Assembly: GCA_000091205.1 (NCBI GenBank)
Contig: AP006500.2
Length of the DNA stretch: 64,000 bases
Source of the DNA: Cyanidioschyzon merolae
Taxonomy: Eukaryota
Direction: 5' to 3' (one strand)
Shown here: positions 1 to 64,000 of the stretch, piece after piece
Layout of the letters: every line of letters begins with the position of its first letter
Numbering within the stretch: position 1 is the first letter of the stretch
The notes under the pieces: generated by a model
The model's database searches: none
What the model saw: the letters and a program-made list of their open reading frames with translations, nothing else
Told to the model about the DNA's origin: nothing
Position numbers and translations under genes: made by a program

Positions 1-1077
1 AATACGAGTACGTTAGTAGATTATTTAGAGGGCATCGCAAGTGCAGCGAGGCTGCGAGAACCGCGCTTCCAGTGACAGGTGCAAGTACTAGACCCCGACG
101 ACGGACATGCTCCCCGTCACCGTGTTGTTCTATAAAGATGATCTGGTCTAGGTGTTGCTGTTGCTGTTGCAAGCTGATAACGAGAAGCGTGTGCTCGCAC
201 ATGGATCAGATTTCTGGCACATTGCATCGCTCCATGCAGTGCGTATCGACGCGAGCACAGGCGGGTCACGCGAGTGCCCAGCTACGGGTGCCAAGCAGCG
301 GATGACGACGTGCATGTCGCTGTGCTTGCTGTGCGCATCTCTCTCGCCGCGACCATATTTGTGGCGGCTCTTTCCGAAGCACGACCATACTTGCGAACTT
401 GCACACGCAAACGCTAACGAGGTTCCTGGGTCCAGCATCTGTTGTGCATTCGCGACCGATACGCGAACAGCTTTTCGGTGACACACGGCAAGCACATGCC
501 GCTCTGAATTTTGCCCGCAACCCGGTTTTGCCTTCCACAGGATACCCGTCATCAGAAACGAGAACAGAGTGGTACAATAGCCGCGCGAACTGGTGTAGAG
601 GGAAACAACCACAGGCCTCGAGCAAAACACAAACTTATTCGTAACCGCGTATCTGCCATATGCCACATGATTCATGAAAACGGCTACGGGACGTCTCTTC
701 ATGCCGCAACCTCGAGTCGGCGATCTTCTCGACACTGGACGCACGCTCTGAGACATGATTCTGGAGTCGGACGCTCTTGAGCAGCGACCTTGCCACAGTG
801 ATGCCACGTCGTCCAGGCAACACTAGCCCTTGCATACACACGGATGCAGCCGCCTGCATCACCACCATCGATACAGGTCTGCACCAATAGCAGCAATATT
901 CCACTTGGTGACGTTGAAGGCGCCCTGCCCGAAACCTCCAGGAAGGTCCTGGCCGCGCTCGCATCGCGCAGACACACCTAGCTGCTCACGATTCTAGTTC
1001 AGCAAGGACTAGTCGCTCGGTGTGCGCCACGTTCGCTTGCTCCCATAAAACATCTATTAGCTGCGAATACGACCTTT

Positions 1078-1650
1078 CTAGTTCGAATCTTTTTTGCCCC
1101 GCAACTGTAGGCTAGTCGAAGACTTGCGATCCGTAATATCCTGATCACGAGACTTGTTCTTGGAATCGCCAGCGTTCGGCCCAGAGCGCTTGCCCTGACC
1201 CGTCTTCCCGTCCTTGACCTTGCTCCCTTTCTCAGGTAGATTCTTTTCATTCATTCGCTGCTGCATTTTTTCCATGGCCTGTTTTTGGACGCGCTCGAGA
1301 AACTTAAGGATTACGTTTTCACCTTTGGAGTCTTTCGGTGGTGGCAAGAAACGCTGGTGCGGCCTTCCCAGTGCCCAGTTCTTCAAGTTCTCATAGGTCG
1401 TCGCACCACATATCCATCCTTTGGTCCTCTTATTGTAGAAAAAGGGAACTCCTCCACAGGACCCATTCTTGTCGAGCTTCTGCAGGAGCCGCAGGTTATC
1501 GTCCGAGTACCAAACCTCGAAGCGACGGATCGGAACCCCCAGTTCCTTCTGCAGTCGCTCCATCAACGGCTCCATATCCACACAGTGATCGCATTCGATC
1601 CCATAAAACTCAAGGAGGTGCGATCGGGAAGCCAGTTCTTTACTCGGCAT
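1078..1650 (-). CDS. Thioredoxin/glutaredoxin-fold protein with a CDHC (CxxC) motif and a GVPxF cis-Pro loop. The ORF continues upstream to 1785 through a poly-Arg stretch, so the start is ambiguous.
   Basis: The 235-aa ORF 1078..1785 (minus) has an internal Met at 1650 followed by EFYGIECDHCVDMEPL...GSCGGVPFFYN. The CxxC-to-cis-Pro spacing of about 48 aa fits a Grx/Trx fold. The codons upstream of 1650 are a GC-rich repeat that translates to RRRRRRRQWRR. Confidence 0.4.
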   Translation of the reverse strand: MPSKELASRSHLLEFYGIECDHCVDMEPLMERLQKELGVPIRRFEVWYSDDNLRLLQKLDKNGSCGGVPFFYNKRTKGWICGATTYENLKNWALGRPHQRFLPPPKDSKGENVILKFLERVQKQAMEKMQQRMNEKNLPEKGSKVKDGKTGQGKRSGPNAGDSKNKSRDQDITDRKSSTSLQLRGKKDSN

Positions 1651-1983
1651 CGTGAACGCTTCCACGGACGCTGCGTGGTTCAGGAAGCGTCTTGCCCGAA
1701 TGATGGAGAAGGGAGCGTGCTCTGTCGATTGTGCGTACCGCCGCCACTGCCGCCGCCGCCGCCGTCGCCGTGGATGTTTCAGCAAAGGCCGCTGTCACTC
1801 CGCGATGGCATTTTTGTACAGATTTATACAGAAGCAATCCGGGGTACGGGTAAGCGCACGTTCTGATGCGTGCATTCGTGTTCGGGTCGCTGTGCCGCGG
1901 AATCAAACTTTGGAACTATACCAGAGCGTGATGCAGTTGGCGTGTCGAAAGATAGGGTGTGCTAGCTCGAAAGCTTAAGTATT

Positions 1984-2415
1984 TTGGAGATGGAGAACTT
2001 GCTCCGCCGGGCCAAGCTCTGGAACGTGCCTGAGGGTGACGAGTGGCGCCTCGAAACGTGTCCAACGTGCAACGGCAAGGGTTTGATTATTTGTCCGTGC
2101 TGCCACGGGCGGGGCAAGTGTCTCTCGCTTGTGTTGTTTGTGAATATGGATACGCCGTGTTTGCTGTGCTTCGGAAACCCAGAGGTGACGTGTGGCAACT
2201 GTGAAGGCAACGGTAAGTTCGTCGTGACTCCTGACGGCCGGTACTGGTGCAAGCCGCCCAAGTATCGACGGAAACCGCCTCCGGGTGTGTCGAGCTGGAA
2301 CTTGTTCGCGAATATCCGGTTTCCGACGCAGGAACTGCCGCCCGAAGTCGCTAACGCCATCCGAGGTTTGAAGTTCGACGTTTTCGGTCAGGTGATCAAG
2401 CGCACCAGTGAATAG
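1984..2415 (+). CDS. Small DnaJ-type (CR-type) zinc-finger protein with three CxxCxGxG repeats; BSD2-like.
   Basis: The translation contains CPTCNGKG, CPCCHGRG and CGNCEGNG, the canonical DnaJ cysteine-rich CxxCxGxG spacing, in a 143-aa ORF. Confidence 0.5.
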   Translation: MEMENLLRRAKLWNVPEGDEWRLETCPTCNGKGLIICPCCHGRGKCLSLVLFVNMDTPCLLCFGNPEVTCGNCEGNGKFVVTPDGRYWCKPPKYRRKPPPGVSSWNLFANIRFPTQELPPEVANAIRGLKFDVFGQVIKRTSE

Positions 2416-5400
2416 TGGGGTAATTGTACAGGTGCGCGCTTCTCGTTTCTCGCTGGTATTCTAGAAGAGCATTTTATACCGTAGTGTTGAGAAAATTCGA
2501 TCAGAAAGGCTGCATGATTTCGCTGATCGTTTGCGAAAAACGGCATTATTTATGCAAGTCAGATGGATTACCGTCAGCAGGCACACGAATGGTCCATCTC
2601 GTCGTCCGTATCCTGAACGTCATGCACCCGAAAGAGAACATATCCAGCTCCATCTACATGAAGATCTCGTCGTCAATCGATTCAACTTTATACGAGTCCA
2701 AAGGCAGGTCACCACGAAAACGCCACAGAATGTAAAGTTTCCGTACCGTTGATGCGAGCGTTAAAGCAGAGACTCGGCCGGAAGAAGTGAAACGCATGCG
2801 TCCACGGGAGACCGTCTCGCGTTGATCAGTACGCGATCGGGGTCGACCTGGAATGCGAGCAGTTGGTACAGGATCCACGGGTAGTCGTCTGACTCGAGAG
2901 AGAAGCGGTAGCGTTATACGGGGGCACACAAAGAGAAGCCCGCGTTCTGTCGGTAAACAGGAGACAAGAACGCGTGACGACGACTCGAGCCGGAATCAGT
3001 GGGTCAGTGGTGTGCTCGCTGACGAATCCGAAAAAAAACGAACAGGATCATTCGATACGACATCCTTGGTCGAGGCACGTTTGCGGCTTGTCCGCAACGC
3101 ATTCGTCAGCCGTGCTCTTTGACAACGTCGGCTTCTCTCATTCAAAAGCGGTCACGAACTACGCAGCTGAGACTGGCGTTGAGCCGCTCCTCGTGCCTGC
3201 CTATGCTCCCTGCGTCGGTCAAGTCAGAGGCGTCTTCGTGGTGATCAAATGTCATGTTTGCGTTCACGGATCAATGCACGAGCACTTCGCATCCCGAACA
3301 CCGGTATTCCGCAAATCGTGCTTCGACCAGTGGTGATCGTCGATTCCAGGTACGGCCGGTTCCCCGTGGCCAACGCTGTACCTCTTCATCCGGAGGAGAG
3401 ATCCAACGCCTGGATGGAGAGTAATCGGATCTGCTCAATTCTTCCGGGGCTCGTTATCTTCGGGCGTCCGGCGGCATGCCAGTGTATGGAATACCGACTT
3501 CCACATCCATATCGACGCTCTCAGCACAGTATCTAAGAGAAGCGAGTCTTTCTGCGCTGTATTCAGGGTGCGTCCATGAGACCGCGCTGCGGTCGTCGAC
3601 GATTTTCGGTAGCATCGCGTCAAGGAGCGCGTGCTCACGAAATGATTCTTCGAGTTGGAAACGGAGATCGCTGATAACTCGCGTTCTCCCATCGTAGCTG
3701 ATGGCGCTGGACATGCTGGAGCGCGCAGAGCCAGCACTCCTGATTCTATGATAAGCGCGTATCCAACAAGTGCAGTCATCGATTTTACACGATTCCCGTC
3801 GATGCGTTGAGGGTGCCGTCCACGAATCATGGGCAGGTTTCCACCTTGAAACAACTCGGTAAGCAGTGCGTGAAACAGAGACAGATGTCCGAGATTGGTG
3901 CACGAACCGTTAACCGAAAGTCGAATGGCGCGAAAAATCGAAAGTGAGCGGCTCGCTAGCGTCTGCTGCCACCAGCAGCAACCGAGCGCACAAGCACTTT
4001 CCTTACCGAGATCTGAACGCCTCAATCAACCTTCGGAAATATCGTCTGTTTCCAAAGCGTCTACTGGTTCTGTATCGAACGCACGCTCGAAGGAATCGTT
4101 GCGTACGTCGTGCAGATATGTTGCTGAAATGCAGGATACTTTCCATGAAAGACTCAGAGGCCAGAAGCGAGCGCATTGGAATCCCGGCTGGAGCATACCA
4201 CTAGAATATCGTACGGTTCAGCAATGTAGATAGGCTATGGCGCCGTATACAACATCTCGGAACGCTTTTTCGTCGTCATTAGCGTATGACCATGGCACTC
4301 CAGTTTTCCATGTCACTGGGTATCTCAGGCGCAAGTCTTATCAGCCTCTCGAGAAACACGGACGCAGTCCGGAACCCGATTGACCGATACACTTGGCCGG
4401 CTATGGAGCAGACGCTTTCCGTTGCCTTATCAGGCCAAATTACAGTGTACAACTCTGTCATGCCGCCTGGTTCGATTGCTCGAGTACGGCGTCGGATTAC
4501 CGCTTCTCGGAGCGCTGGCTAAGAACATGCAGTGTTCGTACATTGAAGCAATTGCCCTGACGACATTCCAGGGTCGCTGGGAAGGCGATGCATTTTAGAA
4601 TGGTCGCACAATATGCAGCTTGACAAGGTTCCGCGTCAATGTTGCGGTCGGCGTTCGAATGCGTTATGCGGTGTCCTGCTCCTCGAGTCATGCACGCTTC
4701 TTTCTATCCATGCCCTGGACGCTTCTCCAAACCACAGCTAGCGCTATGCGGTCAAGCGCCTCAAAGCGTCCGATCGTATTCATCTGGTTTGGCGCTACTA
4801 GGGTCCACAGAAACGCAAGCATTCAGATGAACTGAGAAAAAAGCAGCGCCTGGCAGCACAAGCTGCACGCTCATGGACGCTGCATTCACGCAGTGACCAC
4901 GTAACCAGCGAGAGACGGATATGCACATACAGACGCGGGACCGTCCAGAATTTCGGGTACATGTACGCAAACATGCACCGACCGCTTCGTATCGAAAACA
5001 CCCAAGGACTAGAGCCTTCCGTCGTTTATCAAACCGGGGTGTGATGACCCACGACCGAAACGCACGCTTTCTGCTCGCCGTAAAACGCGCGTGGAACAAC
5101 TCCATAGCTGTCGAGTGTCCAGCTACATACCTGGAGCCCAGATAGCAACTCGTGAAGCCGTCAATACGAACTCCAATCGGGGTTCAAAATCTGCGAACAT
5201 GACCATTAGATTTCGATGCCCGTTCATCGGTGCTCACTGCTGACCTCGATTCCCGCCTAGTCGCTGTCCCACTGTTCCAGATTCTCCTCCTGATTTCTCC
5301 ACAGCGACCGAAGCTCCATGCGATCCGGGGCGGCTGGCGTGTACCAAGGTCTGCATAGCTTCTGTGGAACGCTTCCGCTAGACATGCATCGTTTGTATGC

Positions 5401-5776
5401 TCTCCTGTGTGCCTCGGGAGTCGAAGCTGTTGAGGGTAAACTCGACTATGAAAGGCACCATGATTCTGCGGTTGCGAAGCAGCGCATACTCGATACGTTC
5501 ATTGTCGAGTAATCGGCTCCGATCGAGTTACTTGCGGGGCGGCATGCCGATACTTTTTCGATGAATCAGCACCGCCGCGCTTTTCAAAGTAGCGACCTGT
5601 ACCATGATGCACTGCACTGCCCATAGCGGACAAACTTTCGGCCATGGCTTCCGGAATGACCATCATCCTCTCCGACACAGGAGCCAGGACTGCTGAATCC
5701 AAGCACGACGCTCAACCAATCCACCCGAGTACGCTACCGGGGTACCGTGCTTCGCATTCGCCCCCCTGTAAACTGT

Positions 5777-6457
5777 CTAACTTTCGAAGAAAATGCTCGA
5801 CAGCCAGCCGAAAACGCTATCGAGCACGTATATGTAACTAACAGACAAGACTAAGAAGATGACAGATATCACAAGAATCCGCAGTGTTCGTTTCGGCGAG
5901 GGCCACTCGATCATCCGGAACTCGTCGGCAAGGTCCAACAGGAACACTATCCACGCCGGCAGACCCGACGTCTCCCGCAACTTCACTCGCCGCATGAAAG
6001 CCACTTCTCGCTCGATTCGTGCGTCCCACTGCTCATTAGGAGTTTGTTTTGGCACTTGATCGACGACCTTGTCAACGTGGTTCGAGATCCAGGGAAACAG
6101 CGCTTCACCTTCACCCGGGTTTGCAACGGCTGCGCTCGTCGACGCCCGCGTCTCCCGGGCAGTTTCAGCGTGCTCGTTCGTTCTTCGGGCGCCGTTTGTG
6201 TTTTCAGTACGCTTCCCAGACTCGATAAGCCGTTCGTCGTCACGTTCTCCTTCGTTCTGAGCGCACCGAAGGCGCGCCGAACGAGGTCTCACCCGAACGG
6301 CAGCAGCAGCAGCACGTTGCCGTCGTCCAAACGGTGCACAGCAGGTTGCTGCTCCTCCCAGCGCGAAACGTCCACGAGTGTAACGAAGTGTCTGTAGAGC
6401 AAAAGCGCTCGTTCTCGAAGCCGCAATCCTTTGATCCATTTCTGGTGCAACAATCAA
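5777..6457 (-). CDS. Hypothetical protein with a single C-terminal hydrophobic segment (tail-anchor-like).
   Basis: 226-aa ORF. The C-terminus ILVISVIFLVLSVSYIYVL is one predicted transmembrane helix followed by a short tail. No recognisable domain. Confidence 0.25.
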   Translation of the reverse strand: MIVAPEMDQRIAASRTSAFALQTLRYTRGRFALGGAATCCAPFGRRQRAAAAAVRVRPRSARLRCAQNEGERDDERLIESGKRTENTNGARRTNEHAETARETRASTSAAVANPGEGEALFPWISNHVDKVVDQVPKQTPNEQWDARIEREVAFMRRVKLRETSGLPAWIVFLLDLADEFRMIEWPSPKRTLRILVISVIFLVLSVSYIYVLDSVFGWLSSIFFES

Positions 6458-7377
6458 ACGGCTACGAGCCGAACAAGTCCACCGGTGTTAACGGAGTGCA
6501 GAGGCCTGTGCTCCCGGACGCAGATCGCATCTGCACTAGTTCACGTGCGACGTGCAGGATGCTCACTGGGCATCGCATACATTATTGTGATATTCGCATC
6601 AGAATAACATCGCCTGCTGCTGGGATGAGGTGCTTGGCGGGGTTCGCTTATGCGCAGCGGTGACGCCTGCACTGCAATATAGCTGCCTTCGTGGCTTCAG
6701 AGTTTCATGGGTGTGTCGTGTCTGCAAATGACGCTGCATACCGCGCTCGGGTTCATGGGGCCCGGGCACAGCCTCGCAGCGTAGTGTTGCGTTGGATGCG
6801 GGCTCAGCGTTCGCCAGTCATGTGCTTCGTATCGCTTCCAAAGAATGCTGCTGGAGCGATTCCACGAAACGGCTCGCTGTCGAGTAGCGACATGGTCCTG
6901 GGTGTCGTTGGACATCAGTCGGATAACATCTGGTACCGTCGGTGATGGAACGGTGGAGCGGAATCCCGAATTAGCGTAGTCGGACGCGATGCTCCGGAAC
7001 GGTGTGTTGTCCCGGATACGAGATGGCTTTCTTTCTTTATGGACAGTGGAAGTCTACAGCAGCGTTGTCTTTAGAGCGTGGATAATGTTGTCGCTGAAAG
7101 CAAATCGAGGTACCGTGCAACGATCGCAGCGAAGCGACTCGGGTACCCGCTGGACGAGCATCGCAAGACTGCAGGCGTCGCACGCCGCGCTGGAGACGCT
7201 CGTGTTCGAACTTGTGCGGTGCGAGCGGCAAAGACGCCTTTTGAGATGTTATCCAGTTTTGACTGGTCCACGTAGAGGGTCATGTAACGAACAATGCCAG
7301 GATTTCTGTGGAAGACATTCTCGGAGCGTTGCGCTGAGCCCGGCGTAGCCGCCTTCACCATCACTAATAGGAATGTC

Positions 7378-7775
7378 GCTCCCAAACGGAATCAGTTTAT
7401 AGTGTTATGGACACGATGTAGACACCTCGGAATAAGTTATATTTTTGGACTTCACTGCTCCGAACGGAATCAGTGTGTTGTATCATGGATACCATCTAGA
7501 CACCTCGGAATAAGTTATATTTTTGGACTTCACTGCTCCGAACGGAATCAGTGTGTTGTATCATGGATACCATCTAGACACCTCGGAATAAGTTATATTT
7601 TTGGACTTCACTGCTCCGAACGGAATCAGTATGTTGTATCATGGATACCATCTAGACACCTCGGAATAAGTTATATTTTTGGACTTCACTGCTCCGAACG
7701 GAATCAGTGTGTTGTTTCATGGATACCATGTAGAAACCTCTAAATACGTAATACTTCTCGACTTCACTGCTCCAA
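7378..7775. repeat. Tandem array of about 5 copies with a 78-bp period.
   Basis: The sequence cctcggaataagttatatttttggacttcactgctccgaacggaatcagtgtgttgtatcatggataccatctagaca recurs at 7425, 7503, 7581 and 7659 (period 78), with degenerate units at both edges. Confidence 0.9.
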
Positions 7776-7886
7776 ATGCGCATCCCAAGGCGTACTATCT
7801 ATCCGTGTTCCTCCCGGTATCCTCGTATTTTTTCGCTCGCCTTGGTAAGGCGTCAACCCTGAGGTCTGGTTTACGTTGCGTAGTGT

Positions 7887-8510
7887 TTGGACTTGCTGGA
7901 AAGGGTTCAATCAACCGCAGCCGCTAAGCTCGACACCAGACGTATGCCCACTTACCACGTGTTGCGGGACGGCGTCTACTTGGCCCCAGTTCACAAGGCT
8001 GGCGTACTAGCCGACCTCGTCGATGACCGTTGGCGCCGCGACGCGCTCCCGCTGGAACCGGTCCCGCTGCCGGTTGGCACTATACTCGCTGACGATGACC
8101 AGCTCTTCGAGGATCTGGCACCGATCATTTCGGAAGATGCCGAGTATACCTGGGACGCCGCAGAAACAGAGGAGCTTGCAGCGCTCGCCGGTGACTGGCG
8201 TGGTTTGCAGCCTGAAACCGGACCGGATGTACCTCCAGGCGCTGAAGAGATAGGCTCTCGGGGTGATAACCCAGCAACAGGCGTGGGAACGAACGCAGAC
8301 AACAGCTCGAGTCGAGCCATTTGGGCGTCGCCTGCGTGGCGAACTACGCAGCAACGGCAGGCACTGCTCTCGCAGTGGTCGTCGATGCAGCCGGCAACTC
8401 TGCCGAGGGAGCGGGGACCCAACGCACTGGCGGAAGTGCTCTGGCGAAGGCACCGACGAACCTCTGGACTGGACCTTAACCTGGAGGTAACACCGCCGGA
8501 ACCTCTGTGA
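7887..8510 (+). CDS. Hypothetical protein (207 aa). A 204-aa ORF overlaps it on the opposite strand.
   Basis: Long ORF with strong G/C bias at third codon positions. No recognisable domain. The antisense ORF 7991..8605 makes the coding strand ambiguous. Confidence 0.25.
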   Translation: MDLLERVQSTAAAKLDTRRMPTYHVLRDGVYLAPVHKAGVLADLVDDRWRRDALPLEPVPLPVGTILADDDQLFEDLAPIISEDAEYTWDAAETEELAALAGDWRGLQPETGPDVPPGAEEIGSRGDNPATGVGTNADNSSSRAIWASPAWRTTQQRQALLSQWSSMQPATLPRERGPNALAEVLWRRHRRTSGLDLNLEVTPPEPL

Positions 8511-8520
8511 GGAGGGAATT

Positions 8521-8770
8521 TCGTGCATCCATCCCGCGTAAACGCAACACTGCTCGCACAGCTCGGTTTACCTAGGCCTCCTATGTGAATCGCAAATGCT
8601 AGCACCTGCCTCTACACTTTTCTGAAGCATTCATTCCAACAAGCAACGTCGTGCATCCATCCCGCGTAAACGCAACAATTCTCGCACAGCTCGGTTTACC
8701 TAGGCCTCCTATGTGAATCGCAAATGCTAGCACCTGCCTCTACACTTTTCTGAAGCATCCATTCCAGTGC
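8521..8770. repeat. Direct tandem duplication of about 128 bp (2 copies).
   Basis: tcgtgcatccatcccgcgtaaacgcaaca...tctgaagcat occurs at 8521 and again at 8649, with a few mismatches. Confidence 0.85.
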
Positions 8771-9080
8771 CTTCTCAGCGGAATACTGCCTTGGCGTCGT
8801 AGGCGGCCGCTGAGCGGCTGCCGAACACAGTCGGGTACCACGCGTACCGGTAAACGCGTCTATAGAGACAAAAGAGACCTGGGGTCCCCGGATACCGCAC
8901 TGTACTGAATACCGCGAGGCCTCAGTTGAGGTTTCTGATACATCGTACCGGCGCAAGGGTCAGTTGACTCGTCACCTCGGTGCTGCGTTCGACGGTAGCT
9001 GGTTCAGGGTGCCCTACCAGCGCCAGCGTCACCTTGTCCACAGCGAGCGGCACTGAAGGTATACGAGCGCTGCCGCTGAC

Positions 9081-10487
9081 ATGTGGTTGCGCGCTGTGAC
9101 CTCGTTACCTCGCTCCGTCTATATTCATATACCGTTTTGCCGACGACGTTGTTACTATTGTGACTTTGCCGTTTTGCCGGTTGGGCACTCGACGCGCGAA
9201 GTATCGCAGCGACTTTGGGAGCAGCTCCAGGAGCTGAGCGCACAGGGACGTTCGCAGCACGCGCTCACTGCACCGTCGACGTCCTCGGACCGCACGCTAG
9301 ACCGAATTTATGTCGATGCCGTCATAAGTGAAGTCTCGCAGACTCTTGAGCGGCTTCCTGATCGGCCGAGCTCGCTGCCGGAGCTCGATACGATTTATAT
9401 CGGAGGCGGGACGCCGTCGCTTCTACATGTAGACGAGTTGGCGCGGCTCCTGAGTGTCTTGCCTCGTAGCGGACACACTGAAGTCACCATGGAACTGGAC
9501 CCGGGCACATTTGATGCGGTGCGTTTGCATCAGTACCGTGACCTGGGTATCACACGAGTCTCGGTCGGTGTGCAAGCCCTGTCGGATGAGGTGCTGCGAG
9601 CCTGCGGCCGCAGCCACACGGTGAGAGATATTGAGCGCGCACTCGATGATCTTCATCGCTGTGGCTTTGGTGATGCCTACTCTCTCGACCTGATCTGCGG
9701 CTTACCAAACCTGAGCCCAGGCGCTTGGAGCGAAACCCTAGCAAGGATTGGAACCTGGAAGCCTCCGCATGTTTCGATCTATGATCTCAGCATTGAGTCA
9801 GGGACTCGATTTGCGGCGTGGTTGCGAGACGGGCTGCTCCAATTACCCTTGGAAGATGAAGCTGCAGAGATGCTCAGGGAAGCCATGATAACGTTGCGGG
9901 AAACGTACGGCTTCGATCACTACGAGGTCAGCAACTATGCAAGGGAACCAGCGCTGCGCTCGCGGCATAACCAAATCTACTGGCGTGGAGGCGAGTACTT
10001 TGGATTTGGATTAAGTGCAAGTTCGTATGTGCATGGCAAACGCTTCGACCGGCATCGGCAGCTTAAGGAGTATCTGGAATGGGTTTATTCCGGATGTTTA
10101 CCGTTTGACGAGGTCGCCGGCGACACACTCGATGAATGGCTCATGCTGCGTCTTCGCACACAAGAGGGCCTCTCGTTGGATGCATTGCAGGAGCGCTTTG
10201 GAGCACAAACCGTCGACCGTCTGCGGATCGCTGCGGAACCTTTTTGCAGAAGCAGACACTTGGCCTTTCGTGATGACGCGCACGGCATATCGTTGTATGC
10301 GACGGATCCAGACGGCTGGCTTATTCTTTCACATATTGTCTTGGAGTTGCTTGTAGCGCTGGAAGGCTTCCAGGATCGCTCGCCTGCACGACCAAACGGC
10401 AACATTGCTGGCTGCAACGAGGACGCGTTGAAGCCGGTGCTCCTATACGAAACCTCCTCAACCAGAGCTCAAGCCCCAAACTCGTAA
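9081..10487 (+). CDS. RSAD1: Radical SAM HemW/HemN-like protein (RSAD1-type heme chaperone / coproporphyrinogen III oxidase-like).
   Basis: N-terminal radical-SAM cysteine cluster IHIPFCRRRCYYCDFAV (CxxxCxxC), then IYIGGGTPSLL and the HemN-like C-terminal domain. 468 aa. Confidence 0.8.
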   Translation: MWLRAVTSLPRSVYIHIPFCRRRCYYCDFAVLPVGHSTREVSQRLWEQLQELSAQGRSQHALTAPSTSSDRTLDRIYVDAVISEVSQTLERLPDRPSSLPELDTIYIGGGTPSLLHVDELARLLSVLPRSGHTEVTMELDPGTFDAVRLHQYRDLGITRVSVGVQALSDEVLRACGRSHTVRDIERALDDLHRCGFGDAYSLDLICGLPNLSPGAWSETLARIGTWKPPHVSIYDLSIESGTRFAAWLRDGLLQLPLEDEAAEMLREAMITLRETYGFDHYEVSNYAREPALRSRHNQIYWRGGEYFGFGLSASSYVHGKRFDRHRQLKEYLEWVYSGCLPFDEVAGDTLDEWLMLRLRTQEGLSLDALQERFGAQTVDRLRIAAEPFCRSRHLAFRDDAHGISLYATDPDGWLILSHIVLELLVALEGFQDRSPARPNGNIAGCNEDALKPVLLYETSSTRAQAPNS

Positions 10488-11797
10488 CGGTTATACCCCA
10501 GCATATTCTGCACTCGTGTGACCATGAGGCGCTCAGAGACTTGTGCCAGTGCTCAAGCTGCAGACTCGCAAGGACGATCGCCCGCCAGTGTATGCCGCAA
10601 CCACATCATCACCGCCAGGTGCTAAGAGACTGCATTCTGGAGCGCAATGCAGTAGGCAACGGAGATGGTGCGCACTGAGCTAGTCCTGAGCGCGCGCCTG
10701 TCTCCCAGCAATAGCGTCTTCGGTAGCTCGGAAGAGTCGGTGTTTCCTTCCAACTTGTGTATCCCTCCGGATTCTAATCGTACCGACAGGGTACGCGCGC
10801 AGCATCCGCATCTCCATGGAAATGCGTACATACCTGCACTCATTTCTCCAGTAGTATCAACGTATATGTGAGACTCTACATGCCGAATTCGTTTGTACAG
10901 AAGCCGCTTGCGCTTATGCAGGATTGCTCAGCTCTAGCGCAGCAGTATACATGAGGCTTGGAGCGCTCGCCGCGTTGCACACTGCTGAAAATCGTTTTCC
11001 GTATGCCGTTGACACAAGCCAATGCGTGAAGCGTGCACCTGGCCTGCGGTAGCTGGTGGTCAGTGCACAGCATCTGGAGCAAGTGCTCTGGTGCAGGCGA
11101 GTGACCTGCTCGGGTTCTTGACGAGAAACAAAGCAGGAATCGGTTGGCGCCGAGGGTCCGCCAGGTGCCGTATCTGGCACACTTGTATCCGTGTAAATTG
11201 TTTAGAACTCAGAGACTATTTTCGTTACATAGCAATTGAACTCGAAGCGGCCTGCAATTTTTTTTGTTGACCTAAGCGGTGGTACGTTACACCAGACTCC
11301 GCACGACGCTGCAAGGTGTGTCGAGCACAGCTCCGTGCACTATCAACGCGCTTACGCAACTGTTTTGCCACGCACTTGAACACGTATCCTAACACCCAAA
11401 TTGGTTCTCACAGACCGGAATTTTTTCACCGCCTGCATCTACATCGCCACACACGTACACAAAAGCCGACACCGAGGCACTGCGGCAGCTCGAACTGTGT
11501 GCCTCTGGGTGGCGTTTCCGTGAGGCCGCAGGTACCACGTTCGTTCACTTTCTGAAACCTATCAGGATCTCCATATTAGCTCGGTTTCACGTCCAACTAC
11601 TCGTCGTCCGCGTGATCCGAACCTGTGAAAAACCAAGTTCAGGCGCAGTCTGCACCACCTGTTGAGACAGCAACCTGTCGATGCCTGTTCCCGTTTCGCT
11701 GACGCCGAGTACAATACTGCTCTCTCGACGAGTGCCGAACGTCGTTTTTGCTTAGTCGGGATACTTGTTCCAGGGTTGCTTCTAGTTAAGGCGCAAC

Positions 11798-14700
11798 ATG
11801 GGTGTACCGCGTTTCTACAGATGGCTTTCAGAGCGCTACCCGCTGATTAACGGCCCCGTCTCACGGTCAAACGCGCCGCCAGTCGACAACTTCTACCTGG
11901 ACATGAACGGCATCCTGCATAACTGCGCTCGCTCTGCAGAGAACCCGCTCGGTGGACGCTCGGACGAGGACATCTACTGGGAGTCTTGCAACTACATTGA
12001 TATGCTGGTCACGCTCATTCAACCCAAGCGTCTTCTGTTTCTTGCAGTTGACGGTGTTGCTCCGCGGGCTAAGATGAACCAACAGCGCGCACGCCGCTAC
12101 CGGGCAGCAACCGCGCTAGAGAAAGTGGCTGAGACGAGCCACCAACGCGGCAACACGACCCAGCGGCTGCGTACAGAGTCAGAGGCCGGGCCTGATCGAG
12201 TGTTCGACTCCAACTGCATCACGCCGGGTACCACTTTTATGCACGGCTTGTCGCGGGCGCTCCTGTACTACGTAGCAGTTAAACTGGAGAGCGACCGCTC
12301 CTGGCAGGATCTTGAAGTGATCGTTAGTGGTGCTGAGGTCCCCGGTGAAGGTGAACATAAGATCATGGAATACATACGCCAACTCAAGGAGCAGAAGCGC
12401 ATGCCGCCGAACACGCGTCACTGCATCTATGGGCTCGACGCTGATCTCATCTTCCTGGGACTGGTGACCCATGAGCCTCATTTTTTCCTCCTCAGAGAGA
12501 AAATAGACTTTCAAGCTGCTTTTCGTAAGGTGCGGTTTGAGAAGGTCACGGCAACGAAAATGGATCGCGATATTCGTGGCGATTTCGAACTGCTGAGTTT
12601 GGGGATCCTGCGCGAGTACCTCAGTCTCGAGTTCGCGTATCTCGAAAAGAGACTACCGGCCGGCGTTTACAATCTGGAGCGCATCATCGATGACTTTGTG
12701 TTTGTGGCCTTTCTAGTGGGCAATGATTTTATGCCGCATTCGCCTACACTGGAGATTCGCGAAGGTGCACTGAACTCGATTCTTTTTCTTTATAAGGAAT
12801 TGTTGCCGCGCTTTGGAGGCTATCTGACGGAGGCAACCGGCAAGGCTAGGAACCCAAAGTTGATCAACTTTGATCGCGTTGAGATTCTGTTGTCGAAACT
12901 GGGCCTGCTTGAGTCGTACATTCTCGAGAAGCGGGCGACAGTTGGCACCCGCGGCACCGCCTTTATCTGGGGCACCGACAGTCCGAACGATCATACGGCG
13001 ATCTGGGGGTTTTCCAGTGAGCCGACTGCAGCAGCGACGGCATCGAAGAAGCAGCGAAGCCCGTCATGTACCACAGATCCTACGCGAGCAAGTCTTGCCC
13101 ATGCAAACAACCCGGATCCGGATTCGGAAGCACCTAGCAGTTCGCCAGCAGACGCTGCAGCATCCGTTGCACCCGAGCGCTCCCCGGGTAACGGCGATGC
13201 AGCAGAGCTGGAGCCCGAGATACCTCTCTGGGATGAGGAGGCACTGGCGGTTGCGCTGGAGGACGCAGCTGACGCTCAGAAGCTGCAACGCATGCTTTCG
13301 TACAAGCGCCGCTATTATCACGAAAAGCTTGGTATCGATTACGATCACGACGCCGCTGCTGTACGCCGCATTTGCCGTTCGTACCTGGAGGCGATTGTCT
13401 GGACCCTGGAATACTACTTGAACGGTGTGGCGTCGTGGCGATGGTTCTATCCCTATCATTATGCACCATTCTGCAGCGACATGGTTGGTCTACAAGCGCT
13501 TGCTCAAGAAATTCGTTTGGAGCAAGGGACACCGTTTCTTCCTCTGCAACAATTGTTGGCAGTCCTGCCGCCGCGGAGTGCTTGGTGCTTGCCCCCCGCC
13601 TACGCGAAGCTCATGACCGACACTTCGTCACCGCTGGCGGATCTGTACCCGTCGCAGGTGGCCATTGACATGCAGGGCAAGCGAAACGAATGGGAAGGGA
13701 TCGTACTGCTTCCATTTATGGACGAAAATCGACTGTTCGCGGCATTGGCCAGTGTACCGCCTGACGCGCTAACGCCTACGGAACAGGAACGGAACCATCT
13801 GGGATCCTGTATTCTTCTTCGATATCGGCCGCAGGAAGGCACCAGTAACGAGCACATGGACGCTGTGCTGTCTGCCGCATCAGGTATAGGGAGTTCCCCG
13901 TTCCCGAGTCGCATGGCCCGTTCTCTGAGCGCCTGCGTCCAAATGGAGTCGCTTTCTCTGCAACACGAGCGAGGATTCGTTCCGCGGTTACCGCCGGGCA
14001 CCAGGCCAGCAGCAGACAAGGCAGTTGGTCATCCGTCGTTACTGCGGCGCGACGTTACGCATTGTTTCGAGAATGTTGCGATTGACGTGTTCGGCGTACC
14101 GAGCAGACTGGAAAGCTGCATCATATGCATGGAGACCCCGCAGGCGTGGCATGAGGCACACGCTGCGCAAGCCTGTGCGAACGCTTTCTTATCCGGGGTA
14201 GCTGATGCTGGTGCTGCTGTTAGTAGTCTTGACCAGAGCCGAACCGGCCTCATGGTACCGGTGCATATGGGTTTCCCCTGGCAGAGTCCAGCACTGCTGG
14301 AAGCGGTGGAAAGCGCCACCGAACGAGTGACCTGGGACGCCAACAAAGCGCTGATCATCGAGAGAAATGACCCGCAGCGTTTCCGTCAGACGGATACAAC
14401 TTTATTGGCCGAACTACTGCAGCGACGAGGTATCTGCCTGGATAAGAATAGCCTGCACGGTCGAGTTCGACGCATTGTTGAGATCGCTGCGGGTGGCGGT
14501 GTCACCGATGCCGCTACCGCGGAGTCATTCCCGCTGGAGCTGATCGAAGCTATCGATTCGAAGGAAGGAAACGAAGCGAGTTCGTCAACGGAGCTCAAGC
14601 CCGGAGACACTGTCATATACGTCGGCAGGCGACATGGAGAGAATGCTCGCTACTTTGGTTGCCGGGCTCAGGTTGTCGCGATACGCGCTGCAAAACTCGC

Positions 14701-16381
14701 TCGCAAGCGCAAACAGGCCTCAGACGACCAAGTGGATACGCAGGTGGTGATTCGCGTGTTGGAGCCTCCTTTAGTGCCGATTCCGGCCCTGAAAGAAATC
14801 GTGGCTCGGAACGATGCCGTACAGTACGCACCGTTGCCTGTCGCATTGCGACGTGCTGGATTGGAAGGCGTCATTTCTCTGCGTTTTGCCGGCATGCTCA
14901 CGGGCAAGGTGCGCTGTCGGATTCCCAAACACGAACGATTCGGTGATTTGCTCGAAGTCAATCTGGGACTAGGTCTCCGTTTCAAGCGGGAAAAGCTTGT
15001 TGTGCCCGGCTATGTCGTGTATCGCCCAGTGCAGGAGAGGCCCGCGGGCGGTACCACCGCCGGAAACGCCCCACAGGCCAGCGAGGGCACCTTTCTCTTT
15101 GCACCCGAGCCGACTGCGCGACTCTTGCGTTCGTACCACGAAACGTTCCCGGGACTGTTGGAAAGAATGGACGAGATTGTTACAAAGCGAGGTGACGGCG
15201 ACCTGGTGCTGAAGGCAGTGGAGCTCTTTGGTACAGCCCAATGGCCCGATATGGTTGCTCGCATCCAGACCTTCCTGCGGTCGCTGGAGAGCGCGCGTTT
15301 GCCCCTAGTGCGCGTGACGTCGCGAGTGCTCACTCAGGACATTGTCACCGATATTCAGACGCAGATCCAGCGTATTGCCTGCGAACGCTCTGCATCGTTT
15401 CCCGCCGAAACCCCACCGGTGGAAGCCGCAACGCCACCCACTGCTCCAACGCTCGTGTGTCTGCGTTCGGAGGTGTTGCCGGGTTTTCCGGCAGTGGCGA
15501 CGTCCACGTCCGGCTTGGTGACACCCTTTTCAGCTTACGAGCTCGGCGATCGCGTTCTGTATGTAGGACGTAGTGGTGCTGTTCCGTTTGGCGCTCGAGG
15601 TGTCGTTGTTGGTATTCATCCACCAAGCAGAGAAGTGGATGTTGTTTTCGATCAGGATTTTATAGGCGGAAGCGATCTGCAGGGAAGATGTAGAGGATGT
15701 GCGGGTAAGACACTCGATGCGGAGACTACGCTGCTGAACCTCTCGCGCCTACCAAGCGAGCATCGCTCAAGTCAACCTACAAAGAGCGCACACCCGGTGC
15801 CCGTAGCGCGACAGCGTGATGCTCCGTTGCGGAAGATGCCACGAGCGCCTCCTTCGGAGCGCACACACTCAGAGAAGCGCCACGAACGCGTCCAAGTTCG
15901 TGGTAATGCTGGAGTGCGCACTGCCGACTTGTTACCGGGTACGTCACGTGCTACGGTCGATGCGCATCACCGGCAGTCACTGAATACATCGACGGGTAGC
16001 TCGAAAGATACAACTCGGCGTCGTGCTGGTCGACGCGAGCCCCACGAAGTGCGATCGTCGCACCAGGGTGACGGTAAGCGAGCCGCTGACGCCGGACGCT
16101 TCCGAACGCGACCGCAAGGATCTCCTCCAAGTAGGCAGGACGCACACCGCGCAACACCCGCAGGGCATACACACATGTCAGGTGCCGGTGCCAGTACCGC
16201 AACGCTCTCTATTCCGGTGTCGGCTGACAGCCAAGTGCATGGAGCTGTCGTCGGTCAGAGCGCTTCGTCGCCACATCGTGCACAAGTGGCTGAGGAGATG
16301 TCCCTGTACCTGAAGCAGCTCTTGCGGATCGATGGACAGGGCGTGGTGCCACCACCGCCACCCTCAGCTAGGCACACCTAA
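11798..16381 (+). CDS. XRN: 5'-3' exoribonuclease of the XRN family.
   Basis: The N-terminus MGVPRFYRWLSERYPLI...FYLDMNGILHNC is the XRN signature. 1527 aa, with a long low-complexity Ser/Arg/Pro-rich C-terminal tail ending in PPPPPS. Confidence 0.9.
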   Translation: MGVPRFYRWLSERYPLINGPVSRSNAPPVDNFYLDMNGILHNCARSAENPLGGRSDEDIYWESCNYIDMLVTLIQPKRLLFLAVDGVAPRAKMNQQRARRYRAATALEKVAETSHQRGNTTQRLRTESEAGPDRVFDSNCITPGTTFMHGLSRALLYYVAVKLESDRSWQDLEVIVSGAEVPGEGEHKIMEYIRQLKEQKRMPPNTRHCIYGLDADLIFLGLVTHEPHFFLLREKIDFQAAFRKVRFEKVTATKMDRDIRGDFELLSLGILREYLSLEFAYLEKRLPAGVYNLERIIDDFVFVAFLVGNDFMPHSPTLEIREGALNSILFLYKELLPRFGGYLTEATGKARNPKLINFDRVEILLSKLGLLESYILEKRATVGTRGTAFIWGTDSPNDHTAIWGFSSEPTAAATASKKQRSPSCTTDPTRASLAHANNPDPDSEAPSSSPADAAASVAPERSPGNGDAAELEPEIPLWDEEALAVALEDAADAQKLQRMLSYKRRYYHEKLGIDYDHDAAAVRRICRSYLEAIVWTLEYYLNGVASWRWFYPYHYAPFCSDMVGLQALAQEIRLEQGTPFLPLQQLLAVLPPRSAWCLPPAYAKLMTDTSSPLADLYPSQVAIDMQGKRNEWEGIVLLPFMDENRLFAALASVPPDALTPTEQERNHLGSCILLRYRPQEGTSNEHMDAVLSAASGIGSSPFPSRMARSLSACVQMESLSLQHERGFVPRLPPGTRPAADKAVGHPSLLRRDVTHCFENVAIDVFGVPSRLESCIICMETPQAWHEAHAAQACANAFLSGVADAGAAVSSLDQSRTGLMVPVHMGFPWQSPALLEAVESATERVTWDANKALIIERNDPQRFRQTDTTLLAELLQRRGICLDKNSLHGRVRRIVEIAAGGGVTDAATAESFPLELIEAIDSKEGNEASSSTELKPGDTVIYVGRRHGENARYFGCRAQVVAIRAAKLARKRKQASDDQVDTQVVIRVLEPPLVPIPALKEIVARNDAVQYAPLPVALRRAGLEGVISLRFAGMLTGKVRCRIPKHERFGDLLEVNLGLGLRFKREKLVVPGYVVYRPVQERPAGGTTAGNAPQASEGTFLFAPEPTARLLRSYHETFPGLLERMDEIVTKRGDGDLVLKAVELFGTAQWPDMVARIQTFLRSLESARLPLVRVTSRVLTQDIVTDIQTQIQRIACERSASFPAETPPVEAATPPTAPTLVCLRSEVLPGFPAVATSTSGLVTPFSAYELGDRVLYVGRSGAVPFGARGVVVGIHPPSREVDVVFDQDFIGGSDLQGRCRGCAGKTLDAETTLLNLSRLPSEHRSSQPTKSAHPVPVARQRDAPLRKMPRAPPSERTHSEKRHERVQVRGNAGVRTADLLPGTSRATVDAHHRQSLNTSTGSSKDTTRRRAGRREPHEVRSSHQGDGKRAADAGRFRTRPQGSPPSRQDAHRATPAGHTHMSGAGASTATLSIPVSADSQVHGAVVGQSASSPHRAQVAEEMSLYLKQLLRIDGQGVVPPPPPSARHT

Positions 16382-18429
16382 AATCCTGTTTAGACGTCCG
16401 CACACTTCTGCCCTGTTGTGGTTGCGTGCTCGCAATGGATGTTGCAACTCGCCGACCGACAACAAGTCCAGTGCGAACTTTCCGAGATTTCGTGCATCTC
16501 GGTACCCAGGGACGAACGTGATCGCTCGTCGCGGGGTTCTTGGGATCACCAGCTGCGCGGCCGTTATGCTCTGGAGCTTCCGAGTGGGCGGCAGGAGTCA
16601 CCGTTGGCGGTAGTACCGAGCTAGAAAACGGAAACTCGAGTCTAAAAGTATTCACCGAGACTTTGCGTCGTTTTGCTGGTGAGTCCGCCTGAGGGGCATC
16701 CGAATACTCGCGACCTGTAATCACGAAAACAGAAAACAACTTGTCCTCCGGGTTGTCGGTTCCGAGGCGATGTGCTCGCAGAACATGCACGCTTGTTGTT
16801 GCCCGTTGTCACTGGTCGACGGAGAGTTACGTCTTGTATGACGCATGCTTCAGGTTTTCGGTCGCTGTCCTCGTGGGCAACTCGTGGACGCATCCATTGG
16901 TGCCGCTGGATTGATGATGAATGAAAAAAAGAAAATCGACCTTGTCCCTTGGCGACTCAATCACGTACTCATGCCGCTACTCCTCTGAATTTCTCTCACG
17001 AAAACTAATCATTGATCCTGATCGAAATATAAATCCTAATTTCTGTGTTGCCATCCACGGAAAAGCATTCAACAGCAGCATGATACCTCTCAGAGGAGAT
17101 AGATGCCCAGAGGCTCGCCCTCTCTTCTGGTTTCCATGGAAAAACGAAAACGTTCTTGGACTCGGACTTGAGTCATCGCAACGACCACGAACAGTGGAGC
17201 GTGCGTCAATCGTATGTACCAAGGGATCGTGGACGTAAAAAGACAAGTTTCTCGACTGCATCTTCGGTCTGGATTCTCGTTCCGAACCCTGTTTCATGAT
17301 GAGCAACATCGCCGTCAAAAAGTTATTCGTCGCATGGAACCGCCTATGCTTGCCTTTGCAGCAGTCGAGCCCGTTGAATATGAGCGTGTCTGGAACAAGC
17401 CCGTGATCCTCAGATACGACATCGGGCGCCCACAACGAAGCACGGCATCGAGGAGAAACTTCAACGCCGCTCAACAGCATCGATCGGGTGACTGAAGCAA
17501 GCGTTCACGAGCCACAGGACGTCTCGTGAATGACGAGATATATGGTGGATTTATCGCAACTCCAGCCTACCGTGATATGTTATTTGTGCAAAAGACGGAC
17601 GCCCCGTGGCTGTGCGTCAAGATCATGCAAATGGCAAATGAAGCGTCGATCGCAACGTTCGTCTCTTTTTTAGAAAATGTATGGACAACATGCGGAAGCA
17701 GCGAAATCGTGACTTGGACGTATCCGTCGGTACCCTTCGACTGCTGGCAGGGATCTGCGGTGACACCAGACACCTGTGCCTTGAAAGCCCGAAATAACAG
17801 AGGGCACAAAGACGGATTCGCAGAAAAGAATGCCCGCAATGGTCTATGTTGACGTCCTGGACACCGAACGCAAACTATGATGCGCATACACCCGAGTCCG
17901 CTGCATGCACCTGTTCGACTCCATGCCGCCATGATGTTGACGAGGATGGGTCTTACACGGCAGACGCCCTCGGGTTCACCAGTCAATATACACACTGATC
18001 GTCATCGTTGCAGCAGAAGCGGCACTGAATCATCAGTGATGCTCGCCGTGCCTGACCCGTGCGTAGCGCGTGTTGCTTCCAGGCCTGAGTATTGAAACGG
18101 GAGCGCGGTCGAAGGAGAGGTATCGACAAGATGCAGAGTCAGCTCGAGTCTGTTGTATTGGGACTCGCGTGCAAATCGGTTCACCAGCGTTCGATGCGCT
18201 GCGTGACGACGACAGAATCGTTGATGTCGTCGCGAGGTTACGTTCAACCATGCACACACACACAAGGACGCACAGTGTGAAAACCCAGACGCAATAGACA
18301 TGGGAACTGATCGCGCACTCGTGTCTGACGCCCGAGTGCTTTTCGTATGCGCGGAGCGGGTGCGCTGGGTGCACCGTTCACCAAACGTTGCCGTCCTCGG
18401 ACACGGGACGAACACCACTAGCCTTGCTG

Positions 18430-21400
18430 TTAGGTAGTTGCCGGTGCGTGTCGACGCTCCGTAAAACTCAGTGCATCGTCCGCTGCAATGAAGTCCTCTA
18501 GATCTGCATATGGTTCATCAGCACCCTCTTGTCGGAGCACTTGATCAATGTACGCGTTGCGACTGCGCAGATAACATACGCGACGGGTCGACGCTCTGGC
18601 TTTGGTGCATGCTACAGGTGCCTGCTCCCAGTCGGTAAAGATGATCTTCAGCTCGCCGGTAACTAGCCCAGGAGCTGGCGGTGGTGTCGATTTTTGCGTC
18701 GGTGCGTGGTTTGCGAGCCAGCCACAAACCGCGTCCTGGAGCGCCTTGGGCACGTCTTGAAGTTTCTGCTGCAACCTCGCGAGACTGGCGTCTAGCTGGC
18801 GACACTCGGATTCAAATTTCTCCAAGCAGTAGACGAAGCGGGCACAGGCCTGGTTCACGGATCGCGCCGAGGCGCAACGGGCCGGCAGTGCCTCGCGTAT
18901 GGCGTCAGGGCGTATCAGGCGGGCAACTCGTTGTGCAGATGCTCGGGTTCGCTGGAGGAACTCCAGAGCCGACGCCCACTGCACAAGTGGGGGCGCTTGG
19001 TCAGCGTCCGTGAACGACTCCATTTCGGGGGTCTCGTCTCCGCGAGGCCGCTTGCCGCGCTGCTTCACGATACGATCGAGTTGTCTGCGGATCATTTCGC
19101 TCACGCCCTGGAGATAGTGAAGCGCCTGTTGCGAAACAGATGCAAGGCGCATGAAAAGCGCCAGCGGTACCGCTACCGTGCCTGGCGCGAAAAACGACTC
19201 CAAAAGCGTTACAAGTTGTTGCACAGACCGCAGCTCCTGGTCGTTAATCGTGGATGCGCGAGCAACTTGCGTTTTGACGCGAACGCGAGGTAAATGATCG
19301 GCACCAAACTCAACCACAGCCCAGAGTGCAGCCATTCTGGTTTCCTTTGACGCCTGAGCCAGCAGTCGCAGCAATGCGGGCGTGTCTTCGTTGGGCGCTT
19401 CACTTGACGGATCGGCCGACGAACGACACTGCAGGATCAGGTTGGTGCACAGATGGAGCGCGCGCTTCGAGCCTAGCACCAGCAGCAACGGTCGCAAAAG
19501 CAGCCGATGAACGCTAACCTGTGGAATATCGAAATCGAATAAAATACCAAGGAGCTCGTTCTCGATGTACTGGAGCGCCTGCGACTGCGAGTTGTCTTCG
19601 ACACCGCTGCTCGCGGATGCCTGGGACCATTCTCGCGACTGACAAATCAGATGGGCGATCAAGTCCGCATAGATGGAAACGAGTTTCACCGTGAGACCGC
19701 GATGAAAGTCTGCCCGGAGGCGACGCGTCAGGTAGGCGGCAAGCCATTCCAGGCCTGGCGCCTGCGTCAACTTGGTGCTGTCCTGGATCGCGTACAGTTC
19801 GGAGAAGTTGTTCGTGAGCATCAGCCGCAATTGACTTTGTACCTGCGGTACCGCCAGGAACGCGGCGACCTGATGGACAGGCCATTTGGGCAAAATCGCA
19901 GCGATAAAGTCCAAGGCGTGCGTTTTGAGCCAGAGCTCTGCAGACGCCGGACGACACTGAAGTTCAATCGAATCGCGAACTACTGAGGAGCACGCGAGAT
20001 CGAGCGACAGGAACGCGCACTGCAGGGAGGTTTTTCCTGCTGGCACTTCATCGGACGCATTGGCGGGAGCGATAACGAGCCTGCGCAATGCCTCCACGAT
20101 TCCCTGGTATAACCAGCTAGGCCAGACACGATTGTTCACAAAGTAGTCACCTGTACCGCGAAGATCCCAGAAGTATGTTTCAATGTCCAGATGACGCCGA
20201 AGGATTCGAAAGAGCGATGCAGCGCCGTGCGCAGACCTGCATACCTGAAGCAACTGAATCGCTCGAGCTGCGCTCAGCGCCGGCACAATACGTACCCAAG
20301 CGAGCATATCATGCATAAAACCTCCAGCTTCACCGTCTTGTCGGGAAGAGGCATAGGCTAGGTCAGAGGCTGCCTCGGCTGCACTCACCGTGGCCGGTGT
20401 CCACAGCACGATCCGACGGGGATCTTGAAGAACCTCTCGAGCGACCGAACGAGCACCAGTGACGTAATCCTCTCCCGCGGTTGGTTCATGATCGGTTTCT
20501 GGAACGACATGCTGCTGACGTTGACGCGTGACAGCGTTCGCGAGAATGGGCAATATGGCCTCACACAAGTGCATCAGCTGACCATAAGTCTCGAGCAGAG
20601 TCTGCTGTTCTGTCTGCGATGAGCGGCCGACGTCCAGCAAGGTTTCGTAGCATGTGGCGAGCATTTTCAAGCGACTATCCGCGACTTGAATTCGTGTCAG
20701 TGGAGCGAGCCATTGCTCGGTAGATGCCTTCCGTTCCAAGAGGAGGTCGAGAGCCAGCATCCGCAAAACTGTCGGCGCATTTGATAGATCACTGACGAGG
20801 GTGCTCAGAAAGGAACGCAGGAAATTTGTGGAAACGTCGGCCTGGAATGAAGTCGCGGCCTGTTGCGATGTCATGGCGGGTGTACATGCCGCATCACCGG
20901 CTTCCGAAGCATATCCGGTCAATGGCACTGCATGGATGCAACGCAGGAGTTCAGGCAGCGCCTCCGTTGCGACACCAGCTGCGTGGAAGCATCGATGAAG
21001 ATCCAGATGCGGTGTCGAGACCAAAGTTGATCCCCGGGGCGTTTCCGTGGACACTGCCTCGATGCATCGGGCAAGAGATTCCCTCCAGACACTGATGGTA
21101 GCGTGGCGAAGCACCCGACCTCGCAGGGCGCTGCCAATGGCTAACAATATTTCAGCTCGCAGCGGCTCCGGCGCCATATTCAACGTCCTCAGGAGGAGCT
21201 GGCTGGTCTCGATTTCCGCAGACTCTGTCAGATACGGAGACACAAGAAAACAGGCGAGTCCATGCGCAGCGATGCGTCGTGCACGAATGGCCCGCGAACA
21301 AGCCAGCTTACGGAGAAAGATGAGCAATCCGTCACCCATAGGCTGCCAGAGCGCTCCCAGCGGTGCCAATGCCGCTAGAATGCGCTTTGCGAGAGATATC

Positions 21401-23019
21401 GGAAACTCGATCATGAGCTCACGTAACCAGACGAGAACGCTTTCGCTCAGATCTCGAAGATGCACGCGGTATGCGGGTGAGCTCGCGATGCGTTCGATTA
21501 CAGTACAGTATGCTGCTCTGGTGGCGAGCAGATGCTGCGATTCTGCGATGGCCGACAGACATGCTGAAAGAATCTCCTTCCGTGCACTGCTGTGGTGTCC
21601 AAAGAGCTCCGTGAGCACGTGGACCGCGCACCGCTGCAGGAAGAATGACCGCGACGAGATTTGCTCGTGCGTACGACGGCGTCCACGTCGACGAATGGCC
21701 AAAGGTCGATCCGGGCGTCCCGTCTGGGGGCAGCTGTTGCCGCTCCTCAGGCGCTCGGAAAAGTTGCGAATCTTCTGAGCTGGGGTCAGTTGCATCCACT
21801 GGAACGCGAGCTCTGCGATCACTGGCGCAGCGTGCTCGAGCCCCGGAAGCCTGATGATCCGAGAGAGAATCGCCTCCGCCGAGCACGCGGATGTGCTCGG
21901 TGGAGCATTTTCGGGAGCTTCCGCGATCGCAGTTTCCTCTTCATGTCTCCAGAGCAGTGCAGCTGCCTGCTCCCGGGCGAGATCTGCGATGGCTTCGATT
22001 TCTGCCAAATGGAAACAGAGATGAAGATCAATGCTCAAGCGAGCCGCTCGTGATAACGTTCCCGGTATCAGGGCATTCACCTCCGTGGCAATCGAAGCGA
22101 GCAGCGCCTCGCCGAGCGCAGGCTCAGCATGAGCCTCCATCTCGACAATACAGAGGATATCTGGGAGCGCTTGCTCTGGTGCCGCTGCCAGAACGAAACG
22201 AAGGACGCAAGACCAGTCCCGTGCCGTCTCCAGATCGTAGCCAGCTGATTGCCACCACCAGTCAATGCGGAGCACTTGCTGCAGAATGCGTACCAACAGC
22301 TGCGAGAGTGCTGTCAGCGTAGCGCCGTCACATGACCACACGGCGTCCTGCATGAGCTTGCTCTGGACTTGTCGCTCGGTCGTAGTGACCTGCTCCCGAA
22401 TCGAAGTTGGATCGTTGCAGAGAAGCCATCGCTCCCGTAGCTCCATGTATATCTGCAGCATCGGCAGGGCGGTGTCACCGATCCACGGGAAACACAACAA
22501 GTAGCGTGGTGAGTCACTCAGGATTCGGTTTATCCACTCTGCGCTCGCCAAGCACATGGTGCGCAGGCAGCAGGCGTACAGGCATATTCTCAGACGGTGT
22601 GCCTCAGAGTTCAGCTTGGAGGTGAGCTTTGGGTGACAACGCTCACTGCCGTCTGGAAGCTTCAGTTGTGAACTAGAAGCGGGAGCTTGGCATGCAGGGT
22701 CGTCAGCGAGACTGCTTGCGACAAACCCCCGCAGCCGCTGCAACAGCGGCAAACACTCGTGACTCTGAAGTAGACCTTCCTTGACCCACCGCGCCAAACG
22801 CTGCAGAAGCAACTCCGCTGCTTCAAAAAGAGATTGCAGCGTAACGCCTCCTTCACTCGCAGCAACGTTCCCACGCAGGCCCGCAGACGCAACCTGGGCG
22901 CAGTTACAGAGCGTCTGCGCTGCTTCTACAAGCACCTGCCTGTACTTTTCGGGACAGAAGCCTTCTGGTCCCTGTTGCATCAATTCCTGGATATTGTCCA
23001 GAGTTGTCGATGACGGCAT
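18430..23019 (-). CDS. Large (1529 aa) alpha-helical protein of unknown identity, possibly HEAT/ARM-like.
   Basis: Uninterrupted 4.6-kb ORF with coding-like codon bias. Composition is Leu/Ala-rich and helical. I recognise no diagnostic motif. Confidence 0.6.
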   Translation of the reverse strand: MPSSTTLDNIQELMQQGPEGFCPEKYRQVLVEAAQTLCNCAQVASAGLRGNVAASEGGVTLQSLFEAAELLLQRLARWVKEGLLQSHECLPLLQRLRGFVASSLADDPACQAPASSSQLKLPDGSERCHPKLTSKLNSEAHRLRICLYACCLRTMCLASAEWINRILSDSPRYLLCFPWIGDTALPMLQIYMELRERWLLCNDPTSIREQVTTTERQVQSKLMQDAVWSCDGATLTALSQLLVRILQQVLRIDWWWQSAGYDLETARDWSCVLRFVLAAAPEQALPDILCIVEMEAHAEPALGEALLASIATEVNALIPGTLSRAARLSIDLHLCFHLAEIEAIADLAREQAAALLWRHEEETAIAEAPENAPPSTSACSAEAILSRIIRLPGLEHAAPVIAELAFQWMQLTPAQKIRNFSERLRSGNSCPQTGRPDRPLAIRRRGRRRTHEQISSRSFFLQRCAVHVLTELFGHHSSARKEILSACLSAIAESQHLLATRAAYCTVIERIASSPAYRVHLRDLSESVLVWLRELMIEFPISLAKRILAALAPLGALWQPMGDGLLIFLRKLACSRAIRARRIAAHGLACFLVSPYLTESAEIETSQLLLRTLNMAPEPLRAEILLAIGSALRGRVLRHATISVWRESLARCIEAVSTETPRGSTLVSTPHLDLHRCFHAAGVATEALPELLRCIHAVPLTGYASEAGDAACTPAMTSQQAATSFQADVSTNFLRSFLSTLVSDLSNAPTVLRMLALDLLLERKASTEQWLAPLTRIQVADSRLKMLATCYETLLDVGRSSQTEQQTLLETYGQLMHLCEAILPILANAVTRQRQQHVVPETDHEPTAGEDYVTGARSVAREVLQDPRRIVLWTPATVSAAEAASDLAYASSRQDGEAGGFMHDMLAWVRIVPALSAARAIQLLQVCRSAHGAASLFRILRRHLDIETYFWDLRGTGDYFVNNRVWPSWLYQGIVEALRRLVIAPANASDEVPAGKTSLQCAFLSLDLACSSVVRDSIELQCRPASAELWLKTHALDFIAAILPKWPVHQVAAFLAVPQVQSQLRLMLTNNFSELYAIQDSTKLTQAPGLEWLAAYLTRRLRADFHRGLTVKLVSIYADLIAHLICQSREWSQASASSGVEDNSQSQALQYIENELLGILFDFDIPQVSVHRLLLRPLLLVLGSKRALHLCTNLILQCRSSADPSSEAPNEDTPALLRLLAQASKETRMAALWAVVEFGADHLPRVRVKTQVARASTINDQELRSVQQLVTLLESFFAPGTVAVPLALFMRLASVSQQALHYLQGVSEMIRRQLDRIVKQRGKRPRGDETPEMESFTDADQAPPLVQWASALEFLQRTRASAQRVARLIRPDAIREALPARCASARSVNQACARFVYCLEKFESECRQLDASLARLQQKLQDVPKALQDAVCGWLANHAPTQKSTPPPAPGLVTGELKIIFTDWEQAPVACTKARASTRRVCYLRSRNAYIDQVLRQEGADEPYADLEDFIAADDALSFTERRHAPATT

Positions 23020-23229
23020 TAATCAATAGGAGACTCTTTGACGCCTTGCGTCTGAAGCGCTATGCGTGCTTTGCGTGCAGGGCGTCACGAAGCATGCATC
23101 TGCATGCGATGCGTTTCGCGCGTTGCTGGCGCGTTTGCGCTTGCCGCGAAAACGATCGATTGCTGCGGAGGCGCGCGTTCTGGAGTCTCCTGGGTTGATT
23201 ATCCTAGCGTTTTAACTTACATGTATTCC

Positions 23230-25660
23230 ACTGCGAGGTGCATGTAATCAAAAGCGTTTTCGCGGTTTATTACGGATGCTTTCGAAGTAGGTTCATTTGA
23301 AGGAAGAAATACACTATGAGAAAGGTGTGAACATGGACTTTGGGGATCCTGGAGGGCCTTCATCTCCGGGTTCCGGAAAAATATGAATAAACAGTTTCGA
23401 GCCCAGAGGAACGAAAGGTGACGAAGAAGCGAAGGGGGCAGGTCAAACGTCAAGAGCTTCGGGAGAAACGACACTAATACCAGATTGTAATGAAATCATA
23501 TCTTCGAGGCCATATTTGGGACGCGTACGAGCCCAAAATGCGAGAGGCTATCAGAAAGCGTGCCGATTCGTGTTCGAGCAGTTTTCGCTACGTTTTCCTA
23601 GGACTGATGCATTTAGTAAGGAAGACGTATCGCGACGCGAAGGATATCAAAACATTCGAGGTTCCGGAAGAATTATTCAACAGGACCTTTATTCGGCACG
23701 TGATGAATGGCGCAAGGGAAGCGTCGAGGAGGAATGAGCGAGTGTATGACCTCCACGAGAATCACGCTGAATACCGCTTCAACGGTACTCGATACAGGGT
23801 TGACATGCGTATTTACGAATACAGAGCGATAGAGTACCTCCCGAACCTAAAGAATCGTATGATCGTGAACCTCAAACGTTTCATGATACGCTCCATCTTT
23901 ACGCTCTACCCGGGCCTATCTCGCAAATGAATAGAGAGCATCATCAATGGGATGACAAACGATCGCCAGCATGAACAGGAGATCGAATTCGTCGACGAAA
24001 GGACATAGCACAGGAGTACGAATGAAGCTTCTGTAATGCGTGCGGCTATTCAAGAGCGCCGTGCGGTCTTGGGGCTGATCAATCAAGCAGAAAAGGTATC
24101 AGATATAAGAAAAGATGAAGAAAGATGTCATCTCCTCATCCTACGCTATTTCGTGTTCCTGAACCGAGAACCCGAACGCAAGGCGGAGATGGAGCTGGGT
24201 GTGGGAAAAATGGAGAGTGGGAGAGACAGAAGGCTGTGCTGCTGGAGAAGCGCTTCAACGCTGTACCGTTGTGCACCATCAAGCCACATTTTGTGACTAT
24301 CGATTCCGGCGTTCGCTACGGCATCATGAAGGAGATCTGTCCGGAGTTCAATGTAAGGAAGACAGCGTTCACCAGTGAAAACCGGACAACGCACTGGAAG
24401 AATATCTTCGATTTCAAGCGTCTCAAAACAAACAAGGGGAAGAAATTCGCTCGGATGATCGAAACAGATGGGGTAGCCATGTGTGTACACTGTCGGCGAT
24501 TGAAGGCAGATCGTCCAGTTCCGTCCTCCGCTTCGTCCGTGACGAATTACGACGATGAGTAGGAGGCGGACCCAGCCACGCAGGAGGTAGAGGATACTGA
24601 CTTTGTCGTTGGCGCGGACCCTGGGAATACGAATATCATAACCATCGCAGTACCCAAGCGTGCGGAGGATGGTAACGATCGCAATTTATGCCAGAAAGAC
24701 ATACATCAGTTAAACCTCTCACGAGCGAGATATCACCGAGAGTCGGGAGTACTTAATGCGAGGGAAAAATGAGACATGAAATGCAGGAATGCAAGAGCAC
24801 CTTGAAGCTATGAACCAGATGACGAGCCGCGGAGCAGACTTTCAAGCTTTCAGGAATTCATGGAAGTTCGCGTTGCTCATTGGGATGCGCTGTGGAATGA
24901 GTATGCAAAGCCCTGGTGGGCTCGTTTGCGTATGAATCTATACGGTGGGAGGCAGCGGGCGTTCGCAAACTTTTTCAATCAGTTGAGCGCCTCGAATGAG
25001 GATGAAATTCAGAGGCTCGGTGCAGCGTACGGAGCAGGGCGCTGGAAGACCAAAAAGTGACTATGCTAGCACCAACGATGAGAACGTACAAGGAGTGTGC
25101 AAGGCGTTTCGTTACGATACCAATAGATGAGTTTCGAACATTTTATACACACCATGAACTGGGGTGTACACTCCAGAGAGTGGAGATGGAAAAGTTCCAG
25201 CGGAGCCATGAGGATATAAAAACGTACGGAGCGCTGACGGTAGAGCAAATGGAGAGGAGGGCGAGACTTCGAGGACTACTTGCATTAGTAAGTACAACCA
25301 ATGATGGCAAGAAACGTATGGAATTCGTGAACTGTGACTTTAATGCCGCTATCAATATAAGGAAATGTGCGGTGCTGGAGACGAGACCTCCAGAGTTGAC
25401 ATGGGAGAATTTTGTGGGGCAACCTCTCAAAGTGGAATTATATGAGAAAAAATTGGAATCAGTAGTATGCGGCCGGTCCAAAAAGACTGCAAGGCGTCTG
25501 CACGTTACTAAGAGACGTCTTGTCTAGGGCGGGTTTCTCGCCACTACTCTACACTTCTGGTCGCAACGTTTGTCTTTTGAAAGGCGTTTGTTGTCGGTGA
25601 TGGCGGTGTTGAGTACTAGAATTCCCCGTGTGAAAGCCAGGAGGCAGCTTTGTCAGGTTG
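23230..25660 (+). mobile_element. Fanzor/TnpB-like element, copy A. Its ORF is broken by frameshifts and stops; boundaries are approximate.
   Basis: ORF pieces 23490..23930, 24036..24296, 24125..24562, 24860..25060 and 25057..25527 align in order with the 622-aa ORF at 56757..58625. It encodes Ruv[20 protein letters not shown] near 24590-24650 and RuvC-III MEFVNCDFNAAINIRKCAV near 25320. About 120 nt after the stop codon are conserved with copy B. Confidence 0.7.
23490..25527 (+). pseudogene. Fanzor-like RuvC nuclease pseudogene with at least four frame disruptions.
   Basis: The homologous segments sit in three different frames and are separated by stop codons at 23930, 24562, about 24770 and 25060. 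Confidence 0.7.
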
Positions 25661-26359
25661 ACGTGCGTTTTCCCAAGGATCAGGACGCTGCGACTTGGAC
25701 GAGTATTCAACGTCTCCTGGTCTAAACGTTGCGCACACGCACACGACGCCTCGCCGAGCTACCTTTCCTATGCAGCAGCATCTTCCCTAGAGTTTGCCGG
25801 GCTTGGGCTTTAATCAGGTGCGCTACGGCCTGAACGCCTTCTAATGCGGAAGAAGCCTACCCAGGGGGCGTACGCCTCTCGCACTGCTACCTCGGCGAGC
25901 GCAACTGCCGCTTGCTTTCAGGCTGCAAACTGCCACGGGGTAACGAGGTTGCCTGCCCTCGTCGTGCCCTGCCTTTATCGTAAGGATAATTCGATATCAC
26001 TTCAGCAGCCAAGAACAAAAGGCGCTCATAGGAACCGGTGGGAAGTCTCTCCAGGCACTACCCGGGTCGACGCGCGCCGACATTCCCCACGAAAGCAGGG
26101 CGCACACACACGTACGCAGCACTGAAGCAGCTGGTTGTCTCGCTCTGGCGTTTGCAACGCTGTGATGCTCGGTTTTGACGGGTATCGCTCGACGGAGGCT
26201 GTGCAGCAGCCAACTGAACATGCGCATCGGGGCTCGTCGCTTGAAATCATGTCAAGGTATGCAAAAGTTTAGTGGACAGCAAGATCAGCGAGCATTCCTT
26301 CGACCTCGAAAATATATCTAACTTTCTGGAGACCCATGAGATTCATGTCGCTCCCTGGT

Positions 26360-27358
26360 TTACGAAAACGGACCTCTACCACTGTGTCTACTTGACGACA
26401 ACGTATGCTCGCTTTCTTCGCGTTCATGGCACGCCCCAAACGTTCCGAATGCTTGGAGGTTCGCGGAGAACTCGGGCATCACCCTGATGATGTCTGCGTC
26501 GGTGCCCGGCGCCAGTCGCGCCTTGTCGAGGACGCAGCGCTCCACGTGCAGGCCTGCACGCGGCTCCGCTGGATCCATAACGAGGAACGCATCGATTTCC
26601 GGACAGTATTCCAGGACTAAGACATAGTGACCTTGGAAATTGGAATCATCTAAACTCCGAAACGCATGAAATAGTTGCTCCCGAATCCATGTGAGCACCT
26701 TGGATGACCATCGAACCGGTAACGAACAGCTGTACCTCAAGTGCCGCCTGTCGACGAGAACAATCCACACAGGACTGCTACCGGGCCTGACGCTAGCCTT
26801 CGAGACGGTCAAAGATGGGGCTTTATAGCCGCAGTCTGGATGTGGTGCCCGATACGCAGCAGGGATGAGCGCCATTGTCGGCAACAGCGTCGAGAAAACC
26901 GGTATCCCGAGTCGCTGTGCGAGCACAAAACGGCTTTGAACACGAGCCGCATCCGACTCAATCGCTTTACGATAGAAAGGCCAGTCTTTAAAGGTCGGAT
27001 TAATGCCTGCGAAAGTAGTCCAGAAGGCTACGTTGAGGAAGCCAGTCTTGTGCAGCAGGAGAACGAGGTCGATCGTCCACGTAGACCTCGAGCCGGCGAG
27101 CTCCTCGAGTCTGGATCGCTCTGGGACAGGACGACAAAAGTATCGGAAAACGTTTTCTACACATGTGATGCCGCAATCCCAGTCCGCGCGTTGGGTCAGT
27201 GGAGCCAAAACTCGGTGGCTGTGACGCTGGCAGGTGCTCGCTGTTGCGAAGCGTTCGCGACCTCTGGCAGAAACGTTTCCGCTTCGGTTGCGTGCGGAAG
27301 TCATCAGCGTTTCGCCATACGGGGTATGCAGCGTGCTCCTGACCTGCAACAACTGCAA
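26360..27358 (-). CDS. GUCD1: GUCD1-like protein (guanylyl cyclase domain-containing 1, PF09778 family).
   Basis: DWDCGITCVENVFRYF...RSTWTIDLVLLLHKTGF...FYRK parallels the GUCD1 stretches HWDCGLAC...RSIWTIDLAYL...FYRK. Confidence 0.65.
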   Translation of the reverse strand: MQLLQVRSTLHTPYGETLMTSARNRSGNVSARGRERFATASTCQRHSHRVLAPLTQRADWDCGITCVENVFRYFCRPVPERSRLEELAGSRSTWTIDLVLLLHKTGFLNVAFWTTFAGINPTFKDWPFYRKAIESDAARVQSRFVLAQRLGIPVFSTLLPTMALIPAAYRAPHPDCGYKAPSLTVSKASVRPGSSPVWIVLVDRRHLRYSCSLPVRWSSKVLTWIREQLFHAFRSLDDSNFQGHYVLVLEYCPEIDAFLVMDPAEPRAGLHVERCVLDKARLAPGTDADIIRVMPEFSANLQAFGTFGACHEREESEHTLSSSRHSGRGPFS

Positions 27359-28786
27359 GGAAGCCGTATGAGCGTAGGCTCTATGACTTAAGTCTCAAGC
27401 TAAGGACACTGCGTAGCGCCACGTGACTCATGCCCGCTGAAATGCAAACGATGGAAAACGGGTTGTTTCGTGGCTGCGGGCAGCGACATCTCTAGTCGGC
27501 GCCAGCAAGAACAGAGCAGGTGGTGGGCTCTCTCTCTCTCTGGACGATGTCCGCAGCGGCGCTTTCGGCACCGTCATAAATGCAAACTGGTGGATCTTCA
27601 TCCGGAGGATTTGCATAAGATGCCAAGTTCCTCGATGGTAAGCCTGGTTGTGGCTTCCGGAACACTGGAGCTGGGAGCGGAATCGTGGGTACTGAAATCG
27701 ACGTCGGTAGCAATGGCGAGCTCGGGGAACGCCAGTCAAAGTGAGAGATCGGATGCCTCAGAAAAAGATCCATCAACGTGTTGAGAACGAAGCGCGGAAT
27801 ATTATCAAGCAGCTGCAAGATTGCTCTGCAGTACATGAATCAACAGTGGCGCTCGGTTCGACGTCCATAGTTACGGGAGGTTCCAAGCAATCATTTTCGT
27901 AGAAGAGACATTTTTGGGCAACCGCTGTGCACCTATGCGATGGAGCAATCTTGGCGCTCTGGAGCACACAGATGCTGCTGATGCTGCTCAAATGCTCGAA
28001 ACGTTCAGACTTCTTTTCACGTGCTCGCGCTGCGCTGGCTCCGACGTTTTCGGCCAATGTCTTTAGACCACGCCCTGACCGTTTTGAAGATCCCAGTTGG
28101 TATCTTGCACTGCACAGCAGTCATTCCAATCGATGCCTACATATCCTTCGATGCCCTTGGGACTGAATCCAAGCGTGTGAACGGACTCGCCAGGAGTCCT
28201 CGAAAATTCACCTAAATGTGCGTATTTATGTTCATGTCCATGCGATTGCCGCTCAAAGCTGCTGGCTCCAGAGCACCTGCGCGCCAAGGAGTCCCAAACT
28301 GGTCTCGCTTCCACTCACAAGCTGTGCTGTATGTCCGCTATAGGAGGCTACGCTGGATCTGCCGAGCAACGCTTCCCATGGTGAGTACTGTTGTGCAGGT
28401 GGTAGCGCTTGGAAACTCCATACGAGCAGAGGACCTCCATTCGCCGATTGTTGGAACCATTCGTTCACCCGCGGGCGTCTGTCGGACTCAGGTTTTGTAC
28501 ACCATGAGGGTACGCCAGCTCGTTGCTGGACACCCGCATACGGCGTGTGAGTATCTGCTCATCAACTGATCACAGGGATCCTAATCGCTCCGCTGGACGC
28601 CCGGATGAAAGCAGATCTTCCCGATTCGAACACCAGAGGCAATTTCTGTCTGTGTCGGACGGGATATGCTCGACTATGCATAGACTCGCCCGAAGGTATA
28701 TGAGACACGCGCGAGCTACCTCAATGATATGGATAGAGGCGCAGCGCTCAGCCGATCATCATATGCGAGCAAAAAAAGAATTCGAG

Positions 28787-29110
28787 CAGATTTCCAAGCA
28801 TGGAAGCCAACGCAAGACAAGAACAGATAAGAGCGATCTTTTTAGAGCAGTAATCAAGCACTAGCAGATTTCCAAGCATGGAAGCCAACGCAAGACAAGA
28901 ACAGATAAGAGCGATCTTTTTAGAGCAGTAATCAAGCACTAGCAGATTTCCAAGCATGGAAGCCAACGCAAGACAAGAACAGATAAGAGCGATCTTTTTA
29001 GAGCAGTAATCAAGCACTAGCAGATTTCCAAGCATGGAAGCCAACGCAAGACAAGAACAGATAAGAGCGATCTTTTTAGAGCAGTAATCAAGCACTAGCA
29101 GATTTCCAAC
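28787..29110. repeat. Tandem array of about 4 copies with a 78-bp period, unrelated in sequence to the array at 7.4 kb.
   Basis: cagatttccaagcatggaagccaacgcaagacaagaacagataagagcgatctttttagagcagtaatcaagcactag begins at 28787, 28865, 28943, 29021 and 29099. Confidence 0.9.
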
Positions 29111-29278
29111 CGTATGTTTTAAAGCAGAAAAAGTCAAGAGCGCCACGACGCCGTACATGCTCTCGCACGACCCAACCCCGAATCTGGATAAAGCCTCAGC
29201 CCCAAAGATCGTGCAAGTATTGGTACGGTGAGTGAAACGGAAACGTACTTAAACCGTGGAGGTTTGAGTATTAACCTA

Positions 29279-29850
29279 TGTGCAGACGCCTCCCAGCTTT
29301 TTTCGACCGGAAGCCAGTGGTCAGTTTTGGTTTATCCAGGCACCATACGAGCATCAGAGGCTGCCCCATAACATTAGATTGCCTAATTCCTTCAGCACTC
29401 GTCTTCAGCACCGAAAAATCGTGTGATATTGATGGCAATGTCGGAGTCTCGGATCACGAACTCCTTGTGCGCATTGCCGCTGGTTGAACGCATCAATGCG
29501 AGGATTGCTAGAACTCGCGCGCTCTGTGCGACTACAGTCTCGTTATCGCCCAGTGGGGCAAACACCATTTCTTGCCTGTCCGCCCGCTTCTTCTTCGTCT
29601 TCGGCACTAGCTCTTCATCGCTCGATGCTCGGCGAGAAGAGCGTTTTTCCTTATTTTTACCGGCATTCGGCGACGTTGACCCCTCCTGGATCCCCGACAT
29701 TCATGTCCATACTTTTCCCTTGGATTCTTCATTTCTTCAAACGGACACATTTCGAACACATCTGCTACAAGCCGCGAACATGCATTTGATAACACGCACC
29801 CGGATGCGGAACACCATTGAGGTGAACGACTTGAGTGAAAACGCTCACGC
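29279..29850 (-). mobile_element. Truncated 3'-terminal fragment of a Fanzor-like element (divergent subfamily).
   Basis: It starts with gtgcagacgcctcccagc, which matches the copy-B 3' tail at 56695. It then carries the reverse complement of the Fanzor C-terminal coding region (tattgatggcaatgtcggagtctcggatcac) and about 350 bp homologous to copy-B sequence near 56900-57250. Confidence 0.6.
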
Positions 29851-30033
29851 GGGACATCCGCCGAGGCGCTCTAGCCGACGCCCTCAGCGGTACGTCAAAG
29901 CCGTTCTTTCTCCGTGTTGCATCTGCACCAGCGGTGTGAGCGCTATCGGGAGTAGGCGCGGCAGGCACTCGGTGCACGATAGAATATATGGAACGACCAG
30001 TATATCCTAAAGGAAGTATGGGTCATGAAACAT

Positions 30034-30135
30034 GAAGTTAGGGTTCATCATGATGGACACTTGCTCGATTGCCATAATCCATCCCCCAAACTGGAATCCC
30101 TGCTCAATGGAAACGTTTTGTCGAACAAAAGCAAA
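30034..30135 (+). repeat. Dispersed repeat of about 100 bp; copy 1 of 2, with the second at 38004..38105.
   Basis: ataatccatcccccaaactggaatccctgctcaatggaaacgttttgtcgaacaaaa matches attatccatcccgcaaactggaatcccgtatcaacggaaacgttttgtcaaacaaaa at 38041. Confidence 0.6.
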
Positions 30136-30269
30136 AGAATCTGCCGAGGCGCCCTCGAAGCGAGGCTCGCGTGCTGTGCCCTGCGCAACGTGTCCAGTGC
30201 GCCATCGTTCCAGATATCTCCAGATGCAGCGGTACTAGGTGTCGTTTTTATTTTGGCTAGAAACGGATC

Positions 30270-31478
30270 ATGAACGCATGGAATCGCGTACGAGTCCTTC
30301 TTCCGTCGGTGGTCGTTTTCATCGGCGTCATTTGCTTGTTACTGGGATATGTACGTGAGAAGCAAACCACGTTAGCGTTAGCACCGGCTATTGCGAGCTC
30401 TGCAGCGCTCTCTGCAGTACCGCGGGCGTCACGGTTGCCGCTGCCGGTACGCGTCTCCGTGAGCACGCTTGCGCGAGCTTCGGAGGGCCCCGTCGAGGCA
30501 CCTGCCAACCCGAACGATGTGGTCTCGGCTTGGGGGAACACAGAGCGTTGTGAAACTGTGGTAAAGCGAGTTTTTGAGAAAGCACGTATCGACCGAAGCT
30601 CCGTCGGGGAGAGCACCTGCGGTCTTTGGGGAACCAGGGCGCCCGCGTTAGACTCGGGCAGCCTCGAGTACGAACGCGTCCTACAACGCCTTGAAGCGGA
30701 ACAGCAAGAGCATCTTGATCGCGCGCTACTCTACGCCTCCCTGTACCTGTTGCGTTTTTCGCAAGCGGAGAGACTCGGACAACGTCTGCACGCTTTACGA
30801 ACGCTGCGGGAACTCTGTCACGCATGGCAGCACGCACTCCGTCTCGGGAATCTGGGGGCAATACCCCTGATCACACAAGCACTTGAGGATCCGAATGCGC
30901 TTATACGCCGCGAGGCAGCCTATGTGCTCGCATCAGCATCTCAGAACCACTACGAGTTCCAGCAGTTCGTGCGGCCAACGGCACCGGAGCTGCTGCGACA
31001 TGCCGCTGACTCCACTGAATGGTTGCCTGTTCGAAGTGCTTGCCTACATGCTGCGCTGGCTATGGTTGAAAATTACCGCCATGACTACGGCGAAAGTACC
31101 ACGGATTCCGCCCTGCGGATCTTTGAAGAAGCGTTGGAAATCTGCTCGAAGTTGTGCACGGCTGCAGTCCATGAACGAGCAGATATGAACCGCTTCGTTC
31201 GTCGCTCCATCACATTCATACGCTACTTGTTGTGCATCTCGTCTCGGTCGGGAGACGAATCCGTGTCGACGCTTTTCTTGCGAGCATTCGATCAATACGC
31301 TGAACGACACGCTGTGCGACACCGGCTCGAGCAGACGCTCCGTAGCGCCTGCGTTGCCTCCGATGCGAGACTCGAGCTCAGCGCGTTGATGCAGGTATTG
31401 CGCTCGACACGAATGCCTGCCCTCCCGGATGCAGCGATGCTGAATACCCTCGCTGGGCGAGGCGAGTTCACCGGTTGA
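30270..31478 (+). CDS. Armadillo-repeat protein with an N-terminal signal/anchor; Sil1/Fes1-like Hsp70 nucleotide-exchange factor (tentative).
   Basis: Hydrophobic N-terminus LLPSVVVFIGVICLLLGYV, followed by ARM-like repeats (LGNLGAIPLITQALEDPNALIRREAAYVLASAS). 402 aa. Confidence 0.45.
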   Translation: MNAWNRVRVLLPSVVVFIGVICLLLGYVREKQTTLALAPAIASSAALSAVPRASRLPLPVRVSVSTLARASEGPVEAPANPNDVVSAWGNTERCETVVKRVFEKARIDRSSVGESTCGLWGTRAPALDSGSLEYERVLQRLEAEQQEHLDRALLYASLYLLRFSQAERLGQRLHALRTLRELCHAWQHALRLGNLGAIPLITQALEDPNALIRREAAYVLASASQNHYEFQQFVRPTAPELLRHAADSTEWLPVRSACLHAALAMVENYRHDYGESTTDSALRIFEEALEICSKLCTAAVHERADMNRFVRRSITFIRYLLCISSRSGDESVSTLFLRAFDQYAERHAVRHRLEQTLRSACVASDARLELSALMQVLRSTRMPALPDAAMLNTLAGRGEFTG

Positions 31479-32069
31479 CCGATTGCTTCGCGTCGACTCT
31501 TGAGTCGATGCTCGTGAAGGCATCGCAGGGCCGCCTTGTAGCCTTATGGCGCAGGCACTGAACTTTGTATCCAGTCGGTTTCTGGATCGATGAAGGCTCT
31601 TCTCTGTATGAGACCGCTGTTCGGCATGTTAGAAGGAAAAGGCGACTGCGAACGAACTGAGGTCTCAAAGATGATCATTGGCCGCATACGTCCATCCGGG
31701 ATACCTGGTTAGACTCATGTACATTTTACCCTGACAAATCTCGAGACTCGTGCGACGATAGCTGTGATGTTTACGTGCGTGCCAAGCTCCTTGTGACGAA
31801 ATGAGCAGCAAATGCCTAGAAAGGAACGATTTCATCGCTTTCTGTTCGCTGGTGTCAGATCGATGCCTCGAACCGGAATCACCCACACACCCAATGACGA
31901 TCGGCATTTCAGGAAAGTGGCTACCGTATTTGCCCACTCGCCTCAATATCTCACCAGTCTAGTACCGGAATTCCGAATGGGATAATGGTTCGATCCTTGC
32001 AACGAAAATGAGTATACAATGTGTATCCTGAGCCTACGACAGGTGTCTGATGCGATGTTAGATTCGCCA

Positions 32070-32101
32070 TCGCAGCAGCAGCTGCTGCTGCTGCTGCTGC
32101 A
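32070..32101. repeat. CAG/CTG microsatellite.
   Basis: The sequence cagcagcagctgctgctgctgctgctgc. Similar runs occur at 34741-34776 and 63958-63990. Confidence 0.8.
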
Positions 32102-32672
32102 CAAGGTAGACACCGCACCGCTCTGTAGCACCTCTGTATGGGTTTCAGCTCAAGATGAAAGCTCGACGACTCTGCAGGCACCGCGCAACTGCAGGATATC
32201 GCTGTACGCTGGCGGTGCTATCGCCCCGGTGATCGCCACCGAGGCGCAGCAGCGGCTACCACCCTTGTTGGGTTATGATCGTCCTACCTAACCAGGACAC
32301 TGCGAGTGTGTGATGGGTATCAGCGCCCCTTGAAGCATCTTTCGTGCCGCAGCACAGCATGAAATTCCGCCAAACATCATCAACCAAGCTTGCCTTTTAG
32401 GATCATGATTCGTTCGCAAGATTCTCCCTGTGTCGAGCCTAAAGCTCCACTTCGGACACCATATGGAGACAGACTGCCTTGAGCATGTCCATATGAGTGC
32501 GTCTGCTTGAGGGCGTCTGTCGTCGCCTGCCCCAGATCGCATCGGCCTTGGCGAGCCATCTGATGAACAGCCAGTTGGATAAGGAAACGTGGCAGCAACA
32601 GCAGCAGCGCTCGGGTGCTTTCAACGAAACCGAAAGCGCTTCCTTAACAAGCTGCGAGTCCATATCACCTGA

Positions 32673-33659
32673 ATGGGTGTAAACCGACTGCACATTGCAA
32701 CGCCTTGTATTGAATCGAGAGAGTTTTCGCGGTTCATCGGGAGTCAGCATGTGTGGTTGAAGCTCGAAAACCTGCAACGGAGTGGATCGTTCAAGATCCG
32801 CGGCATCGGATTGCTCTGCTCCGAGTCGCTTCGCCTCCAGCACTGCACTGAGATTATTTGTTCATCTGGTGGGAACGCTGGTCTCGCAGCAGCAGCAGCG
32901 GCTTCAGCTTTAGGTCTTCCTGTTCAAGTCTATGTGCCGGAGACAACGCCGGCGTACATGCGAGCACGTCTTCGCTCGGAAGGTGCAACGGTGCACGTTC
33001 ACGGCAAAGTATGGGACGAGACCAACAGAAAGGCCCTCGAAGTAGTTGAGCGATCAAGTGGTGCACTTTATGTGCACCCTTTTGATCATCCGCTGATCTG
33101 GACGGGGCACAGCACACTCGTCGATGAACTCGACCAGCGTCCAGCCGCCATCGTCTTGAGCGTTGGTGGCGGTGGTCTCCTGCTTGGAGTCGTCCAAGGT
33201 CTGCAACGTCGCGGCTGGACGGATGTGCCGGTCGTAGCTGCTGAAACCGTGGGAGCGGCAAGCTTCGCGGCCACCTTCAACGCAAACGGTGTTTTGCAGC
33301 GCATTCCCACGATCGATACTGTCGCGAAAAGTCTCGGTGCATTGCAAGTATCCGAGGCCTGTGCGGAGCTCATCCGCAGCCGAGCGCACCCGCTCTATTC
33401 ATATGTGTGTACAGACCAGGAGGCGGTTGAGGCGATGCTTGCTTTCGCGACCCTGCACCGCATGCTCGTCGAGCCGGCCTGTGGCGCCGCACTGACGCTT
33501 GTGACCTCCCCGCGGGGACGCGCTTTTTTGCATGAGCATATCGGTCAAACAGGCAATATTGTTGTTGTTGTTTGTGGCGGGAATATGATCACGCCAAGTA
33601 TGCTCATGGAACTTGCAAAGGTCACAGGTGCATCTGGGGATTCCTGGTCAGCGATGTAG
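32673..33659 (+). CDS. SDS: L-serine dehydratase / L-threonine deaminase (PLP-dependent, fold type II; SDS-like).
   Basis: PLP-lysine motif SGSFKIRG, Gly-rich loop SVGGGGLL and VEPACGAALTLV, co-linear with human SDS over the full 328 aa. Confidence 0.85.
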   Translation: MGVNRLHIATPCIESREFSRFIGSQHVWLKLENLQRSGSFKIRGIGLLCSESLRLQHCTEIICSSGGNAGLAAAAAASALGLPVQVYVPETTPAYMRARLRSEGATVHVHGKVWDETNRKALEVVERSSGALYVHPFDHPLIWTGHSTLVDELDQRPAAIVLSVGGGGLLLGVVQGLQRRGWTDVPVVAAETVGAASFAATFNANGVLQRIPTIDTVAKSLGALQVSEACAELIRSRAHPLYSYVCTDQEAVEAMLAFATLHRMLVEPACGAALTLVTSPRGRAFLHEHIGQTGNIVVVVCGGNMITPSMLMELAKVTGASGDSWSAM

Positions 33660-36600
33660 CGTGCTTGATGACGCTTGGATCGGAGGAACCTGGAGAACAT
33701 GTTGTGTGGTTGCAGATGCCGCAAGGCGCTTCTGCGAAACGACCGATTCGGTTGCACCATGATCAAGGCGAAACGTTCGTGCGCTAACCTTGCAAATGGA
33801 TGAGCAAGCAGGTGCGGCTCTCGGGTGTCTACGTCCGCTCTGCGATTCGAATGCAGACTCAGCACGCTGCATTCATGGTAGTATGGATAGAGCCTGAGCA
33901 GAGTGCTTTCGCGACGTCTGTTGGTCGTGGAGTTCCTGCAGAGGCAGCTCGCTGCTGGCCCCGAATAGCTTTGAACCATGCTTGAGGAATGCACACTGCG
34001 TTCCGAGATGCGTATGAGCGTCTGGCAAGCGACGCTGACGTGTGTCTCGGCTGCGGTGGAACCGTGTCGACACTGCGGTGCACGTCGCTGTTCGCACATG
34101 GGCAAAGAGAGGGTGGATAACCTCGGCCTAGCATGCGTTCTCAATGACACAATAGACTACCGTGAATGGACCTTGTTGTTGCCCCTGGTGTCGTTGTGAG
34201 TGCTGCAGCATTCGAATGATGCGCTGTTCGCGAAAACGCGATGCCATTCGCATCCGGTAATGTCGCAGTCGATATGCCGGTGAGTGCATTTGTTTCCGTT
34301 CGAAAGCGGACGCGGTGGCGCCAGCGCCTTAGTGCGACGCCCGGCGCTCTCCGCAGGCAAACCGCAAGCAGTGTTCCCGCTGTCGCATCTGACGCTTGAC
34401 TGCTGATCGACGCTGCCTAGTTTTCAGTTCAGTGCGCGGGAACTCTTGGTGCATGGATTTGAACGATGATGACATGCCTCGGAATTCGACACCGTATTGG
34501 ACGCTTCCGGAAACTACCACCGGTTCGGTCAACGAGCCTCGGAACGGCTACAGCCTCCTCGGGATCGCTGCACCTCGAGATGCTTCCAAACATACCTGAT
34601 AGAGGTTGCGCATATGTTCTGGGTGCGCGTTCAGATGCGCAGCCGAGCGAGTCTGCTGACTCATGAATGAAACGAAGTAGGTCATTCGTTTTCGATTTTC
34701 CCTGCTGAAGATGATACTCTCGTGATTGCTCAGATGCGTGGCATACGGCGGCAGCAGCAGCAGCAGCAGCAGCGTCGAGACCTCGTTCTCTAGACTTGTG
34801 TCCAATGAAAATGGAAAAATAAACTGTTTACTCGGTTCGTGTTTGTCGATTTTCTTTTGGAAATTTTATTCGGATGCTAAGCTTCGACACTGAAAGTGCT
34901 GTCATACGGGCTTGTGGATTCTCACAGAACGCCAGGATGCTCGGTCGTCGTTTCCGATTGGCTGCTTTGACCTGCTGCCGCTGGAATTCGATACGTCACT
35001 GGAATGCAGATGATTCGCGACAACCTCGAACTGTTCTTCGTCCAATAAACGATATCATTATTCGATGCAAGTGTACGAGCGTCCGCTCCTCGAATTTCCT
35101 TCCTTGTGGCATGCCCATATCCTGCGTTCTTCATGTGATCGATCTCTCTCTGATTCAACCCATATCATAGGCAGAATACTTCGCAATAATGGATTGATGC
35201 GAAACAACTCGGTTTCGATCCTTGATGACTTGTTCGCAAGCTCATGCCGAATGTTCACTGTACCTACCATCTTAAATATGCGATTTCGTTCCAAATGCAG
35301 ATGCTGCTGTATCTGGAGCCGTTGACGAAACGGGGCTCCACAACGCCAGCATACCTTTCGTGACACACGCCTCCGGTGGATCGTGTTTCTTTTGTTTGCG
35401 TAGATACTGGTCTTGGACTCGAGGTTTCGTCATCGCAACGATTGCTTGCAGTGGACCGTTCGATTTCTCTTTTTCCACAGCTGAGAGCGTAAATGGATCG
35501 AAAGTTCTCGTCTTCTACGTATCTGGATTGTATTTCCGGTACTTGTCCTATCCGGCGCATCATCCTGTTCGGTAAATCCTTTATTGAATGCAGCAGATTT
35601 CGCTTTCGCACATAGCGGACAGCAGACACATAGTGCGGATCACCCAGAAGAAGCCCTTGGTCTAAGGGTACAGCACCGAGCGTGGAAACGGAAAGGAGCA
35701 TCGAGGAGAGTCTTCTGCACCCGACAACGGTATTTACGGAGCGAGGAAGCAAGCGTTCGGGCCTCACGGCGGGCGGCGGCCACAGGAGCAGGATGAGGAG
35801 GTGCTGTTGACGTATACGAAACACACGACCACAATCGACTTTCATTGCTGTGACAGACCCCATCGAGGCTGTATTTAGAGAAGATCAACATGATCTGCGA
35901 GGCTTCGATTGCAACCATTGCTTGTGCATGAAATGTATCGACAAGAGCTGGATGCACTGAGATAGGGACATGAACGCTGCCATCAACATCCTTCGACTGC
36001 TGAGAATGGAACTAGAAGGACAGAGGACAACGGCGTGTTCACAAGTGGAGATAAGCGAGAGGCAAAGGCTGCGATCTGCTGGTGAACATTTACCGAGAGT
36101 TTAGGATCCACGCCCGAATCGCAGGGCCGGCTTCATTTCTACTCTGACATGGGCGTAGACTACATGCCAATAGCGCTGTCCGCTGGGCGTGGCGTGTTGA
36201 ACACCGCTACTCGCGAGCGATGAACAGATTCTCAACGGCAGTTTGCTTCACGTCATAGCAGACCAGCTACACGCACTATGGTTGCTGTTCCTTCAGCAGA
36301 GCAACAAGATTTATAACGAATGCAAACGATGCTTTCGAAAGACCGAGCGGATGCAAGATTCGTCAATCGATGACGATTCTGGTGCGTTATGCCGTCCTCC
36401 ATGGATTCATGGCTTTGGATCTTCTTCACAGCGTGATTTCCTGTCGCAACAGGCGGTCTCCGGAAAACATCATGATCGTCGTGTTCTGGATACACGCCTG
36501 AAACAGGTGCCATTGTCCTCGGGCAAGGCGACTGCGCTGCATGCATTCTCGAGGAAAATGGGTATCTTGCCCGCGTCTACTTCACGAGGAGCCACAACTT

Positions 36601-38003
36601 CTCCAATCGGACGCCGTTTATCGATTCCCTGGACGCAAGTTGCAGCGTTCTCACCTCCCCGGATTCGATACGCAGTGCAGCGCGAGACATCAGGTCTACC
36701 AGAGGCATCGTTTGACCCTAACGACCTCTTTCCCAGAGGGCACGCTGTTCGTCGCCGTCTGGTGTGCACTGCGAATTGGCATGCACGGAGTCCGTCAACT
36801 TGCCACGAATATGCCGAATGAGGAAGCCTGAATGAACACTGCCCCAGTGATAGGCTGCATCGTCTCATGGTTGATTCGGAGCAAGCGCCGCACGTGAGTT
36901 TGCTGGAGCACTGCATTCGAAACTTCGTAAACGGATGCGCGCGGCTCTGGTCCTAAGCGGGCTGCCATCGACGCATTCTTCGATGCACAGCGGGGACGCT
37001 TTGCATTCACAAAGCCACGAATGAGCACTCGTTCACGCAGCCAGGTTCCCACTGCACAAAAAGGCGTTCCTGCATCTCTCCGAGACCGCGCCTGTGTTTC
37101 GAGAAGAGTTTCCGAAGAGACTCTCCTTGCTTGTTTTGCTTTCGATGTATCCGTGAATTTAAAGCTGCAGGTTTCCCGCCATGCGCGCACAATTTATCCC
37201 GTGAACAGGTACGAGCATCTCTGTACTTGGTGGACCATCGAAGTATTCACCTAGCTATCCTTTCGGGCGCAAGTTCTTGCCAGCCCACGTTTTTCATGAC
37301 TCATGATCGGTGCGTTCAACCACATGCCCTGGTACGCCAACCTCGATTCCAGGAGATCCTGGATCGAAGCGTCACTATCGTCACACCATCACAGAGAGAA
37401 GCGCTGTGTACCGGCCCTGAACAGATTCAAACGCCATGAAGCATTCTGCGTCGAGAGCACAGAAACGAAATGCTACCTAGCAACGAGATCAGAATTTCTT
37501 TCCGTCTCTACGGTTGGCATTGAAAGGGGGAATGGTTTTCCGTATTTTCGAAAGTTTACATTTTTTAGGCAGAAGATCCAGCGAGCTGGACGGGTCTGCC
37601 AGGCCAGTGCTTCATGTGCCTCTGCTGGGACAGGTGCGGTGTCGAGACCTGAGCAACTCGTCCGCAACGCAGTTCTTTCCGGATTTCGGAGCTGGTAGAA
37701 TGTGTCTGGGCGCTGCCCTGATTGCGATAGTCTGCTAGAATATCGCTTCGCGCTGCCGCAGGAATCAGGTCCGGCTGCGCAGATTGCTGGCTCCCAGTAT
37801 GATCATGAATCCCAGTCCTGTGACTAGTGAACCACACCTCGATCCGACGCTCTCTGTTGTATGGTAAATATGCTCTGTCTTCATCTCACATCTGCAACGT
37901 CGCTGCAAGGACTATGGCAGGTGCAGCAAGGCGGGTATGCGGCGCACTATAGAACATACAACACGACCAGTAAATCCGAGATCAAGTCTAGGAAAATAAA
38001 CTT

Positions 38004-38105
38004 GAAGGTAAGGTGCAACATCACTGACGCTTTCTCGTTTACCATTATCCATCCCGCAAACTGGAATCCCGTATCAACGGAAACGTTTTGTCAAACAAAA
38101 CAATT
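38004..38105 (+). repeat. Dispersed repeat of about 100 bp; copy 2 of 2.
   Basis: Matches 30034..30135 in the same orientation. Confidence 0.6.
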
Positions 38106-38286
38106 GAGGTCGTCTTGCCGTCGCTGATTCGGAATCGCAAGCGACGCAAGCGCCGACCCATTTCGCTAGAGCGCTTATCTTTGCAAGCCTTGTGCGGTCT
38201 GTTTTCAGTTGGAAGAGCGTTTGGCAGCGAACTCGTTCTATCCGTCATAGGAAGCACCGCTGCGCAGAAGACTGACCAAAGTGTGA

Positions 38287-39378
<1,092 letters not shown>

Positions 39379-39493
39379 GCAACGCCAAGTCACGTCGAGG
39401 GTCCGCGGCGACGCTATCATCCGCGAGCAGCACAAGTGCCAGACTCTTGTTGGTTTCATTTCCTCGAAAAGTTTATCGAAAGATACAGAGAAT

Positions 39494-39859
39494 TTATTCC
39501 TGCTGAAACTTTTTGGTACCCTTCTTCAGTAAGGCCTTGTGAATATGGGGAATCACGCCACCGCCAGCGATTGTTGCCTTCACCAGTTGGTCCAGCTCTT
39601 CGTCGCCCCGAATAGCCAGCTGCAAGTGCCTTGGCGCAATCCGCTTTTGCTTCAAGTCCTTCGACGCGTTTCCGCTGAGTTCCAGAATTTCTGCTGTTAG
39701 GTACTCCATGACGGCGGCTAGGTACACGGAAGCAGTAGCCCCGACGCGTTCCTGTTTATGAACGCGCTCCTTTAAGTAGCGGTGCACACGACCAACAGGG
39801 AACTGTAACCCTGCTCTTGCAGACCGAGACATGATAGATTTTCCTGGAGTTTTCGCCAT
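39494..39859 (-). CDS. H2AZ: Histone variant H2A.Z.
   Basis: [20 protein letters not shown]...[33 protein letters not shown]...[29 protein letters not shown] carries the H2A.Z-specific C-terminus. The annotated ORF extends to 39973, but Met at 39859 (MAKTPGK) is the likely start. Confidence 0.9.
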
Positions 39860-41863
39860 TCCGGAGGGTGTGAAGCTCTTGAGTGAAGCGCGCGACGCGC
39901 ACGGTACGTACCGCCGTCTGTAAACGAACTGCACGCGAGGCTCGAACGGACGTTCGTGCGTAGCGAGCGCCACCGTGTGGTGCGCTGCGATTCAAAATTC
40001 AACTGGGGCAGCAACCTGGGCAGCCATACGGGAGCGCGCTTCGCTGGATACAGTTTCTCATTGGGATGCCTCGGGATCGCTGAACGCCTGAGACGTTGAA
40101 GCAGACGCTTCGGATGCACGAGAGCTGTCGCTTATCTGGGCTCAAGGAATGGTGCCTACGCAGACGCTGCACTATAGTGATCCGTGTAGAGTAGTGTTTA
40201 CTTGTAGAAGAGGAGCAGCAATTCCTAGTCTTTTGGGGAAAGTTCAGGCAATGATCGGCTCTTCGTTGCCTGGACAAGCACCAGCTAGAGGCGTGCAAGT
40301 CGTGCTGCGAAGCCGGAATTCGTCTTCAGCCCCGACTGCGACGGCGTGAGCAGACAAACCTTCCGGAGACGCGTGACGGCCCATGGACGCACCGCCGCCT
40401 CGTTCAAGACGAAGCTTTGGCTTCAGATGTACCCCGTGGCTATCTTTAACGCGGAAGAAAGGCTGCGCTGTCGGGCGGTGTGGCGGCTTCAGCATGCGGT
40501 GCCGCTCGCACCGTCTGGGCAGTCCCCGGCCCGATCTTTCGTCCGACCTGAGATCTACGCCTTGAACCAGAATCCCTCGGACGTACGACTAGTTTCGAAA
40601 TCCAGGTTTGCGATGACCGCTTCGATCGCTTGGGTCCAGTGGTGGAGCTCGAGCGCGTGTGTATGTGCTCATGTCCGTTACCGACGTTTCACCGATGATC
40701 GTCCAATAGGATAGCTCGATGAAGCTGGCGACCAAAAGCAACCGCGCATACGTTGTGAAGGACATGGCAAATGCACGCAGCGCGTCTTTGCTGAACTGTT
40801 CGTGACGCTGGCAGACCGGTAGCCTTTCCTGTGACAGAACTGCGATGTTACGTGTCTTCTTGGGTAGCGAGGAAGCCTGCTACGCAAGCGCACTGCAGGG
40901 TGGCTGTTGGCGTGCGTCCTGAACCCAAGCACGCTGCTGGGATGATCAGCTCGTCGCTTGGCATCGAAGCAGACGCGCCTCGCCGACGCTATGAGATAGC
41001 ATCGCAGGTTTTGTTCTAAGAGACCCGAGCTGATGCGCCCAACTTTGCAATGACTTGCGTGCCGTGTTCCCTTACCTTTGGCCAAAGGGCGAACACTTGC
41101 GACATTCTCGCACAAGGCAGGTGTATTCAGTCTGCTGGTGGCTATCAGAGCACTAACCAGTAGCCGCAAGAGTCAAGATTCTGCAGGCTCTGCGCTTCAC
41201 GGGCGCATCTACTCGCCGCTGATTTCGCTAGACGCATGCGTCCAGCTGGAATTTGCGCAGCGCTGCGGCCGGTCGCTGTTAATCGAGGCCCTTCGGTGGA
41301 AAGCACTGCCACTCGACGGATGCTGGTGCACGCGGAAGCACCTGGCATCCAGAACACGGTTCGGCGGTGCCCGTGGCAGTGGCGGACGTGGCGGTAGCCC
41401 GTGATGATACCCCCCGCGCCCCCGGCACCTTAGAGGTAACGAGCCCAATCGCTGAACGCGAAATGCATCACAGTGCACGCTCAGGTCCCGCTGCTACAGA
41501 GCGATCGAGCTGGCACGCGAGCTATCCTGGGTAGGGGTTTGCTGATCAGCAGGGCGTCTGCTGCGGTCGACATTCGAGCCAGTCTCAACAGTGACCAACT
41601 CGCAAGTCGTAAAGCCATTCGTGAACACCCGTACGATGCAGCGTGCGAGGCCTGCATCGCCCTCATCGTGTTGCGCTGCCTATACAAACGAGCAAGGCCT
41701 TCTTCATCCACGAATGCCCAGCTCGAGGCGTCTCGAGTCATCTGTGGCATTGAGCAAGTGTCTGGTGGACCAGCGAGCGCCACGGCGACGCACTCCAGTG
41801 CCGATGAACGCTACACACTCCAGATTCGAGCCAGGAAACAGGTCCGCTGGTGTGTCTCCAGCA

Positions 41864-42898
41864 TCACCGTAGGATCGTTTCGATCATGGACTGCGCTTGG
41901 TCATAGTATCCGCCACCAAACAGGGCGCCATGATTCAGAATATGGTAAAGGTTATAAATCACACGACGTTTCTCGCGGTAACCTTTTGGCAAGGGCCAGC
42001 TAGCGTCATAGGCCTGGTAAAATGCACGAGGCAGGCGGCCAAAGAGCTCAGTCATGGCGAGATCCACTTCGCGGTCCCCATAGTAAGTTGCGGGATCAAA
42101 GATGACGACCTCATTCTGGTTCCGCAACGTCGCTACGTTGCCGGTCCACAGATCGCCATGCACCAGGGAAGGCGTCACCTGGTGCTGAATTTCATGCTCC
42201 TGTAGGACCGAGTGCACTCGTTGCAGAAGCGCATCTTCGTTACGCAAACGTCCGCCTTGGCGAGACCGTGCCAGCTTGAGCTGATAGCGAAGGCGATTCT
42301 CCACGAAAAAGTCGGCCCAGCTGTGCATCCAGGTATTGAGCTGGGGCGTCGAACCAATAGTGTTTCCGCGGTGCCACCCGTACCCGCGGCCACCGGAAGA
42401 GCAACGATGCATCGCCGCAAGCTTCTCGCCAAAGTCTCGATAGACAGCCTCGTTACCGATTCCGCCTAGCTCGAGGTATTCGAGAACGATGAACGACCGT
42501 TCTGCGGTGTTTCCATAGCAGATCGGCGCTGGTACCCGAACCGTCTCGGACTCCGCCATAGCCTGAATGCCTTCAAACTCAGCACTGAACATGGATACCG
42601 CCTGTGGCTCACTAAGTTTCACAAAGTAGCGCTCGGTAGAGTCGTTCCGATTCAAAAGCTCCGCGCTCGTCGACCAGCCGCTACCCAGTGCACTTGCGCT
42701 GCGAAGTTCGCCCTGGAAGCTTCGCTGCAACGCTGCAGCGACACTTTCAGAAACCGCTCGAGAGAGCTCGCTGGTATACAGTGATCCCATGGGCCAGTTA
42801 GCGTGCGGTTGGCTGTACTGGAGCAGCGTCCTTTTTCGACAGCGTACTAGTGACACACAAACAGAACTCACTACACCGACACAGCGAATGCCTTCCAA
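41864..42898 (-). CDS. FN3K: Fructosamine/ketosamine-3-kinase family protein. An alternative start lies at 42790.
   Basis: YFVKLSEP...FEGIQAM near the N-terminus, the catalytic LVHGDLWTGNVA motif and the C-terminal LYHILNHGALFGG match FN3K family hallmarks. Confidence 0.8.
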   Translation of the reverse strand: MEGIRCVGVVSSVCVSLVRCRKRTLLQYSQPHANWPMGSLYTSELSRAVSESVAAALQRSFQGELRSASALGSGWSTSAELLNRNDSTERYFVKLSEPQAVSMFSAEFEGIQAMAESETVRVPAPICYGNTAERSFIVLEYLELGGIGNEAVYRDFGEKLAAMHRCSSGGRGYGWHRGNTIGSTPQLNTWMHSWADFFVENRLRYQLKLARSRQGGRLRNEDALLQRVHSVLQEHEIQHQVTPSLVHGDLWTGNVATLRNQNEVVIFDPATYYGDREVDLAMTELFGRLPRAFYQAYDASWPLPKGYREKRRVIYNLYHILNHGALFGGGYYDQAQSMIETILR

Positions 42899-42959
42899 GC
42901 GCCAAACGCTGTATAGGCGGTGTTTAGGAGTGGCGAGCGGTGCGCCGCCCGCAACTGAC

Positions 42960-43540
42960 TCTGCGTCTGCCCAACAACGTGCAGACGCCTCCTAGTCTTT
43001 CTAGACCGGCCACCTATGAATGGGTTCAACTTCTTCCGGTATTATTCGACCTTGAGAGGTTCCTTCACAGGGTAAGTTCGCGTCAGCTCTGCGGGTCTCT
43101 TCTGCATCACCGCATATCTCCTTCTATTGATAGCAACGTGAAGGCCTCGATGCACAAACTCCATGCATACATCACCGCTGGTTGAATTCATCAGTGCAAG
43201 GATTCCTCGACGGCGTGCCCTGTGTGCCACTACAGTCTCGGTATCGCCCGTCGGGCAAACATCTTTTCCTGACCATCTCGCCTCTTCTTGTTCCTCGTAT
43301 CACTTGCTCTTCTTCGCGCGAAGAATCGGCGAGGAGTTTTTCCGTTTTTTTTCCGGCAGCCGGCGATGCCAGCTCTCTAGGATCCCCAATTTGCGTATTG
43401 AAATTTTTCCCTTACATTTTTTCTTCTTCGAATGAGCGCACGTCGAACGCATCTGCTATGAACCACGAAAGAGCATTGAATGTCAAACACCAGGAAGTAA
43501 AACACATTCGAGGTGAAAGACGTGAACAGGTTGCATAGAG
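42960..43540 (-). mobile_element. Truncated 3'-terminal fragment of a Fanzor-like element, same subfamily as 29279..29850.
   Basis: gtgcagacgcctcctagtctttctagaccggccacc at 42979 matches the copy-B tail. The minus-strand ORF 43042..43230 translates MEFVHRGLHVAINRRRYAVMQKRPAELTRT, a degenerate RuvC-III region (compare MEFVNRDFNAAVNIRRCAVLETRPPELNTRE in copy B). About 350 bp that follow are collinear with 29476..29850. Confidence 0.6.
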
Positions 43541-44383
43541 GGCGCTGGGCGCAACACCCGTGCATGAGTCGCACAACTGTACAATCGTGTATGTTTAGGA
43601 ACTATTATGTTCTACGTGCTAGGCACCGCCGCCGTCGCCAGTGTGCGCATGCCGCAACGCATACAATACCTCCGCGGGGTATGACGCTCTCGAGCAGCGC
43701 AATGCCTATCGTCGGTGCTCGCAGTGGACGCTTTCGACTGAAATGCGGCGCATCCTACGAGGGCCTGAATTCGTTTCCGCATAGGCGTATCGATCCGAGT
43801 CTACAGCGAGTCTAGCTTCTCTTCCAGGAGCGGTAGGTCGCTGGACAATGCACTCTCGACGCTGATCATGCGTGGCTCTGGTGAAAAGGTGTATGCGACC
43901 TGGGAGCCTGCCTCAGAGGGAACGGGCGATGTTCCCACTGAATTTTCTTCATCAGGATGCTGTGGACGCAGAGGAGCACGGTCTGCTTCGCAATGCTTCT
44001 GCTGGGCTCACCAGCACGAGTCACATCTTCGAGAGGGTGCTCAGTGTGCACCAGTGCCGCCCAGCTCAAACAATTGAGTTGCTCGCTATGATTTCACGGG
44101 TTCTGGGGATGTAGCCGGTTGCGGATAGCTGCCTGTCGCCCTGTGGGCAACGATCTGCCTGCAATCCTTCCGAGTCATCCAGAAGCAACTGCTGCATTGG
44201 CGCTGTATCATGTTCAACGCTACATTTGAAGCATTCATCGAAAATCTCTCGTTCCGCACCAGGAAGGCAATCGGATAGCGTTCCGTTGCACAAGCCACGC
44301 ACTATGTCGCCATTCGGTATCTACAGCCATGATGAACGTCGCCATATGCTGCTCACTGGTAGCTGCAACGCCATGCTTCCAGC

Positions 44384-45445
44384 TCAAATCTGAAGAACCG
44401 TCAACGAGGAAGGCGCTGTTACTGCCGCGATCCACTGCGGAAGCGCAGTGGACCAAGCCACGTTGTCTATGGGCCCTCGTAACTTACACGCTGCGAAGGC
44501 GCGCACCTCGGTCTTTGGCACTGCCTGAGCAAGCTCCCATAACGCTAACCGCCCATCCATATCGGCGGTTGCCAGGTAGTTCGCTGAACTCGGTGACCAG
44601 CTGATGGCGTTGACAGAGCCAGTGTTGCCACCAACATACGCCATAGGCACTGCTGGCATGCGGATATCAATAGCGACGGCGTACCGGCTTCGGCTGGGCA
44701 GCGTCAGCAAGTAGTGACTGTTCTGTTTGCTCCACGTGACTCGTAAGAGTGGGTTACCCGTTGGCGACTCATACAGCACCGTCGAATGGTCCAGCGAGCG
44801 TAAATCGAACAGACGAACGGAACCATCCGCGCCACAGGTAACGAAATGATGGGCAGTATTCTGGTCGAAAGAGACATCGTAGACTGCATTGTCGTGGGCT
44901 ATGAGTCGCGTACGCATACGACCGAGCTCGGGGTCCCATACAGCTACGGTGGTGTCCACCGAGGCTGTCGCCAGCGCGCTCCGATCAACTTCGTTCCAGT
45001 CCATGGAGGTCAAGGGTGCAATCTGCTCGGCACGCTCGTTGGGGGCCAGGGTTCGCAGAAGAAGCATATGCTCCTCTGTTACAGCCCAGAGGCGAAGCAT
45101 ATCACTTGCAGAGGCGAGTACAACGTTCTGGGTGCGTGCTAGCGAGTGTTCATACGCAGGCTCCCAGAGAAGCTTCGTGCAGGGAAAGACGATTGAGCAC
45201 TTATGTCGCGATTGGAAGCGTCGGATCGTACCCCTACTGCCTGGAACAAAGTCAAGGATCTCAATGTAGTTGTTGGGTCCTTCTTCGATGAAGCTTCCTA
45301 CGGCGAGTCGTGCGACGCCCTGAGCCGACGACGACGCACACCAGCCGACGGCGTAGAGGGGCCATTGAGAGTCCCACTCAAAGGTTACTTCAGGAAAGCG
45401 CTCTCCACCGGCACGTTTCAGCTCTTGAACAAGATCGCCGGACAT
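44384..45445 (-). CDS. DCAF7: WD40-repeat protein DCAF7/WDR68 (HAN11/TTG1-like).
   Basis: WPLYAVGWC...LAVGSF...LTSMDWNEVD...IAHDNAVYDVSF...GADGSVRLFDLRSLDHSTVLYE...PLLRVTWSKQN...WIAAV is co-linear with DCAF7. Start chosen at Met 45445 (MSGDLVQ); the ORF runs on to 45673. Confidence 0.9.
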   Translation of the reverse strand: MSGDLVQELKRAGGERFPEVTFEWDSQWPLYAVGWCASSSAQGVARLAVGSFIEEGPNNYIEILDFVPGSRGTIRRFQSRHKCSIVFPCTKLLWEPAYEHSLARTQNVVLASASDMLRLWAVTEEHMLLLRTLAPNERAEQIAPLTSMDWNEVDRSALATASVDTTVAVWDPELGRMRTRLIAHDNAVYDVSFDQNTAHHFVTCGADGSVRLFDLRSLDHSTVLYESPTGNPLLRVTWSKQNSHYLLTLPSRSRYAVAIDIRMPAVPMAYVGGNTGSVNAISWSPSSANYLATADMDGRLALWELAQAVPKTEVRAFAACKLRGPIDNVAWSTALPQWIAAVTAPSSLTVLQI

Positions 45446-46374
45446 GAGAAACAGCGGTAGCACCCAAGGGTGCTGGATACGTCGACACCTGCTCCGTATT
45501 CGAACAAACGCTACTGGAGCAGTGGTATCGCCGTTGGCGCGCAGTATCCGCACCTGACGCGTGCACTGCATGCCATGCAGTTGTGCAGGTCTGTGCCGAG
45601 CATCGAGGTTTTCGGTGCCACAAACGCTGCGGCAAGCGGCATTATCATGGTGTTCAGGTGAAGATGTGCGCATTTCTTTTTACTGCAAACGATGCGTGAG
45701 GCATTCTCGATTTCACAAACACTGATATGCAAGGCGGGACATGCTCATCGACGAGAGCAGATACGACAGTATCCATCCGCCTCGCAAGGAGCCACCCGAG
45801 AACGCTATGCGGCGTCAAGACGTCGAAAACGAACACTCATGTGGCTTGTCTGAGAACGTGCCAGCGTCTTTTCCAGATGAGGGCATTGGTGCGCCTCTCC
45901 ATGAACGGATCCGAACTCGGCAGACGAGAAACGAGTTGAGCAGAACGGAGCCACAACTTTCCCCCAGTCTGGTCGGATGCTACCACCGGTAAAACGTTCT
46001 TTCGCATAGCAAGCACCTTTCGGAAATTCTTTGCGTCGGTATCGTTTTTTATAAGAAAAGAGCTGTCGTCGGTACGCTCTCCACCGAGCCGAACAACGTT
46101 CGGTACCAGGCCATGCAACTCACGTTTCTCTGCATACGAAAGGACCACACGCTCGGCTGCTTACATGGCCCTACTCAGAGTTTCCGTGAGTCAGACACCC
46201 TTCGACGCAGAGTCCCATCCCGGACCTGTTTGAGGCCTCGCAGTCGTCGAGTCGCAGGCGTTTCCGACTAGCCAGCGCGTGCTCGCGCTAGTAGGTGCGC
46301 AGCGATCCAGTGCGATCCGATGCGCTGCTGTTCTTCCGCTGCGCTGAGCGGCTTGCGAACTCCGCGCTGGGCTG

Positions 46375-48834
46375 ATGACCTATGCACTCGACCTGGGGAG
46401 CTCGTGGGACGGTTTTATCGTAATCGGTACACTTGTGGTCCAGTTCATTCTGCGTTGCGAAGCAGACCGGTCCAAGGACGAGTTTGCGAAACAAGTCGAG
46501 CTACTGAGCCTCGTCACTGCTGGTGCGGTGCTCGTTTCCGCATTCAGGCGCGCTGCTTGTGAGCCCTGCCACCGCAAGGCCGCTACACGACGTATATTGG
46601 ACAGCGCATCAAGTTCTCTGGACGCAACGGCTAGCGAGCATAAGACCAGCGGTACTGGACAGACTGCGGTGCGAGCACGGCAGCGCTTTCGTCGAGCACG
46701 AGACCAAGGGCTCCTAGTTGGACTTTTCTTGCCTTTTCTCTGTATCCTTGGTGCGTTGCGCGCTAACCTGCTGACTCCAGCCCAAGCGGTGCACTCGCTG
46801 AGCCTGGCTTTCTGTCAGGCGTGGTGCGCAGCCTGGACCTGGCACCTGGTTCCAGAGGAAACACCGGCACCAGCTGCCTCGGGAGACCGCGCTTTTTGTC
46901 GAAAACGCCGCCCTGTTGGTACCGCGCTCTTGTCAAAAGTGCCGCCTCTGGAGCTGAACTCGGATAAAGAAGGCGCCGGGCTCTGCTGGGCTTTCCTGCT
47001 GGAGCTACTCTGGCTGCATTTGGTACCTCTGGTCATTCTGAGACGGCTCAGCGGTACGTCTTGGATGCCCATCTGTACAGCGACCGTAGCGACGCTGATC
47101 GTCCGCAAGACGCTCGCAAGCGATGCCTTTGCTGGCACGTTTACGTACGGCGAAGCACTCCTGGTATCGTTCCTGGTGACAGTGGCTTGGTTTTCGCCTT
47201 TTCACATGTTCCCGACGGCACTCGGGTCTTGGCATGTAGTAGGAGTACATCAATCACACCCAGCGGTGTGGCAGGAGCACAGCTGCTTTTCAGTTGAGAA
47301 GCGCCTTGTGCCGGCAATGCACTCCGAGTTAGCCGCCGATGTCAAGCGCAGCGGCGTTGAAGCGATCCCGCTGTTTCACTTGTTCAAAGCGAGGCGCATC
47401 TCGGCAGCGTCATGTACTGAGGCTTGCGGTTGCGACGCACAGCCACCAAGGCAGCACGGGAGCCCCGGCACGCTGCAACAGTCGCGTCACATATCGCATG
47501 CTTGTCCGTATCGTCGCCTCATGCAAAGGTATCTGTTGAAGACCTCGGTAGAGCTTGCCACCGCAGGTATTTTGTTTGTGAATCACTGGCACCGATGGTT
47601 AGCGGGCTGGAACCAGGGTCATCGCGCACGCGCATCAAGTTGCGGTGCAGTGGGCATTGCTTTAAGGAGCCAGCAAGTGAGCGCTGTTCGCAACCTGCTT
47701 CGGCGGTTCGCTCGTCCGCTTGGTCTGGCCTTGCCTCTGGCACTGATCCTGCCCTTGAACTACTTGATGGCGCGTCGGACATTGAAGCGTTTATCGAGCA
47801 TGAACTCGGGCTCTTTTAGCGACTGCACAGACGCAGATGCTGCGGAGCCGTTCCGCTTGCTATGCAGCTGGATGACCCGAGACGTGTCGATTATGGTGCT
47901 CGTTCTCTACTGGGCTGTGACGCTTGCGGTAGGCATCTTCGCTCTAGGTCCGCATCGTTGGAAATGGCGACGCATCGTTGCCCGCAAGTACTACCATTTG
48001 CTGGCGCTCTTGCTTTTTATGCCGGTTATCTTGCGGCAGGATCCGCTATTATGGCAGTTTCTTTCCTTTGCTCAGACAGTAGCCTTGGCGGTGCTCATTG
48101 CCCTGGAGCTAGCCCGAATATCGGGTACGAACGCTGCGTTTCCCTTGGAGAGGCACTCGCCGTCAAAAGCTGCTTATTTGGTCGCTGGAACTTCAATGCA
48201 CCAGGTATTCGACGGTGGTCATGATGATGGTGTTTCTGCTGCAGCCAGCGGTGATCGAACAACTCCCTCCATGGATGCATCTCTGGGTGCGTCTGGTGGC
48301 ACGCAGAGTCGCCCCAGTTGCGACGTAACTCGAGGCCGCTCCTTTTACGAATCTGTTCATCAATTCATGACGACACTGGTCGACGAACGTGACCAGGGGA
48401 GCGTCATCGTCAGCCACCTCTATCTGCTTCTGGGATGTGCTGCACCTGGATGGCTTCTCCTGGGGCTCCTCGAACGATTTTCGGCATCGAATGGCTCCTG
48501 GACGAGTTTACTGACAGACTGGAGCAGTGGTCTGCTTTCGCTGGGTGTCTTCGATACTGCCGCGTGCATTCTGGGCAGTCGCTTTGGGAGACACCACTGG
48601 CCTCATAGTCGCAAGACAATCGAAGGCAGCTTGGGTGGCTTTATAGCTACCTGGCTATGTCAGTTGTTGCTGCAGCAGTGGCACGCACCGAATGTATTTC
48701 ATGTCAACTGGACAGCACTTGCGCGTTTCTCCGGTGCTGTGTTTCTCTGCACAGTATTTGAGGCACTTACCGCACAGAACGATAATCTGGTGCTACCAAT
48801 GTTCTGCTTCGCGGTTCTAGGGCTGTTCGGTTGA
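46375..48834 (+). CDS. DOLK: Dolichol kinase (CTP-dependent, SEC59/DOLK family) with a long N-terminal extension.
   Basis: The C-terminus GVFDTAACILGSRFG...SRKTIEGSLGGFIATWLC...TAQNDNLVLPMFCF matches the DOLK motif G-D-x-x-A...K-T-x-EG and the conserved ...DNLLLP... tail, with multiple predicted transmembrane helices. 819 aa against about 520-540 aa typical. Confidence 0.7.
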   Translation: MTYALDLGSSWDGFIVIGTLVVQFILRCEADRSKDEFAKQVELLSLVTAGAVLVSAFRRAACEPCHRKAATRRILDSASSSLDATASEHKTSGTGQTAVRARQRFRRARDQGLLVGLFLPFLCILGALRANLLTPAQAVHSLSLAFCQAWCAAWTWHLVPEETPAPAASGDRAFCRKRRPVGTALLSKVPPLELNSDKEGAGLCWAFLLELLWLHLVPLVILRRLSGTSWMPICTATVATLIVRKTLASDAFAGTFTYGEALLVSFLVTVAWFSPFHMFPTALGSWHVVGVHQSHPAVWQEHSCFSVEKRLVPAMHSELAADVKRSGVEAIPLFHLFKARRISAASCTEACGCDAQPPRQHGSPGTLQQSRHISHACPYRRLMQRYLLKTSVELATAGILFVNHWHRWLAGWNQGHRARASSCGAVGIALRSQQVSAVRNLLRRFARPLGLALPLALILPLNYLMARRTLKRLSSMNSGSFSDCTDADAAEPFRLLCSWMTRDVSIMVLVLYWAVTLAVGIFALGPHRWKWRRIVARKYYHLLALLLFMPVILRQDPLLWQFLSFAQTVALAVLIALELARISGTNAAFPLERHSPSKAAYLVAGTSMHQVFDGGHDDGVSAAASGDRTTPSMDASLGASGGTQSRPSCDVTRGRSFYESVHQFMTTLVDERDQGSVIVSHLYLLLGCAAPGWLLLGLLERFSASNGSWTSLLTDWSSGLLSLGVFDTAACILGSRFGRHHWPHSRKTIEGSLGGFIATWLCQLLLQQWHAPNVFHVNWTALARFSGAVFLCTVFEALTAQNDNLVLPMFCFAVLGLFG

Positions 48835-50346
48835 AGTCGTGTCTCGTGTACTGGACAACGATTACGCGTTTCCCAGATGCTCTGTTTCTCTGCACAGGAT
48901 ATGAGACGCTCACTGCGTAGAGCGCCAAATCGGTGCAACCGAGGGTCTGCTTCGCACTTTTAGAACTGTTCGCGGGAAGTTATCCATCTGCGACTTGTGT
49001 CCCGGTGATCGAGTCTCGCACGATCGCTCGTGGAGACTGAGTTGGAAATCAACCCCTGGAGGCCTGCTCTGCGAAGGGCTCAGCCAAGTGCATGTTCTTT
49101 CGCCTCAGGATACGATCATAAAGCTGGGATGTTTTCGAGCATAGTCCATAAAGGATGCGTGATTCGGATGCGTCTCTGGATGGAATTGGTCTTTCGAAAG
49201 GGACCCAGTGTGATCGGCGCCTTATCGCTGCCGACAAGTTTACCGACATCGATAGGAGCCTTCAGCTCGAGTCTCGGTCGCTGCGCGTGTTTCTCCTGGT
49301 TGCGCCAGCAGAGCGCTCGTATCTCTTCAGCGTATACGCGGATGACGGCACGGGAGGTTCCAGATGTGCTTTGCTCGGAATCCATGTGCTTCTGACTCCA
49401 GTACGACGGAATCTGCATTGTTCACGGTTCCCGTTGTTCTCGACACGGTATTTCACTGTTCGTGTAGCGGGTCATCCGCGATCTCCGAATGTTCGCCTTT
49501 TTCCAAGCCAAACAAGGTCTATGGAATACCCCCGCTTCAAACATCCTGTCCCAAGGTGCAATGAAGGGTCTGATTCTCGATGAACTGCCCCCTGGAGACT
49601 TTCGGTGGGATCTTGTGCCGTCCCTGAGGCGCCAGATGCAGCAGCAGCTTCTTGCGCGAAGTTTCGTTTCCTGTATGTGCAAGCGTTCATGAATTGGTGC
49701 AACGAAATAACGTCGTGCGGGTGTGTGTAACGTCGCCAGCGAGACGACAAGCTTTGCGACGGCACATAGCCAGCTCTTAGTGCTAGATACTTTACGTGCG
49801 TCGAAGCGTTCACAGCCGCCTTGCCGTGCGCCCATTAAACTTTGGTGCGTTCATGAATACCGCACCCGAAGCGGCACCACTGCATATCGAGAAGGGCTGG
49901 ATTCATGCATCCCTTTTCAGCGCTCCGTTGGGATCATTGCAATCGATTTCGACGATTCGCTGCAACGTTGTTCACACTCTTTCAGCCTAGCGTTGTGCCT
50001 CCCATCTCGGGGGCATGCGCGTGTGTACTGTGGTCAAAAATCGTCGCATGTACGCAGCGTTGGTGTTCATCTACAGAATGAAGTGCGTCGACTCTAATGC
50101 AGACACCTTGCTTATCGGGTAACCGAATGTTGCTCTGTGGCCAGTCATGTGGAGGTGCGCACGCAAAGCTCGAATCGTGTGCAGTGAACAATGGGCACAA
50201 GAGGCACTGCATTTTTCCTGACATACGAGCGCTATCATGCGGAGTGGTTCCTTGGCTCACGAGCGCAGTGTGCACCATCAGCACTAGGGAGCATTCGGCG
50301 CGCGTTCACTTCGCTGCCGTGTCACCCGCGACCGCCAAAATGCCGG

Positions 50347-51024
50347 TCACGACAGCTCTCTATGCAGGGCATGTGTTCGAGCACGCGCCAGCTCCGCTGT
50401 CAGAGCTTCGTACTGCAGTCTTGTCGCCTGGATTTGTTGTCGAACGCGTTCGCGGGCCTGCTGGACTTTTCGCAGATCCTCTTCCTCGACCTGATGCAGG
50501 TCACCACCAAAGAGCGGCATAAGATCACCCCAACAATCCGACGGCATCCGCGCTACATCAGAGCGGTGGAGTGCGCGTTCGACTTCAGGCGCTGGCTGTG
50601 AGAAAACGAGCACATCGAGATGCTCACTCACGACGGGTTTCTCAGTTAATTCCTGCCCCACTGATGGAAAAAGCCGAAGCGGATGATACATTTCCACCGG
50701 TTTATCCGGATCAGAAATAGGAAAGAGCCGTATAATAACCTCAAACTCACCCCAGCCGTGTTCCGTGAGGCAGAACGGTGGCTCCTTCACCACGCGCACC
50801 GGGTCCGCGAAGGACTCGTGCAGCACGAACTCCACTTTTTGGATGTAGAGCGAGAGATCCTCGAGCGGGTCACGCGCACCACGCACGTAGACCGTCCAGC
50901 GGTGGGTTTTTGTCTGGGGCGCTCGCGGTCCTAGCCAAAACGCTATACTGCCGTGGACGAGGCGTTTTTCGTTCAGGGTGTTCTCTGCAGAGCCATCAGT
51001 CGTCGGAGCAGGTCCTACAAGCAT
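50347..51024 (-). CDS. YEATS4: YEATS-domain protein (YAF9/GAS41/YEATS4; NuA4/SWR1 subunit).
   Basis: THRWTVYVRG...YIQKVEFVLHESFADPVRVV...PFCLTEHGWGEFEVII is the YEATS core, and the C-terminal coiled-coil is typical of Yaf9/GAS41. 225 aa. Confidence 0.85.
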   Translation of the reverse strand: MLVGPAPTTDGSAENTLNEKRLVHGSIAFWLGPRAPQTKTHRWTVYVRGARDPLEDLSLYIQKVEFVLHESFADPVRVVKEPPFCLTEHGWGEFEVIIRLFPISDPDKPVEMYHPLRLFPSVGQELTEKPVVSEHLDVLVFSQPAPEVERALHRSDVARMPSDCWGDLMPLFGGDLHQVEEEDLRKVQQARERVRQQIQATRLQYEALTAELARARTHALHRELS

Positions 51025-51213
51025 AGAAAATACGTTTCAGCTTTTGTAGGCACCAGGCCGCACAACATAGAGGAAAGCGTATCGCCTATACGAACCCAAA
51101 TGGCATCTTTGCTGCGACCTGACGCACGCCGCTCGGTATCCCGCAACGTGTACCTGGGCGAGATGCAGTCGCCGTTCGCGTGCAGGAGGAGGAGGTGGTG
51201 GTGGTTGCGGAGA

Positions 51214-51433
51214 CAGCACGCTATACTATTCAGGTAGGTAGGTACGCTCTCGGCACACCGGGAGATCCAGAATGCGTCGAGGCCATTGCTGGATATGCCC
51301 ATCTTAGAACGAAAAGAGAAGGACAGCACGCTATACGATTCAGGCAGGTAGGTACGCTCTCGGCACACCGGGAGCTCCAGAATGCGTCGAGGCCATCGCT
51401 GGATATGCCCATCTTAGAACGAAAAGAGAAGGA
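51214..51433. repeat. Direct tandem duplication, 110 bp x 2.
   Basis: cagcacgctatac(t/g)attcagg(t/c)aggtaggtacgctctcggcacaccgggag...gaaaagagaagga is found at 51214 and 51324. Confidence 0.85.
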
Positions 51434-52614
51434 GTTCTTCTTGCGAACACCAGCGAACATGCTAAAGTTTCGGTTCAGTTCCACTATGATCAGCATAAGC
51501 CTGCGCGGGCTCTTTCCTGCGACTGCTTTCTTCCCGATTCCTTTATTTCCAGCTTAAAGTGCATCGGTCTCTCATGTGCTGCCAGCACCGTTGTCAGCAG
51601 TTCAAGGTTCTGGATCCTGGCGTTGGAGTCTCGATGACGCTATTGCCAGCTGTTGTCGACGCATTTCATGCACGGGCAAAAGTTGCGATCGATGCAGTAC
51701 GTACGATTTTTCATCTCCACCGTATAAAGCCTCGGTGCGCCGTTCGCAGCCGCTACACTTGACAATCGTCAGGTGTTGCCGTATTTCCACTGCACATCCT
51801 CTTGCTCAGCGGGCCGCATGTGGCGCGTGAACGCTTACTTCATCGCTTGGCACATGTCGTTGACGGGTCCAGAAGGCCCTCCTTGATACCTCCCTGGCTT
51901 TTCCCGCCATATGCCGCATGCGACGATCACGGGCTTCCTCTGGGCGTTCCGGTGGCGAGTACTTTGTTCGCAACACAGCCACGCGCACGCTGTACGATTC
52001 GGTAGAAGAGTTTCGGAAGGCGATTTCGTCCGTGCGAGAACGAGACCGAGGTAGAAAGTCGAGGTCAGACAACGTGACGAGATCATTCGATCCGGCTGCG
52101 CTTCGAGCTTTCAGCGGCGATACGCGACTTCCAATGGACATGATCCCTGCGATGACTGAATTCTGAGTGCGACACTCCTTTCCATGGAAGCAGAAGCGCC
52201 GAAAAGCCTCGGATGGCGTATCCTGTAAACGGTACCATGCTCATGTGGAATCCGGTTTGATCGATAGCGAAGAAAAACGAAGGATTCGTTTTTCGAACGG
52301 AATCGATTATTATATGACGTGATGATTTCAGCGGACATTCGATGTGAGTTTCTGGAGCAGTCGTCAAGCGACCACGTCGAGGTTTCTTTTCGTCAGTATA
52401 GGAGCGTGAATCGCTGCGCCTGCGACTTGCCCAGATCTTAGCGATGAAAAACTTGAAGCCTATTTGATTTGCGCATGTCACCTGTGAGGACGGAGACGCG
52501 TGGAGGATAACGCGTTCTGGTAAAATAATGAGGCAAGTTATTTTGCGAGTCCTTGTTCACGAGCGATGCAGGTTATCTCGATTCGTACGACGGTACGAGT
52601 TCTAGCGGCAAGGC

Positions 52615-53000
52615 GTCGAAGAAGCCTCCCCGAAAATACGACCGAGAATGCTGAAACCACGCATGTATCCGTTCGTCTTTATTGATGTTTTTCGATTCCC
52701 GAAGTTGTCCATTTGAAACCAAGGATTCCTCGAACTCGTACCCTCTCTGTGCCACTACAGTCTCATTGTCGCTCCGTCAGACAAACACATTTTCTCGGCA
52801 ATCTCCTCCCCTCTTCTTCTTCTTTCCCGTCACTTGCTCTTCTTGGCTCGACGGTCGCCCAGAAGAATATTATTTTCGATTTTTCCTGCAGCCGGCCGCA
52901 CAGGGCCTCCAGGATCACTTACTTTTATGTCCATAATTTTCCCTTGGATTTTTTATCTCTTCAATTGAATACATTCTTTAGACCCTTAGGTGAGAACCTT
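52615..53000 (-). mobile_element. Fanzor-like 3' fragment abutting a Tc1/mariner transposase remnant (composite decayed transposon).
   Basis: aaggattcctcgaactcgtaccctctctgtgccactacagtctcattgtcgctccgtcag and the sequence after it are collinear with the fragments at 29.5 kb and 43.2 kb and with copy B near 56920. Confidence 0.5.
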
Positions 53001-53048
53001 TCCGGGACGAGAAGAACTTGCAGAAGAAAGCCGACATGGGCGTCGGAG

Positions 53049-53560
53049 TCATCGTATGGTGAACGCTTGCGCGATTCGCCCAGTGGAGCGATCATTATGT
53101 TTCACGATAGAAAACATTCGTTCGATGGCATTGTACCACAGAGTGTACGGAGGAATGAAAAGCAGGTCCATGTTGGATCGAACCAGCAAATGCTCGAACG
53201 TAGGGGTAATAGTGAAATACCACGCAGTCCAATAGAAGGACATCGTCAGACGTCAGGGAAAAGTCTTCTAGGACTCGATAAAGTGGGGTTGTTGTGTGAG
53301 CCTTCTCTACGAGAGAAACTTAGGCCGCCAAATAAATCCACTGCAGTTAGAATAGATGATGTCGTCCCTTTTTCGAGTTCGATTGTACGTACATCGTGCT
53401 CCCTGCTCCGCGAGTACACATTTCCGCTCCGACCGTTTCGTCCGAAGGAATTCTCATCGACGGGAAAAACAAACCCACGTCCATCTGCTTCATACCGATC
53501 GCTGAGTTCCGGGAACGTTGTTGTACTTGCGATTTCGGTGGAAGATGGATGCACGTGAAC
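53049..53560 (-). pseudogene. IS630/Tc1-mariner DDE transposase remnant.
   Basis: The minus-strand ORFs translate VFPVDENSF, which resembles the first-Asp motif vfiDEsgf. They also give LLFIPPYTLWYNAIERMFSIVK, which resembles LPPYSPDLNPIE, the third catalytic motif of Tc1/mariner transposases. The frame is interrupted. Confidence 0.5.
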
Positions 53561-56270
53561 TATGACTTTTTTCGCGGCGGTATCCCAGTGTTTTCATAAC
53601 CATACGAGCAAGCTGATACGAATCAGAGACGCACTTGGCGACTGCGATCGACGCATTGTTTTCCTACTAATGACAGCAATGAATCTTTGGGTATATCGGT
53701 TTTTGGCGCGGGGCGCGTACAACTTTTTCTTTCTTTCAGTGCTCGCCAGTCAGCAGAGTACTGTGGTATGACTGATCTGAAGGAGGAATGCAGTCATCCT
53801 TGCACTGTTCAGTAGAGGATATAGATTCAAAAGGCAATTCCCCGACGATCTCTGCTGTACAACGCATAGTGACGTCGATCGCTTGTTCCTCACTGTGGAA
53901 ACAGCATTCAATTCCATGCAGCGAAGATCCTGTACTATTGAGCTGAATGTCCAGAGGTACCGGATGTCGTGCGCCCCAAAAGAGTCAGCGATTCGGACGT
54001 CACCGCCGCCACTGATGACGGCTCATGCCCTCCGGCACAGGCGCAGATCTCGCAGATCTCGGCAGGGACCCCTGCCTGGACGCCCGTGAGAGTGGATCAC
54101 TTGTACCGAGGCGCGCGGTGATAAATTTCCATCATCATCGCTGAGCATGTGCCGGATGAAGATTCATCACGGACGAGTGACTGATACTGCACATCGATCC
54201 TGCGCGAGTATAGTCAGACGATTCTGTACAGAAAGCAGTATATAAATGCTTGCGCGACGCCGCACCGAATGATGCTCGAGTACCTATGTCCACTTCGTAC
54301 ACTTAAATCCGTGTTTTCGGTTGGCGTTCAGGCACAGGCGCGCCGTCTTTCGACGCGCGATCCGTGTCGGGCGGTGGTACTCCAACGTCGCCGAGTCCGG
54401 GAACAGAGGCGGCGCGAATCGAATCGTGCGTTTCGCTATCCCTGTCGCCGAACTAGTACGTATCGCGATCGCAGCCGGACGCATTTTTGTAGATTGTGCC
54501 GTCTACTAGTGGGGCAAGACGCTTCCTTGAACACACCTGCGGCACTGCTACGTTCCAGAAGCTGAACTGATCCTGCTGCTCGGCTAGGATGCAAGCTCGA
54601 GACGGTACCTTCTGGTGCACGCCTATCGTTCCATGCAAAAGATCGGTCAGCATGCAGCGTCCTGGATCAGCGACCTCGGCGGTGGCGGTACAGTTTTCCG
54701 CATGGAGCTAATGTTCAGCACCCGTTCCAGACCAGTCATCCTCTCAATAGCACCTTTCCGTCTCAACCGTTCCTAATGTGAACTCGCTGGCGTTCCAGCA
54801 CTATGCTACAACCGATCATAGCGCTATGCAGCGCCGGGCTGGAGCAATGGAAACGGCAGACGATGAGCGCCTGACTCGCAATCGACTAGTATCCGATAGT
54901 GGTATTGCCCCGCTTATTGGTGTCGCTGCAGTTCTCCGTCGGTGCGTGCGGGCAGGTGGCATCGTCAGAGCATCGTTGAGCCTTGATCGGACCACCCTAT
55001 TCGGATGGTGACACAGGTTTCCGTCTGGAACCAAACAGCATCGCACGCCAAAATCTTAGGTCTGCAGTCCTGTCCAGGCGCTGAAGTACAGTTATCTGAA
55101 TAAGCCAGTCAGTCGGCGCTCATCTTGCGTGGTCGTCTTCCTAAGCGAGTTGGGTTGCGCGATGAGCAGGACTCTGGGCAAACGAACGCTAAACTGGAGT
55201 CCCGGCATTTGTATACATCTGGCTGGCAGCTGCTGAACAACAAATCATCACTAGCTCAGATGATCTATCGTCCACTGTTGGAAAGACTCGTTTATCCAAT
55301 ATCTCGGATATTCGTGCTTCTGCATAGGCGCACAAGTCGCTAGACTCATCGAAGCATCGCTGTGAGAAAAACGTGCTGTGGCCCGCTTCGTTGTCGTGAA
55401 CACAGGTGATCCGCATCCATAGAGGTGCGCACTTCCCGTAAATGCAGACCGCTCGTGAAGCCATTACGGATTCTGTGTCTTGGTCCAGGAGAGGGGAACG
55501 CTTCGCTCTCACGCTCAACATTAGTCAACAGGCTCAGTACAATGCCGTACTAGGCGTCGCTCGCGCGGTTTTCGACTCTCCCGACTGCCAGCCAGAGCGG
55601 CATGACGCCTCGTGTCGTCAGTGGTCATCGATAGCCTACTGCAATGCAACCGTAGCCCTCAAGTCTCGCCTTTCCAAGACACGGAATCCGGTGGTATGCC
55701 CCTTTCCTGCCGCACTCCGCTGGTCGCTCCTGCCTTGCATGTGAGACTGAAACGACGCAAAGATCCACAAAACCCAGACGCCGCAGCCACAAATAACAAC
55801 ATCCCACCTCGTGAAACGATTTCCAGTAGTCCACCCGTTCCAGCACTGAGAAAGGCAGAACATATCCATATTACCTCATGGAGGCCTCCATTTGCGGTTT
55901 GTGCTCTCTAGTACGCTTCGTTGGCATATTCGCTCCTTCTGGGTCCGTTGGTGTGTGCGGAGGTCCCTCTATCCACCTGTCAAGGAGCGTTGATCGTATG
56001 CAAGCGCTTCTCATGGGGCTTTAGCGGTACTCGGGGCAACTCGAATACTCAGCGTGTGCAGGGCGCTGGTCGACGCAGCAACTGCTCCCGTGCCTCACCC
56101 AGACATAGCCATACACGTATGACCAGCTTTAGTCTAGTGCGCTGCAACAGACTTCCGACATTTCGCCCCCAAGCAGCAAGTGGGGCCTTGAGGAGCCCTG
56201 TAAGCGTGTGGTCGCAGCTTCAGTACAGCAGAGGACCATCTCGACTTGCTCTATTTTAGCCACGGGTTCC

Positions 56271-56534
56271 CTACGAGTGCTGCGCAGAGTCAGCGGATCT
56301 GACGGGAACGCCAGGAAACTCTCGCTTGAGATGTTTCCATTCGGGCCGATCCGTGCTTTTCGACTCCGCCATATCGTGCGCAACGAGCAGATAGATGCCG
56401 TACGGAACCAAGACTCCAAAGAGCAACGCGGTACGAATGTTCCGCGGGGTGAAACGGAACCGCTCCTCTAGAGTCTCCCGTCCAGCAACCCAGGCTTCCA
56501 CGTAAGGATTCTTCTTCACTTGCATAGCACCCAT
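56271..56534 (-). CDS. NDUFB4: NADH dehydrogenase (complex I) beta-subcomplex subunit 4-like (NDUFB4/B15). The ORF extends to 56600.
   Basis: NPYVEAWVAGRETLEERFRFTPRNIRTALLFGVLVPYGIYLL follows the NDUFB4 pattern W-x-x-R-x6-F-R-P-T-P-K-N...G...P...IY. It is a single-transmembrane small protein. Confidence 0.5.
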   Translation of the reverse strand: MGAMQVKKNPYVEAWVAGRETLEERFRFTPRNIRTALLFGVLVPYGIYLLVAHDMAESKSTDRPEWKHLKREFPGVPVRSADSAQHS

Positions 56535-56584
56535 TCTTGGCCGATGTCTGCTTGAAAACGCGACTCTGAGCTTATCAAGAGCAA

Positions 56585-58700
56585 GAATAACCTCGGACAA
56601 ATCGGGTACACGAACGTCTTACAAGATAAACGCTGCTGCGGCCAGAAGTGTACAGTAGTGGCGAGAAACGCGCCCTAGACAAGACCTCTCCAAGTGACGT
56701 GCAGACGCCTCCCAGACTTTTTGGACCGGCCACCAACTACTGATTCCATTTTTTTCTCATATTAGTCCACTTTGAGAGGTTCTCCCACAAAATTCTCTCG
56801 TGTTCAGCTCTGGAGGTCTCGTCTCCAACACCGCACATCTCCTTATATTGACAGCGGCATTAAAGTCTCTGTTCACGAATTCCATACGTTTCTTGCCATC
56901 ATTGGTTGTACTTACTAATGCAAGTATTCCTCGAACTTTCGCTCCCCTTTCCATTCGCTCTACCGTCAGCGCCCCGTACGTTTTCATATCCTCAGGGATC
57001 CGCTGGCACTTTTCCATCTCCACTCTCTGAAGTGTATATCCCAACTCATGGTGTTTATAGAATGTTCGAAACTTATCTTTTGGTATCGTAACGAAACGTC
57101 GTGCCCACTCCTTGTACGTTCTTGTCGTTGGGGCTGGGGTACACCCTTTTTGGGTCACCCAGCGCCCTGCTCCGTACGCTACTACCAGCCTGTGACTCTT
57201 GTCGTCCTCCAAGGCGCTCAACTCATTAAAGAACTTGGCGAATGCACGCTGCTTCCCACTGTATAGATTCATACGCAGACGAGCCCAGCGGGGCTTTGAA
57301 TATTCTTTCCACATCTCCTCGTCATGAGCAGCCTGGGTTTCCATGAATTCCCGAAAGGCTCGAAAAACCGCCCCGCGGTTTGTCACTTTGCTGAACTCCT
57401 CACGGATATCGAACTCCGGGCTGATTTCTTTCAATGGGCCATGAAGGACGCTGGAGTTGATAGTCACAAAATGTGACTTGACGTTGCATAACGGAACGAC
57501 ATTGAAGCGCTTCCCCATTAGGGCAGCCTTCCGTCTCTCCCACTCCTCATTTTCTTCCTCATCCCGCATCATCTCCGCCTTGCGTTTGAGTTCTCGGTCC
57601 AAAAACACGAAATACGGCAGGATGAGGCGAAAGTATCTTTCCTTATATTTTTTCAACTCTGATATCTTTTCTGCTGGATTAGCCAGCCCAAGTACAAGAC
57701 GATCCTCTTGAAAAAGCGCACGGATTACAGAAGCTTCACTCGTATTCTCGTTTGACACTTTCTTGTCGACAAATTCGATCTCATCTTCATGCTGGCCATT
57801 GTTTTTGATACCATTGATAATCGCCCATATTGCTTTGCGAGAGAAGACCGGGTACAGCGCAAACACGGCGCGTATCATGAAACGTTCGAGGTTCATCGTC
57901 GAATGGTTCTTCAGGTTCGTGATGTACTTCATCGCCCCGTATGTGCAAATACGCGAGTCACCCTTGTATCGAGTACCCTCGAGGCTGTAAAACGGACGTT
58001 TTTCGTGAAGAGCGTGAACCCGCTCATTTTCCCTGCGCGTTTCCCCTGTGCCAAACATCAGCTGGCGAGTAGAGGTCTTGTCGAAAAACTCGTCTGGAAT
58101 CTCGACTGTTTCCATGTGCGTCACGTTGCGATACATCTCCCTCGCCAAATGCATCAGTCCTGACGACGCCTTAACAATGCTCTTGGAGCACGAGTCGACA
58201 CGGTTGCGGATGGCGTCTCGCAACTTTTCCTTGTACGAATCCTTCACACGTTTAAGAAGACAGGCTTTCGCCACCATCTCGTCGTACTGTTGCCTTTCGT
58301 ACAGCTTGTTCGTCTTCTCTTGTACCTCTGGACTCTGTACTGATTGTCGTCTTTTTCTGGCAGCTGGCGACACTGCGCCTCCAGGATCCTCTACTTCCTT
58401 TTCTATACGTTTCCTTTTTGTATTTGTTTTTTTTTTCTTGAAAAAGAGCGCATTTTTGAACGCTTCTTCTACAAACCAGCAAAAATAACTTGACCCCAGT
58501 CTGTTGAGGGTTAAAACGCAATCGAACTGAAAACGATGCTTTGCTACGACTACAACGCAAACACATCTTTTTCGGTGGAGCAAAACTCTATATATCAGGA
58601 TCGCGTTTCCCTTCCACAGCGACATTTACGTCGTGCCTCGTGAGTGCCAGTTCTCGAGGTGCGCGTATCGACCGCGCCATGGATAAAAGAATAGAAACGA
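56585..58700 (-). mobile_element. Fanzor/TnpB-like element, copy B, carrying a 622-aa ORF. The 5' boundary is uncertain.
   Basis: About 90% nucleotide identity to copy A across the C-terminal coding region and the roughly 170 nt downstream. The 3' homology to copy A fades at about 56585. Confidence 0.75.
56757..58625 (-). CDS. Fanzor-like (eukaryotic TnpB/OMEGA-family) RuvC-fold protein. It lacks the RuvC-I segment and so is probably nuclease-dead.
   Basis: C-terminal KKRMEFVNRDFNAAVNIRRCAVLE matches the D-x-N-A-A-x-N-I RuvC-III signature of TnpB/Fanzor. It is collinear with copy A except for a deletion of about 385 nt that spans the GADPG RuvC-I motif. Confidence 0.7.
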   Translation of the reverse strand: MSLWKGNAILIYRVLLHRKRCVCVVVVAKHRFQFDCVLTLNRLGSSYFCWFVEEAFKNALFFKKKKTNTKRKRIEKEVEDPGGAVSPAARKRRQSVQSPEVQEKTNKLYERQQYDEMVAKACLLKRVKDSYKEKLRDAIRNRVDSCSKSIVKASSGLMHLAREMYRNVTHMETVEIPDEFFDKTSTRQLMFGTGETRRENERVHALHEKRPFYSLEGTRYKGDSRICTYGAMKYITNLKNHSTMNLERFMIRAVFALYPVFSRKAIWAIINGIKNNGQHEDEIEFVDKKVSNENTSEASVIRALFQEDRLVLGLANPAEKISELKKYKERYFRLILPYFVFLDRELKRKAEMMRDEEENEEWERRKAALMGKRFNVVPLCNVKSHFVTINSSVLHGPLKEISPEFDIREEFSKVTNRGAVFRAFREFMETQAAHDEEMWKEYSKPRWARLRMNLYSGKQRAFAKFFNELSALEDDKSHRLVVAYGAGRWVTQKGCTPAPTTRTYKEWARRFVTIPKDKFRTFYKHHELGYTLQRVEMEKCQRIPEDMKTYGALTVERMERGAKVRGILALVSTTNDGKKRMEFVNRDFNAAVNIRRCAVLETRPPELNTREFCGRTSQSGLI

Positions 58701-59218
58701 GTCATGAAGTAGCAGCTCGATAACAATTTCTTTCCCCTCTACGGTAGGCGTTAGATGGGGAAAGTTTCTAAGCTTTCGAAAGTTCACCTTAGAGGCGGAA
58801 AAGCGCGCGAGCGGGACGAATTTCCCAGTCTCATGCTTCATGCTCCCTCCAGTGCCCAGCGCTGTAGCGAGATATAAGCAGCTTGTCCGAAACGCAGTTT
58901 ATTCTTGGACTCTGAACGGGTAGCCTGCGTCTGGTCGTCGCGCTGGTCCCAGTGGACTCCTAGCGTATCGCTTCGCGCAGCCGCAGCCGGTAGGTCTGTC
59001 CGCGCCGTTTCCAGGTTCCCAGAATGATAACGAATCCCGACCCCGTATCAGATGAACCCTGCCTCGATCCGGCACCCTCTGTGGTATGGTAAAGCCTTTC
59101 TGTCTCCGTGCTGCATCCGTTCCAGCGGTAGAAGCGCCACGGCGAGTGCTCAAAGCAGGTAATCGGCGCATGATAGAACATTCGAAACGACCGGTGCACC
59201 CGAAAGAATACACCAGTA

Positions 59219-61348
59219 ATGGAACTTGGAGGTAGTTGCCTTATGATGGACAATTACATGAATCCTAATACCCGTCCCGCAATCTGGTATCCCTTATCAA
59301 TGAAGACGTTTCTTCATCGAAAAAAGATCAGCGGTACTGCTTCGAGCAGCAGTGCACGGCGGCGGCGCCGCCGAATGCCTGCGATGCACTCGGATATCTT
59401 GCTCAGGACGATAGCCTGGCCTCAAGACAGAACAGGAAAACAGTGCACTAGACAGTGCTGTTTTGTTTTGTGCTGTGTTTTGGACGAGCCCCTCAGGGAA
59501 CAGCGAGGGAGTTGCCCGCACGCCATGGGTAGTCCGCAGCTGGGGCACGCCTGCGCACCACACCAGGGCCTTCATAAGGGAACTCGGCAGCGAACCACGG
59601 AAAAGAGGCACATTGCTCCTGCCCAATTAGGACAGTTTGACACTGAGAGCGAGGTCGCTTTCTCGGGATATGGTAATGCTGCAGTGGTCAACCGTGGAAC
59701 CCACCCGCGAAGTTTTTCAGCGCGTACCAGCTTCGTCTGGTTTACTGAGCCCTGTGCTTTGACCAAAGTGCACGGCAAACACCCGTGCATAGGCATCCAG
59801 GAGAGTTCCTTCAGCGCTCCTGTTCTCTATCCGATCCATGGAGCTTCACGGATTCTTGTTCAGAGGCATTCCCCGCATCCGGTAAAGCGTGCGCTCCCGC
59901 GCTCGCGCTCTCGCTCCTGGAAAGCCTCGCTGTTCGAGCGTTTCTTCGGCCGGAAACGGTCATCGCGCCAAACTTGGCCCCACTTGATCAAAGAACAAGC
60001 ACCAACGGGGACAGTACCAGCTTCAGGTGCCTCATTCGCACAGAATGGAGCGGACACCACAGTTATTCCGCGAGCACGCGCTCGACATTCCCGTCACGAA
60101 CCGACAAGGGTAGCGTCGCCGACTCCCAGTAGTCGTGACATCACAGATGTTGACCGAAGCAACGCGGAAACTTGCATCGCGATACGCCATGTACACAAGG
60201 TTTTTCCCGACTCACATGCACCAGGAGGACAATTTTACGCCCTTTGTGATATTTTGCTCGATATCGAGGACGGCTCGCTAGTGGCTTTGGTTGGCCCCAG
60301 CGGTAGCGGCAAGTCGACACTGCTTCGTTGTATTGCGGGGCTTGAGAATCCGACCTCGGGGCGTATCTTCCTCCATGGGCGAGATACCGAGGAGATGAGT
60401 GTTCAGGAACGACGGATTGGCTTTGTATTCCAGCATTATGCATTGTGGAAGCACATGACCGTGTGGAAGAACATTGCATTTGGATTGGAGATTCGCAAGA
60501 CGCCTCGCTCAGAAATAGAACGGCGCGTCTTGGAGCTTCTGAAGCTCATGGGTCTTGAGGGACTCGGTGACCGCTACCCACATCAACTGAGCGGCGGACA
60601 GCGCCAACGGGTTGCGCTGGCTCGAGCCCTAGCTCCCGAACCGCGCGTCCTCCTCCTCGATGAGCCGTTTGGTGCGTTGGATACGCGAGTGCGGCGGAGT
60701 CTGCGTGCATGGCTTCGGCGCTTGCACGATGAGGTCGGCACAACGACGATCTTCGTGACGCATGATCAACAGGAGGCTTTAGAGATAGCCAGCTCCGTGG
60801 TGGTCATGAACAAGGGCCAGATCGAGCAGGTCGGCACACCGCTTGAGATCTATGAGCATCCAGCGTCGCCGTTTGTCATGAGCTTCATGGGCGATGTGAG
60901 CGTCGTGAGTCGTGATGCGCTCCCCGCAGAGCAGGCAAACGGGCGCACCTTCACGAATGCTACTCGAGCGCGCTCCGTGGAGACATCCAAAAAAGACTCC
61001 ATTTGGTCGGACCCCGAGCGTCCGCCGACAATACCGCGCGAGTCTGAGACAACGACCAATGTCCGTAAGAGCGATAACGCCGCCCAGTACTTGATGCTGC
61101 GTCCTCATGACGTTCACTTGCATCGCAGCCCCGATAGCACCACGGCTCCGGCTCGTGTTGTCGACGTGTTTTTCTTAGGTTGGAGTGTGCGTGTTGATGT
61201 CGAGCTCCAAGACGGCCAAATTCTTCAATCCATCATGCTCACAACGCGCTACAAAGAGCTGGGCGATTTGTATCCCGGCGACCTCGTGCATGTTAAGTTC
61301 TTCGGGGAACGCTCCTTCGAGGTGGACGAGGCCGAGTATAACATCTGA
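59219..61348 (+). CDS. ABC transporter ATP-binding protein of the CysA (sulfate/molybdate importer) type, with a C-terminal TOBE domain and a 200-300 aa N-terminal extension.
   Basis: Walker [11 protein letters not shown]-loop FVFQHYALW, signature [15 protein letters not shown], Walker [13 protein letters not shown]-loop FVTHDQ, then a TOBE-like C-terminal beta domain. The first roughly 300 aa are low-complexity with no in-frame Met close to the domain. Confidence 0.8.
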
Positions 61349-62942
61349 AAGATAGACCAGGGACTCCACCACTGCGCAAAACTTTTCCGTACCAAAATTT
61401 CGGGGCATAGGCGAGACGGTCTGAGATGCACTCTTCTGCGCGCCCAGGGTAGAGCGTCGCGAAGCTACTGCCTCGCCAGCGCTTGTACGTTATTCGGACC
61501 CAGGGCGACGAGCATTCTGATGCAGGGGCGGTGTTCTCCCCGAAATCATGTTGCTCGGCGGCGGCAAGGTATCATGTTCTTGAGCATCTTCCTCAGCTCG
61601 TCGGATTTGGATCGGATAGCGTTCTTTCACATCGCCTGCTCGGCATTCTGTTTGCGGATGCAAATAAGCTTCCGCCCCAGCGTCTACCGCCCGATTCGAG
61701 GCGTGCGCATTCGATACGTGCAGGCAAACGTCGCTTCGCGGCGCTCGCACAGGCGACGACGACAGCAGAGGCCTCGTATGACCTAAAGTGTTGGTTACCG
61801 CTCGCAAAGATTCCTTGATACAGCGCGCGAGACGAAAGTTACGTCCGGTTCGGCGAAACATGATCGAGGAACTTGCTGCAAAGTCAGCACTAGCACCTGA
61901 AATACGTCAGCAACATGTCAAGAAAGAATCCATCAAGCAGCAACGCTGACCTCAACAAGGAACGCCGCATGCCGCACGTCTCAACCCAGGCGACTTTTAG
62001 CATCCGTCGACTTGCGAACGGCTTGCTTGGAGAACGTGACCCCAGCAGTTCACCAGTGAGCAGCAGTCGAGCGCTGCACTCGGGAGTAGGTTCGCTATCA
62101 GCAGCGGAGACAGGCAAACACTTCGTCGAGGGCAATTTGGCGTGCTCGCCCCGTTAAAGGTCCAACGCGTTTCGTCAAGGGCCAGCAAACAACGATTTCT
62201 CGGTCGCAACAGACTATAGACTCGAGGCTGCGGGGCGCCCTGACCCCTGCACCGCTGCTGGGACGGCACGCGGCAGGTACCCGTGAACCCGCACCGTCCG
62301 TCGCGACTCCAGCCAAGCGTCGCTCGAGTGGCCCCTGTTTCACCAAGGGCTTTGCGCTGTGTGGTTACGGGCCGGTATATCGTGAATCGCGGGTGTCTAG
62401 ATGACGCAAGCAGCACGTCTGCAGCAATGATGCTGCGCCTCTTGGCATCGTTGCCAATCCGGTCCATAACACCTCACGAAGCGTCCGCGTTCGACTCGCG
62501 AACCGTGTTCTTGGGAGCTTGCAGCGTCCATGATGACACATAAACCCTTACCGAACCATCTTATGGAGGAACTGGGTCTACGTCCTAAACGCTCAACGCT
62601 CTTTCCTATTCAAAACCAGTACGCAAAGAAACACACCTGCCCGTTCAGGGGAACCTCGCTCGCACGGCAGTCAGAGCCGCAAGCGCTGCATCCGTTCGGG
62701 CTGCGGCGGCGTTCTTGAATCGTTGGGGTCTACGGTGAGCCGTTTGACAGCGCATAAACGCAACCCCGCTTCGACTCTTTTGTGCGCACCTTTTGTCGAG
62801 ACGCTCCGTGGAGACGACTTTCACAACTTGAGGCACTTGGAGACTTTTCCTGCATCGCTGAGCGCGCATCGTCTTGAGTCACCGAGTCCAGCAGGACGCG
62901 CTGGTCCCAGCACTGCAGCACGGACACTTGGACGTTGACGCT

Positions 62943-64000
62943 ATGCCGCTGACTGACCCCGGTACGAATGGACTGCACCTCATTAGCGCGTTGCGGGTTG
63001 CACCCGTGCCTGTTTGGCTCCAGCTGTGTGTGCTGTCATTTGCAGCGTACCACACGCTGGTGTTGCTCGGGATGTTGCTGACGGGGCGCGGCTGCTCGAC
63101 CTTACGGTACCGACGGGTGTTTCAGTTTTGGATCGTTTACGGCTTCAGTAAGTTGTGCACCGGAGCAATTCGTGAGCTCTTTCGAATCTTGTGGCTCGTG
63201 ACGACCTGGGGCTCGAACACCGCTCACTTGTCGGGAAGTGACCTGCTCGTTCGTCGCCTGGTCCGAGCGCATTCCTGGCTCGAAGCGCTTATTCTGATGT
63301 TTCTCGTTTTCCCGCTGCACCGCGGGTTAGCAGATACATTGGCACCTTTGCTCTTTTTTGGCGGCACTTACCAAGTTGAACCCGCGCGTCGAGCGAACAG
63401 TGGAGCGGAAACACGCGCATCGCCGCTTTCCGCGCATACGTCCGCAACGAACAGCCCCGGTGCACGGTCGCATAGCGTTGGCAACGTTGAAGGAACCTCC
63501 TTTCGAAATCGAAGCTGGTTTCCGCGTGCAAGTCGCCTTCGTCACCGATCGGGGTACTGGGCGTCAGCCGCATCGCCGCTCTTCGAGTGCGCGGCCTTGG
63601 TGTACCAAAACTTGTTACTACCAAACCTGGAAACCTGGGAACCAGAAATAGACCTTTTTCTAGGGCGTGTGCAGGCACAGCTACGCCAGTCACGGCTTGC
63701 GTTCAAAGAGTTGCTCTGTTTCGCTTTGGCGTGGATGCTCGCCCGTAGCGGCAACGCAGCAGAGGCCGCCATGCTCGGGAACGCTGCCCTGCACGGAGCC
63801 CAGATCGGCCTTGCGGAGCGGCTAGCGCGCGTTCGCCGTGTCGCTGCTGCGTGGCTCGAACGGGATCACCATCTCGAGGCGCTGTATCGAGGTGAATATC
63901 GAGATCGACGCGGACACGTGTACGCACGGCATGCCGTTGAAGGGATGCATGTCACCGGTGCCGCTGCTGCTGCTGCTGCTGCTGATGGTACTGATGCTGC
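62943..64000 (+). CDS. Partial ORF running off the window end (at least 352 aa): predicted multi-pass membrane protein of unknown function.
   Basis: Hand translation from ATG 62943 has no stop through 64000: MPLTDPGTNGLHLISALRVAPVPVWLQLCVLSFAAYHTLVLLGMLLTG...Codon bias is coding-like. It is absent from the ORF track because it has no stop inside the window. Confidence 0.4.
   Translation, partial: MPLTDPGTNGLHLISALRVAPVPVWLQLCVLSFAAYHTLVLLGMLLTGRGCSTLRYRRVFQFWIVYGFSKLCTGAIRELFRILWLVTTWGSNTAHLSGSDLLVRRLVRAHSWLEALILMFLVFPLHRGLADTLAPLLFFGGTYQVEPARRANSGAETRASPLSAHTSATNSPGARSHSVGNVEGTSFRNRSWFPRASRLRHRSGYWASAASPLFECAALVYQNLLLPNLETWEPEIDLFLGRVQAQLRQSRLAFKELLCFALAWMLARSGNAAEAAMLGNAALHGAQIGLAERLARVRRVAAAWLERDHHLEALYRGEYRDRRGHVYARHAVEGMHVTGAAAAAAAADGTDA

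Follow-up and report, generated by a model that had tools for sequence, protein, structure and literature searches.

A 5′-truncated and decayed copy of CMe-1A, in all probability an inert Fanzor1 fossil, on chromosome 18 of Cyanidioschyzon merolae

Fanzor1 proteins are eukaryotic, TnpB-like, RNA-guided DNA endonucleases of the RuvC type. The tail, the lesions and the relatives of one such gene remnant in the red alga C. merolae are described here against the closest described systems. The Fanzor proteins were named by Bao & Jurka (2013, Mobile DNA 4:12; PMC3627910), who described a single Fanzor1 family, CMe-1, from C. merolae. Its carrier is the element CMe-1A, of which there are about 150 copies that each show about 80% identity to a consensus of about 3 kb (PMC3627910). 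The clade label used here is taken from the table of that paper, in which C. merolae is placed under Fanzor1 (PMC3627910). No terminal inverted repeats and no target-site duplications were reported for CMe-1A, its 5′ 635 bp are common to a second repeat, TE-N2_CMe, and some of its copies still have intact protein-coding capacity according to the same authors (PMC3627910). In the supplementary files of that paper and in Repbase, the consensus is 3169 bp long and has an ORF at 906-3110 encoding 734 amino acids in a single exon, entered as '734 (1)'. This is the only ORF in the 3169 bp. Saito et al. (2023) reported that the omegaRNA of Fanzor1 directs TAM-dependent double-strand cleavage.

The S. 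punctatus Fanzor1, SpuFz1 (PDB 8gkh, Saito et al. 2023), and the CMe-1 family have the same order of blocks, namely the WED motif I(E/T)TDG, RuvC-I with DP(G/N), RuvC-II with DE(F/Y)(R/K)TS and RuvC-III with NRD. In both elements one ORF precedes a short non-coding tail that is conserved at the right end, and both have short derivatives without the ORF. In contrast, the sequence identity of the two proteins is very low, with no direct pairwise match, and terminal inverted repeats of 30 nt could not be recognised in CMe-1A. TnpB of IS200/IS605 and IS607 (for example ISDra2 TnpB) has the same RuvC D-E-D architecture as CMe-1, relatives of CMe-1 match the TnpB/Cas12f TNB domain PF07282, and by likeness to prokaryotic TnpB an omegaRNA would be predicted to lie at the 3′ end and to overlap the ORF. 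Unlike prokaryotic TnpB, CMe-1A has a eukaryotic nuclear host, a much longer protein (734 aa), a basic, NLS-like N-terminus and no TnpA gene. The host being a eukaryotic chromosome, CMe-1A stands outside the bacterial and archaeal insertion sequences that carry, or derive from elements with, TnpA.

The window, by which we mean the whole 64-kb stretch of DNA that was analysed, is nuclear DNA of C. merolae 10D chromosome 18, in which six flanking ORFs are identical to 10D proteins annotated on a contig of 1,253,087 bp. Copy A lies between CMR449C, whose start codon is at 23019 on the opposite strand, and the next gene. The element and the flanking genes named in the text are as follows.

23243..25586, + strand: copy A, a CMe-1A copy (consensus 827-3169, single alignment)
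23243..23326, + strand: remnant of the 5′ untranslated leader of copy A (consensus 827-905; 79 nt left)
18430-23019, − strand: flanking gene CMR449C, identical to the 10D protein
30270-31478: flanking gene CMR454C, identical to the 10D protein
59219-61348: flanking gene cysA, identical to the 10D protein

When the published CMe-1A consensus was aligned to the window by blastn and global alignment, copy A was recovered as consensus positions 827-3169 in one piece with 83.0-83.5% nucleotide identity. The alignment of about 2340 nt contains 2337 aligned bases and 13 gap columns in a total of 2350, and it reaches the final consensus base. Copy A is assigned to CMe-1A because it gives one collinear alignment to the published consensus through its last base, which is the decisive test of membership. 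Stop codon and 3′ end are shared by the two. Substitutions amount to about 16%, in agreement with the published figure for single copies, and the amino acid identity to the consensus protein is 72.8% over 729 codons. Consensus 1-826 has no match upstream of 23243. Copy A differs from the consensus in lacking these positions, including the 635-bp part common to TE-N2_CMe, as well as in its mutated start, six nonsense codons and seven indels. The limits of copy A are 23243 (possibly 23215) and 25586 (possibly about 25598), the outer values being the reach of a profile built from metagenome copies, which matched out to 23215 at the 5′ side and to 25598 at the 3′ side. Judged from sequence comparison, copy A (23243-25586, +) is almost certainly a 5′-truncated, decayed copy of CMe-1A, the Fanzor1 transposable element of C. 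merolae, and an inert fossil, and the locus is properly annotated as a pseudogene fragment of CMe-1A. Since the family had already been published in 2013, with consensus, copy number and Fanzor1 protein, and the biochemistry of Fanzor1 was established in 2023, the locus itself has little discovery value.

All three RuvC motifs can be located in copy A, and the catalytic codons D431, E603 and D672 are all still readable.

24602..24652, + strand: RuvC-I of copy A (catalytic Asp431 codon GAC at 24617-24619)
25117..25155, + strand: RuvC-II of copy A, IPIDEFRTFYTHH, which reads IPIDEFRTF (Glu603 codon GAG at 25129-25131)
25324..25365, + strand: RuvC-III of copy A, FVNCDFNAAINIRK (Asp672 codon GAC at 25336-25338)

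In the profile-PDB alignment, RuvC-I of copy A is aligned with VVVIDPNKRDILY of SpuFz1, RuvC-II with LDEYKTS, and RuvC-III, for which the consensus is NRDFNAA, with NRDMLS. An earlier note, made from the sequence alone, had described a Fanzor pseudogene with RuvC-I and RuvC-III at 23230-25660. This range brackets the true limits of copy A, and the description is borne out by the CMe-1A alignment and the SpuFz1 profile match, with RuvC-II kept too.

Neither the frame-corrected copy A nor copy B, a second CMe-1A copy in the window, gave by itself a Pfam match or a direct sequence match in the PDB. The link to Fanzor depends on the family profile or on the assignment already published. With the corrected copy A as query, 45 relatives were recovered from the database, almost all of hot-spring metagenome origin, among them P0001 (752 aa, open, 53% identity) and the distant P0045. 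A profile of 23 family sequences had a single match in the PDB, S. punctatus Fanzor1, with an E-value of 3.5e-6 (8gkh and six further entries), and the alignment spans the WED strand (IETDGVA against ITTDGAS) followed by RuvC-I, RuvC-II and RuvC-III. The same profile, run against 1.84 billion proteins, found 3584 representatives at E≤1e-3. Ten of these profile relatives were sampled for PF07282 (Cas12f1-like TNB): one, P0281, passed the gathering score and two were just under it. Against the cut-off of 26.3 bits, P0281 scored 33.6 and P0150 23.7 bits, and the distant P0045 from the first search 25.0 bits. Copy A, copy B and P0001 had no significant Pfam match. The CMe-1 proteins are without a canonical CxxC...CxxC zinc ribbon between RuvC-II and RuvC-III, unlike relatives such as P0045, in which the cysteine-rich ribbon is present. 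An AlphaFold2 model of P0001 from the 23-sequence alignment had a pLDDT of 42, too poor for comparison of folds. The assignment of copy A to Fanzor1 is thus supported, at the level of sequence, by identity with the published element together with profile-level homology to SpuFz1 and to the TnpB TNB domain.

Copy A becomes more similar to the consensus from 5′ (72-73% identity) to 3′ (85-90%), and a conserved tail can be delimited at the 3′ end.

25416..25598, + strand: conserved 3′ tail of copy A, a candidate omegaRNA scaffold and/or cis-acting right transposon end (final 37 codons, then about 60-70 non-coding nt)

The tail of copy A terminates in ...CTTTTGAAAGGCG(TT), the terminus being given also as ...GAAAGGCG(TT), and its match by nhmmer has an E-value of 1.5e-51. 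Across 47-68 copies the conservation per column is about 90%, with a sharp drop after GGCGTT, about 60-70 nt past the stop codon; in the family the conservation stops abruptly after ...GAAAGGCGTT, which is the published consensus end. The deletion derivatives of CMe-1A retain this tail, the greater part of which is coding as well. The predicted fold of the consensus tail is a three-way junction closed by CAGTAGTRG/CYACTACTG and followed by a long terminal hairpin. RNAalifold on 47 tails gave just one 3-bp helix, and the structure of minimum free energy of the consensus is 81% paired, barely above shuffles. The observed values were reached by 8 of 500 shuffles for cells paired, by 18 of 500 for double changes and by 41 of 500 for the covariation score, a weak signal in which the comparison with slid partners is inflated, the structure having been taken from the consensus itself. 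Fold stability had a z-score of −2.1 at the P0001 locus and of −1.2 in copy A. Rfam was scanned with 22900-26000 at E≤1, and no match was found. In appearance the conserved 3′ tail of CMe-1A resembles an omegaRNA, but its covariation signal is weak. By analogy with the described Fanzor1, whose mechanism is the one best supported for the family, the protein of active CMe-1A ancestors would have formed a complex with an omegaRNA made from the conserved 3′ part of the element, and a 3′ extension of this RNA reading into flanking DNA would have guided cleavage beside a short target-adjacent motif.

At the other end of the element, a run of 2-9 T directly precedes 16 of the 18 non-redundant copies that keep the 5′ terminus. 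This terminus is ...TC[AG]TNGACAAAACGTTT..., and the flanks ahead of the T-run are unrelated. The T-run may represent a TAM-like or target motif, or else the slippage-prone first bases of the element.

Taken further, CMe-1A might be an OMEGA element of the IS200/IS605 type without its own transposase, in which the tail (25416-25598 in copy A) would be a multi-branched omegaRNA, the 5′ T-run a target-adjacent or insertion motif, and dead copies like A, together with derivatives that lack the ORF, like copy D (42964-43481), suppliers of guides to the Fanzor1 of a few intact copies. We regard this proposal as speculative and rather unlikely. If it is true, the mechanism of mobility of CMe-1A, an 'unclassified' element, becomes testable. 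The bounded, structured 3′ tail and the 5′ T-run are leads toward a putative omegaRNA and TAM of the Fanzor1 of a red-algal thermoacidophile.

For copy A in particular, this would mean that the protein is dead while the tail is still transcribed as an omegaRNA, with the flank after 25586-25598 as guide, and loaded in trans by the Fanzor1 of an intact CMe-1A, and that the locus would keep a part in RNA-guided cleavage or homing. Agreeing with such a role are the position of the best-kept part of copy A at its 3′ end, the existence of short derivatives that keep the tail, copy D among them, which recall the ORF-less 'ghost' elements of S. punctatus, and the report by Bao & Jurka of copies with intact protein. 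Nevertheless, copy A has a damaged version of the long-range helix predicted for the consensus, its fold is no stabler than that of shuffled sequences, the 3′ bias in conservation is explicable by selection on the RuvC domain in master copies, and covariation is weak. A surviving role of copy A as a guide in trans is therefore improbable, a shade more so than the general proposal, and the reading of copy A as an inert fossil is preferred.

The damage to the coding sequence of this fossil amounts to about 14 lesions, comprising the lost ATG, six nonsense codons and seven frameshifting indels, in addition to the absence of the first 826 nt. The lesions and the stop codon are as follows.

23327..23329, + strand: ancestral start codon of copy A (ATG to GTG)
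23384-86, + strand: nonsense codon of copy A (R20 to TGA)
23475-77, + strand: nonsense codon of copy A (Y50 to TAA)
23928-30, + strand: nonsense codon of copy A (G201 to TGA)
24006-08, + strand: nonsense codon of copy A (S227 to TAG)
24560-62, + strand: nonsense codon of copy A (K412 to TAG)
24777-79, + strand: nonsense codon of copy A (W485 to TGA)
about 23388, + strand: frameshifting indel of copy A (+1, inside a poly-A run)
about 23586, + strand: frameshifting indel of copy A (+1)
about 23599, + strand: frameshifting indel of copy A (−1)
about 24204, + strand: frameshifting indel of copy A (−1)
about 24763, + strand: frameshifting indel of copy A (−2)
about 24847, + strand: frameshifting indel of copy A (−1)
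about 25049, + strand: frameshifting indel of copy A (−1)
25525..25527, + strand: ancestral stop codon of copy A (TAG, kept)

Four of the six nonsense codons were also seen as '*' within the tblastn alignments to copy B. Copy A contains no uninterrupted ORF with a start codon of the kind that a functional Fanzor1 gene would have, and because of the lost start, the six nonsense codons and the seven frameshifting indels it is unable to make the protein. The earlier estimate of about four frame disruptions was thus too low. The same note had proposed to reconstruct a full-length ancestor from the window. This would add nothing and is not needed, since an intact 734-aa protein can be read directly from the published consensus and intact genomic copies have been reported.

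The presence of several ORF pieces in three frames in a eukaryotic host would also agree with a functional multi-exon gene in which the changes of frame are introns. However, the frame order 3,2,3,2,1 of the tblastn segments arises from the seven indels, which are changes of 1-2 nt against the consensus, with no inserts of intron size and only 13 gap columns in 2350. Moreover, the six nonsense codons lie within segments homologous to coding sequence on both sides, the ancestral ATG is now GTG, and the ORF of the family is a single exon in the table of Bao & Jurka. We give the multi-exon gene practically no credence.

Besides copy A, the window contains five further CMe-1A fragments, all on the opposite strand.

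56623..59319, − strand: copy B, CMe-1A with both ends kept (consensus 1-1950 and 2394-3159)
56757-58625, − strand: open, uninterrupted ORF of copy B (622 aa)
37456-38093, − strand: TE-N2_CMe-like copy (consensus/profile match)
29280-30122, − strand: copy C, an internally deleted derivative with 5′ and 3′ parts kept (consensus/profile match)
42964-43481, − strand: copy D, an internally deleted derivative with 5′ and 3′ parts kept (consensus/profile match)
52873-52954, − strand: small fragment E (consensus/profile match)

A breakpoint at consensus 826-830 is common to copies A, C and D.

Copy B has an open ORF with an in-frame internal deletion of 444 nt that takes out the IETDG strand and RuvC-I. 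In addition, the RuvC-II glutamate is replaced by lysine (IPKDKFRTF), and the C-terminus is altered by a +1 indel near the end of the ORF. The earlier note was silent on the loss of RuvC-I and of the RuvC-II glutamate from this open ORF. An exact look-up of the copy B protein found no gene on record. Purifying selection was tested as the cause of the open ORF and gave no distinguishing signal, the dN/dS against the consensus of 0.41 for copy B being not below the 0.44 of the dead copy A.

As the earlier note had stated, five pieces of copy A in three frames are collinear with copy B. In a comparison by tblastn of the copy B ORF against the 64-kb window, five collinear segments of copy A were recovered in frames +3,+2,+3,+2,+1 over residues 88-615 of copy B, with summed E-values of 9e-83 and 3e-76 in the 64-kb search space. 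The six peptides quoted in that note are present at 23490-23579, 24248-24310 and 24899-24976 (+) in copy A and at 58247-58179, 57512-57450 and 57305-57228 (−) in copy B. At the nucleotide level, the repeat finder gave an inverted match of 25050-25399 with 56804-57153 (350 nt, 89%), adjacent to which 167 nt are 88% identical, and identity farther upstream is 74-79%. The C-terminal piece had been called exon-like and about 90% identical; the identity stands, whereas the exon-like character does not, the family ORF being a single exon and the disruptions being of 1-2 nt.

Two long homologous stretches in inverted orientation within one window could also result from segmental duplication of one host locus. 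Against this, the similarity of A and B halts at 25591/56610, the ends of the element, with none in the flanks, and each copy matches the repeat consensus with a different pattern of truncation and deletion. At least four other fragments of the element are present in the window, more than 280 related stretches are present in metagenomes, and dS between A and B is 0.445. A host duplication is accordingly given next to no weight beside the interpretation of A and B as separate CMe-1A copies. Chance similarity of the two copies, with E of about 1e-83 and 1e-76, was rejected, these values being far beyond chance.

The scan of metagenome contigs confirmed 286 related loci, and of 80 of these almost all have stops and frameshifts. 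In line with Bao & Jurka, CMe-1A has the look of an old family, for the most part dead, in these algae. Among the 80 loci, just that of P0001 stays open across 752 codons. It was rejected as a clean intact copy, since slippage in a poly-A run has put its ORF one nucleotide out of frame with the ATG of the family, and a change of CAA to TAA removes the last 37 codons of the consensus. The poly-A run is variable among copies of the family, with the three frames found at 17:17:9.

As listed below, the window holds several copies related to CMe-1A, the Fanzor1-carrying transposable element, besides copy A, its decayed pseudogene.

CMe-1A-related copies in the window
56623-59319, (-), copy B, a CMe-1A copy with both ends; ORF at 56757-58625
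37456-38093, (-), copy of TE-N2_CMe, a 635-bp repeat; 77% identity to CMe-1A consensus 4-634
29280-30122, (-), CMe-1A fragment C, an internally deleted derivative with 5′ leader and 3′ tail pieces kept
42964-43481, (-), CMe-1A fragment D, an internally deleted derivative with 5′ leader and 3′ tail pieces kept
52873-52954, (-), CMe-1A fragment E

The 622-aa frame of copy B is still open at ∼16% divergence. An in-frame deletion of 444 nt, corresponding to consensus 1951-2394, has removed the WED strand and RuvC-I from this copy, and the Glu of its RuvC-II is replaced by Lys (KDKFRT). The dN/dS of copy B against the consensus (0.41) was no lower than that of the dead copy A (0.44). Fragments C and D resemble the 'ghost' elements of S. 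punctatus, which have no ORF. They also have a breakpoint at consensus position 826-830 in common with copy A, suggestive of either a shorter subfamily or a hot spot of recombination.

Codons ∼17-22 of the Fanzor1 ORF form a poly-A run (∼23370-23392 in copy A, 58330-58350 in copy B), the length of which is highly variable between copies. Because of this variation, only 17 of the 43 copies (A, B and 41 metagenome copies; frames 17:17:9) have the conserved ATG in the frame of the main ORF. At the otherwise open locus of P0001, a 752-aa metagenome relative, the ATG is out of frame. Directly before RuvC-I, the linker carries a tandem array of ∼24-aa repeats (DPATQEVxDNDxVVDAxKHExxK), located at 7150-7440 of metagenome locus L001 (P0001 residues ∼385-480). 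P0001 and another relative, P0008, have 4-5 units, and the C. merolae consensus and copy A have just a single unit.

In 16 of the 18 non-redundant copies keeping the 5′ terminus, ...TC(A/G)TNGACAAAACGTTT is immediately preceded by 2-9 consecutive T at the end of an otherwise unrelated upstream flank. Such runs were located at 59320-59330, 38097-38105 and 30127-30135 in the window, and in metagenome loci L010, L018, L030, L043, L054, L080, L081 and others. The T-run is a possible insertion or TAM-like motif. Target-site duplications could not be determined in the original description of CMe-1A (Bao & Jurka 2013, PMC3627910).

The cysA CDS (709 aa, +) is annotated as beginning at 59219, within the 5′ end of copy B, which is on the other strand; the overlap is at 59219-59319. 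Orthologues from metagenomes that fall into its 90% cluster have 607 or 701 aa, so that the N-terminus as annotated may be too long.

A second, distant Fanzor-like family shares metagenome contigs with CMe-1-type copies and lies no more than a few kb from them. In the RuvC-II/III region, its identity to P0001 is 28-47%.

Second Fanzor-like family in metagenome loci
L024, 5275-5599, (-)
L059, 8900-9450, (-)
L063, 8477-9169, (+)
L074, 3376-3809, (-)
L075, 3165-3727, (-)
L081, 7056-7740, (-)

Two tandem arrays of the window share a 78-nt period and are nevertheless unrelated to each other.

7382-7771, ∼5 units, 88-94% identical
28758-29147, ∼5 units, 78-92% identical

Both are apparently non-coding minisatellites, as stops occur in every frame. 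The array at 28758-29147 adjoins fragment C.

Follow-up and report, generated by a model that had tools for sequence, protein, structure and literature searches.

The window considered here is a stretch of 64,000 nt from contig AP006500.2 of the thermo-acidophilic red alga Cyanidioschyzon merolae, in which a neighbouring ORF of 1529 aa exactly matches CYME_CMR449C of C. merolae 10D and in which several copies of one repeated element are found. Judging from its published description, this element is the Fanzor1 family CMe-1A. CMe-1A has been reported to occur in C. merolae as ~150 copies of ~3 kb, with neither terminal inverted repeats (TIRs) nor target site duplications (TSDs), its first 635 bp (5′) being TE-N2_CMe (Bao & Jurka 2013, PMC3627910). 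The element in the window agrees with this account in its host, its Fanzor1 ORF, its size (~3 kb; ~3.2 kb for the long form here), its TE-N2_CMe 5′ module and its lack of a TIR or detectable TSD. Its copies are likewise ~70–85% alike, and its 5′ ~640 nt also stands alone at 37456–38100 (minus strand) as a solo module like the TE-N2_CMe element of Bao & Jurka (PMC3627910). The right-end anatomy, short 5′ form, deleted derivatives and type 2 tail described below do not appear in that report (Bao & Jurka 2013, PMC3627910).

Two of the copies still carry much of the Fanzor gene. Copy A (23212–25599, plus strand), whose left boundary was placed by comparison with copies C and D and with metagenome copies, has the short 5′ form and is a pseudogene, its ORF interrupted by in-frame stops and by two frameshifts. 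Its last open stretch of Fanzor ORF (25057–25527, plus strand) encodes RuvC-II as IDEFRT and RuvC-III as NCDFNAAINI, and closes with a basic C-terminal tail, ...GRSKKTARRLHVTKRRLV, before the stop. Copy B (56601–59323, minus strand; tail at 56709–56601) has the long 5′ form with the TE-N2_CMe-like module and retains an ORF of 622 aa (56757–58625) that lacks ~450 nt, including RuvC-I, and ends in a frameshift and premature stop. No intact Fanzor gene is thus found in the window, given the stops and frameshifts of A and the ~450-nt deletion and premature stop of B. Copy C (42874–43518, minus strand) is a non-autonomous derivative of 645 nt in which the 5′ ~170 nt is joined to the 3′ ~340 nt, and its tail (42989–42874) forms three strong predicted hairpins. 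Copy D (29232–30130, minus strand) is an internally deleted derivative with the block GGCGTCTGCACAT at 29290–29278, past which its tail is of another kind ("type 2"), found also on elements carrying a DDE_3 transposase. The initial annotation had placed one GGAGGCGTCTGCAC block at the start of both derivatives, and the block is indeed present at 29278–29290 and 42977–42989; beyond it, copy C continues with the same tail as A down to 42874, but the tail of D differs. The Fanzor system in the window is a relic, in which A and B are pseudogenes with broken ORFs and partly decayed stems, and copy C keeps the best fold.

The protein family was settled as Fanzor1 through profile matches to solved structures. 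A profile of 11 family members matched SpuFz1 (8GKH) with an E-value of 8.6e-13 over profile positions 269–645, and the same profile matched GtFz1 (9CER) with an E-value of 0.0035, spanning RuvC-I, -II and -III; PDB searches with a single sequence gave no match, and only the family profile worked. RuvC motifs I (D), II (E) and III (D) are present in the conceptual translation of copy A and in the family member P0001, with RuvC-III reading N(R/C)DFNAAINI, and they align to VIDPNKRD, DEYKTS and NRDM of SpuFz1; motif I is missing from copy B. The TNB/zinc ribbon domain (PF07282) was matched only by the distant P0048 and P0049, at 20–25 bits and below the Pfam cut-off of 26.3, and CMe-1A copies have HHELGC at the expected CxxC position. 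Pfam scans of the copy B ORF, the copy A fragments and the frameshift-corrected copy A protein returned nothing usable.

Copies A and B remain alike well beyond chance at their 3′ ends (84% identity over 778 nt between 24820–25591 and 57385–56610, E=0), as the initial annotation had noticed, though the shared tail proved shorter and less alike than the 25528–25650 and 56585–56756, at 85–90% identity, that it had given. Similarity ends at ~25591–25600 in A and 56610–56601 in B, and the 54% identity found past 25600 in a global alignment with many gaps is noise; within the tail, identity is 75% over 73 nt and ~93% over the first ~40 nt. Because the family stop is the TAG at 25525–25527 (56675–56677 in B), to which the frame is open in most copies, the non-coding tail is only ~72 nt long. 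The stop at 56757 in B is premature and follows a frameshift, and 56678–56756 is therefore former coding sequence. A covariance model of the tail found exactly three places when the window was scanned, namely 25525–25606 on the plus strand in copy A (E 5e-22), and 56595–56677 (E 1e-13) and 42869–42949 (E 1e-11) on the minus strand in copies B and C, respectively.

The right boundary was defined with 37 tails drawn from ~40 independent insertion sites in metagenome contigs. All 37 lose similarity at one point, ~15 nt past GGCGTT and usually after ...GGTG, and column identity falls there from 0.62–0.86 to 0.25–0.30. Because similarity is lost at the same point throughout, the tail is the right end of the transposon, as had been proposed, and the end of the element, which had been left to be determined, falls at ~25591–25600 in A with flanking DNA from 25600 on. 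The region conserved among these tails reaches from inside the last codons to this common right end. The stretches 25490–25599, 56709–56601 and 42989–42874 are accordingly to be annotated as right ends of CMe-1A copies that are dead or non-autonomous rather than as host regulatory sequence. No empty (pre-insertion) site occurred among 110 fetched loci; GTCTTT, GTCCTT or GTCGTT often lies directly 5′ of the left end, and this motif is a candidate TAM that may equally be part of the element.

A shared terminal sequence could simply be the TIR of a cut-and-paste transposon, the circumstance that the initial annotation had named as fatal to its own proposal, and the wider family gives this idea some substance. 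Every relative fetched from outside C. merolae is encoded immediately downstream of a gene for a DDE_3 transposase and within clear TIRs of 28–32 nt, and CMe-1A itself starts with CACC and ends with GGTG. In C. merolae, DDE_3 relics belong to elements that have two stretches in common with CMe-1A, its left end and the final 250 nt of its Fanzor ORF, and two DDE_3 relics lie in the window (2689–3330 and 53147–54001); no DDE_3 transposase is found inside copies A, B, C or D. An apparent mirroring of the right end (CGTTTGTTGTC) by the left end (GACAAAACG...) was rejected by a shuffle test. The left-end consensus of CMe-1A aligned with the reverse complement of its right end at a score of 12, where shuffles averaged 12.6 (p=0.75), and the right end had no significant match to the TIR of the relatives (p=0.86). 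With TIRs absent from the published account as well (Bao & Jurka, PMC3627910), it is scarcely credible that the shared tail is a TIR, and similarity due entirely to one is excluded by the shuffles. A TA or other TSD was likewise not seen by eye beside copies A and C or beside the five P0095 insertions.

What the right end does contain is a series of predicted hairpins. The last ~110 nt of CMe-1A (25490–25599 in copy A) overlap the final codons, leaving 72 nt of non-coding sequence, and comprise in order a stem over the last codons (H1), a hairpin (H2), a linker of consensus ACTACTGTACAC and a terminal hairpin (H3). H1, as folded by RNAfold, occupies 25490–25522 inside the last codons, with arms CAAGGCGTCT and AGACGTCTTG around a 13-nt loop. 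The near-invariant block GGCGTCTGCACGT (25493–25505) makes up the 5′ arm of H1 and has one or two changes at most in the four listed copies that the search pattern does not match exactly, and the family core of H1 is 7 bp (GGCGTCT/AGACGYC); this 5′ arm was fixed by the search pattern, and about one third of the 3′ arms break one H1 pair. The stop codon and H2 follow at 25525–25548 as (TAG)GGCGGG-TTT-CTCGCC(A CTA). The top pair of H2 covaries in the covariance-model alignment, and longer perfect stems occur as an 8-bp stem in copy C and as GGCGGGCGG-TTTT-CCGCCCGCC in the variant L086. The linker, ACTACTCTACAC in copy A (25543–25554), is the best-conserved non-coding stretch, and H3 closes the element at 25555–25599 with an inner stem of AACGTTTGTC and GAAAGGCGTT at 25565–25588 and a G/T-rich outer 3′ arm ending in ...CGGTG. 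H3 is degenerate in copy A, and lineage variants with perfect yet different stems are L086 for H2, L034 for H3 and copy C for both H1 and H2.

A hairpin at the same place recurs in distantly related elements. Distant relatives with 25–40% protein identity have, at the corresponding position, a hairpin of unrelated sequence (AAGGGG/CCCCTT, TAGAGGAT/ATTCTCTA, CCAGAG.../...CTCTGG or GGGTGC/GCACCC) directly before an ACTGTAG-like motif that is related to the CMe-1A linker. Their enclosing helix covaries, reading CGGCG/CGCCG in some and CGGTG/CACCG or GGACGGG/CCCGTCC in others, and the relatives with TIRs of 28–32 nt keep a structured spacer of 75–225 nt between the stop codon and the TIR.

Folding was biased towards one strand. 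Across the 37 tails, the sense strand was more stable than shuffled sequences by a mean z of −1.1 to −1.6, with a mean energy of −38.3 kcal/mol, while the antisense strand reached a mean z of only −0.15 to −0.48 and −28.3 kcal/mol (paired p ~1e-5), a difference that arises because of G·U pairs. These mean z-scores are modest. Individual tails go further, with L025 at a z of −3.8, L120 at −2.3 and copy C at −3.83 (MFE −62 kcal/mol, none of 200 shuffles as stable), while the whole-tail folds of copy A (z = −0.88) and copy B (z = +1.0) are not significant against shuffles.

Comparison of the tail folds, which the initial annotation had called for, gave a divided outcome, with the sense-strand excess joined by a positive covariation signal from the covariance model and by the hairpins of different sequence in relatives, but not by other tests. 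In the model-fitted alignment of 59 distinct rows, both sides of a pair had changed in 61 cells against 35±5 after shuffling (0/500 as high) and in 16 pairs against 12.1 (7/500), and every measure peaked at slide 0; the alignment behind this signal had itself been fitted to the model, and its sequences are related to one another. RNAalifold on a MAFFT alignment of the 37 tails yielded eight invariant pairs and no H3, and pair counting after 19 "class I" tails had been aligned with MAFFT revealed no covariation above shuffles; because hairpin length and register differ between subfamilies, a sequence alignment cannot carry the structure. In an arm-swap permutation of the H3 outer helix, each tail's own 3′ arm paired no better than those of other copies (p=0.17), and therefore no lineage-specific compensation is claimed for that helix. 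A search of Rfam at E≤10 over 24900–25800 returned just two chance-level hits. Taken together, these results give moderate support to a reading of the tail as RNA.

It had also been argued that conservation of a non-coding tail across decaying copies points to function, and this argument was dropped, because the tail as a whole is conserved no better than the adjoining dead ORF, as would be expected of any part of a repeat. Hence the tail might be nothing but a passenger 3′ UTR, alike among copies by common descent and with its predicted hairpins incidental. That picture would sit well with the failure of copies A and B to fold better than shuffles and with the lack of covariation in the unbiased alignment and the arm-swap test. 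It fits poorly with the linker, the one stretch that stands out, whose 12 nt have a pairwise identity of 0.86, as high as at first and second codon positions, against ~0.70 at third positions. It would also leave to coincidence a family-wide folding excess confined to one strand, the variants with lengthened stems, and the sequence-unrelated hairpins at the same position in relatives with 25–40% protein identity. We regard a pure passenger as quite unlikely.

A more serious contender holds that the tail acts in cis at the level of DNA only, as a right-end recognition or processing signal for mobilization, with no guide-RNA role; such a signal could, for example, be a subterminal hairpin or a binding motif on single-stranded or nicked DNA. 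The sharp boundary and the conserved last bases (...GGTG) are what such a signal would produce, and the lack of a TIR or TSD, together with variable 5′ ends, agrees with a mechanism in which the 3′ end is the fixed point. H3 is near-palindromic in its inner part (CGTTCGA-CTT-TCGAACG or AACGTTTTTC-TTTT-GAAAGGCGTT), the type 2 tail closes with similar GAAACGTTT motifs, and L034 has a perfect 15-bp H3, a terminal palindrome that could be the product of a DNA hairpin process. The many G·U (G·T) pairs, through which the sense strand folds better, would suit RNA, although a top-strand ssDNA substrate would give the same bias. Harder to accommodate are H1, H2 and the linker, which lie 50–110 nt inside the end, since DDE transposases normally need less end sequence than this, and the structured spacer that relatives keep even with proper TIRs. 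A role in DNA alone is thus somewhat unlikely, and it need not exclude the other, because DNA-end and guide-RNA roles coexist in both TnpB and Fanzor systems.

We therefore favour the reading that the CMe-1A right end probably provides the guide-RNA (ωRNA/fRNA) scaffold for Fanzor. The scaffold suggested by the initial annotation remains plausible in view of its size, stem-loop layout and strand-specific fold and the hairpins of relatives, but covariation is weak and the copies in the window are pseudogenes. In this proposal, a sense transcript of the tail would fold so that H1 and H2 are followed by the conserved linker, left single-stranded, and by the terminal H3, and would be processed and bound by the Fanzor protein. 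By analogy with TnpB and other Fanzors, it would continue into the flank from 25600 on, where the flank would supply the guide; in copy A, the putative guide position is 25600–25620 on the plus strand, following the TnpB/Fanzor model (PMC10530073, PMC11423790).

It is also conceivable, as a speculation of low probability, that CMe-1A no longer moves as a Tc1/mariner element and that its right-end hairpins, together with Fanzor and its putative ωRNA, have become the cis signal of a 3′-anchored form of copying. The idea takes its cue from the loss of the transposase and both TIRs, the lack of a TSD, the alternative 5′ modules, the single fixed and hairpin-ended 3′ end and the ~150 copies. Such copying could take the form of nuclease-triggered, repair-driven spread or of a rolling-circle-like or one-ended process. 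To our knowledge, no 3′-anchored copying mechanism has been described for Fanzor elements.

Among known elements, the clade Fanzor1c has been linked with Mariner/Tc1 transposons (Jiang 2023, PMC10530073), an association of Fanzor1 also noted by Bao & Jurka 2013 (PMC3627910), and CMe-1A differs from such elements in having no transposase, TIR or TA duplication. Confirmation of the tail as an ωRNA would tie the unclassified CMe-1A to the DDE_3-associated Fanzor1 elements. The candidate also resembles the ωRNA of TnpB in IS200/IS605 elements, where scaffold and nuclease gene overlap at the 3′ end of the gene, the scaffold stops at the right end and the guide is taken from the flank, and where one subterminal hairpin could function both as DNA and as RNA; it differs in its eukaryotic host, the absence of a TnpA (Y1) transposase and the lack of an Rfam match. 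Fanzor RNAs come from non-coding sequence on the 3′ side that adjoins the right end (Jiang 2023, PMC10530073), and the fRNAs of ApmFNuc, MmFNuc, DpFNuc, KnFNuc and CrFNuc described there share with the present tail a conserved, structured non-coding region from the stop codon to the right end and conservation that extends back into the coding region. Those fRNAs were sequenced from purified RNPs, whereas the CMe-1A RNA is predicted from sequence, and their non-coding regions are often ~200 nt long against 72 nt here (Jiang 2023, PMC10530073).

The literature searched holds no report of a guide RNA for this red-alga lineage, and the tail, if the proposal is true, would add a Fanzor1 guide scaffold that is compact, at ~110 nt, and comes from a thermo-acidophilic host. 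The closest comparison is with the Fanzor1 ωRNAs of SpuFz1, PpFz1 and GtFz1, which were described reportedly by Saito in 2023 and by Xu in 2024 (PMC11423790). The candidate has no sequence similarity to them, and the likeness is one of size and layout. Like them, the predicted RNA is encoded at the 3′ end of a Fanzor gene and extends to the right end of the element, with further stem-loops before the predicted start of the guide. Characterized Fz1 ωRNAs are 75–150 nt long, and in them the guide is preceded by an SL1 of 7 bp and by one to three more stem-loops (Xu 2024, PMC11423790), dimensions that the candidate scaffold matches with its ~110 nt and the 7-bp core of its H1.

The transposon family in question is already catalogued. 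CMe-1A, the Fanzor1-carrying family of Cyanidioschyzon merolae, has been described as present in ~150 copies of ~3 kb, without terminal inverted repeats (TIRs), with a target-site duplication (TSD) that could not be determined, and with 635 bp at the 5' end that are identical to TE-N2_CMe, an element in its own right (Bao & Jurka 2013, PMC3627910). The window agrees with this description in containing both a long form (copy B, with ~790 nt extra at its 5' end) and a solo 5' module of that form. The latter, of ~640 nt (645 nt; 37456-38100, - strand, matching B 59323-58688), is presumably TE-N2_CMe. At least three different 5' extensions occur among CMe-1A copies, each common to a subset of loci. 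An adjoining 1529-aa ORF exactly matches CYME_CMR449C of C. merolae 10D.

Sequence comparison found copies A (+) and B (-) to be similar along their whole length, with 74% identity between A 23539-24352 and B 58222-57408 and 84% between A 24820-25591 and B 57385-56610. A more permissive search of the window added two copies with internal deletions, both on the - strand: C (43518-42874, joining A 23210-23381 to A 25258-25599) and D (29814-29280, joining A 23223-23424 to A 25257-25503). A 5' piece was also found at 52969-52872. These window copies are relics: the ORF of copy A is disrupted by stops and two frameshifts, and copy B, in which a 622-aa ORF stops at 56757 due solely to a 1-nt insertion and TAA, lacks ~450 nt including the RuvC-I motif. 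The frameshift-corrected protein of copy A retrieved 49 homologues, and a profile of 11 of them matched SpuFz1 (8GKH, E 8.6e-13) and GtFz1 (9CER, E 0.0035) over RuvC-I, -II and -III; single CMe-1A sequences used as queries gave no match in Pfam or the PDB. Just upstream of RuvC-I, the Fanzor ORF carries a 75-nt (25-aa) tandem repeat of one to four units, the number differing between copies (for example, L001 ~6146-6450, encoding P0001).

The window also holds a second decayed TnpB/Fanzor-like relic at 35100-36110 (+), which is unrelated to CMe-1A and has no DNA-level similarity to it, together with a weaker paralogue at 17154-17746 (+). Its translation reads CNHCLCMKCIDKSWMH, a stop and then DRDMNAAINILRLL, which represents the remains of a zinc ribbon with a RuvC-III motif after it. 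In addition, there are two arrays of four 78-nt tandem repeats, 78-94% alike, at 7382-7771 and 28758-29147, the second adjoining the right end of copy D.

The initial annotation had proposed that a non-coding tail shared by copies A and B is either a guide-RNA (ωRNA) scaffold or the transposon's right end. The similarity is real but ends ~50 nt earlier than stated, within ~10 nt of A 25591-25599 in all pairs (A-B, A-C and B-C), and the A-B alignment beyond 25600 is noise. At the other edge, the family reading frame is open through FVGQPLKVELYEKKLEAVVGGRSKKTGRRLHVSWRRFV to a TAG at 25525-25527 in A, and codon positions 1+2 are conserved at 0.80-0.86 versus 0.70-0.72 for position 3 right up to that region; this leaves 25528-25599, ~72 nt, as the truly non-coding tail. 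Within the last codons lies the near-invariant block GGCGTCTGCACGT (25493-25505 in A).

That the tail forms the right end of CMe-1A is certain. Scanning metagenome contigs with a sequence pattern yielded 109 loci, several of which coincide with the genomic sites of A, B and C. Merged by flank, the loci represent ~40 distinct insertion sites. All 37 tails analysed share one layout, GGCGTCTGCACGT-CAGTTGG-AGACGYYTYGTC-TAG-GGCG..CGCC-ACTACTGTACAC-(variable arm)-AACGTTTTTC-TTTT-GAAAGGCGTTTG-(G/T-rich arm with terminal GGTG), and all lose similarity at one point: beyond the GGTG the sequences are unrelated, and column identity drops from 0.62-0.86 to 0.25-0.30. A TIR, which the annotation had named as a possible explanation for the similarity, is excluded, as the left-end consensus does not significantly match the inverted right end (p=0.75). 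No TSD was found at the flanks of copies A and C, and no empty site among the fetched loci. The 6 nt directly 5' of the left end, in both CMe-1A and the DDE_3 elements discussed below, are often GTCTTT, GTCCTT, GTCGTT or GTGTCT (window 23203-23211 and 43519-43527; also L110, L014 and L033), and are either a target or TAM-like motif or the actual start of the element.

Three hairpins recur in single-sequence folds of the tails. H1 (GGCGTCT/AGACGYC) has a 7-bp core, extended to 10 bp in copy A; H2 (GGCGGG-TTT-CTCGCC) often has a TAG/CTA extension; and H3 is terminal, its 3' arm forming the last ~25 nt of the element. Relative to dinucleotide shuffles, the 37 tails fold with excess stability on the sense strand (mean z -1.1 to -1.6), more so than on the antisense strand (-0.15 to -0.48), with mean energies of -38.3 versus -28.3 kcal/mol (paired p ~1e-5), a gap due to many G·U pairs. 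In the window, the strongest fold belongs to non-autonomous copy C (z -3.83), while those of copies A (-0.88) and B (+1.0) have decayed. MAFFT alignments of the tails gave no covariation, and an arm-swap test of the outer H3 helix was not significant (p=0.17). In a covariance-model-fitted alignment of 59 distinct rows, however, double-sided changes numbered 61 versus 35±5 in shuffles, covarying pairs and pair types exceeded almost all shuffles, and every measure was highest at slide 0; since this alignment leans towards the model, its support for RNA structure is moderate.

Single lineages also carry perfect but different stems, including a 9-bp H2 in L086, a 15-bp H3 in L034, and 8-bp H1 and H2 in copy C. 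In L034 (2371-2442, +), the terminal hairpin is replaced by the palindrome CCGGCGAGCACGCGC-TCGT-GCGCGTGCTCGCCGG, starting with the family's conserved 5'-arm bases. Selection may have favoured a hairpin there, or the palindrome may be a trace left by hairpin formation or fold-back at the DNA level. The latter would suit a tail acting purely as a DNA end signal, a reading that is rather unlikely, and a passenger UTR is more improbable still. The H2-H3 linker has an identity of 0.86, comparable to codon positions 1+2, which also speaks for an RNA.

Searches (tblastn) with transposases of distant relatives uncovered DDE_3 relics at 2689-3330 (+) and 53147-54001 (-), 26-33% identical to those encoded upstream of the relatives' Fanzor genes, and in many fetched loci; the second is followed by a CMe-1A-like 5' piece (52969-52720, - strand). 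Three regions are common to the C. merolae DDE_3 elements and CMe-1A, namely the left end (CAnCTCAAT...), a stretch of ~100 nt preceding the Fanzor start, and the final 250 nt of the Fanzor ORF up to and including the GGCGTCTGCAC block. The two therefore look as if they descend from one ancestor that carried both a transposase and a Fanzor gene. After GGCGTCTGCAC, the DDE_3 elements and copy D carry a different ~60-nt tail, type 2 (consensus ...GGGTATTCATTTACCC..GCGAAACGTTTTCG..; window 29232-29290 (-), L070 10342-10400, L110, L033, L072 and L056), so that two alternative right ends occur on one shared 3' ORF remnant.

In the relatives themselves (P0041, P0042, P0065-P0070, P0073, P0076 and P0095; 25-40% protein identity), the Fanzor gene is always immediately preceded by a DDE_3 (Tc1/mariner-type) transposase gene, and elements with both ends on the contig are bounded by 28-32-nt TIRs. 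The 74-225 nt between stop codon and right end always begin with a hairpin that is unrelated in sequence. Next come a linker of the ACTGTAG, AATCAGG or ATATAC type and a segment resembling GGCGCCGGTG; a second helix around the hairpin is usual, its sequence varying by lineage with complementarity kept. The P0095 element (L120-L125) has intact DDE_3 and Fanzor genes and is probably an active transposon, since five or more different sites in one metagenome set carry identical copies of it. It would be a good experimental stand-in. Its 74-nt tail follows the same plan as the 72-nt tail of CMe-1A, with a 6-bp hairpin followed by a terminal one in which the element's last bases make up the 3' arm (z -2.3).

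An ωRNA scaffold is the best reading of the CMe-1A tail, a moderately favoured prediction from sequence and folding models. In the literature searched, no paper was found that treats a guide RNA of this C. merolae element. Characterised Fanzor1 ωRNAs span 75-150 nt, opening with a 7-bp stem-loop that is followed by one to three more ahead of the guide (PMC11423790). Moreover, the RNAs that copurify with Fanzor nucleases come from the non-coding 3' sequence next to the right end, and conservation extends into the ORF (PMC10530073). Although the CMe-1A tail has no sequence in common with these RNAs, it agrees with them in position, size and layout.

What the first reader, a model, noticed from the sequence alone, without database searches (positions are those of the whole stretch)
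29279..29850. Three 3'-truncated Fanzor remnants, all minus-strand, two ending at the identical nucleotide
Blocks at 29279-29850, 42960-43540 and about 52615-53000 are mutually collinear. Each carries the reverse complement of the Fanzor C-terminus plus about 350 bp of more diverged Fanzor coding sequence, and each is homologous to copy B near 56695-57250. The 29-kb and 43-kb copies both begin exactly at gtgcagacgcc, whereas A and B continue about 90 bp further. This suggests an older subfamily with a different 3' terminus, or recurrent breakage at this site. All five Fanzor-related sequences in 64 kb mark this as a transposon-enriched region for this family.
Basis: seen in the sequence. Interest (0 to 1): 0.5.

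Follow-up and report, generated by a model that had tools for sequence, protein, structure and literature searches.

The report
ORF-less "ghost" copies of Fanzor transposon
The three blocks are old, decayed copies of a roughly 610-bp internally deleted version of CMe-1A, the known Fanzor1 transposon of the red alga Cyanidioschyzon merolae, and they are not broken 3' fragments, so the finding is an ordinary repeat family with one modestly new detail.

Summary
The window is C. merolae 10D chromosome 18. Copies A and B belong to CMe-1A, the Fanzor1 family described by Bao & Jurka in 2013.

- They are copies of a short subfamily that keeps the element's 5' ~240 bp and its 3' ~330 bp. These are joined by one shared ~2-kb in-frame deletion.
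- The "350 bp of diverged coding sequence" is the element's 5' end, not sequence next to the C-terminus.

None of the three ends at GTGCAGACGCC:
- R29 runs 58 nt further, to about 29222. Its subfamily-specific tail is shared with about 15 independent copies from other Cyanidioschyzon genomes.
- R43 runs 106 nt further, to 42869, with the ordinary CMe-1A tail. It looks like a mosaic of the short and full-length types.
- R52 (52720-53020) is cut at both ends and never reaches the motif.

The motif is simply the last block the two tail types share.

Short copies differ from their consensus equally at all three codon positions, which indicates neutral decay. Full-length copies show a strong third-position excess.

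The closest known analogue is the ORF-less "ghost" loci of the Spizellomyces Fanzor (Saito et al. 2023). A guide-RNA role for the retained 3' part is inferred, not shown. Interest is low to moderate.

The parts
29222..29838 (-). R29: a complete ~610-bp short-form ("ghost") copy. It has the 5' end (29838-29580), the deletion junction (about 29580-29523), the Fanzor C-terminal remnant with a degenerate RuvC-III motif, the GGCGTCTGCAC motif (29290-29280) and the subfamily-specific 58-nt tail (29279-29222).
   Evidence: The short-form profile built only from metagenome copies matches positions 10-613 to 29830-29222, E 1e-123. The canonical profile matches 538-773 and 2819-3071. The tail matches the alternative-tail consensus (2 of 1000 shuffles reach the score) but not the canonical tail (542 of 1000). 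Both ORFs are broken.
29869..30130 (-). A TE-N2-like fragment (about the first 250 bp of that element) lying directly upstream of R29 in the same orientation, as in long-form CMe-1A.
   Evidence: BLAST to B 59311-59063 (70%, E 3e-24) and to 37838-38100 (71%). Alignment. Profile positions 4-143. The 5' limit is approximate.
42869..43525 (-). R43: a short-form copy with the same deletion junction but the canonical CMe-1A 3' tail (42975-42869). It is a mosaic of short-type and canonical-type sequence.
   Evidence: The canonical profile matches 539-766 to 43521-43284 and 2830-3164 to 43210-42869, E 1e-49. The short profile matches 10-559. The tail matches the canonical tail (0 of 1000 shuffles reach the score). 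Diagnostic sites are short-type in the 5' two-thirds and mixed or canonical towards the 3' end.
52720..53020 (-). R52: a fragment of a short-form copy, truncated at both ends. It contains the diagnostic deletion junction but lacks the RuvC-III region, the motif and any tail.
   Evidence: The short profile matches positions 90-337 to 52975-52720, E 2e-51. The canonical profile matches 582-769 to 53020-52810. There is no homology in 52615-52720.
23209..25607 (+). Copy A: a core-only CMe-1A Fanzor1 copy without the TE-N2 module. It is a pseudogene with stops and frameshifts, but all three RuvC motifs are still recognisable.
   Evidence: Canonical profile positions 541-1928 and 2106-3165. The three-frame translation shows [16 protein letters not shown] and NCDFNAAINIRK. 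Mismatches to the consensus show a third-position excess of 29/30/58.
56595..59325 (-). Copy B: a long-form CMe-1A copy (TE-N2 module, linker and core). An in-frame internal deletion removes the IETDGV and RuvC-I region, leaving a 622-aa open but catalytically incomplete ORF (56757-58625).
   Evidence: Canonical profile positions 8-1703 and 2369-3164. ORF. BLAST against A shows a gap corresponding to A 24352-24820. The 5' limit is approximate.
37472..38100 (-). A solo TE-N2-like element with no Fanzor core after it. It is homologous to the 5' module of B and to the fragment next to R29.
   Evidence: BLAST of 37478-38088 to 58710-59311, 67%, E 4e-44. Profile positions 4-396. This fits the statement in Bao & Jurka 2013 that the 5' 635 bp of CMe-1A equals a separate element, TE-N2_CMe.

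Best explanation
R29, R43 and R52 are three old insertions of a non-autonomous, internally deleted subfamily of CMe-1A, the Fanzor1 transposon of Cyanidioschyzon merolae.

SHOWN
- One ancestral in-frame deletion of about 2 kb joined roughly the first 60 codons of Fanzor (the start codon and a Lys/Arg-rich stretch) to roughly the last 100 codons.
- Every copy therefore keeps the element's 5' end and its 3' end, which includes the RuvC-III-coding remnant, the GGCGTCTGCAC block around the stop region and a 3' tail.
- The family consensus still reads as a 159-codon ORF, but individual copies decay neutrally.
- Most members carry a different ~60-nt 3' tail that begins right after GGCGTCTGCAC. R43 instead carries the ordinary tail and is a mosaic with canonical-type sequence at its 3' end.
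- The apparent common end at GTGCAGACGCC arises because this is the last block that the two tail types share.

INFERRED
- The short copies were spread in trans by the still unknown machinery that moves CMe-1A, because they keep only the element's ends.
- The retained 3' part lies where Fanzor1 guide RNAs (omegaRNAs) are encoded, between the end of the ORF and the right end of the element. The copies may therefore have supplied guide-RNA-like transcripts, as the Spizellomyces ghost loci do.
For: IDENTITY
- The 1529-aa ORF at 18430-23019 is an exact match to CYME_CMR449C of C. merolae 10D.
- Bao & Jurka 2013 (PMC3627910) describe CMe-1A: about 150 copies, about 80% identical to the consensus, about 3 kb, no terminal inverted repeats (TIRs), target-site duplications (TSDs) not determined, and a 5' 635 bp equal to TE-N2_CMe.
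- A profile of the family plus distant relatives hits Fanzor1 structures 9cf0 (4e-20), 8gkh (3.5e-11) and 9cer (2e-5), with the IETDGV, DPGR, DEFRT and NRDxNAAxN motifs aligned.

SHARED DELETION
- The canonical profile matches each short copy in two pieces, about 537-773 and about 2817-3070. This holds in the window, in 6 copies found in locus flanks and in 8 further copies.
- A profile built only from metagenome copies matches R29 end to end.

TAILS
- See for the two tail types and the significance tests.

DECAY
- Mismatches of short copies to their consensus fall 470/493/522 over codon positions (p = 0.25), and the copies carry stops.
- As a control, full-length copies give 689/519/1338 (p = 2.5e-96) and 960/875/1267 (p = 1e-18).

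OTHER
- The 17-copy consensus holds the 159-codon ORF.
- R43 is a mosaic by diagnostic sites.
- The canonical tail ends in a terminal hairpin that exists in two mutually compensatory sequence versions (mean z -2.5 over 32 copies).
- Analogue: the ghost Spu-1 elements of Saito et al. 2023 (PMC10432273).
Against: - No transposase, TIRs or TSDs were found, so mobilisation in trans is inferred only from copy number, dispersed locations and unrelated flanks.
- No RNA data were available.
- Whole-tail folding of the alternative tail is no better than shuffled sequence (mean z -0.3). Only one small hairpin just after the motif has modest support (4 of 300 shuffles reach the observed value). A second candidate hairpin has none (163 of 300).
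- The hairpins H1 and H2 of the canonical tail pair in 82% of cells but show no significant covariation.
- The origin of the alternative tail is unresolved. A few ORF clusters and locus L095 carry it on elements that extend upstream of the short-form junction, so it is not exclusive to the short form.
- No comparison with the Repbase consensus sequences was possible.
Confidence: 0.85

Rival explanations
1. One reading: the blocks are 3'-truncated Fanzor remnants produced by recurrent breakage at, or an older terminus at, GTGCAGACGCC.
For: The 11-mer is present at the apparent edge of both R29 and R43. Plain BLAST similarity of R29 to A and B stops there. Canonical-profile matches of all alternative-tail copies stop at positions 3057-3071.
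Against: R29 continues for 58 nt with a tail shared by about 15 independent copies. R43 continues for 106 nt with the canonical tail. R52 lacks the site. The defining lesion is internal, not terminal.
Confidence: 0.04
2. The three blocks arose by three independent internal deletions of full-length copies in place, or by local segmental duplication within this region.
For: DNA transposon copies often suffer internal deletions, and copy B in this window carries its own different internal deletion. All three blocks lie on the same strand within 24 kb.
Against: The same junction occurs in 17 copies, including copies from other samples and genomes. The flanks are unrelated. The three copies are only about 70% identical to each other, yet each is 76-83% identical to the subfamily consensus.
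Confidence: 0.04
3. The short form is a protein-coding gene family that encodes a ~160-aa mini-protein, made of the Fanzor N-terminal basic stretch fused to the C-terminal RuvC-III region, and this protein is kept by selection.
For: The 17-copy consensus is open for 159 codons from the Fanzor start codon. Some copies elsewhere keep ORFs of 152-216 aa.
Against: Substitutions are spread evenly over codon positions, both in copies found by DNA and in copies found through their ORFs. All 9 copies found by DNA are broken. The long-ORF copies were found through their ORFs, which is an ascertainment bias. A lone RuvC-III segment cannot form a nuclease site.
Confidence: 0.04

Closest known systems
CMe-1A (Fanzor1 element) and TE-N2_CMe of Cyanidioschyzon merolae (Bao & Jurka 2013, Mob DNA 4:12)
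   Same: Same organism. A ~3-kb element that encodes a Fanzor1 protein. Copies are about 80% identical to the consensus. No TIRs or TSDs are detectable. The 5' ~600 bp also occurs as a separate repeat (B 5' module, 37472-38100 and the fragment next to R29). Coding capacity has been kept over a long period, seen here as a third-position excess.
   Different: That paper, as far as I could read it, does not describe the ~610-bp internally deleted subfamily or its alternative 3' tail. Whether Repbase holds it under another name, for example a TE-N1-type entry, could not be checked.
Ghost Spu-1 elements of Spizellomyces punctatus (Saito et al. 2023, Nature 620:660)
   Same: Short ORF-less loci (about 550 nt there, about 610 bp here). 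They keep both ends of a Fanzor1 element, are present in many copies, and have a 3' guide-RNA-region variant that differs from that of the full-length element.
   Different: Spu-1 has 30-nt inverted repeats and a conserved CA next to the left end, and its ghost omegaRNAs were shown to be expressed and active with SpuFz1. Here there are no inverted repeats and no RNA or activity data. The short form is visibly derived from the ORF by an in-frame deletion, and it retains about 100 C-terminal codons.
Non-autonomous internal-deletion derivatives of DNA transposons (for example Ds from Ac, and MITE-like elements)
   Same: Both ends are kept, the middle is lost, the derivative is amplified as a family of its own, and copies decay neutrally.
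   Different: There are no TIRs or TSDs, so it is not a MITE in the strict sense. The mobilising enzyme is unknown.

Membership tests
Fanzor1 / TnpB-like RNA-guided nuclease (protein family), applied to the parent copies A and B | Sequence homology to characterised Fanzor1 proteins across the RuvC domain | tested here: met
   Profile A2 (the family plus distant representatives) hits Parasitella Fz1 9cf0 (E 4e-20), SpuFz1 8gkh (3.5e-11) and GtFz1 9cer (2e-5). The family-only profile and the single sequence gave no hit.
Fanzor1 / TnpB-like RNA-guided nuclease (protein family), applied to the parent copies A and B | Split RuvC catalytic triad: D in DPG, E in DEFRTS and D in RDxNAAxNI | tested here: met
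   The family consensus and copy A show GADPGNTN, (V/I)DEFRT and NRDFNAAINI. Copy A is otherwise a pseudogene, and B lacks RuvC-I through a deletion.
Fanzor1 / TnpB-like RNA-guided nuclease (protein family), applied to R29, R43 and R52 themselves | An intact RuvC domain | tested here: not met
   Only the RuvC-III region survives. It reads IRDSDIAINI in R29 and HRGLHVAINR in R43, and it is absent in R52. RuvC-I and RuvC-II are deleted. These blocks are derivatives of a Fanzor element, not Fanzor genes.
Fanzor1 fold | A predicted structure that matches Fanzor1 or TnpB | tested here: inconclusive
   The AlphaFold2 model built on a shallow alignment had a mean pLDDT of 35. No fold search was attempted.
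CMe-1A / TE-N2_CMe repeat families (Repbase; Bao & Jurka 2013) | Host is C. merolae; a ~3-kb Fanzor1-encoding repeat with many diverged copies; the 5' ~635 bp is identical to a separate element; no TIRs | tested here: met
   The organism is established by an exact protein match. More than 400 related stretches were found in hot-spring metagenomes. B's 5' module matches the solo copy at 37472-38100. No TIRs or TSDs were seen.
CMe-1A / TE-N2_CMe repeat families (Repbase; Bao & Jurka 2013) | Direct alignment to the Repbase consensus sequences | not testable with these tools
   Repbase is not available here.
Ghost (ORF-less) Fanzor loci in the sense of Saito et al. 2023 | Both element ends retained, nuclease ORF missing, multiple dispersed copies | tested here: met
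   There are 17 independent copies with 5' positions about 537-773 and 3' positions about 2817 to the end. About 20 short-form ORF clusters are in the protein collection.
Ghost (ORF-less) Fanzor loci in the sense of Saito et al. 2023 | An expressed omegaRNA that works with the Fanzor protein | not testable with these tools
   There are no RNA-seq or biochemical data. Structure support is weak for the alternative tail. It is good only for the terminal hairpin of the canonical tail.
MITE | Terminal inverted repeats and target-site duplications | tested here: not met
   Neither is visible at R29, R43, A or B.

The most novel reading that the evidence does not exclude
The short form is a red-algal counterpart of the Spizellomyces ghost loci. 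In this reading it is an ORF-less element whose retained 3' region, with its alternative tail, is transcribed into a variant omegaRNA. Full-length CMe-1A Fanzor1 would use this RNA in trans, so the dozens of short copies would widen the set of genomic sites the nuclease can target.
Probability: 0.2. Interest if true: 0.5.

Novelty: new member of a known kind. Interest (0 to 1): 0.3.

Why it matters
- The work corrects the annotation of three repeats. It shows that CMe-1A has a distinct internally deleted subfamily, conserved between C. merolae 10D and hot-spring metagenome relatives, that switches to a different 3' tail exactly after a conserved block.
- If the retained 3' part encodes a guide RNA, C. 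merolae would be a second, genetically tractable system for studying ORF-less Fanzor guide loci.
- The contrast between neutral decay of short copies and protein-level constraint on full-length copies gives independent support to the view that the Fanzor protein matters for the spread of the family.
- None of this would surprise a transposon specialist.

Tried and rejected
1. Pfam on the 622-aa ORF of B and on fragments of A gave nothing useful. The local Pfam copy gave no hit for P0001 either. The precomputed hit was only DUF8286, and weak.
2. PDB sequence searches with P0001 alone and with the close-family profile found nothing. Only the profile widened with distant representatives worked.
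3. The AlphaFold2 model was too poor to use (pLDDT 35), so no fold search was run.
4. RNAalifold on the canonical tail found only a 5-pair long-range helix with no covariation. On the alternative tail it found no structure at all.
5. I suspected that the TE-N2 module was a long palindrome, because my profile matched both strands. Self reverse-complement alignments score no better than shuffles. The two-strand hits are an artefact of inverted TE-N2 copies in my training alignment.
6. I suspected that the alternative tail is the canonical tail with a deletion. The similarity is not significant (201 of 1000 shuffles reach the score), so I dropped the claim.
7. The idea that TE-N2 continues downstream of R29, which would indicate insertion into a TE-N2 copy, found no similarity.
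8. My first 5' boundary for TE-N2 was too far inside. Homology runs at least 30 nt further upstream, and at least two different 5' modules exist. I did not resolve the 5' termini.
9. The 2024 paper on C. merolae dispersed repeats (PMC11050394) does not mention Fanzor or these families.

Full report
**Source and family**

The 1529-aa ORF at 18430-23019 (minus strand) is identical to CYME_CMR449C of Cyanidioschyzon merolae strain 10D, on a 1.25-Mb record. The window is therefore red-algal nuclear DNA.

Self-BLAST shows two long related copies and the three short blocks of the finding:
- A on the plus strand, about 23.2-25.6 kb.
- B on the minus strand, about 56.6-59.3 kb.

A translates, through several stops and frameshifts, to a protein with the motifs [22 protein letters not shown] and NCDFNAAINIRK.

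A composite of A finds 51 close relatives, all from metagenomes. A whole-library profile search finds 1470 proteins.

A profile built from this family plus distant representatives hits the solved Fanzor1 proteins of Parasitella (9cf0, E 4e-20), Spizellomyces (8gkh, 3.5e-11) and Guillardia (9cer, 2e-5), with the catalytic motifs aligned. Narrower searches and an AlphaFold model failed.

Bao & Jurka 2013 already describe this family as CMe-1A:
- about 150 copies, each about 80% identical to the consensus;
- about 3 kb long, with no terminal inverted repeats (TIRs) and target-site duplications (TSDs) not determined;
- a 5' 635 bp that equals a separate element, TE-N2_CMe.

**Profiles**

I fetched 80 related loci from hot-spring metagenomes. 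They are 75-82% identical to A and B at the DNA level. From 25 of them I built a nucleotide profile in which the real element spans positions about 3-3167. Its matches in the window are:

| Copy | Profile positions | Window coordinates | Comment |
|---|---|---|---|
| A | 541-1928 and 2106-3165 | 23209-25607 | core only |
| B | 8-1703 and 2369-3164 | 59286-56595 | own in-frame deletion removes IETDGV and RuvC-I; a 622-aa ORF stays open |
| R43 | 539-766 and 2830-3164 | 43521-43284 and 43210-42869 | |
| R29 | 538-773 and 2819-3071 | 29831-29580 and 29523-29273 | plus a TE-N2 piece upstream |
| R52 | 582-769 only | 53020-52810 | |
| solo TE-N2-like copy | 4-396 | 38067-37472 | |

**What the three blocks are**

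Each block consists of the element's 5' end joined to its 3' end.

The same two-piece pattern occurs elsewhere:
- six further copies in the flanks of the metagenome loci;
- eight more copies fetched through their ORF clusters.

A profile made only from the six metagenome copies matches the window as follows:
- R29 end to end, positions 10-613 to 29830-29222, E 1e-123;
- R43 over positions 10-559;
- R52 over positions 90-337 only.

The three blocks are therefore members of one subfamily founded by a single ~2-kb deletion. They are not independent breakage products or local duplicates. Their flanks are unrelated, and they are only about 70% identical to each other.

**The motif and the 3' ends**

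GGCGTCTGCAC encodes RRLH about eight codons before the Fanzor stop codon, and it is among the best-conserved blocks of the 3' region.

Canonical copies:
- They continue for about 100 nt after the motif (A to 25607, B to 56595).
- They end in a terminal hairpin that exists in two mutually compensatory versions, CGUCGUUCGA-CUU-UCGAACGGCG and AACGUUUUUC-UUUU-GAAAGACGUU. Across 32 copies the mean minimum free energy is -8.8 kcal/mol and the mean z-score is -2.5.
- Two upstream hairpins can form (82% of cells paired, against 42-61% when the partners are slid), but they show no significant covariation.

Short-form copies:
- All but R43 switch, right after the motif, to a different ~60-nt tail with the consensus ...GGGTATnnnTACCC CTCCAYGGTCGTGAAACGTTTTTCGTTTCACTGA....
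- R29's tail (29279-29222) matches that consensus (2 of 1000 shuffles reach the score) and does not match the canonical tail (542 of 1000).
- R43's tail matches the canonical tail (0 of 1000).
- The two tail types show no significant similarity to each other (201 of 1000).

Neither R29 nor R43 therefore ends at the motif. The motif is the last block the two tail types share.

Diagnostic sites show that R43 is short-type over its 5' two-thirds. It becomes mixed or canonical-type towards the 3' end, which makes it a mosaic.

The alternative tail is not exclusive to the short form. Locus L095 and a few ORF clusters carry it on elements that extend upstream of the junction.

Structure support for the alternative tail is weak:
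- Whole-tail folding is no better than shuffled sequence.
- One small hairpin after the motif, whose stem differs in sequence between copies, has modest support (4 of 300 shuffles reach the observed value).
- A second candidate hairpin has none.

**Coding or not**

The 17-copy consensus reads as an in-frame 159-codon ORF. It runs from the Fanzor start codon (MDMEVGDPGG...), through the junction, to a stop inside the alternative tail.

- All nine copies found by DNA are broken.
- Mismatches to the consensus fall evenly on the three codon positions (470/493/522, p = 0.25; divergence 17-25%).
- Full-length copies, used as a control, show a strong third-position excess (689/519/1338, p = 2.5e-96, and 960/875/1267, p = 1e-18).

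The short copies therefore decay neutrally. The full-length family diversified under selection on the protein, as Bao & Jurka had argued.

**Mechanism**

Shown: one deletion founder, family-wide spread to unrelated sites in several genomes, a tail switch at the motif, and neutral decay.

Inferred: mobilisation in trans by the unknown machinery that moves CMe-1A. No TIRs, TSDs or transposase were seen.

Also inferred is a possible guide-RNA role for the retained 3' part. [quoted passage not shown]

The closest precedent is the 134 ORF-less "ghost" Spu-1 loci of Spizellomyces. They are about 550 nt long, keep both ends, and carry a variant omegaRNA that works with SpuFz1.

**Other claims of the finding**

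- Five of the six related pieces lie on the minus strand. This is not significant (two-sided binomial p about 0.22).
- About 7.5 kb, or 12% of the window, is CMe-1A or TE-N2 related. By my arithmetic from the published copy numbers, at most about 3% is expected genome-wide. Enrichment is therefore plausible, but it was not measured.

**Verdict**

The object is a new subfamily of a known transposon family, of a kind that has a published analogue. Interest is low to moderate.

Noticed in passing
window 28785-29109: A perfect tandem array (78-bp unit, 4.2 copies, 100% identical) lies about 110 bp beyond R29's true 3' end. A second array with a 78-bp period but an unrelated unit is at 7385-7773.
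   Followed up: no
window 56757-58625 (copy B): B keeps a 622-aa open reading frame although an in-frame deletion (profile positions 1703-2369) removes the IETDGV and RuvC-I motifs. No Fanzor-related copy in the window encodes a complete nuclease.
   Followed up: partly
loci L002-L081 and P0001; profile positions about 1870-2150: Just upstream of RuvC-I, full-length copies carry a variable number of ~33-aa tandem repeats ([23 protein letters not shown]). P0001 has four. BLAST depth triples in this stretch.
   Followed up: no
window 38075-38100, 59300-59325 and 30105-30130 (5' ends of the TE-N2-like modules): The 5' end of the TE-N2 module folds into a short hairpin whose stem sequence differs between copies: GTTTTG/CAAAAC in the solo copy and ATGAAGA/TCTTCAT in B. 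This was seen by eye only.
   Followed up: no
loci L001, L003, L020, L037, L056, L066 compared with L015, L023, L044, L063, L075: Long-form copies start with at least two unrelated 5' modules (CAAGCCTGCATCCGCAGACTG... and TGGATCCCAGATTGCGGGATGG...). TE-N2-like pieces also occur inverted, directly upstream of Fanzor cores. The 5' architecture of the family is modular and remains unresolved.
   Followed up: partly
L024 5043-5654; L095 343-1577: L024 holds two short-form 3' halves arranged head to head. L095 holds an inverted pair made of a canonical 3' fragment and an alternative-tail 3' fragment. These could be nested insertions or recombination products.
   Followed up: no
window 42869-42898: The 3' tail of R43 abuts, on the same strand, the 5' end of a fructosamine-kinase gene (ORF 41864-42898; the Pfam domain starts at residue 55). 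R43 therefore sits in that gene's upstream region.
   Followed up: no
window 35636-35951 and 51646-51951: A pair of inverted sequences, about 66% identical and about 320 nt long, that is unrelated to the Fanzor family.
   Followed up: no

What the first reader, a model, noticed from the sequence alone, without database searches (positions are those of the whole stretch)
53049..53560. Tc1/mariner (IS630-like) DDE transposase remnant directly adjoining a Fanzor fragment
Minus-strand translations give FVFPVDENSFGRN, a first-Asp box of vfiDEsgf type. They also give LLFIPPYTLWYNAIERMFSIVK, which is clearly related to the LPPYSPDLNPIE box of Tc1/mariner transposases. On the minus strand the order is DDE remnant (53554 down to 53049) followed by the Fanzor C-terminal remnant (53000 down to 52615). 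This matches the known habit of Fanzor1-type genes riding inside Tc1/mariner and other DNA transposons downstream of the transposase, and it supports the Fanzor interpretation from an independent angle.
Basis: partly seen in the sequence, partly recalled or inferred. Interest (0 to 1): 0.6.

Follow-up and report, generated by a model that had tools for sequence, protein, structure and literature searches.

The report
Dead IS630-type transposase beside dead Fanzor1

Summary
The window is Cyanidioschyzon merolae 10D nuclear DNA. On the minus strand, 53867->53049 is a transposase pseudogene with 3 frameshifts and 3 in-frame stops. Repaired across three frames, it passes Pfam DDE_3 (45.5-46.6 bits, cutoff 28.6) and matches NCBIfam IS630 (E ~1e-14). 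The D, D and E codons are intact and the family spacing is DD34E. A Fanzor1 start codon lies 115 bp downstream at 52934. The decayed RuvC half lies further on, at 52717->51490.

The same transposase-then-Fanzor1 order recurs at three other decayed loci. It also occurs in the closest intact relative, metagenome contig L008: a 308-aa transposase, a 24-bp gap, then a 646-aa Fanzor1 that is 32% identical to C. merolae CMe-1, with candidate TA-flanked TIRs. No TIR or TA duplication survives at the target.

Both components were noted before, but separately: eight bacterial-like transposase relics in 2007, and the Fanzor1 repeat CMe-1A, "classification unknown", in 2013. Fanzor1 inside Mariner/Tc1-type elements is known. 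This is a new member of a known kind, of modest interest.

The parts
53868..53895 (-). 5' terminus of the repeat unit, CAGTGAGGAACAAGCGATCGACGTCACT, ending directly at the transposase ATG. It may be a decayed left TIR.
   Evidence: Homology with paralog L005 begins at 53893 / L005 5987. The upstream flanks are unrelated (local score 21 against a shuffle mean of 24.4). The intact relative L008 has the same compact layout, with a TIR ending 14 nt before the ATG. No matching right arm was found.
53049..53867 (-). IS630-like DD34E transposase pseudogene of about 275 codons. ATG at 53867; HTH-like stretch at 53603-53568; D1 codon 53458-53456; D2 codon 53229-53227; E codon 53123-53121; stop 53051-53049. 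Frameshifts lie near 53570, 53301 and 53171. In-frame stops are at 53738-53736 and 53669-53664 (two).
   Evidence: Pfam DDE_3 46.6/45.5 bits against a cutoff of 28.6. NCBIfam IS630 E 1.9e-14 / 4.5e-14. Alignment with intact relatives P0031 and P0032. Coordinates.
52974..53048 (-). Spacer between the transposase stop and the Fanzor1 5'UTR. It is still part of the unit shared with the paralog.
   Evidence: blastn of L005 5992-6936 against window 53888->52974, 71% identity.
52722..52973 (-). Fanzor1 5'UTR, start codon (52934-52932) and about 66 N-terminal codons (MDIKVSDPGGPVRPAAGK...). It corresponds to CMe-1A consensus nt ~865-1090.
   Evidence: CMe-1A nt 885-968 matches 52954->52873 at 77%. 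CMe-1 protein aa 1-18 match at 72%. Multiple alignment with CMe-1A and the copies at 43 kb and 29.5 kb. Pairwise identity to those copies is 70-72%.
51490..52717 (-). Decayed Fanzor1 core and RuvC half ('family B'). F..lPL motif at 52623-52576; candidate RuvC-I Asp at 52262-52260; RuvC-II region KPVIVACGIW at 51936-51907; zinc-finger plus RuvC-III CPCMKC..RHRDSNA at 51678-51604 (Asp 51630-51628); stop 51492-51490.
   Evidence: Colinear with copies at 34869-36077(+), 16924-17761(+) and L005 9080-9956. The family consensus scores 37-40 bits on a Fanzor1 profile, while shuffles reach 4.5 at most. The target's own RuvC-III fragment alone is not significant (E 7).
2974..4100 (+). Second, independent decayed copy of the same architecture. 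A DDE_3-type relic (VLFDNVGFSH...LLVPAYAPC) at 2974-3336 is followed by a Fanzor1 relic at 3433-~4100 (RDLNASINL at ~4010).
   Evidence: tblastn of P0001 and CMe-1 protein and ORFs. Its paralog on L005 (70-72% identity) has the same order.

Best explanation
The locus is a dead copy of a bicistronic cut-and-paste DNA transposon in the Cyanidioschyzon merolae nuclear genome.

The ancestral element encoded two genes. The first was a small (~280-310 aa) IS630-type DD34E transposase of the IS630/Tc1/mariner superfamily. By analogy with that superfamily, it would have bound short TIRs and moved the element by excision and insertion at TA. The second, immediately downstream on the same strand, was a Fanzor1 protein, a eukaryotic TnpB homologue. 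By analogy with characterised Fanzors, it would be an omega-RNA-guided DNA endonuclease carried as a passenger or helper.

At this locus both genes are inactivated and the ends are eroded, so nothing here is functional. The transposase has 3 frameshifts and 3 stops. The Fanzor1 retains its N-terminus and a heavily decayed RuvC half, and lacks about 200 codons relative to CMe-1.

Shown by tool results: the family assignment of both relics, their adjacency, the recurrence of the arrangement, and the existence of an intact homologous two-gene unit. Inferred: the transposition mechanism, RNA-guided activity, and that this particular copy arrived as one piece.
For: - Organism: exact protein matches to C. 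merolae 10D.
- Transposase: DDE_3 at 46.6 bits, above the gathering score, profile positions 5-138/146. IS630 at E 1.9e-14. D/D/E codons are present and spacing is DD34E in alignment with intact relatives.
- Calibration: the PUl-1 'Mariner' transposase that carries Fanzor1 in Pythium hits the same models (IS630 143 bits, DDE_3 62.7 bits) and has almost the same geometry, D141/D216/E260 against D138/D215/E252.
- Fanzor1 N-terminus: the published CMe-1A consensus and CMe-1 protein (PMC3627910 supplements) map to 52954->52873 with the start codon at 52934.
- Fanzor1 RuvC half: the family-B consensus scores 37-40 bits on a Fanzor1 profile, with shuffles reaching 4.5 at most.
- No host DNA between the relics: the paralog shares 53893->52974 and Fanzor sequence starts at 52973.
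- Recurrence: window 2974-3336 then 3433-4100; L005 6001-6856 then 6966-7316; L005 1991->1770 then 1460->496. All are on the same strand with gaps of roughly 100-300 bp.
- Intact relatives: P0031 (127 bits) on L008 is followed after 24 bp by a 646-aa Fanzor1 (192.7 bits; 32% identity to CMe-1 over 658 aa, E 1.6e-93). P0032 on L009 is followed after 28 bp by an ORF similar to the L008 Fanzor1 N-terminus (E 7e-6).
- L008 has a candidate 33-nt imperfect TIR with TA-CAGT termini bracketing both genes.
- Age: DDE paralogs are 71% identical and the Fanzor N-terminal piece is 70-72% identical to its relatives, so they fall in the same age layer.
Against: - No TIR and no TA duplication can be found at the target or its paralog. 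The best inverted matches equal the shuffles.
- The 3' end of the element is undefined.
- The target's own Fanzor C-terminal fragment is not significant alone (E 7) and gets no Pfam or PDB hit.
- The Fanzor N-terminal piece (77% identical to CMe-1A) abuts family B exactly where family-B copies elsewhere begin (52717 against 34869). The paralog's homology also stops exactly where Fanzor sequence starts (52974). Both are compatible with juxtaposition of separate modules rather than one intact insertion.
- The abundant CMe-1A consensus carries no transposase (PMC3627910).
- The L008 TIR is only a candidate; 2% of shuffles reach its score.
Confidence: 0.8

Rival explanations
1. Two unrelated dead elements lie side by side. 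An IS630-like relic and Fanzor1 (CMe-1-type) fragments landed next to each other by nesting in a repeat-rich region. Alternatively, Fanzor1 elements may insert preferentially at the end of the IS630-like element.
For: The window is crowded with Fanzor1 pieces, at least nine. The shared DDE unit ends (52974) exactly where Fanzor sequence starts. Each DDE relic is joined to a different part of Fanzor1: nt ~865 in the target, nt 2738 in L005, and aa ~300 or aa 467 in the other subfamily. CMe-1A has no transposase and no TIRs (PMC3627910). No TIRs were found here.
Against: All four DDE relics seen have Fanzor1 downstream on the same strand at about 100-300 bp, in two subfamilies whose paralogs are colinear across both genes. 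The closest intact transposases (L008, L009) are followed at 24-28 bp by Fanzor1-type ORFs. The differing junctions are what internal deletions of a two-gene element would produce. The DDE unit and the adjoining Fanzor piece are of similar age, 71% against 70-72%.
Confidence: 0.13
2. It is a bacterial IS630 insertion sequence, acquired recently by horizontal transfer or present through contamination, and unrelated to eukaryotic Tc1/mariner elements.
For: The best curated match is the bacterial NCBIfam IS630 model. No solved Tc1/mariner transposase is detectable by sequence. The genome paper found the eight transposase-related elements closest to bacterial transposases (PMC1955436).
Against: It lies in the finished nuclear chromosome between host genes. 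The same locus is present at 98.8% identity in environmental strains. There are several paralogs only about 71% identical, all pseudogenes. It is linked to Fanzor1, a eukaryotic and viral protein. IS630-type transposases also accompany Fanzor1 in oomycetes. An ultimately bacterial ancestry of the family is not excluded.
Confidence: 0.04
3. The stretch encodes a functional or domesticated protein, for example a transposase-derived host gene or the 281-aa plus-strand ORF 52713-53558.
For: The D, D and E codons are all still present. A long antisense ORF exists. The locus is conserved between strains.
Against: Three frameshifts and three in-frame stops interrupt the transposase frame. Paralogs are equally broken. 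No NCBI protein from C. merolae matched in the protein searches. The antisense ORF starts with TTG and mirrors the relic. The strains are too close (4 differences in 920 bp) for conservation to mean anything.
Confidence: 0.02

Closest known systems
PUl-1 / PUl-2 of Pythium ultimum (Mariner-superfamily elements carrying Fanzor1; Bao & Jurka 2013, PMC3627910)
   Same: The gene order is the same: a small IS630-type transposase first, then Fanzor1 about 100 bp downstream on the same strand. The transposase has nearly identical geometry (D141/D216/E260 against D138/D215/E252) and hits the same Pfam and NCBIfam models.
   Different: PUl-1 is intact, with 24-bp TIRs and TA duplications. The C. merolae copy is a pseudogene pair without detectable ends. 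Pairwise identity is only ~27% around the D2-E box. D2-E spacing is 43 in PUl-1 against 34 here.
Unnamed metagenomic element on contig L008 (ENA ERZ19571233, scaffold_8848): P0031 transposase plus a 646-aa Fanzor1
   Same: It is the closest intact relative found. The transposase scores 127 bits against the C. merolae relic profile and shares the motifs VDETSFGRN, VLLLDNVxFHH and LLFVPPYSPWFNPVE. Its Fanzor1 is 32% identical to CMe-1 over 658 aa. The TIR-to-ATG layout is equally compact.
   Different: Both genes are intact, the spacer is 24 bp, and candidate 33-nt TIRs with TA flanks are present. The host is unknown and GC is 0.59. It is a different lineage, not a C. merolae sequence.
CMe-1A / TE-N2_CMe, the Fanzor1 repeat family of C. 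merolae (Bao & Jurka 2013); the '3.2-kbp repetitive elements' of Nozaki et al. 2007
   Same: The Fanzor1 start region at 52954->52873 is 77% identical to CMe-1A nt 885-968. Several true CMe-1A copies lie in the same window.
   Different: The CMe-1A consensus has an 826-nt 5' module where the transposase would be. It has no TIRs and was left unclassified. The target's Fanzor core (family B) is far more diverged and is not detected by CMe-1 protein at E<0.01.
Bacterial IS630 family insertion sequences
   Same: It has a DDE_3 catalytic domain with the IS630 profile matched over positions 68-275 of 299, a small transposase, and a faint HTH_33 trace.
   Different: Scores are below the NCBIfam equivalog cutoff (39-53 bits against 100). 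It sits in a eukaryotic nuclear genome, is linked to Fanzor1, and is a pseudogene.

Membership tests
IS630/Tc1/mariner superfamily (IS630-like, Pfam DDE_3) | DDE_3-type catalytic domain recognised by the curated profile above its gathering score | tested here: met
The repaired target scores 46.6 and 45.5 bits against a cutoff of 28.6. The paralog L005(4) scores 50.3 bits.
IS630/Tc1/mariner superfamily (IS630-like, Pfam DDE_3) | Catalytic triad D, D, E with family-typical spacing (DD34E) | tested here: met
   D1 53458-56, D2 53229-27 and E 53123-21 are present. Exactly 34 residues separate D2 from E in L005(4), the window 3-kb copy and intact P0031. The target fits once a 2-residue frame-junction overlap is allowed for.
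IS630/Tc1/mariner superfamily (IS630-like, Pfam DDE_3) | N-terminal helix-turn-helix DNA-binding domain | tested here: inconclusive
   There are only faint traces. In the paralog, HTH_33 gives E 0.019 and HTH_Tnp_Tc3_2 gives E 0.21. The IS630 profile alignment reaches back to position 68. The intact relative P0032 has HTH_Tnp_IS630 plus HTH_33.
IS630/Tc1/mariner superfamily (IS630-like, Pfam DDE_3) | Terminal inverted repeats | tested here: not met
   The best inverted match of the 5' terminus within the downstream 2.2 kb equals the shuffle expectation, in the target (score 9 against 9.0) and in L005 (10 against 9.1). Decay of about 30% makes this uninformative rather than contradictory. Intact L008 has a candidate 33-nt TIR.
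IS630/Tc1/mariner superfamily (IS630-like, Pfam DDE_3) | TA target-site duplication | tested here: inconclusive
   The 5' flank reads CA in the target and TG in the paralog, each one substitution away from TA. The 3' end is unknown. L008 has TA at both candidate ends.
NCBIfam NF033545 IS630 family transposase (equivalog) | Score at or above the curated cutoff of 100 bits | tested here: not met
   Scores are 39.3-53.8 bits, as expected for frameshifted, diverged eukaryotic relics. PUl-1 scores 143 bits.
Fanzor1 (eukaryotic TnpB homologue) | Homology to Fanzor1 proteins including the RuvC-II region, zinc finger and RuvC-III motif (RDxNAAxN) | tested here: met
   This is met at family level. The family-B consensus scores 37-40 bits over profile positions 219-360, with RHRDLNAAIN restored, and shuffles reach 4.5 at most. 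The B2 copy alone gives E 1.7e-4. The target copy alone gives E 7, reading RHRDSNARIQN.
Fanzor1 (eukaryotic TnpB homologue) | Fanzor1 N-terminus and start homologous to a described Fanzor1 | tested here: met
   MDIKVSDPGGPVRPAAGK against CMe-1 MEKEVEDPGGPVSPAAGK. CMe-1A nt 885-968 matches at 77%.
Fanzor1 (eukaryotic TnpB homologue) | Associated omega-RNA and RNA-guided DNA cleavage | not testable with these tools
   No Rfam family matched in the window. The gene is a pseudogene here.

The most novel reading that the evidence does not exclude
The Fanzor1 repeats that fill about 5% of the C. merolae genome (CMe-1A, so far unclassified and lacking a transposase, TIRs and TSDs) may descend from an IS630-like/Fanzor1 two-gene transposon whose transposase died out early. 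The Fanzor1 core then swapped its 5' module and kept amplifying in a genome with no intact DNA transposase. CMe-1A copies are ~79% identical to each other, against 71% for the DDE relics. That would imply spread independent of a transposase, for example Fanzor-guided homing.
Probability: 0.2. Interest if true: 0.65.

Novelty: new member of a known kind. Interest (0 to 1): 0.3.

Why it matters
The finding ties together two observations in a model alga that were published separately and left unexplained. One is the eight "bacterial-like" transposase relics. The other is the unclassified Fanzor1 repeat family, which is this tiny genome's main repeat. The link gives that Fanzor1 lineage a plausible original vehicle, an IS630-type element of the kind seen in oomycetes. 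The search also turned up an intact, compact (~3.1 kb) IS630-like/Fanzor1 unit in a metagenome, which could be tested experimentally. It does not reveal a new kind of system.

Tried and rejected
- Pfam, NCBIfam and PDB sequence searches with the Fanzor-like relics or their consensus gave no hits. The PDB profile search with the transposase alignment also gave none.
- TIR searches by blastn-short and by shuffle-controlled local alignment found nothing at the target or at L005.
- The 3' boundary could not be resolved by comparing copies.
- The selection test against the orthologous strain locus was uninformative. L002 is 98.8% identical, with 4 differences in the DDE unit.
- The direct profile hit on the target's own RuvC-III fragment was not significant.
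- I considered whether FFFAIDQTGFH in family B is a DDE first-Asp box rather than RuvC-I. I rejected that because the downstream KPVIVGYG, zinc-finger and RDxNAA order and spacing fit Fanzor1. That single motif remains ambiguous.
- Synteny between L001 and the window was rejected: the BOP1 gene there has no counterpart here.
- Rfam and tRNA scans found nothing.

Full report
**Context.** The window is nuclear DNA of the red alga Cyanidioschyzon merolae 10D. Its 1527-aa XRN1-like ORF and its 225-aa YEATS ORF are exact matches to XP_005538656 and XP_005538666 on a 1.25-Mb record. GC content is about 0.54. No Rfam family or tRNA is found anywhere in the window.

**The observation.** The two ORFs are in different frames. 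A third frame between them carries the second-Asp box (AHTTTPLYRVLEDFSLTSDDVLLLDCVVFHYYPYVRAF). The three-frame repair scores 46.6 bits on Pfam DDE_3 (E 4e-12, profile positions 5-138 of 146) and E 1.9e-14 on NCBIfam IS630.

The relic is longer than the finding's coordinates.
- The start codon is at 53867 and the stop at 53049.
- An HTH-like stretch lies at 53603-53568.
- The catalytic codons are at 53458-56 (D), 53229-27 (D) and 53123-21 (E).
- There are three frameshifts and three in-frame stops.

In alignment with intact relatives the family has DD34E spacing.

**What adjoins it.** The published C. merolae Fanzor1 element CMe-1A (3169-bp consensus) and its 734-aa protein were taken from the supplements of Bao & Jurka 2013 (PMC3627910) and mapped onto the window. 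Genuine CMe-1A copies lie at:
- 23243-25586 (+)
- 59319->56623 (-)
- 38093->37456 (-), a 5' fragment of the TE-N2 type
- about 29.3-30.1 kb and 43.0-43.5 kb, as deletion derivatives

At the target, CMe-1A nt 885-968 match 52954->52873 at 77%. The ORF there starts MDIKVSDPGGPVRPAAGK, against MEKEVEDPGGPVSPAAGK in CMe-1. A multiple alignment shows that 52973->52722 corresponds to CMe-1A nt ~865-1090: the 5'UTR, the start codon at 52934 and about 66 codons.

Further downstream, 52717->51490 belongs to a much more diverged repeat, which I call family B. Other copies are at 34869-36077 (+), 16924-17761 (+) and on metagenome contig L005. A majority consensus of these copies restores a reading frame of about 310 codons with only four stops. 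On a Fanzor1 profile that includes the intact L008 protein, the consensus scores 37-40 bits over the RuvC-II region, zinc finger and RuvC-III (RHRDLNAAIN). 500 shuffles reach 4.5 bits at most. The target copy on its own is too decayed to be significant (E 7). Neither it nor the consensus hits Pfam or PDB.

**One element or two.** The only close protein homologue in the first search, P0001, led to contig L001. A metagenome scan returned L002-L004 and L005-L007.
- L002-L004 are the same locus in close strains. L002 is 98.8% identical over 12.8 kb.
- L005-L007 are a paralogous locus and contain L001.

The paralog shares window 53893->52974 at 71% identity. The upstream flanks are unrelated. That defines the 5' edge of the unit (CAGTG..., 26 nt before the ATG). 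It also shows that no host DNA separates the transposase unit from the Fanzor sequence.

In L005 the transposase relic (6001-6856) is followed about 110 bp later by a Fanzor1 C-terminal piece (CMe-1 aa 612-728). A second DDE relic on the same contig (1991->1770) is followed by Fanzor1 aa ~300-680 (1460->496). That second copy is the paralog of another pair in the window, 2974-3336 followed by 3433-4100. It preserves a textbook E-box, LLFVPAYSPRLNPVE.

So four of four DDE relics examined, in two subfamilies, have Fanzor1 downstream on the same strand.

A profile search with the four repaired relics then found intact relatives.
- P0031 (308 aa) on L008 is followed after 24 bp by a 646-aa ORF that is a full-length Fanzor1. 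It scores 192.7 bits and is 32% identical to CMe-1 over 658 aa (E 1.6e-93).
- P0032 (297 aa, with HTH_Tnp_IS630 + HTH_33 + DDE_3) on L009 is followed after 28 bp by an ORF resembling the L008 Fanzor1 N-terminus.
- L008 also has a candidate 33-nt imperfect TIR with TA-CAGT-type termini that brackets both genes. Its score is 12 against 8.8 +/- 1.1 for shuffles.

**Classification.** The PUl-1 transposase, called 'Mariner' by Bao & Jurka and linked to Fanzor1 in Pythium, scores 143 bits on NCBIfam IS630 and 62.7 bits on DDE_3. Its catalytic residues sit almost where the target's do. The C. merolae relics hit the same models and no others. No solved Tc1/mariner structure is detectable by sequence. 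The accurate label is an IS630-like DD34E branch of the IS630/Tc1/mariner superfamily.

**What could not be shown.** No TIR or TA duplication survives at the target or its paralog, and the 3' end is undefined. The Fanzor N-terminal piece abuts family B exactly where other family-B copies begin. The paralog's homology also ends exactly where Fanzor sequence starts. A modular juxtaposition at this particular copy therefore cannot be excluded. The comparison between strains is too shallow to test selection.

**Relation to the literature.** Nozaki et al. 2007 (PMC1955436) counted eight class II, transposase-related elements in this genome, closest to bacterial transposases. They separately described 3.2-kb repeats making up about 5% of the genome. 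Bao & Jurka 2013 identified those repeats as the Fanzor1 element CMe-1A, with no transposase, no TIRs and 'classification unknown'. Fanzor1 inside Mariner/Tc1 elements is established (PMC3627910; PMC10530073). I found no paper in the searchable library linking the C. merolae transposase relics to its Fanzor1 lineage.

**Verdict.** The finding is real and correctly interpreted in outline. It is a new member of a known kind. Its interest is modest: it suggests the original carrier of the C. merolae Fanzor1 family, and the search turned up an intact related element.

Noticed in passing
window 51212-51431: There is a tandem repeat of a 110-nt unit, two copies at 96% identity, directly after the Fanzor relic's stop. 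It has 2 copies in strain contig L002 and 3 in L003. It is the most divergent stretch between strains (16 differences in 220 nt) and is found nowhere else in the window.
   Followed up: partly
window 23243-25586 (+) and 59319-56623 (-): Two large CMe-1A Fanzor1 copies lie in the window, 81-86% identical to the published consensus and 79% to each other. The first begins at consensus nt 827, and the copy at 43481 begins at nt 830. This suggests a real module boundary near nt 827-865 of CMe-1A, which is also where the target's Fanzor piece meets the transposase unit.
   Followed up: partly
window 34869-36077 (+), 16924-17761 (+), 52717-51490 (-); L005 9080-9956: A second, much older Fanzor1-type repeat family ('family B') exists alongside CMe-1. 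It is not detectable with CMe-1 protein at E<0.01. Bao & Jurka list only one Fanzor family for C. merolae.
   Followed up: partly
window 2974-4100 (+): This is a second decayed transposase-plus-Fanzor1 pair, of a different subfamily from the target. Gene calls on it exist in public metagenome data (P0035, P0036).
   Followed up: partly
L008 665-3795 (ENA ERZ19571233 scaffold_8848): This is an apparently intact ~3.1-kb element. It comprises a candidate TA-flanked 33-nt TIR, a 308-aa IS630-like transposase, a 24-bp spacer, a 646-aa Fanzor1, about 165 nt of non-coding sequence, and the right TIR. The host organism is unknown and GC is 0.59.
   Followed up: partly
window 52713-53558 (+): A 281-aa TTG-initiated ORF runs antisense across the whole transposase relic. 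It is most likely a by-product of the relic's composition. It was not examined further.
   Followed up: no
window 29280-30122 and 42964-43481 (-): These are short internally deleted Fanzor1 derivatives that join CMe-1A nt ~830-1090 to nt ~2840-3100. They are 70-72% identical to the target's Fanzor N-terminal piece and may be non-autonomous members of the same old subfamily.
   Followed up: partly

What the first reader, a model, noticed from the sequence alone, without database searches (positions are those of the whole stretch)
56585..58700. Fanzor-like (eukaryotic TnpB / OMEGA-family RuvC) ORF inside a transposon-like insertion
The 622-aa minus-strand ORF ends with KKRMEFVNRDFNAAVNIRRCAVLETRPPEL. 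D-x-N-A-A-x-N-I is the RuvC-III catalytic signature shared by IS605 TnpB, Cas12 and the eukaryotic Fanzor proteins. A second, frameshifted copy in this window supplies the matching RuvC-I motif ([14 protein letters not shown]), so the family assignment does not rest on one motif. Fanzors are programmable RNA-guided DNA endonucleases. Here the family is present as several decayed copies in a GC-rich, intron-poor eukaryotic genome.
Basis: partly seen in the sequence, partly recalled or inferred. Interest (0 to 1): 0.85.

Follow-up and report, generated by a model that had tools for sequence, protein, structure and literature searches.

The report
Dead copy of known Fanzor1 transposon
The ORF is a crippled copy of CMe-1A, a Fanzor1 (eukaryotic TnpB-like, RNA-guided nuclease) transposon of the red alga Cyanidioschyzon merolae that was described in 2013, so the family call is right but the object is ordinary and non-functional.

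Summary
The 622-aa minus-strand ORF (56757-58625) and its C-terminal RDFNAAVNI motif are real, and so is the second, frameshifted copy with GADPGNTN (about 23.2-25.6 kb). The window is Cyanidioschyzon merolae 10D. Both copies match the published CMe-1A Fanzor1 consensus (Bao & Jurka 2013; 3169 bp, about 150 copies) at 81-86% nucleotide identity. An AlphaFold model of an intact family member (pLDDT 88) hits only solved Fanzor1 structures at the top (Foldseek E 1e-16 to 1e-13, TM up to 0.72). The Fanzor signatures (DPG, alternative RuvC-II Glu, RuvC-III Asp) are invariant or nearly so in the family. The family call is therefore supported. The flagged ORF, however, is not a nuclease gene. Its start codon is lost (ATG>ATA). 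A 447-bp in-frame deletion removes RuvC-I. The catalytic Glu is Lys. A +1 insertion frameshifts the C-terminus. Pfam and PDB sequence searches fail, partly because this clade lacks the CCCC zinc finger. Side observations: the 3' end has two conserved hairpins with some covariation (candidate omega-RNA scaffold), and the 5' flank is T-rich. Verdict: already known, and a decayed copy.

The parts
56613..59319 (-). Copy B: CMe-1A element with both termini. Consensus 1-1950 and 2394-3159 align at 81% and 86% identity. The published consensus end maps to 56615, and homology among copies continues 2 nt further (CGTT).
56757..58625 (-). The flagged 622-aa ORF. Residues 1-73 are read-through of the element's 5' UTR. 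Homology to CMe-1 protein starts at the former start codon.
58404..58406 (-). Former start codon of the Fanzor ORF, mutated ATG>ATA in copy B.
57395..57396 (-). Junction of the 447-bp in-frame deletion (consensus 1944-2390). It removes the TDG beta-strands, the linker and the RuvC-I DPG motif (Asp431 of CMe-1).
57072..57074 (-). Codon of the alternative RuvC-II glutamate (Glu603 of CMe-1), mutated GAG>AAG (Lys), so DEFRT becomes DKFRT.
56844..56867 (-). RuvC-III motif RDFNAAVNI. Asp672 codon GAC (56865-56867) is retained.
56804..56804 (-). +1 insertion after ...RPPEL that frameshifts the last ~40 codons and creates the premature stop at 56757.
56613..56678 (-). 3' terminal 66 nt after the original stop codon: two hairpins (HP-A, HP-B). 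Candidate 3' part of the omega-RNA scaffold, or transposon-end signal.
58687..59319 (-). 5' module of copy B corresponding to consensus 1-635 (= TE-N2_CMe of Bao & Jurka).
23243..25588 (+). Copy A: 5'-truncated CMe-1A (consensus 827-3169, 83% identity). Start ATG>GTG, 5 frameshifting indels, 6 stops in the consensus frame. All three catalytic codons are retained (D 24617-19, E 25129-31, D 25336-38).
29280..30122 (-). Heavily deleted CMe-1A copy (consensus 5-255 plus 2840-3086).
37456..38093 (-). Solo TE-N2_CMe-like copy (consensus 4-634, 77% identity).
42964..43481 (-). Internally deleted CMe-1A copy (consensus 830-969 plus 2852-3100).
52873..52954 (-). Short CMe-1A fragment (consensus 885-968).

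Best explanation
The region is one decayed copy (copy B, 56613-59319, minus strand) of CMe-1A. This is a ~3.2-kb non-LTR, TIR-less repeat of Cyanidioschyzon merolae whose single ORF encodes a Fanzor1 protein, a eukaryotic homolog of TnpB/Cas12. By analogy with characterised Fanzor1s (inferred), intact family members should fold into a WED/REC/RuvC/TNB bilobed enzyme. They should bind an omega-RNA transcribed from the 3' end of the element, with the two terminal hairpins as the likely 3' scaffold and the guide read from the flank beyond ...CGTT. They should cut DNA that is complementary to the guide next to a transposon-adjacent motif, possibly the T-rich tract seen 5' of insertions. The catalytic triad would be Asp431 (DPG), the relocated Glu603 (DEFRT) and Asp672 (RDFNAA). 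Copy B itself cannot do this (shown). It has no start codon. A 447-bp in-frame deletion removes the RuvC-I strand with Asp431. Glu603 is Lys. The C-terminus is frameshifted. The long ORF survives only because the big deletion happens to be in frame and an upstream ATG in the 5' UTR opens the frame.
For: The published CMe-1A consensus DNA and CMe-1 protein (PMC3627910 supplements) align to the window end to end at 81-86% nucleotide and 74-78% amino-acid identity. The window is C. merolae 10D. The paper reports ~150 copies ~80% identical to the consensus, with no TIRs. An AF2 model of the intact family member P0046 (pLDDT 88, pTM 0.87) has as its top 7 Foldseek PDB hits the solved Fanzor1s PpFz, SpuFz and GtFz (E 1.9e-16 to 1.4e-13, TM 0.52-0.72, near full length). 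Cas12f follows at E~1e-3. In 79 diverse members the DPG Asp and Glu593 are invariant, Asp662 is present in 78 of 79, and the canonical RuvC-II position is an invariant Gly. That is the Fanzor 'rearranged' site of Jiang 2023 and Yoon 2023. Lesions of copy B were located base by base. Ka/Ks against the consensus is the same for copy B (0.42) and the obviously dead copy A (0.44). For the 3' hairpins, a covariance model finds them in 56 copies, 84% of cells are paired against 40-65% when slid, and 7 of 15 pairs show double changes. The 5' flank is 55-75% T against ~20% background.
Against: No sequence-profile support: Pfam gives nothing above threshold for copy B, the stitched copy A, the published consensus or the homologs (best is PF07282 at E 0.0066 for a distant member). 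The family profile hits no PDB sequence at E<=10. The clade lacks the CCCC zinc finger present in SpuFz1 and ISDra2 TnpB. Omega-RNA, TAM and cleavage are inferred, not shown. The covariation alignment was fitted to the model and the sequences are related. No Rfam family matches. The fold test was done on a 37%-identical relative, not on the window protein itself.
Confidence: 0.92

Rival explanations
1. The 622-aa ORF is an intact, potentially active Fanzor nuclease gene (the reading implied by the first reader's interest score).
For: Long uninterrupted ORF. RuvC-III motif intact. Bao & Jurka state that some CMe-1A copies still encode intact proteins.
Against: RuvC-I Asp and ~149 codons are deleted. 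The catalytic Glu is replaced by Lys. The native ATG is replaced by ATA. The C-terminus is frameshifted. Mutation of the equivalent Asp or Glu abolishes activity in ApmFNuc (PMC10530073). The ORF is not annotated in the reference proteome.
Confidence: 0.01
2. Copy B is an exapted, nuclease-dead derivative, for example an RNA- or DNA-binding regulator of active CMe-1 elements, kept open by selection after the in-frame deletion.
For: The 447-bp and 27-bp deletions are both in frame, and there are no stops within 572 aligned codons. Ka/Ks is 0.42 against the consensus.
Against: The clearly dead copy A has the same Ka/Ks (0.44), so the value reflects selection before the copies were disabled. The start codon is lost, the C-terminus is frameshifted and the N-terminus is translated UTR. 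No identical or near-identical protein exists in 15 billion sequences.
Confidence: 0.04
3. The motif match is to a bacterial-type TnpB (IS200/IS605/IS607) acquired by horizontal transfer or contamination, or to Fanzor2, rather than to Fanzor1.
For: D-x-N-A-A-x-N-I is shared by all TnpB, Cas12 and Fanzor proteins. There is a weak sub-threshold hit to the Cas12f1-like TNB domain.
Against: The copies are embedded between exact C. merolae nuclear genes. RuvC-I is DPG, not D-hydrophobic-G. The glutamate is in the alternative position. The top structural neighbours are exclusively Fanzor1, with Cas12f 12 orders of magnitude weaker. The protein is ~734 aa with a large REC lobe. No TnpA or serine recombinase is adjacent.
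Confidence: 0.03

Closest known systems
CMe-1A / CMe-1 Fanzor1 element of Cyanidioschyzon merolae (Bao & Jurka 2013, Mobile DNA 4:12; Repbase)
   Same: Same organism and same element. Consensus positions 1-3169 align to copy B at 81-86% and to copy A at 83%. There are no TIRs, the 5' 635 bp is the TE-N2_CMe module, and the protein motifs are identical ([44 protein letters not shown]).
   Different: These particular copies are degenerate. B has a 447-bp deletion, E603K, a lost start and a frameshift. A is 5'-truncated and multiply frameshifted. My alignments suggest the element extends 2 nt (CGTT) beyond the published 3' end and is preceded by a T-rich tract that is not in the consensus.
Solved Fanzor1 nucleases SpuFz1 (8GKH, 9CEU), PpFz1 (9CF0/9CF1), GtFz1 (9CER)
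   Same: Overall bilobed fold (Foldseek E 1e-16 to 1e-13, TM 0.52-0.72 over ~680-790 aligned columns). DPG RuvC-I, Gly at the canonical RuvC-II position, an alternative Glu just before the TNB insertion, and RuvC-III Asp at a helix N-terminus.
   Different: Only 13-15% sequence identity, with no detectable sequence-profile match. The CMe-1 clade has no CxxC...CxxC zinc finger in the TNB/NUC domain (H/Y/C then T/S at those positions). Omega-RNA, TAM and activity are untested.
Bacterial IS200/IS605 TnpB (e.g. ISDra2) and Cas12f
   Same: RuvC fold with a split D-E-D triad. Presumed guide RNA from the transposon's right end.
   Different: Weak structural match (Cas12f E~1e-3, TM 0.2-0.37). TnpB typically has D-hydrophobic-G and the canonical Glu. 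It has a CCCC zinc finger, is ~400 aa, and is accompanied by a TnpA Y1 transposase, which is absent here.

Membership tests
CMe-1A (Fanzor1 transposon family of C. merolae) | Nucleotide homology to the 3169-bp published consensus across the element, in the C. merolae genome | tested here: met
   Copy B: consensus 1-1950 at 80.9% and 2394-3159 at 86.0%. Copy A: consensus 827-3169 at 83.0%. Host genes are exact C. merolae 10D proteins.
Fanzor (Fanzor1) | RuvC-I motif D-P-G with catalytic Asp | tested here: met
   Met for the family and for copy A: D422-P423-G424 is invariant or nearly so in 79 members, and GADPGNTN is at 24611-24634. NOT met for the flagged ORF (copy B), where the motif is deleted.
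Fanzor (Fanzor1) | Rearranged RuvC-II: inert Gly/Pro at the canonical Glu position plus a conserved alternative Glu downstream, just before the zinc-finger position | tested here: met
   G560 is invariant and E593 is present in 79/79 members, 33 residues downstream. This matches Jiang 2023 and Yoon 2023. Copy A keeps GAG (25129-31). Copy B has AAG = Lys (57072-74), so the flagged ORF fails.
Fanzor (Fanzor1) | RuvC-III Asp in (R)D-x-N-A-A-x-N-I at the start of a helix of the RNase H-like fold | tested here: met
   D662 in 78/79, N664 in 79/79, A665/A666 in 74 and 78 of 79. In the model the motif follows strand 658-660 and starts helix 661-674. Present in copy B (56844-56867) and copy A (25336-25359).
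Fanzor (Fanzor1) | Overall fold matches experimentally solved Fanzor1 structures | tested here: met
   Foldseek against PDB: ranks 1-7 are PpFz, SpuFz and GtFz, E 1.9e-16 to 1.4e-13, TM up to 0.72. Tested on the intact relative P0046, not on the window ORF.
Fanzor / TnpB | CCCC zinc finger (CxxC...CxxC) between RuvC-II and RuvC-III (present in 'many' members; SpuFz1 and ISDra2 have it) | tested here: not met
   The corresponding positions are H/Y/C, T/D/K and T/S, and the second CxxC is absent (one semi-conserved Cys, 54/79). Window copies read THHELG.... This feature is not universal in the family, so it does not exclude membership.
Fanzor / OMEGA systems | Omega-RNA transcribed from the 3' (right) end of the element, with the scaffold ending at the boundary and the guide taken from the flank | tested here: inconclusive
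   Two conserved hairpins lie in the last 66 nt with some compensatory changes. There are no expression data and no Rfam match.
Fanzor / OMEGA systems | RNA-guided, TAM-dependent double-strand DNA cleavage | not testable with these tools
   Needs biochemistry. There is only an indirect hint of a T-rich motif 5' of insertions.
Pfam PF07282 Cas12f1-like_TNB (formerly OrfB_Zn_ribbon) / PF01385 OrfB_IS605 | Score above the Pfam gathering threshold | tested here: not met
   Copy B: no hit. Stitched copy A: none. CMe-1 consensus: E 0.52, 11 bits against a 26.3 cut-off. Best is P0054 at E 0.0066, 17 bits.
Canonical bacterial TnpB (IS200/IS605) | D-hydrophobic-G RuvC-I, canonical RuvC-II Glu, adjacent TnpA, ~400 aa | tested here: not met
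   DPG is present, the canonical position is Gly, the protein is 734 aa, and there is no transposase ORF in the element.

The most novel reading that the evidence does not exclude
The CMe-1 lineage (Pfam's uncharacterised DUF8286; 2,749 clusters at 50% identity in metagenomes, including a giant-virus-like contig) may be a distinct zinc-finger-less branch of Fanzor1. Its intact members in thermo-acidophilic Cyanidiales would be active RNA-guided nucleases that use a compact omega-RNA ending in two terminal hairpins and a T-rich TAM. This would be a naturally heat- and acid-adapted eukaryotic OMEGA system that sequence-motif searches requiring CxxC would have missed.
Probability: 0.3. Interest if true: 0.45.

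Novelty: already known. Interest (0 to 1): 0.15.

Why it matters
It matters little for this locus. It is one of ~150 decayed copies of a transposon family whose Fanzor1 nature has been in the literature since 2013, and this copy cannot encode an active enzyme. There are three small points of value. (a) The reference C. merolae annotation and Pfam (DUF8286) do not label this family as Fanzor, and standard HMM or PDB sequence searches miss it, so the link is easy to overlook. (b) The clade shows that a Fanzor1 fold can exist without the CCCC zinc finger. (c) Intact relatives from hot, acidic habitats might be of practical interest as nucleases if they are active.

Tried and rejected
1. Pfam scans of copy B, the stitched copy A, the published CMe-1 consensus and five homologs gave nothing above threshold.
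2. A profile search of the family against all PDB sequences gave zero hits at E<=10.
3. The third 'DRDMNAAINILR' site at ~35.97 kb has only a 12-aa match (E 0.05-0.7 in a tiny database; Pfam E 7.4). It cannot be shown to be a RuvC relic.
4. I tested whether the left end plus its T-rich flank forms a hairpin equivalent to the 3' terminal hairpin, as in IS200/IS605 ends. Mean folding energy was -5.9 against -5.1+/-2.6 for shuffles, so I rejected the idea.
5. RNAalifold on a plain MAFFT alignment of 3' ends found only a 4-bp hairpin. A structure-aware covariance-model alignment was needed.
6. An Rfam scan of the whole window gave no family at gathering score.
7. No target-site duplication or TIR could be recognised at copy B's ends, in agreement with Bao & Jurka.
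8. Low Ka/Ks as evidence for exaptation of copy B was rejected, because the dead copy A has the same value.

Full report
OBSERVATION. The ORF list confirms a 622-aa ORF at 56757..58625 on the minus strand. It contains KKRMEFVNRDFNAAVNIRRCAVLETRPPEL, followed by 15 more residues. A six-frame motif scan finds the same RuvC-III-like motif at 25336-25359 (+) and GADPGNTN at 24611-24634 (+). Self-BLAST shows that 56610-58222 is 74-84% identical to 23539-25591 in inverted orientation. The flagged copy lacks about 470 bp that the other copy has, including the DPG motif. GC is 0.49-0.59 along the window.

ORGANISM. Three flanking ORFs are exact matches to Cyanidioschyzon merolae 10D proteins (KRR1, serine dehydratase and CMR449C, on a 1,253,087-bp chromosome). 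The 622-aa sequence itself is absent from a 15-billion-protein collection, so it is not annotated.

SEQUENCE-PROFILE TESTS FAIL. Pfam gives nothing for the ORF, for a conceptually stitched copy-A protein, or for the published consensus. The best result is a sub-threshold PF07282 (Cas12f1-like TNB) hit at E 0.0066 for a distant relative. A profile of 11 family members finds no PDB chain sequence even at E<=10.

HOMOLOGS. The stitched copy-A protein finds 54 proteins, with E down to 1e-241. All come from JGI or ENA metagenomes, and several carry the precomputed domain PF26935, which is DUF8286. A profile search of 1.84 billion representatives finds 2,749 clusters at E<=1e-3 and 407 at E<=1e-30. 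In a 79-sequence alignment, the Asp of DPG, the Gly of AYG and the Glu of DEFRT are invariant. The Asp, Asn and Ala-Ala residues of RDxNAAxNI are present in 74-79 of 79.

FOLD. An AlphaFold2 model of the intact 702-aa member P0046 (37% identical to the window family) has mean pLDDT 88 and pTM 0.87. The strand and helix order fits an RNase H-like RuvC domain. DPG ends strand 416-423, AYG ends strand 554-560, DEF follows strand 587-591, and RDFNAA starts helix 661-674. In Foldseek against the PDB, ranks 1-7 are all solved Fanzor1 complexes: Parasitella PpFz, Spizellomyces SpuFz and Guillardia GtFz. Their E-values are 1.9e-16 to 1.4e-13, TM-scores 0.52-0.72, and alignments cover 680-795 columns. 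Cas12f comes next at E~1e-3.

ALREADY PUBLISHED. Bao & Jurka 2013 (PMC3627910) list one Fanzor1 family, CMe-1, in C. merolae. CMe-1A has a 3169-bp consensus and ~150 copies, each ~80% identical to the consensus. It has no TIRs and its TSD is undetermined. It encodes a 734-aa protein, and its 5' 635 bp equal another repeat, TE-N2_CMe. I took the consensus DNA and protein from the paper's supplements and mapped them to the window.
- Copy B corresponds to consensus 1-1950 (59319-57392, 80.9%) plus 2394-3159 (57392-56623, 86.0%).
- Copy A corresponds to consensus 827-3169 (23243-25586, 83.0%).
- Further pieces lie at 29280-30122, 37456-38093 (a solo TE-N2_CMe), 42964-43481 and 52873-52954.
Together they make up about 7.1 kb, or 11% of the window.

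STATE OF THE FLAGGED COPY. A three-way alignment with the consensus shows the following for copy B.
- The start codon is ATA (58406-58404). The ORF opens at an upstream ATG inside the 5' UTR, so its first 73 residues have no homolog.
- There is a 27-bp in-frame deletion.
- A 447-bp in-frame deletion (consensus 1944-2390, junction 57396/57395) removes the TDG strands, the linker and RuvC-I with Asp431.
- Glu603 is changed to Lys (AAG, 57074-57072).
- Asp672 is retained.
- A +1 insertion at 56804 frameshifts the C-terminus.
Mutating the equivalent Asp or alternative Glu inactivates a characterised Fanzor (PMC10530073). Copy A keeps all three catalytic codons but has GTG at the start, five frameshifting indels and six stops in the consensus frame. 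Ka/Ks against the consensus is 0.42 for B and 0.44 for A. Part of the divergence therefore arose under purifying selection in active lineages, which agrees with the paper's remark on long-lasting coding capacity. It gives no sign that B in particular is maintained.

FANZOR SIGNATURES. Yoon 2023 and Jiang 2023 distinguish Fanzors from most TnpBs by DPG in RuvC-I and by an alternative Glu that replaces a canonical Glu now occupied by Gly or Pro. Both signatures are met here. The CCCC zinc finger shared by SpuFz1 and ISDra2 TnpB (PMC10432273) is not present. The positions are H/Y/C, T/D/K and T/S, and the second CxxC is missing across the family. This probably explains the failure of the Zn-ribbon HMM and of motif-based searches.

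HOW IT PROBABLY WORKS (inferred for intact members). Omega-RNAs of Fanzors derive from the 3' transposon end and may overlap the ORF end. I fetched 80 related metagenomic loci. Most are CMe-1A copies at 76-89% identity. Their 3' ends stay alignable to ...GAAAGGCGTT, often followed by TGTT, and then diverge. Single-sequence folds repeatedly give a hairpin right after the stop codon and a terminal hairpin, built from different sequences. A covariance model built on 14 copies finds 56 instances, including both window copies. On that alignment, 84% of cells are paired against 40-65% with slid partners, 7 of 15 pairs show double changes, and the covariation score exceeds all 500 shuffles. The caveats are that the alignment was fitted to the model and the sequences are related. 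The 10 nt 5' of the element are 55-75% T against ~20% further out, in 17 independent copies. This tract could be a target or TAM preference, or unrecognised element sequence. None of this has been shown experimentally.

VERDICT. The family call is correct. The object is a known element and the specific ORF is a pseudogene. Novelty: already known. Interest is low.

Noticed in passing
window 3418-4130 (+): A much older, heavily decayed relic of a related Fanzor1. It has 30-43% aa identity to P0046 residues 452-701 (summed E 8e-20), with recognisable 'ADGAGHAG..TP' (AYGAG) and 'TIPVDALRV' (VDEFRT) motifs, stops and frameshifts. Bao & Jurka list only one Fanzor family for C. merolae. This could be a second, extinct lineage or a very old CMe-1 copy.
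   Followed up: partly
window 35900-35990 (+): 'CNHCLCMKC...DRDMNAAINILR' resembles a zinc-finger plus RuvC-III end of a TnpB/Fanzor. Only 12 aa match (E 0.05-0.7; Pfam PF07282 E 7.4), so it cannot be called.
   Followed up: yes
window 59320-59331 and the 5' flanks of 16 other copies (L025, L028, L032, L033, L038, L041, L043, L049, L053, L055, L056, L058, L074, L080; window 30123-, 38094-): The 10 nt immediately 5' of the published CMe-1A start are 55-75% T (often GAT followed by T/C runs), while sequence further out is unrelated. This is either a target or TAM-like preference, or an unrecognised part of the element.
   Followed up: partly
window 56613-56678 (-) and 25524-25588 (+); 54 further matches in loci L008-L082: Two conserved hairpins lie between the Fanzor stop codon and the element end, with compensatory changes. 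The element appears to end 2 nt (TT) beyond the published consensus, and many copies share TGTT just outside.
   Followed up: yes
CMe-1A consensus 2117-2196; loci L008, L009, L012, L020, L026, L027, L048, L055, L057, L059, L069, L074; proteins P0001, P0008: A ~75-80-bp segment encoding '...[16 protein letters not shown]...' just upstream of RuvC-I is tandemly duplicated a variable number of times in metagenomic copies, giving up to 4 repeats in the protein. It lies in a linker that is absent from the distant members P0046 and P0054.
   Followed up: no
loci L010, L016-L022, L035-L037, L064, L065, L069-L071 etc.: In many copies homology to CMe-1A starts only at consensus ~660-687, sometimes with an inverted piece of consensus 84-255 upstream. 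The 5' 635-bp TE-N2_CMe module therefore looks separable from the Fanzor module, which suggests a composite element.
   Followed up: no
L001 (JGI Ga0620986_00154, 560,680 bp), 7395-9863: The distant family member P0054 (31% id) sits directly downstream of a 198-aa DDE_3 (Tc1/mariner-type) transposase fragment. Its contig is densely packed and carries Rpb2, Rpb6, Rpb9-like, RNA_pol_N, TBP-like and photolyase genes, so it looks like a giant virus (not verified).
   Followed up: no
Pfam PF26935 (DUF8286): The precomputed domain on many homologs is an uncharacterised DUF. By fold and motifs, the proteins that carry it are Fanzor1 nucleases, so this is an annotation gap.
   Followed up: partly
window 59219-61348 (+): The mechanical 709-aa ORF of the CysA-like ABC ATPase begins inside the 5' end of copy B (59219-59319, opposite strand). 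Its first ~34 residues are transposon-derived and the real start is probably downstream.
   Followed up: no
whole window: CMe-1A/TE-N2_CMe-derived DNA totals about 7.1 kb (~11%) of this 64-kb stretch of a genome usually described as repeat-poor. No Rfam family reaches gathering score anywhere in the window.
   Followed up: partly
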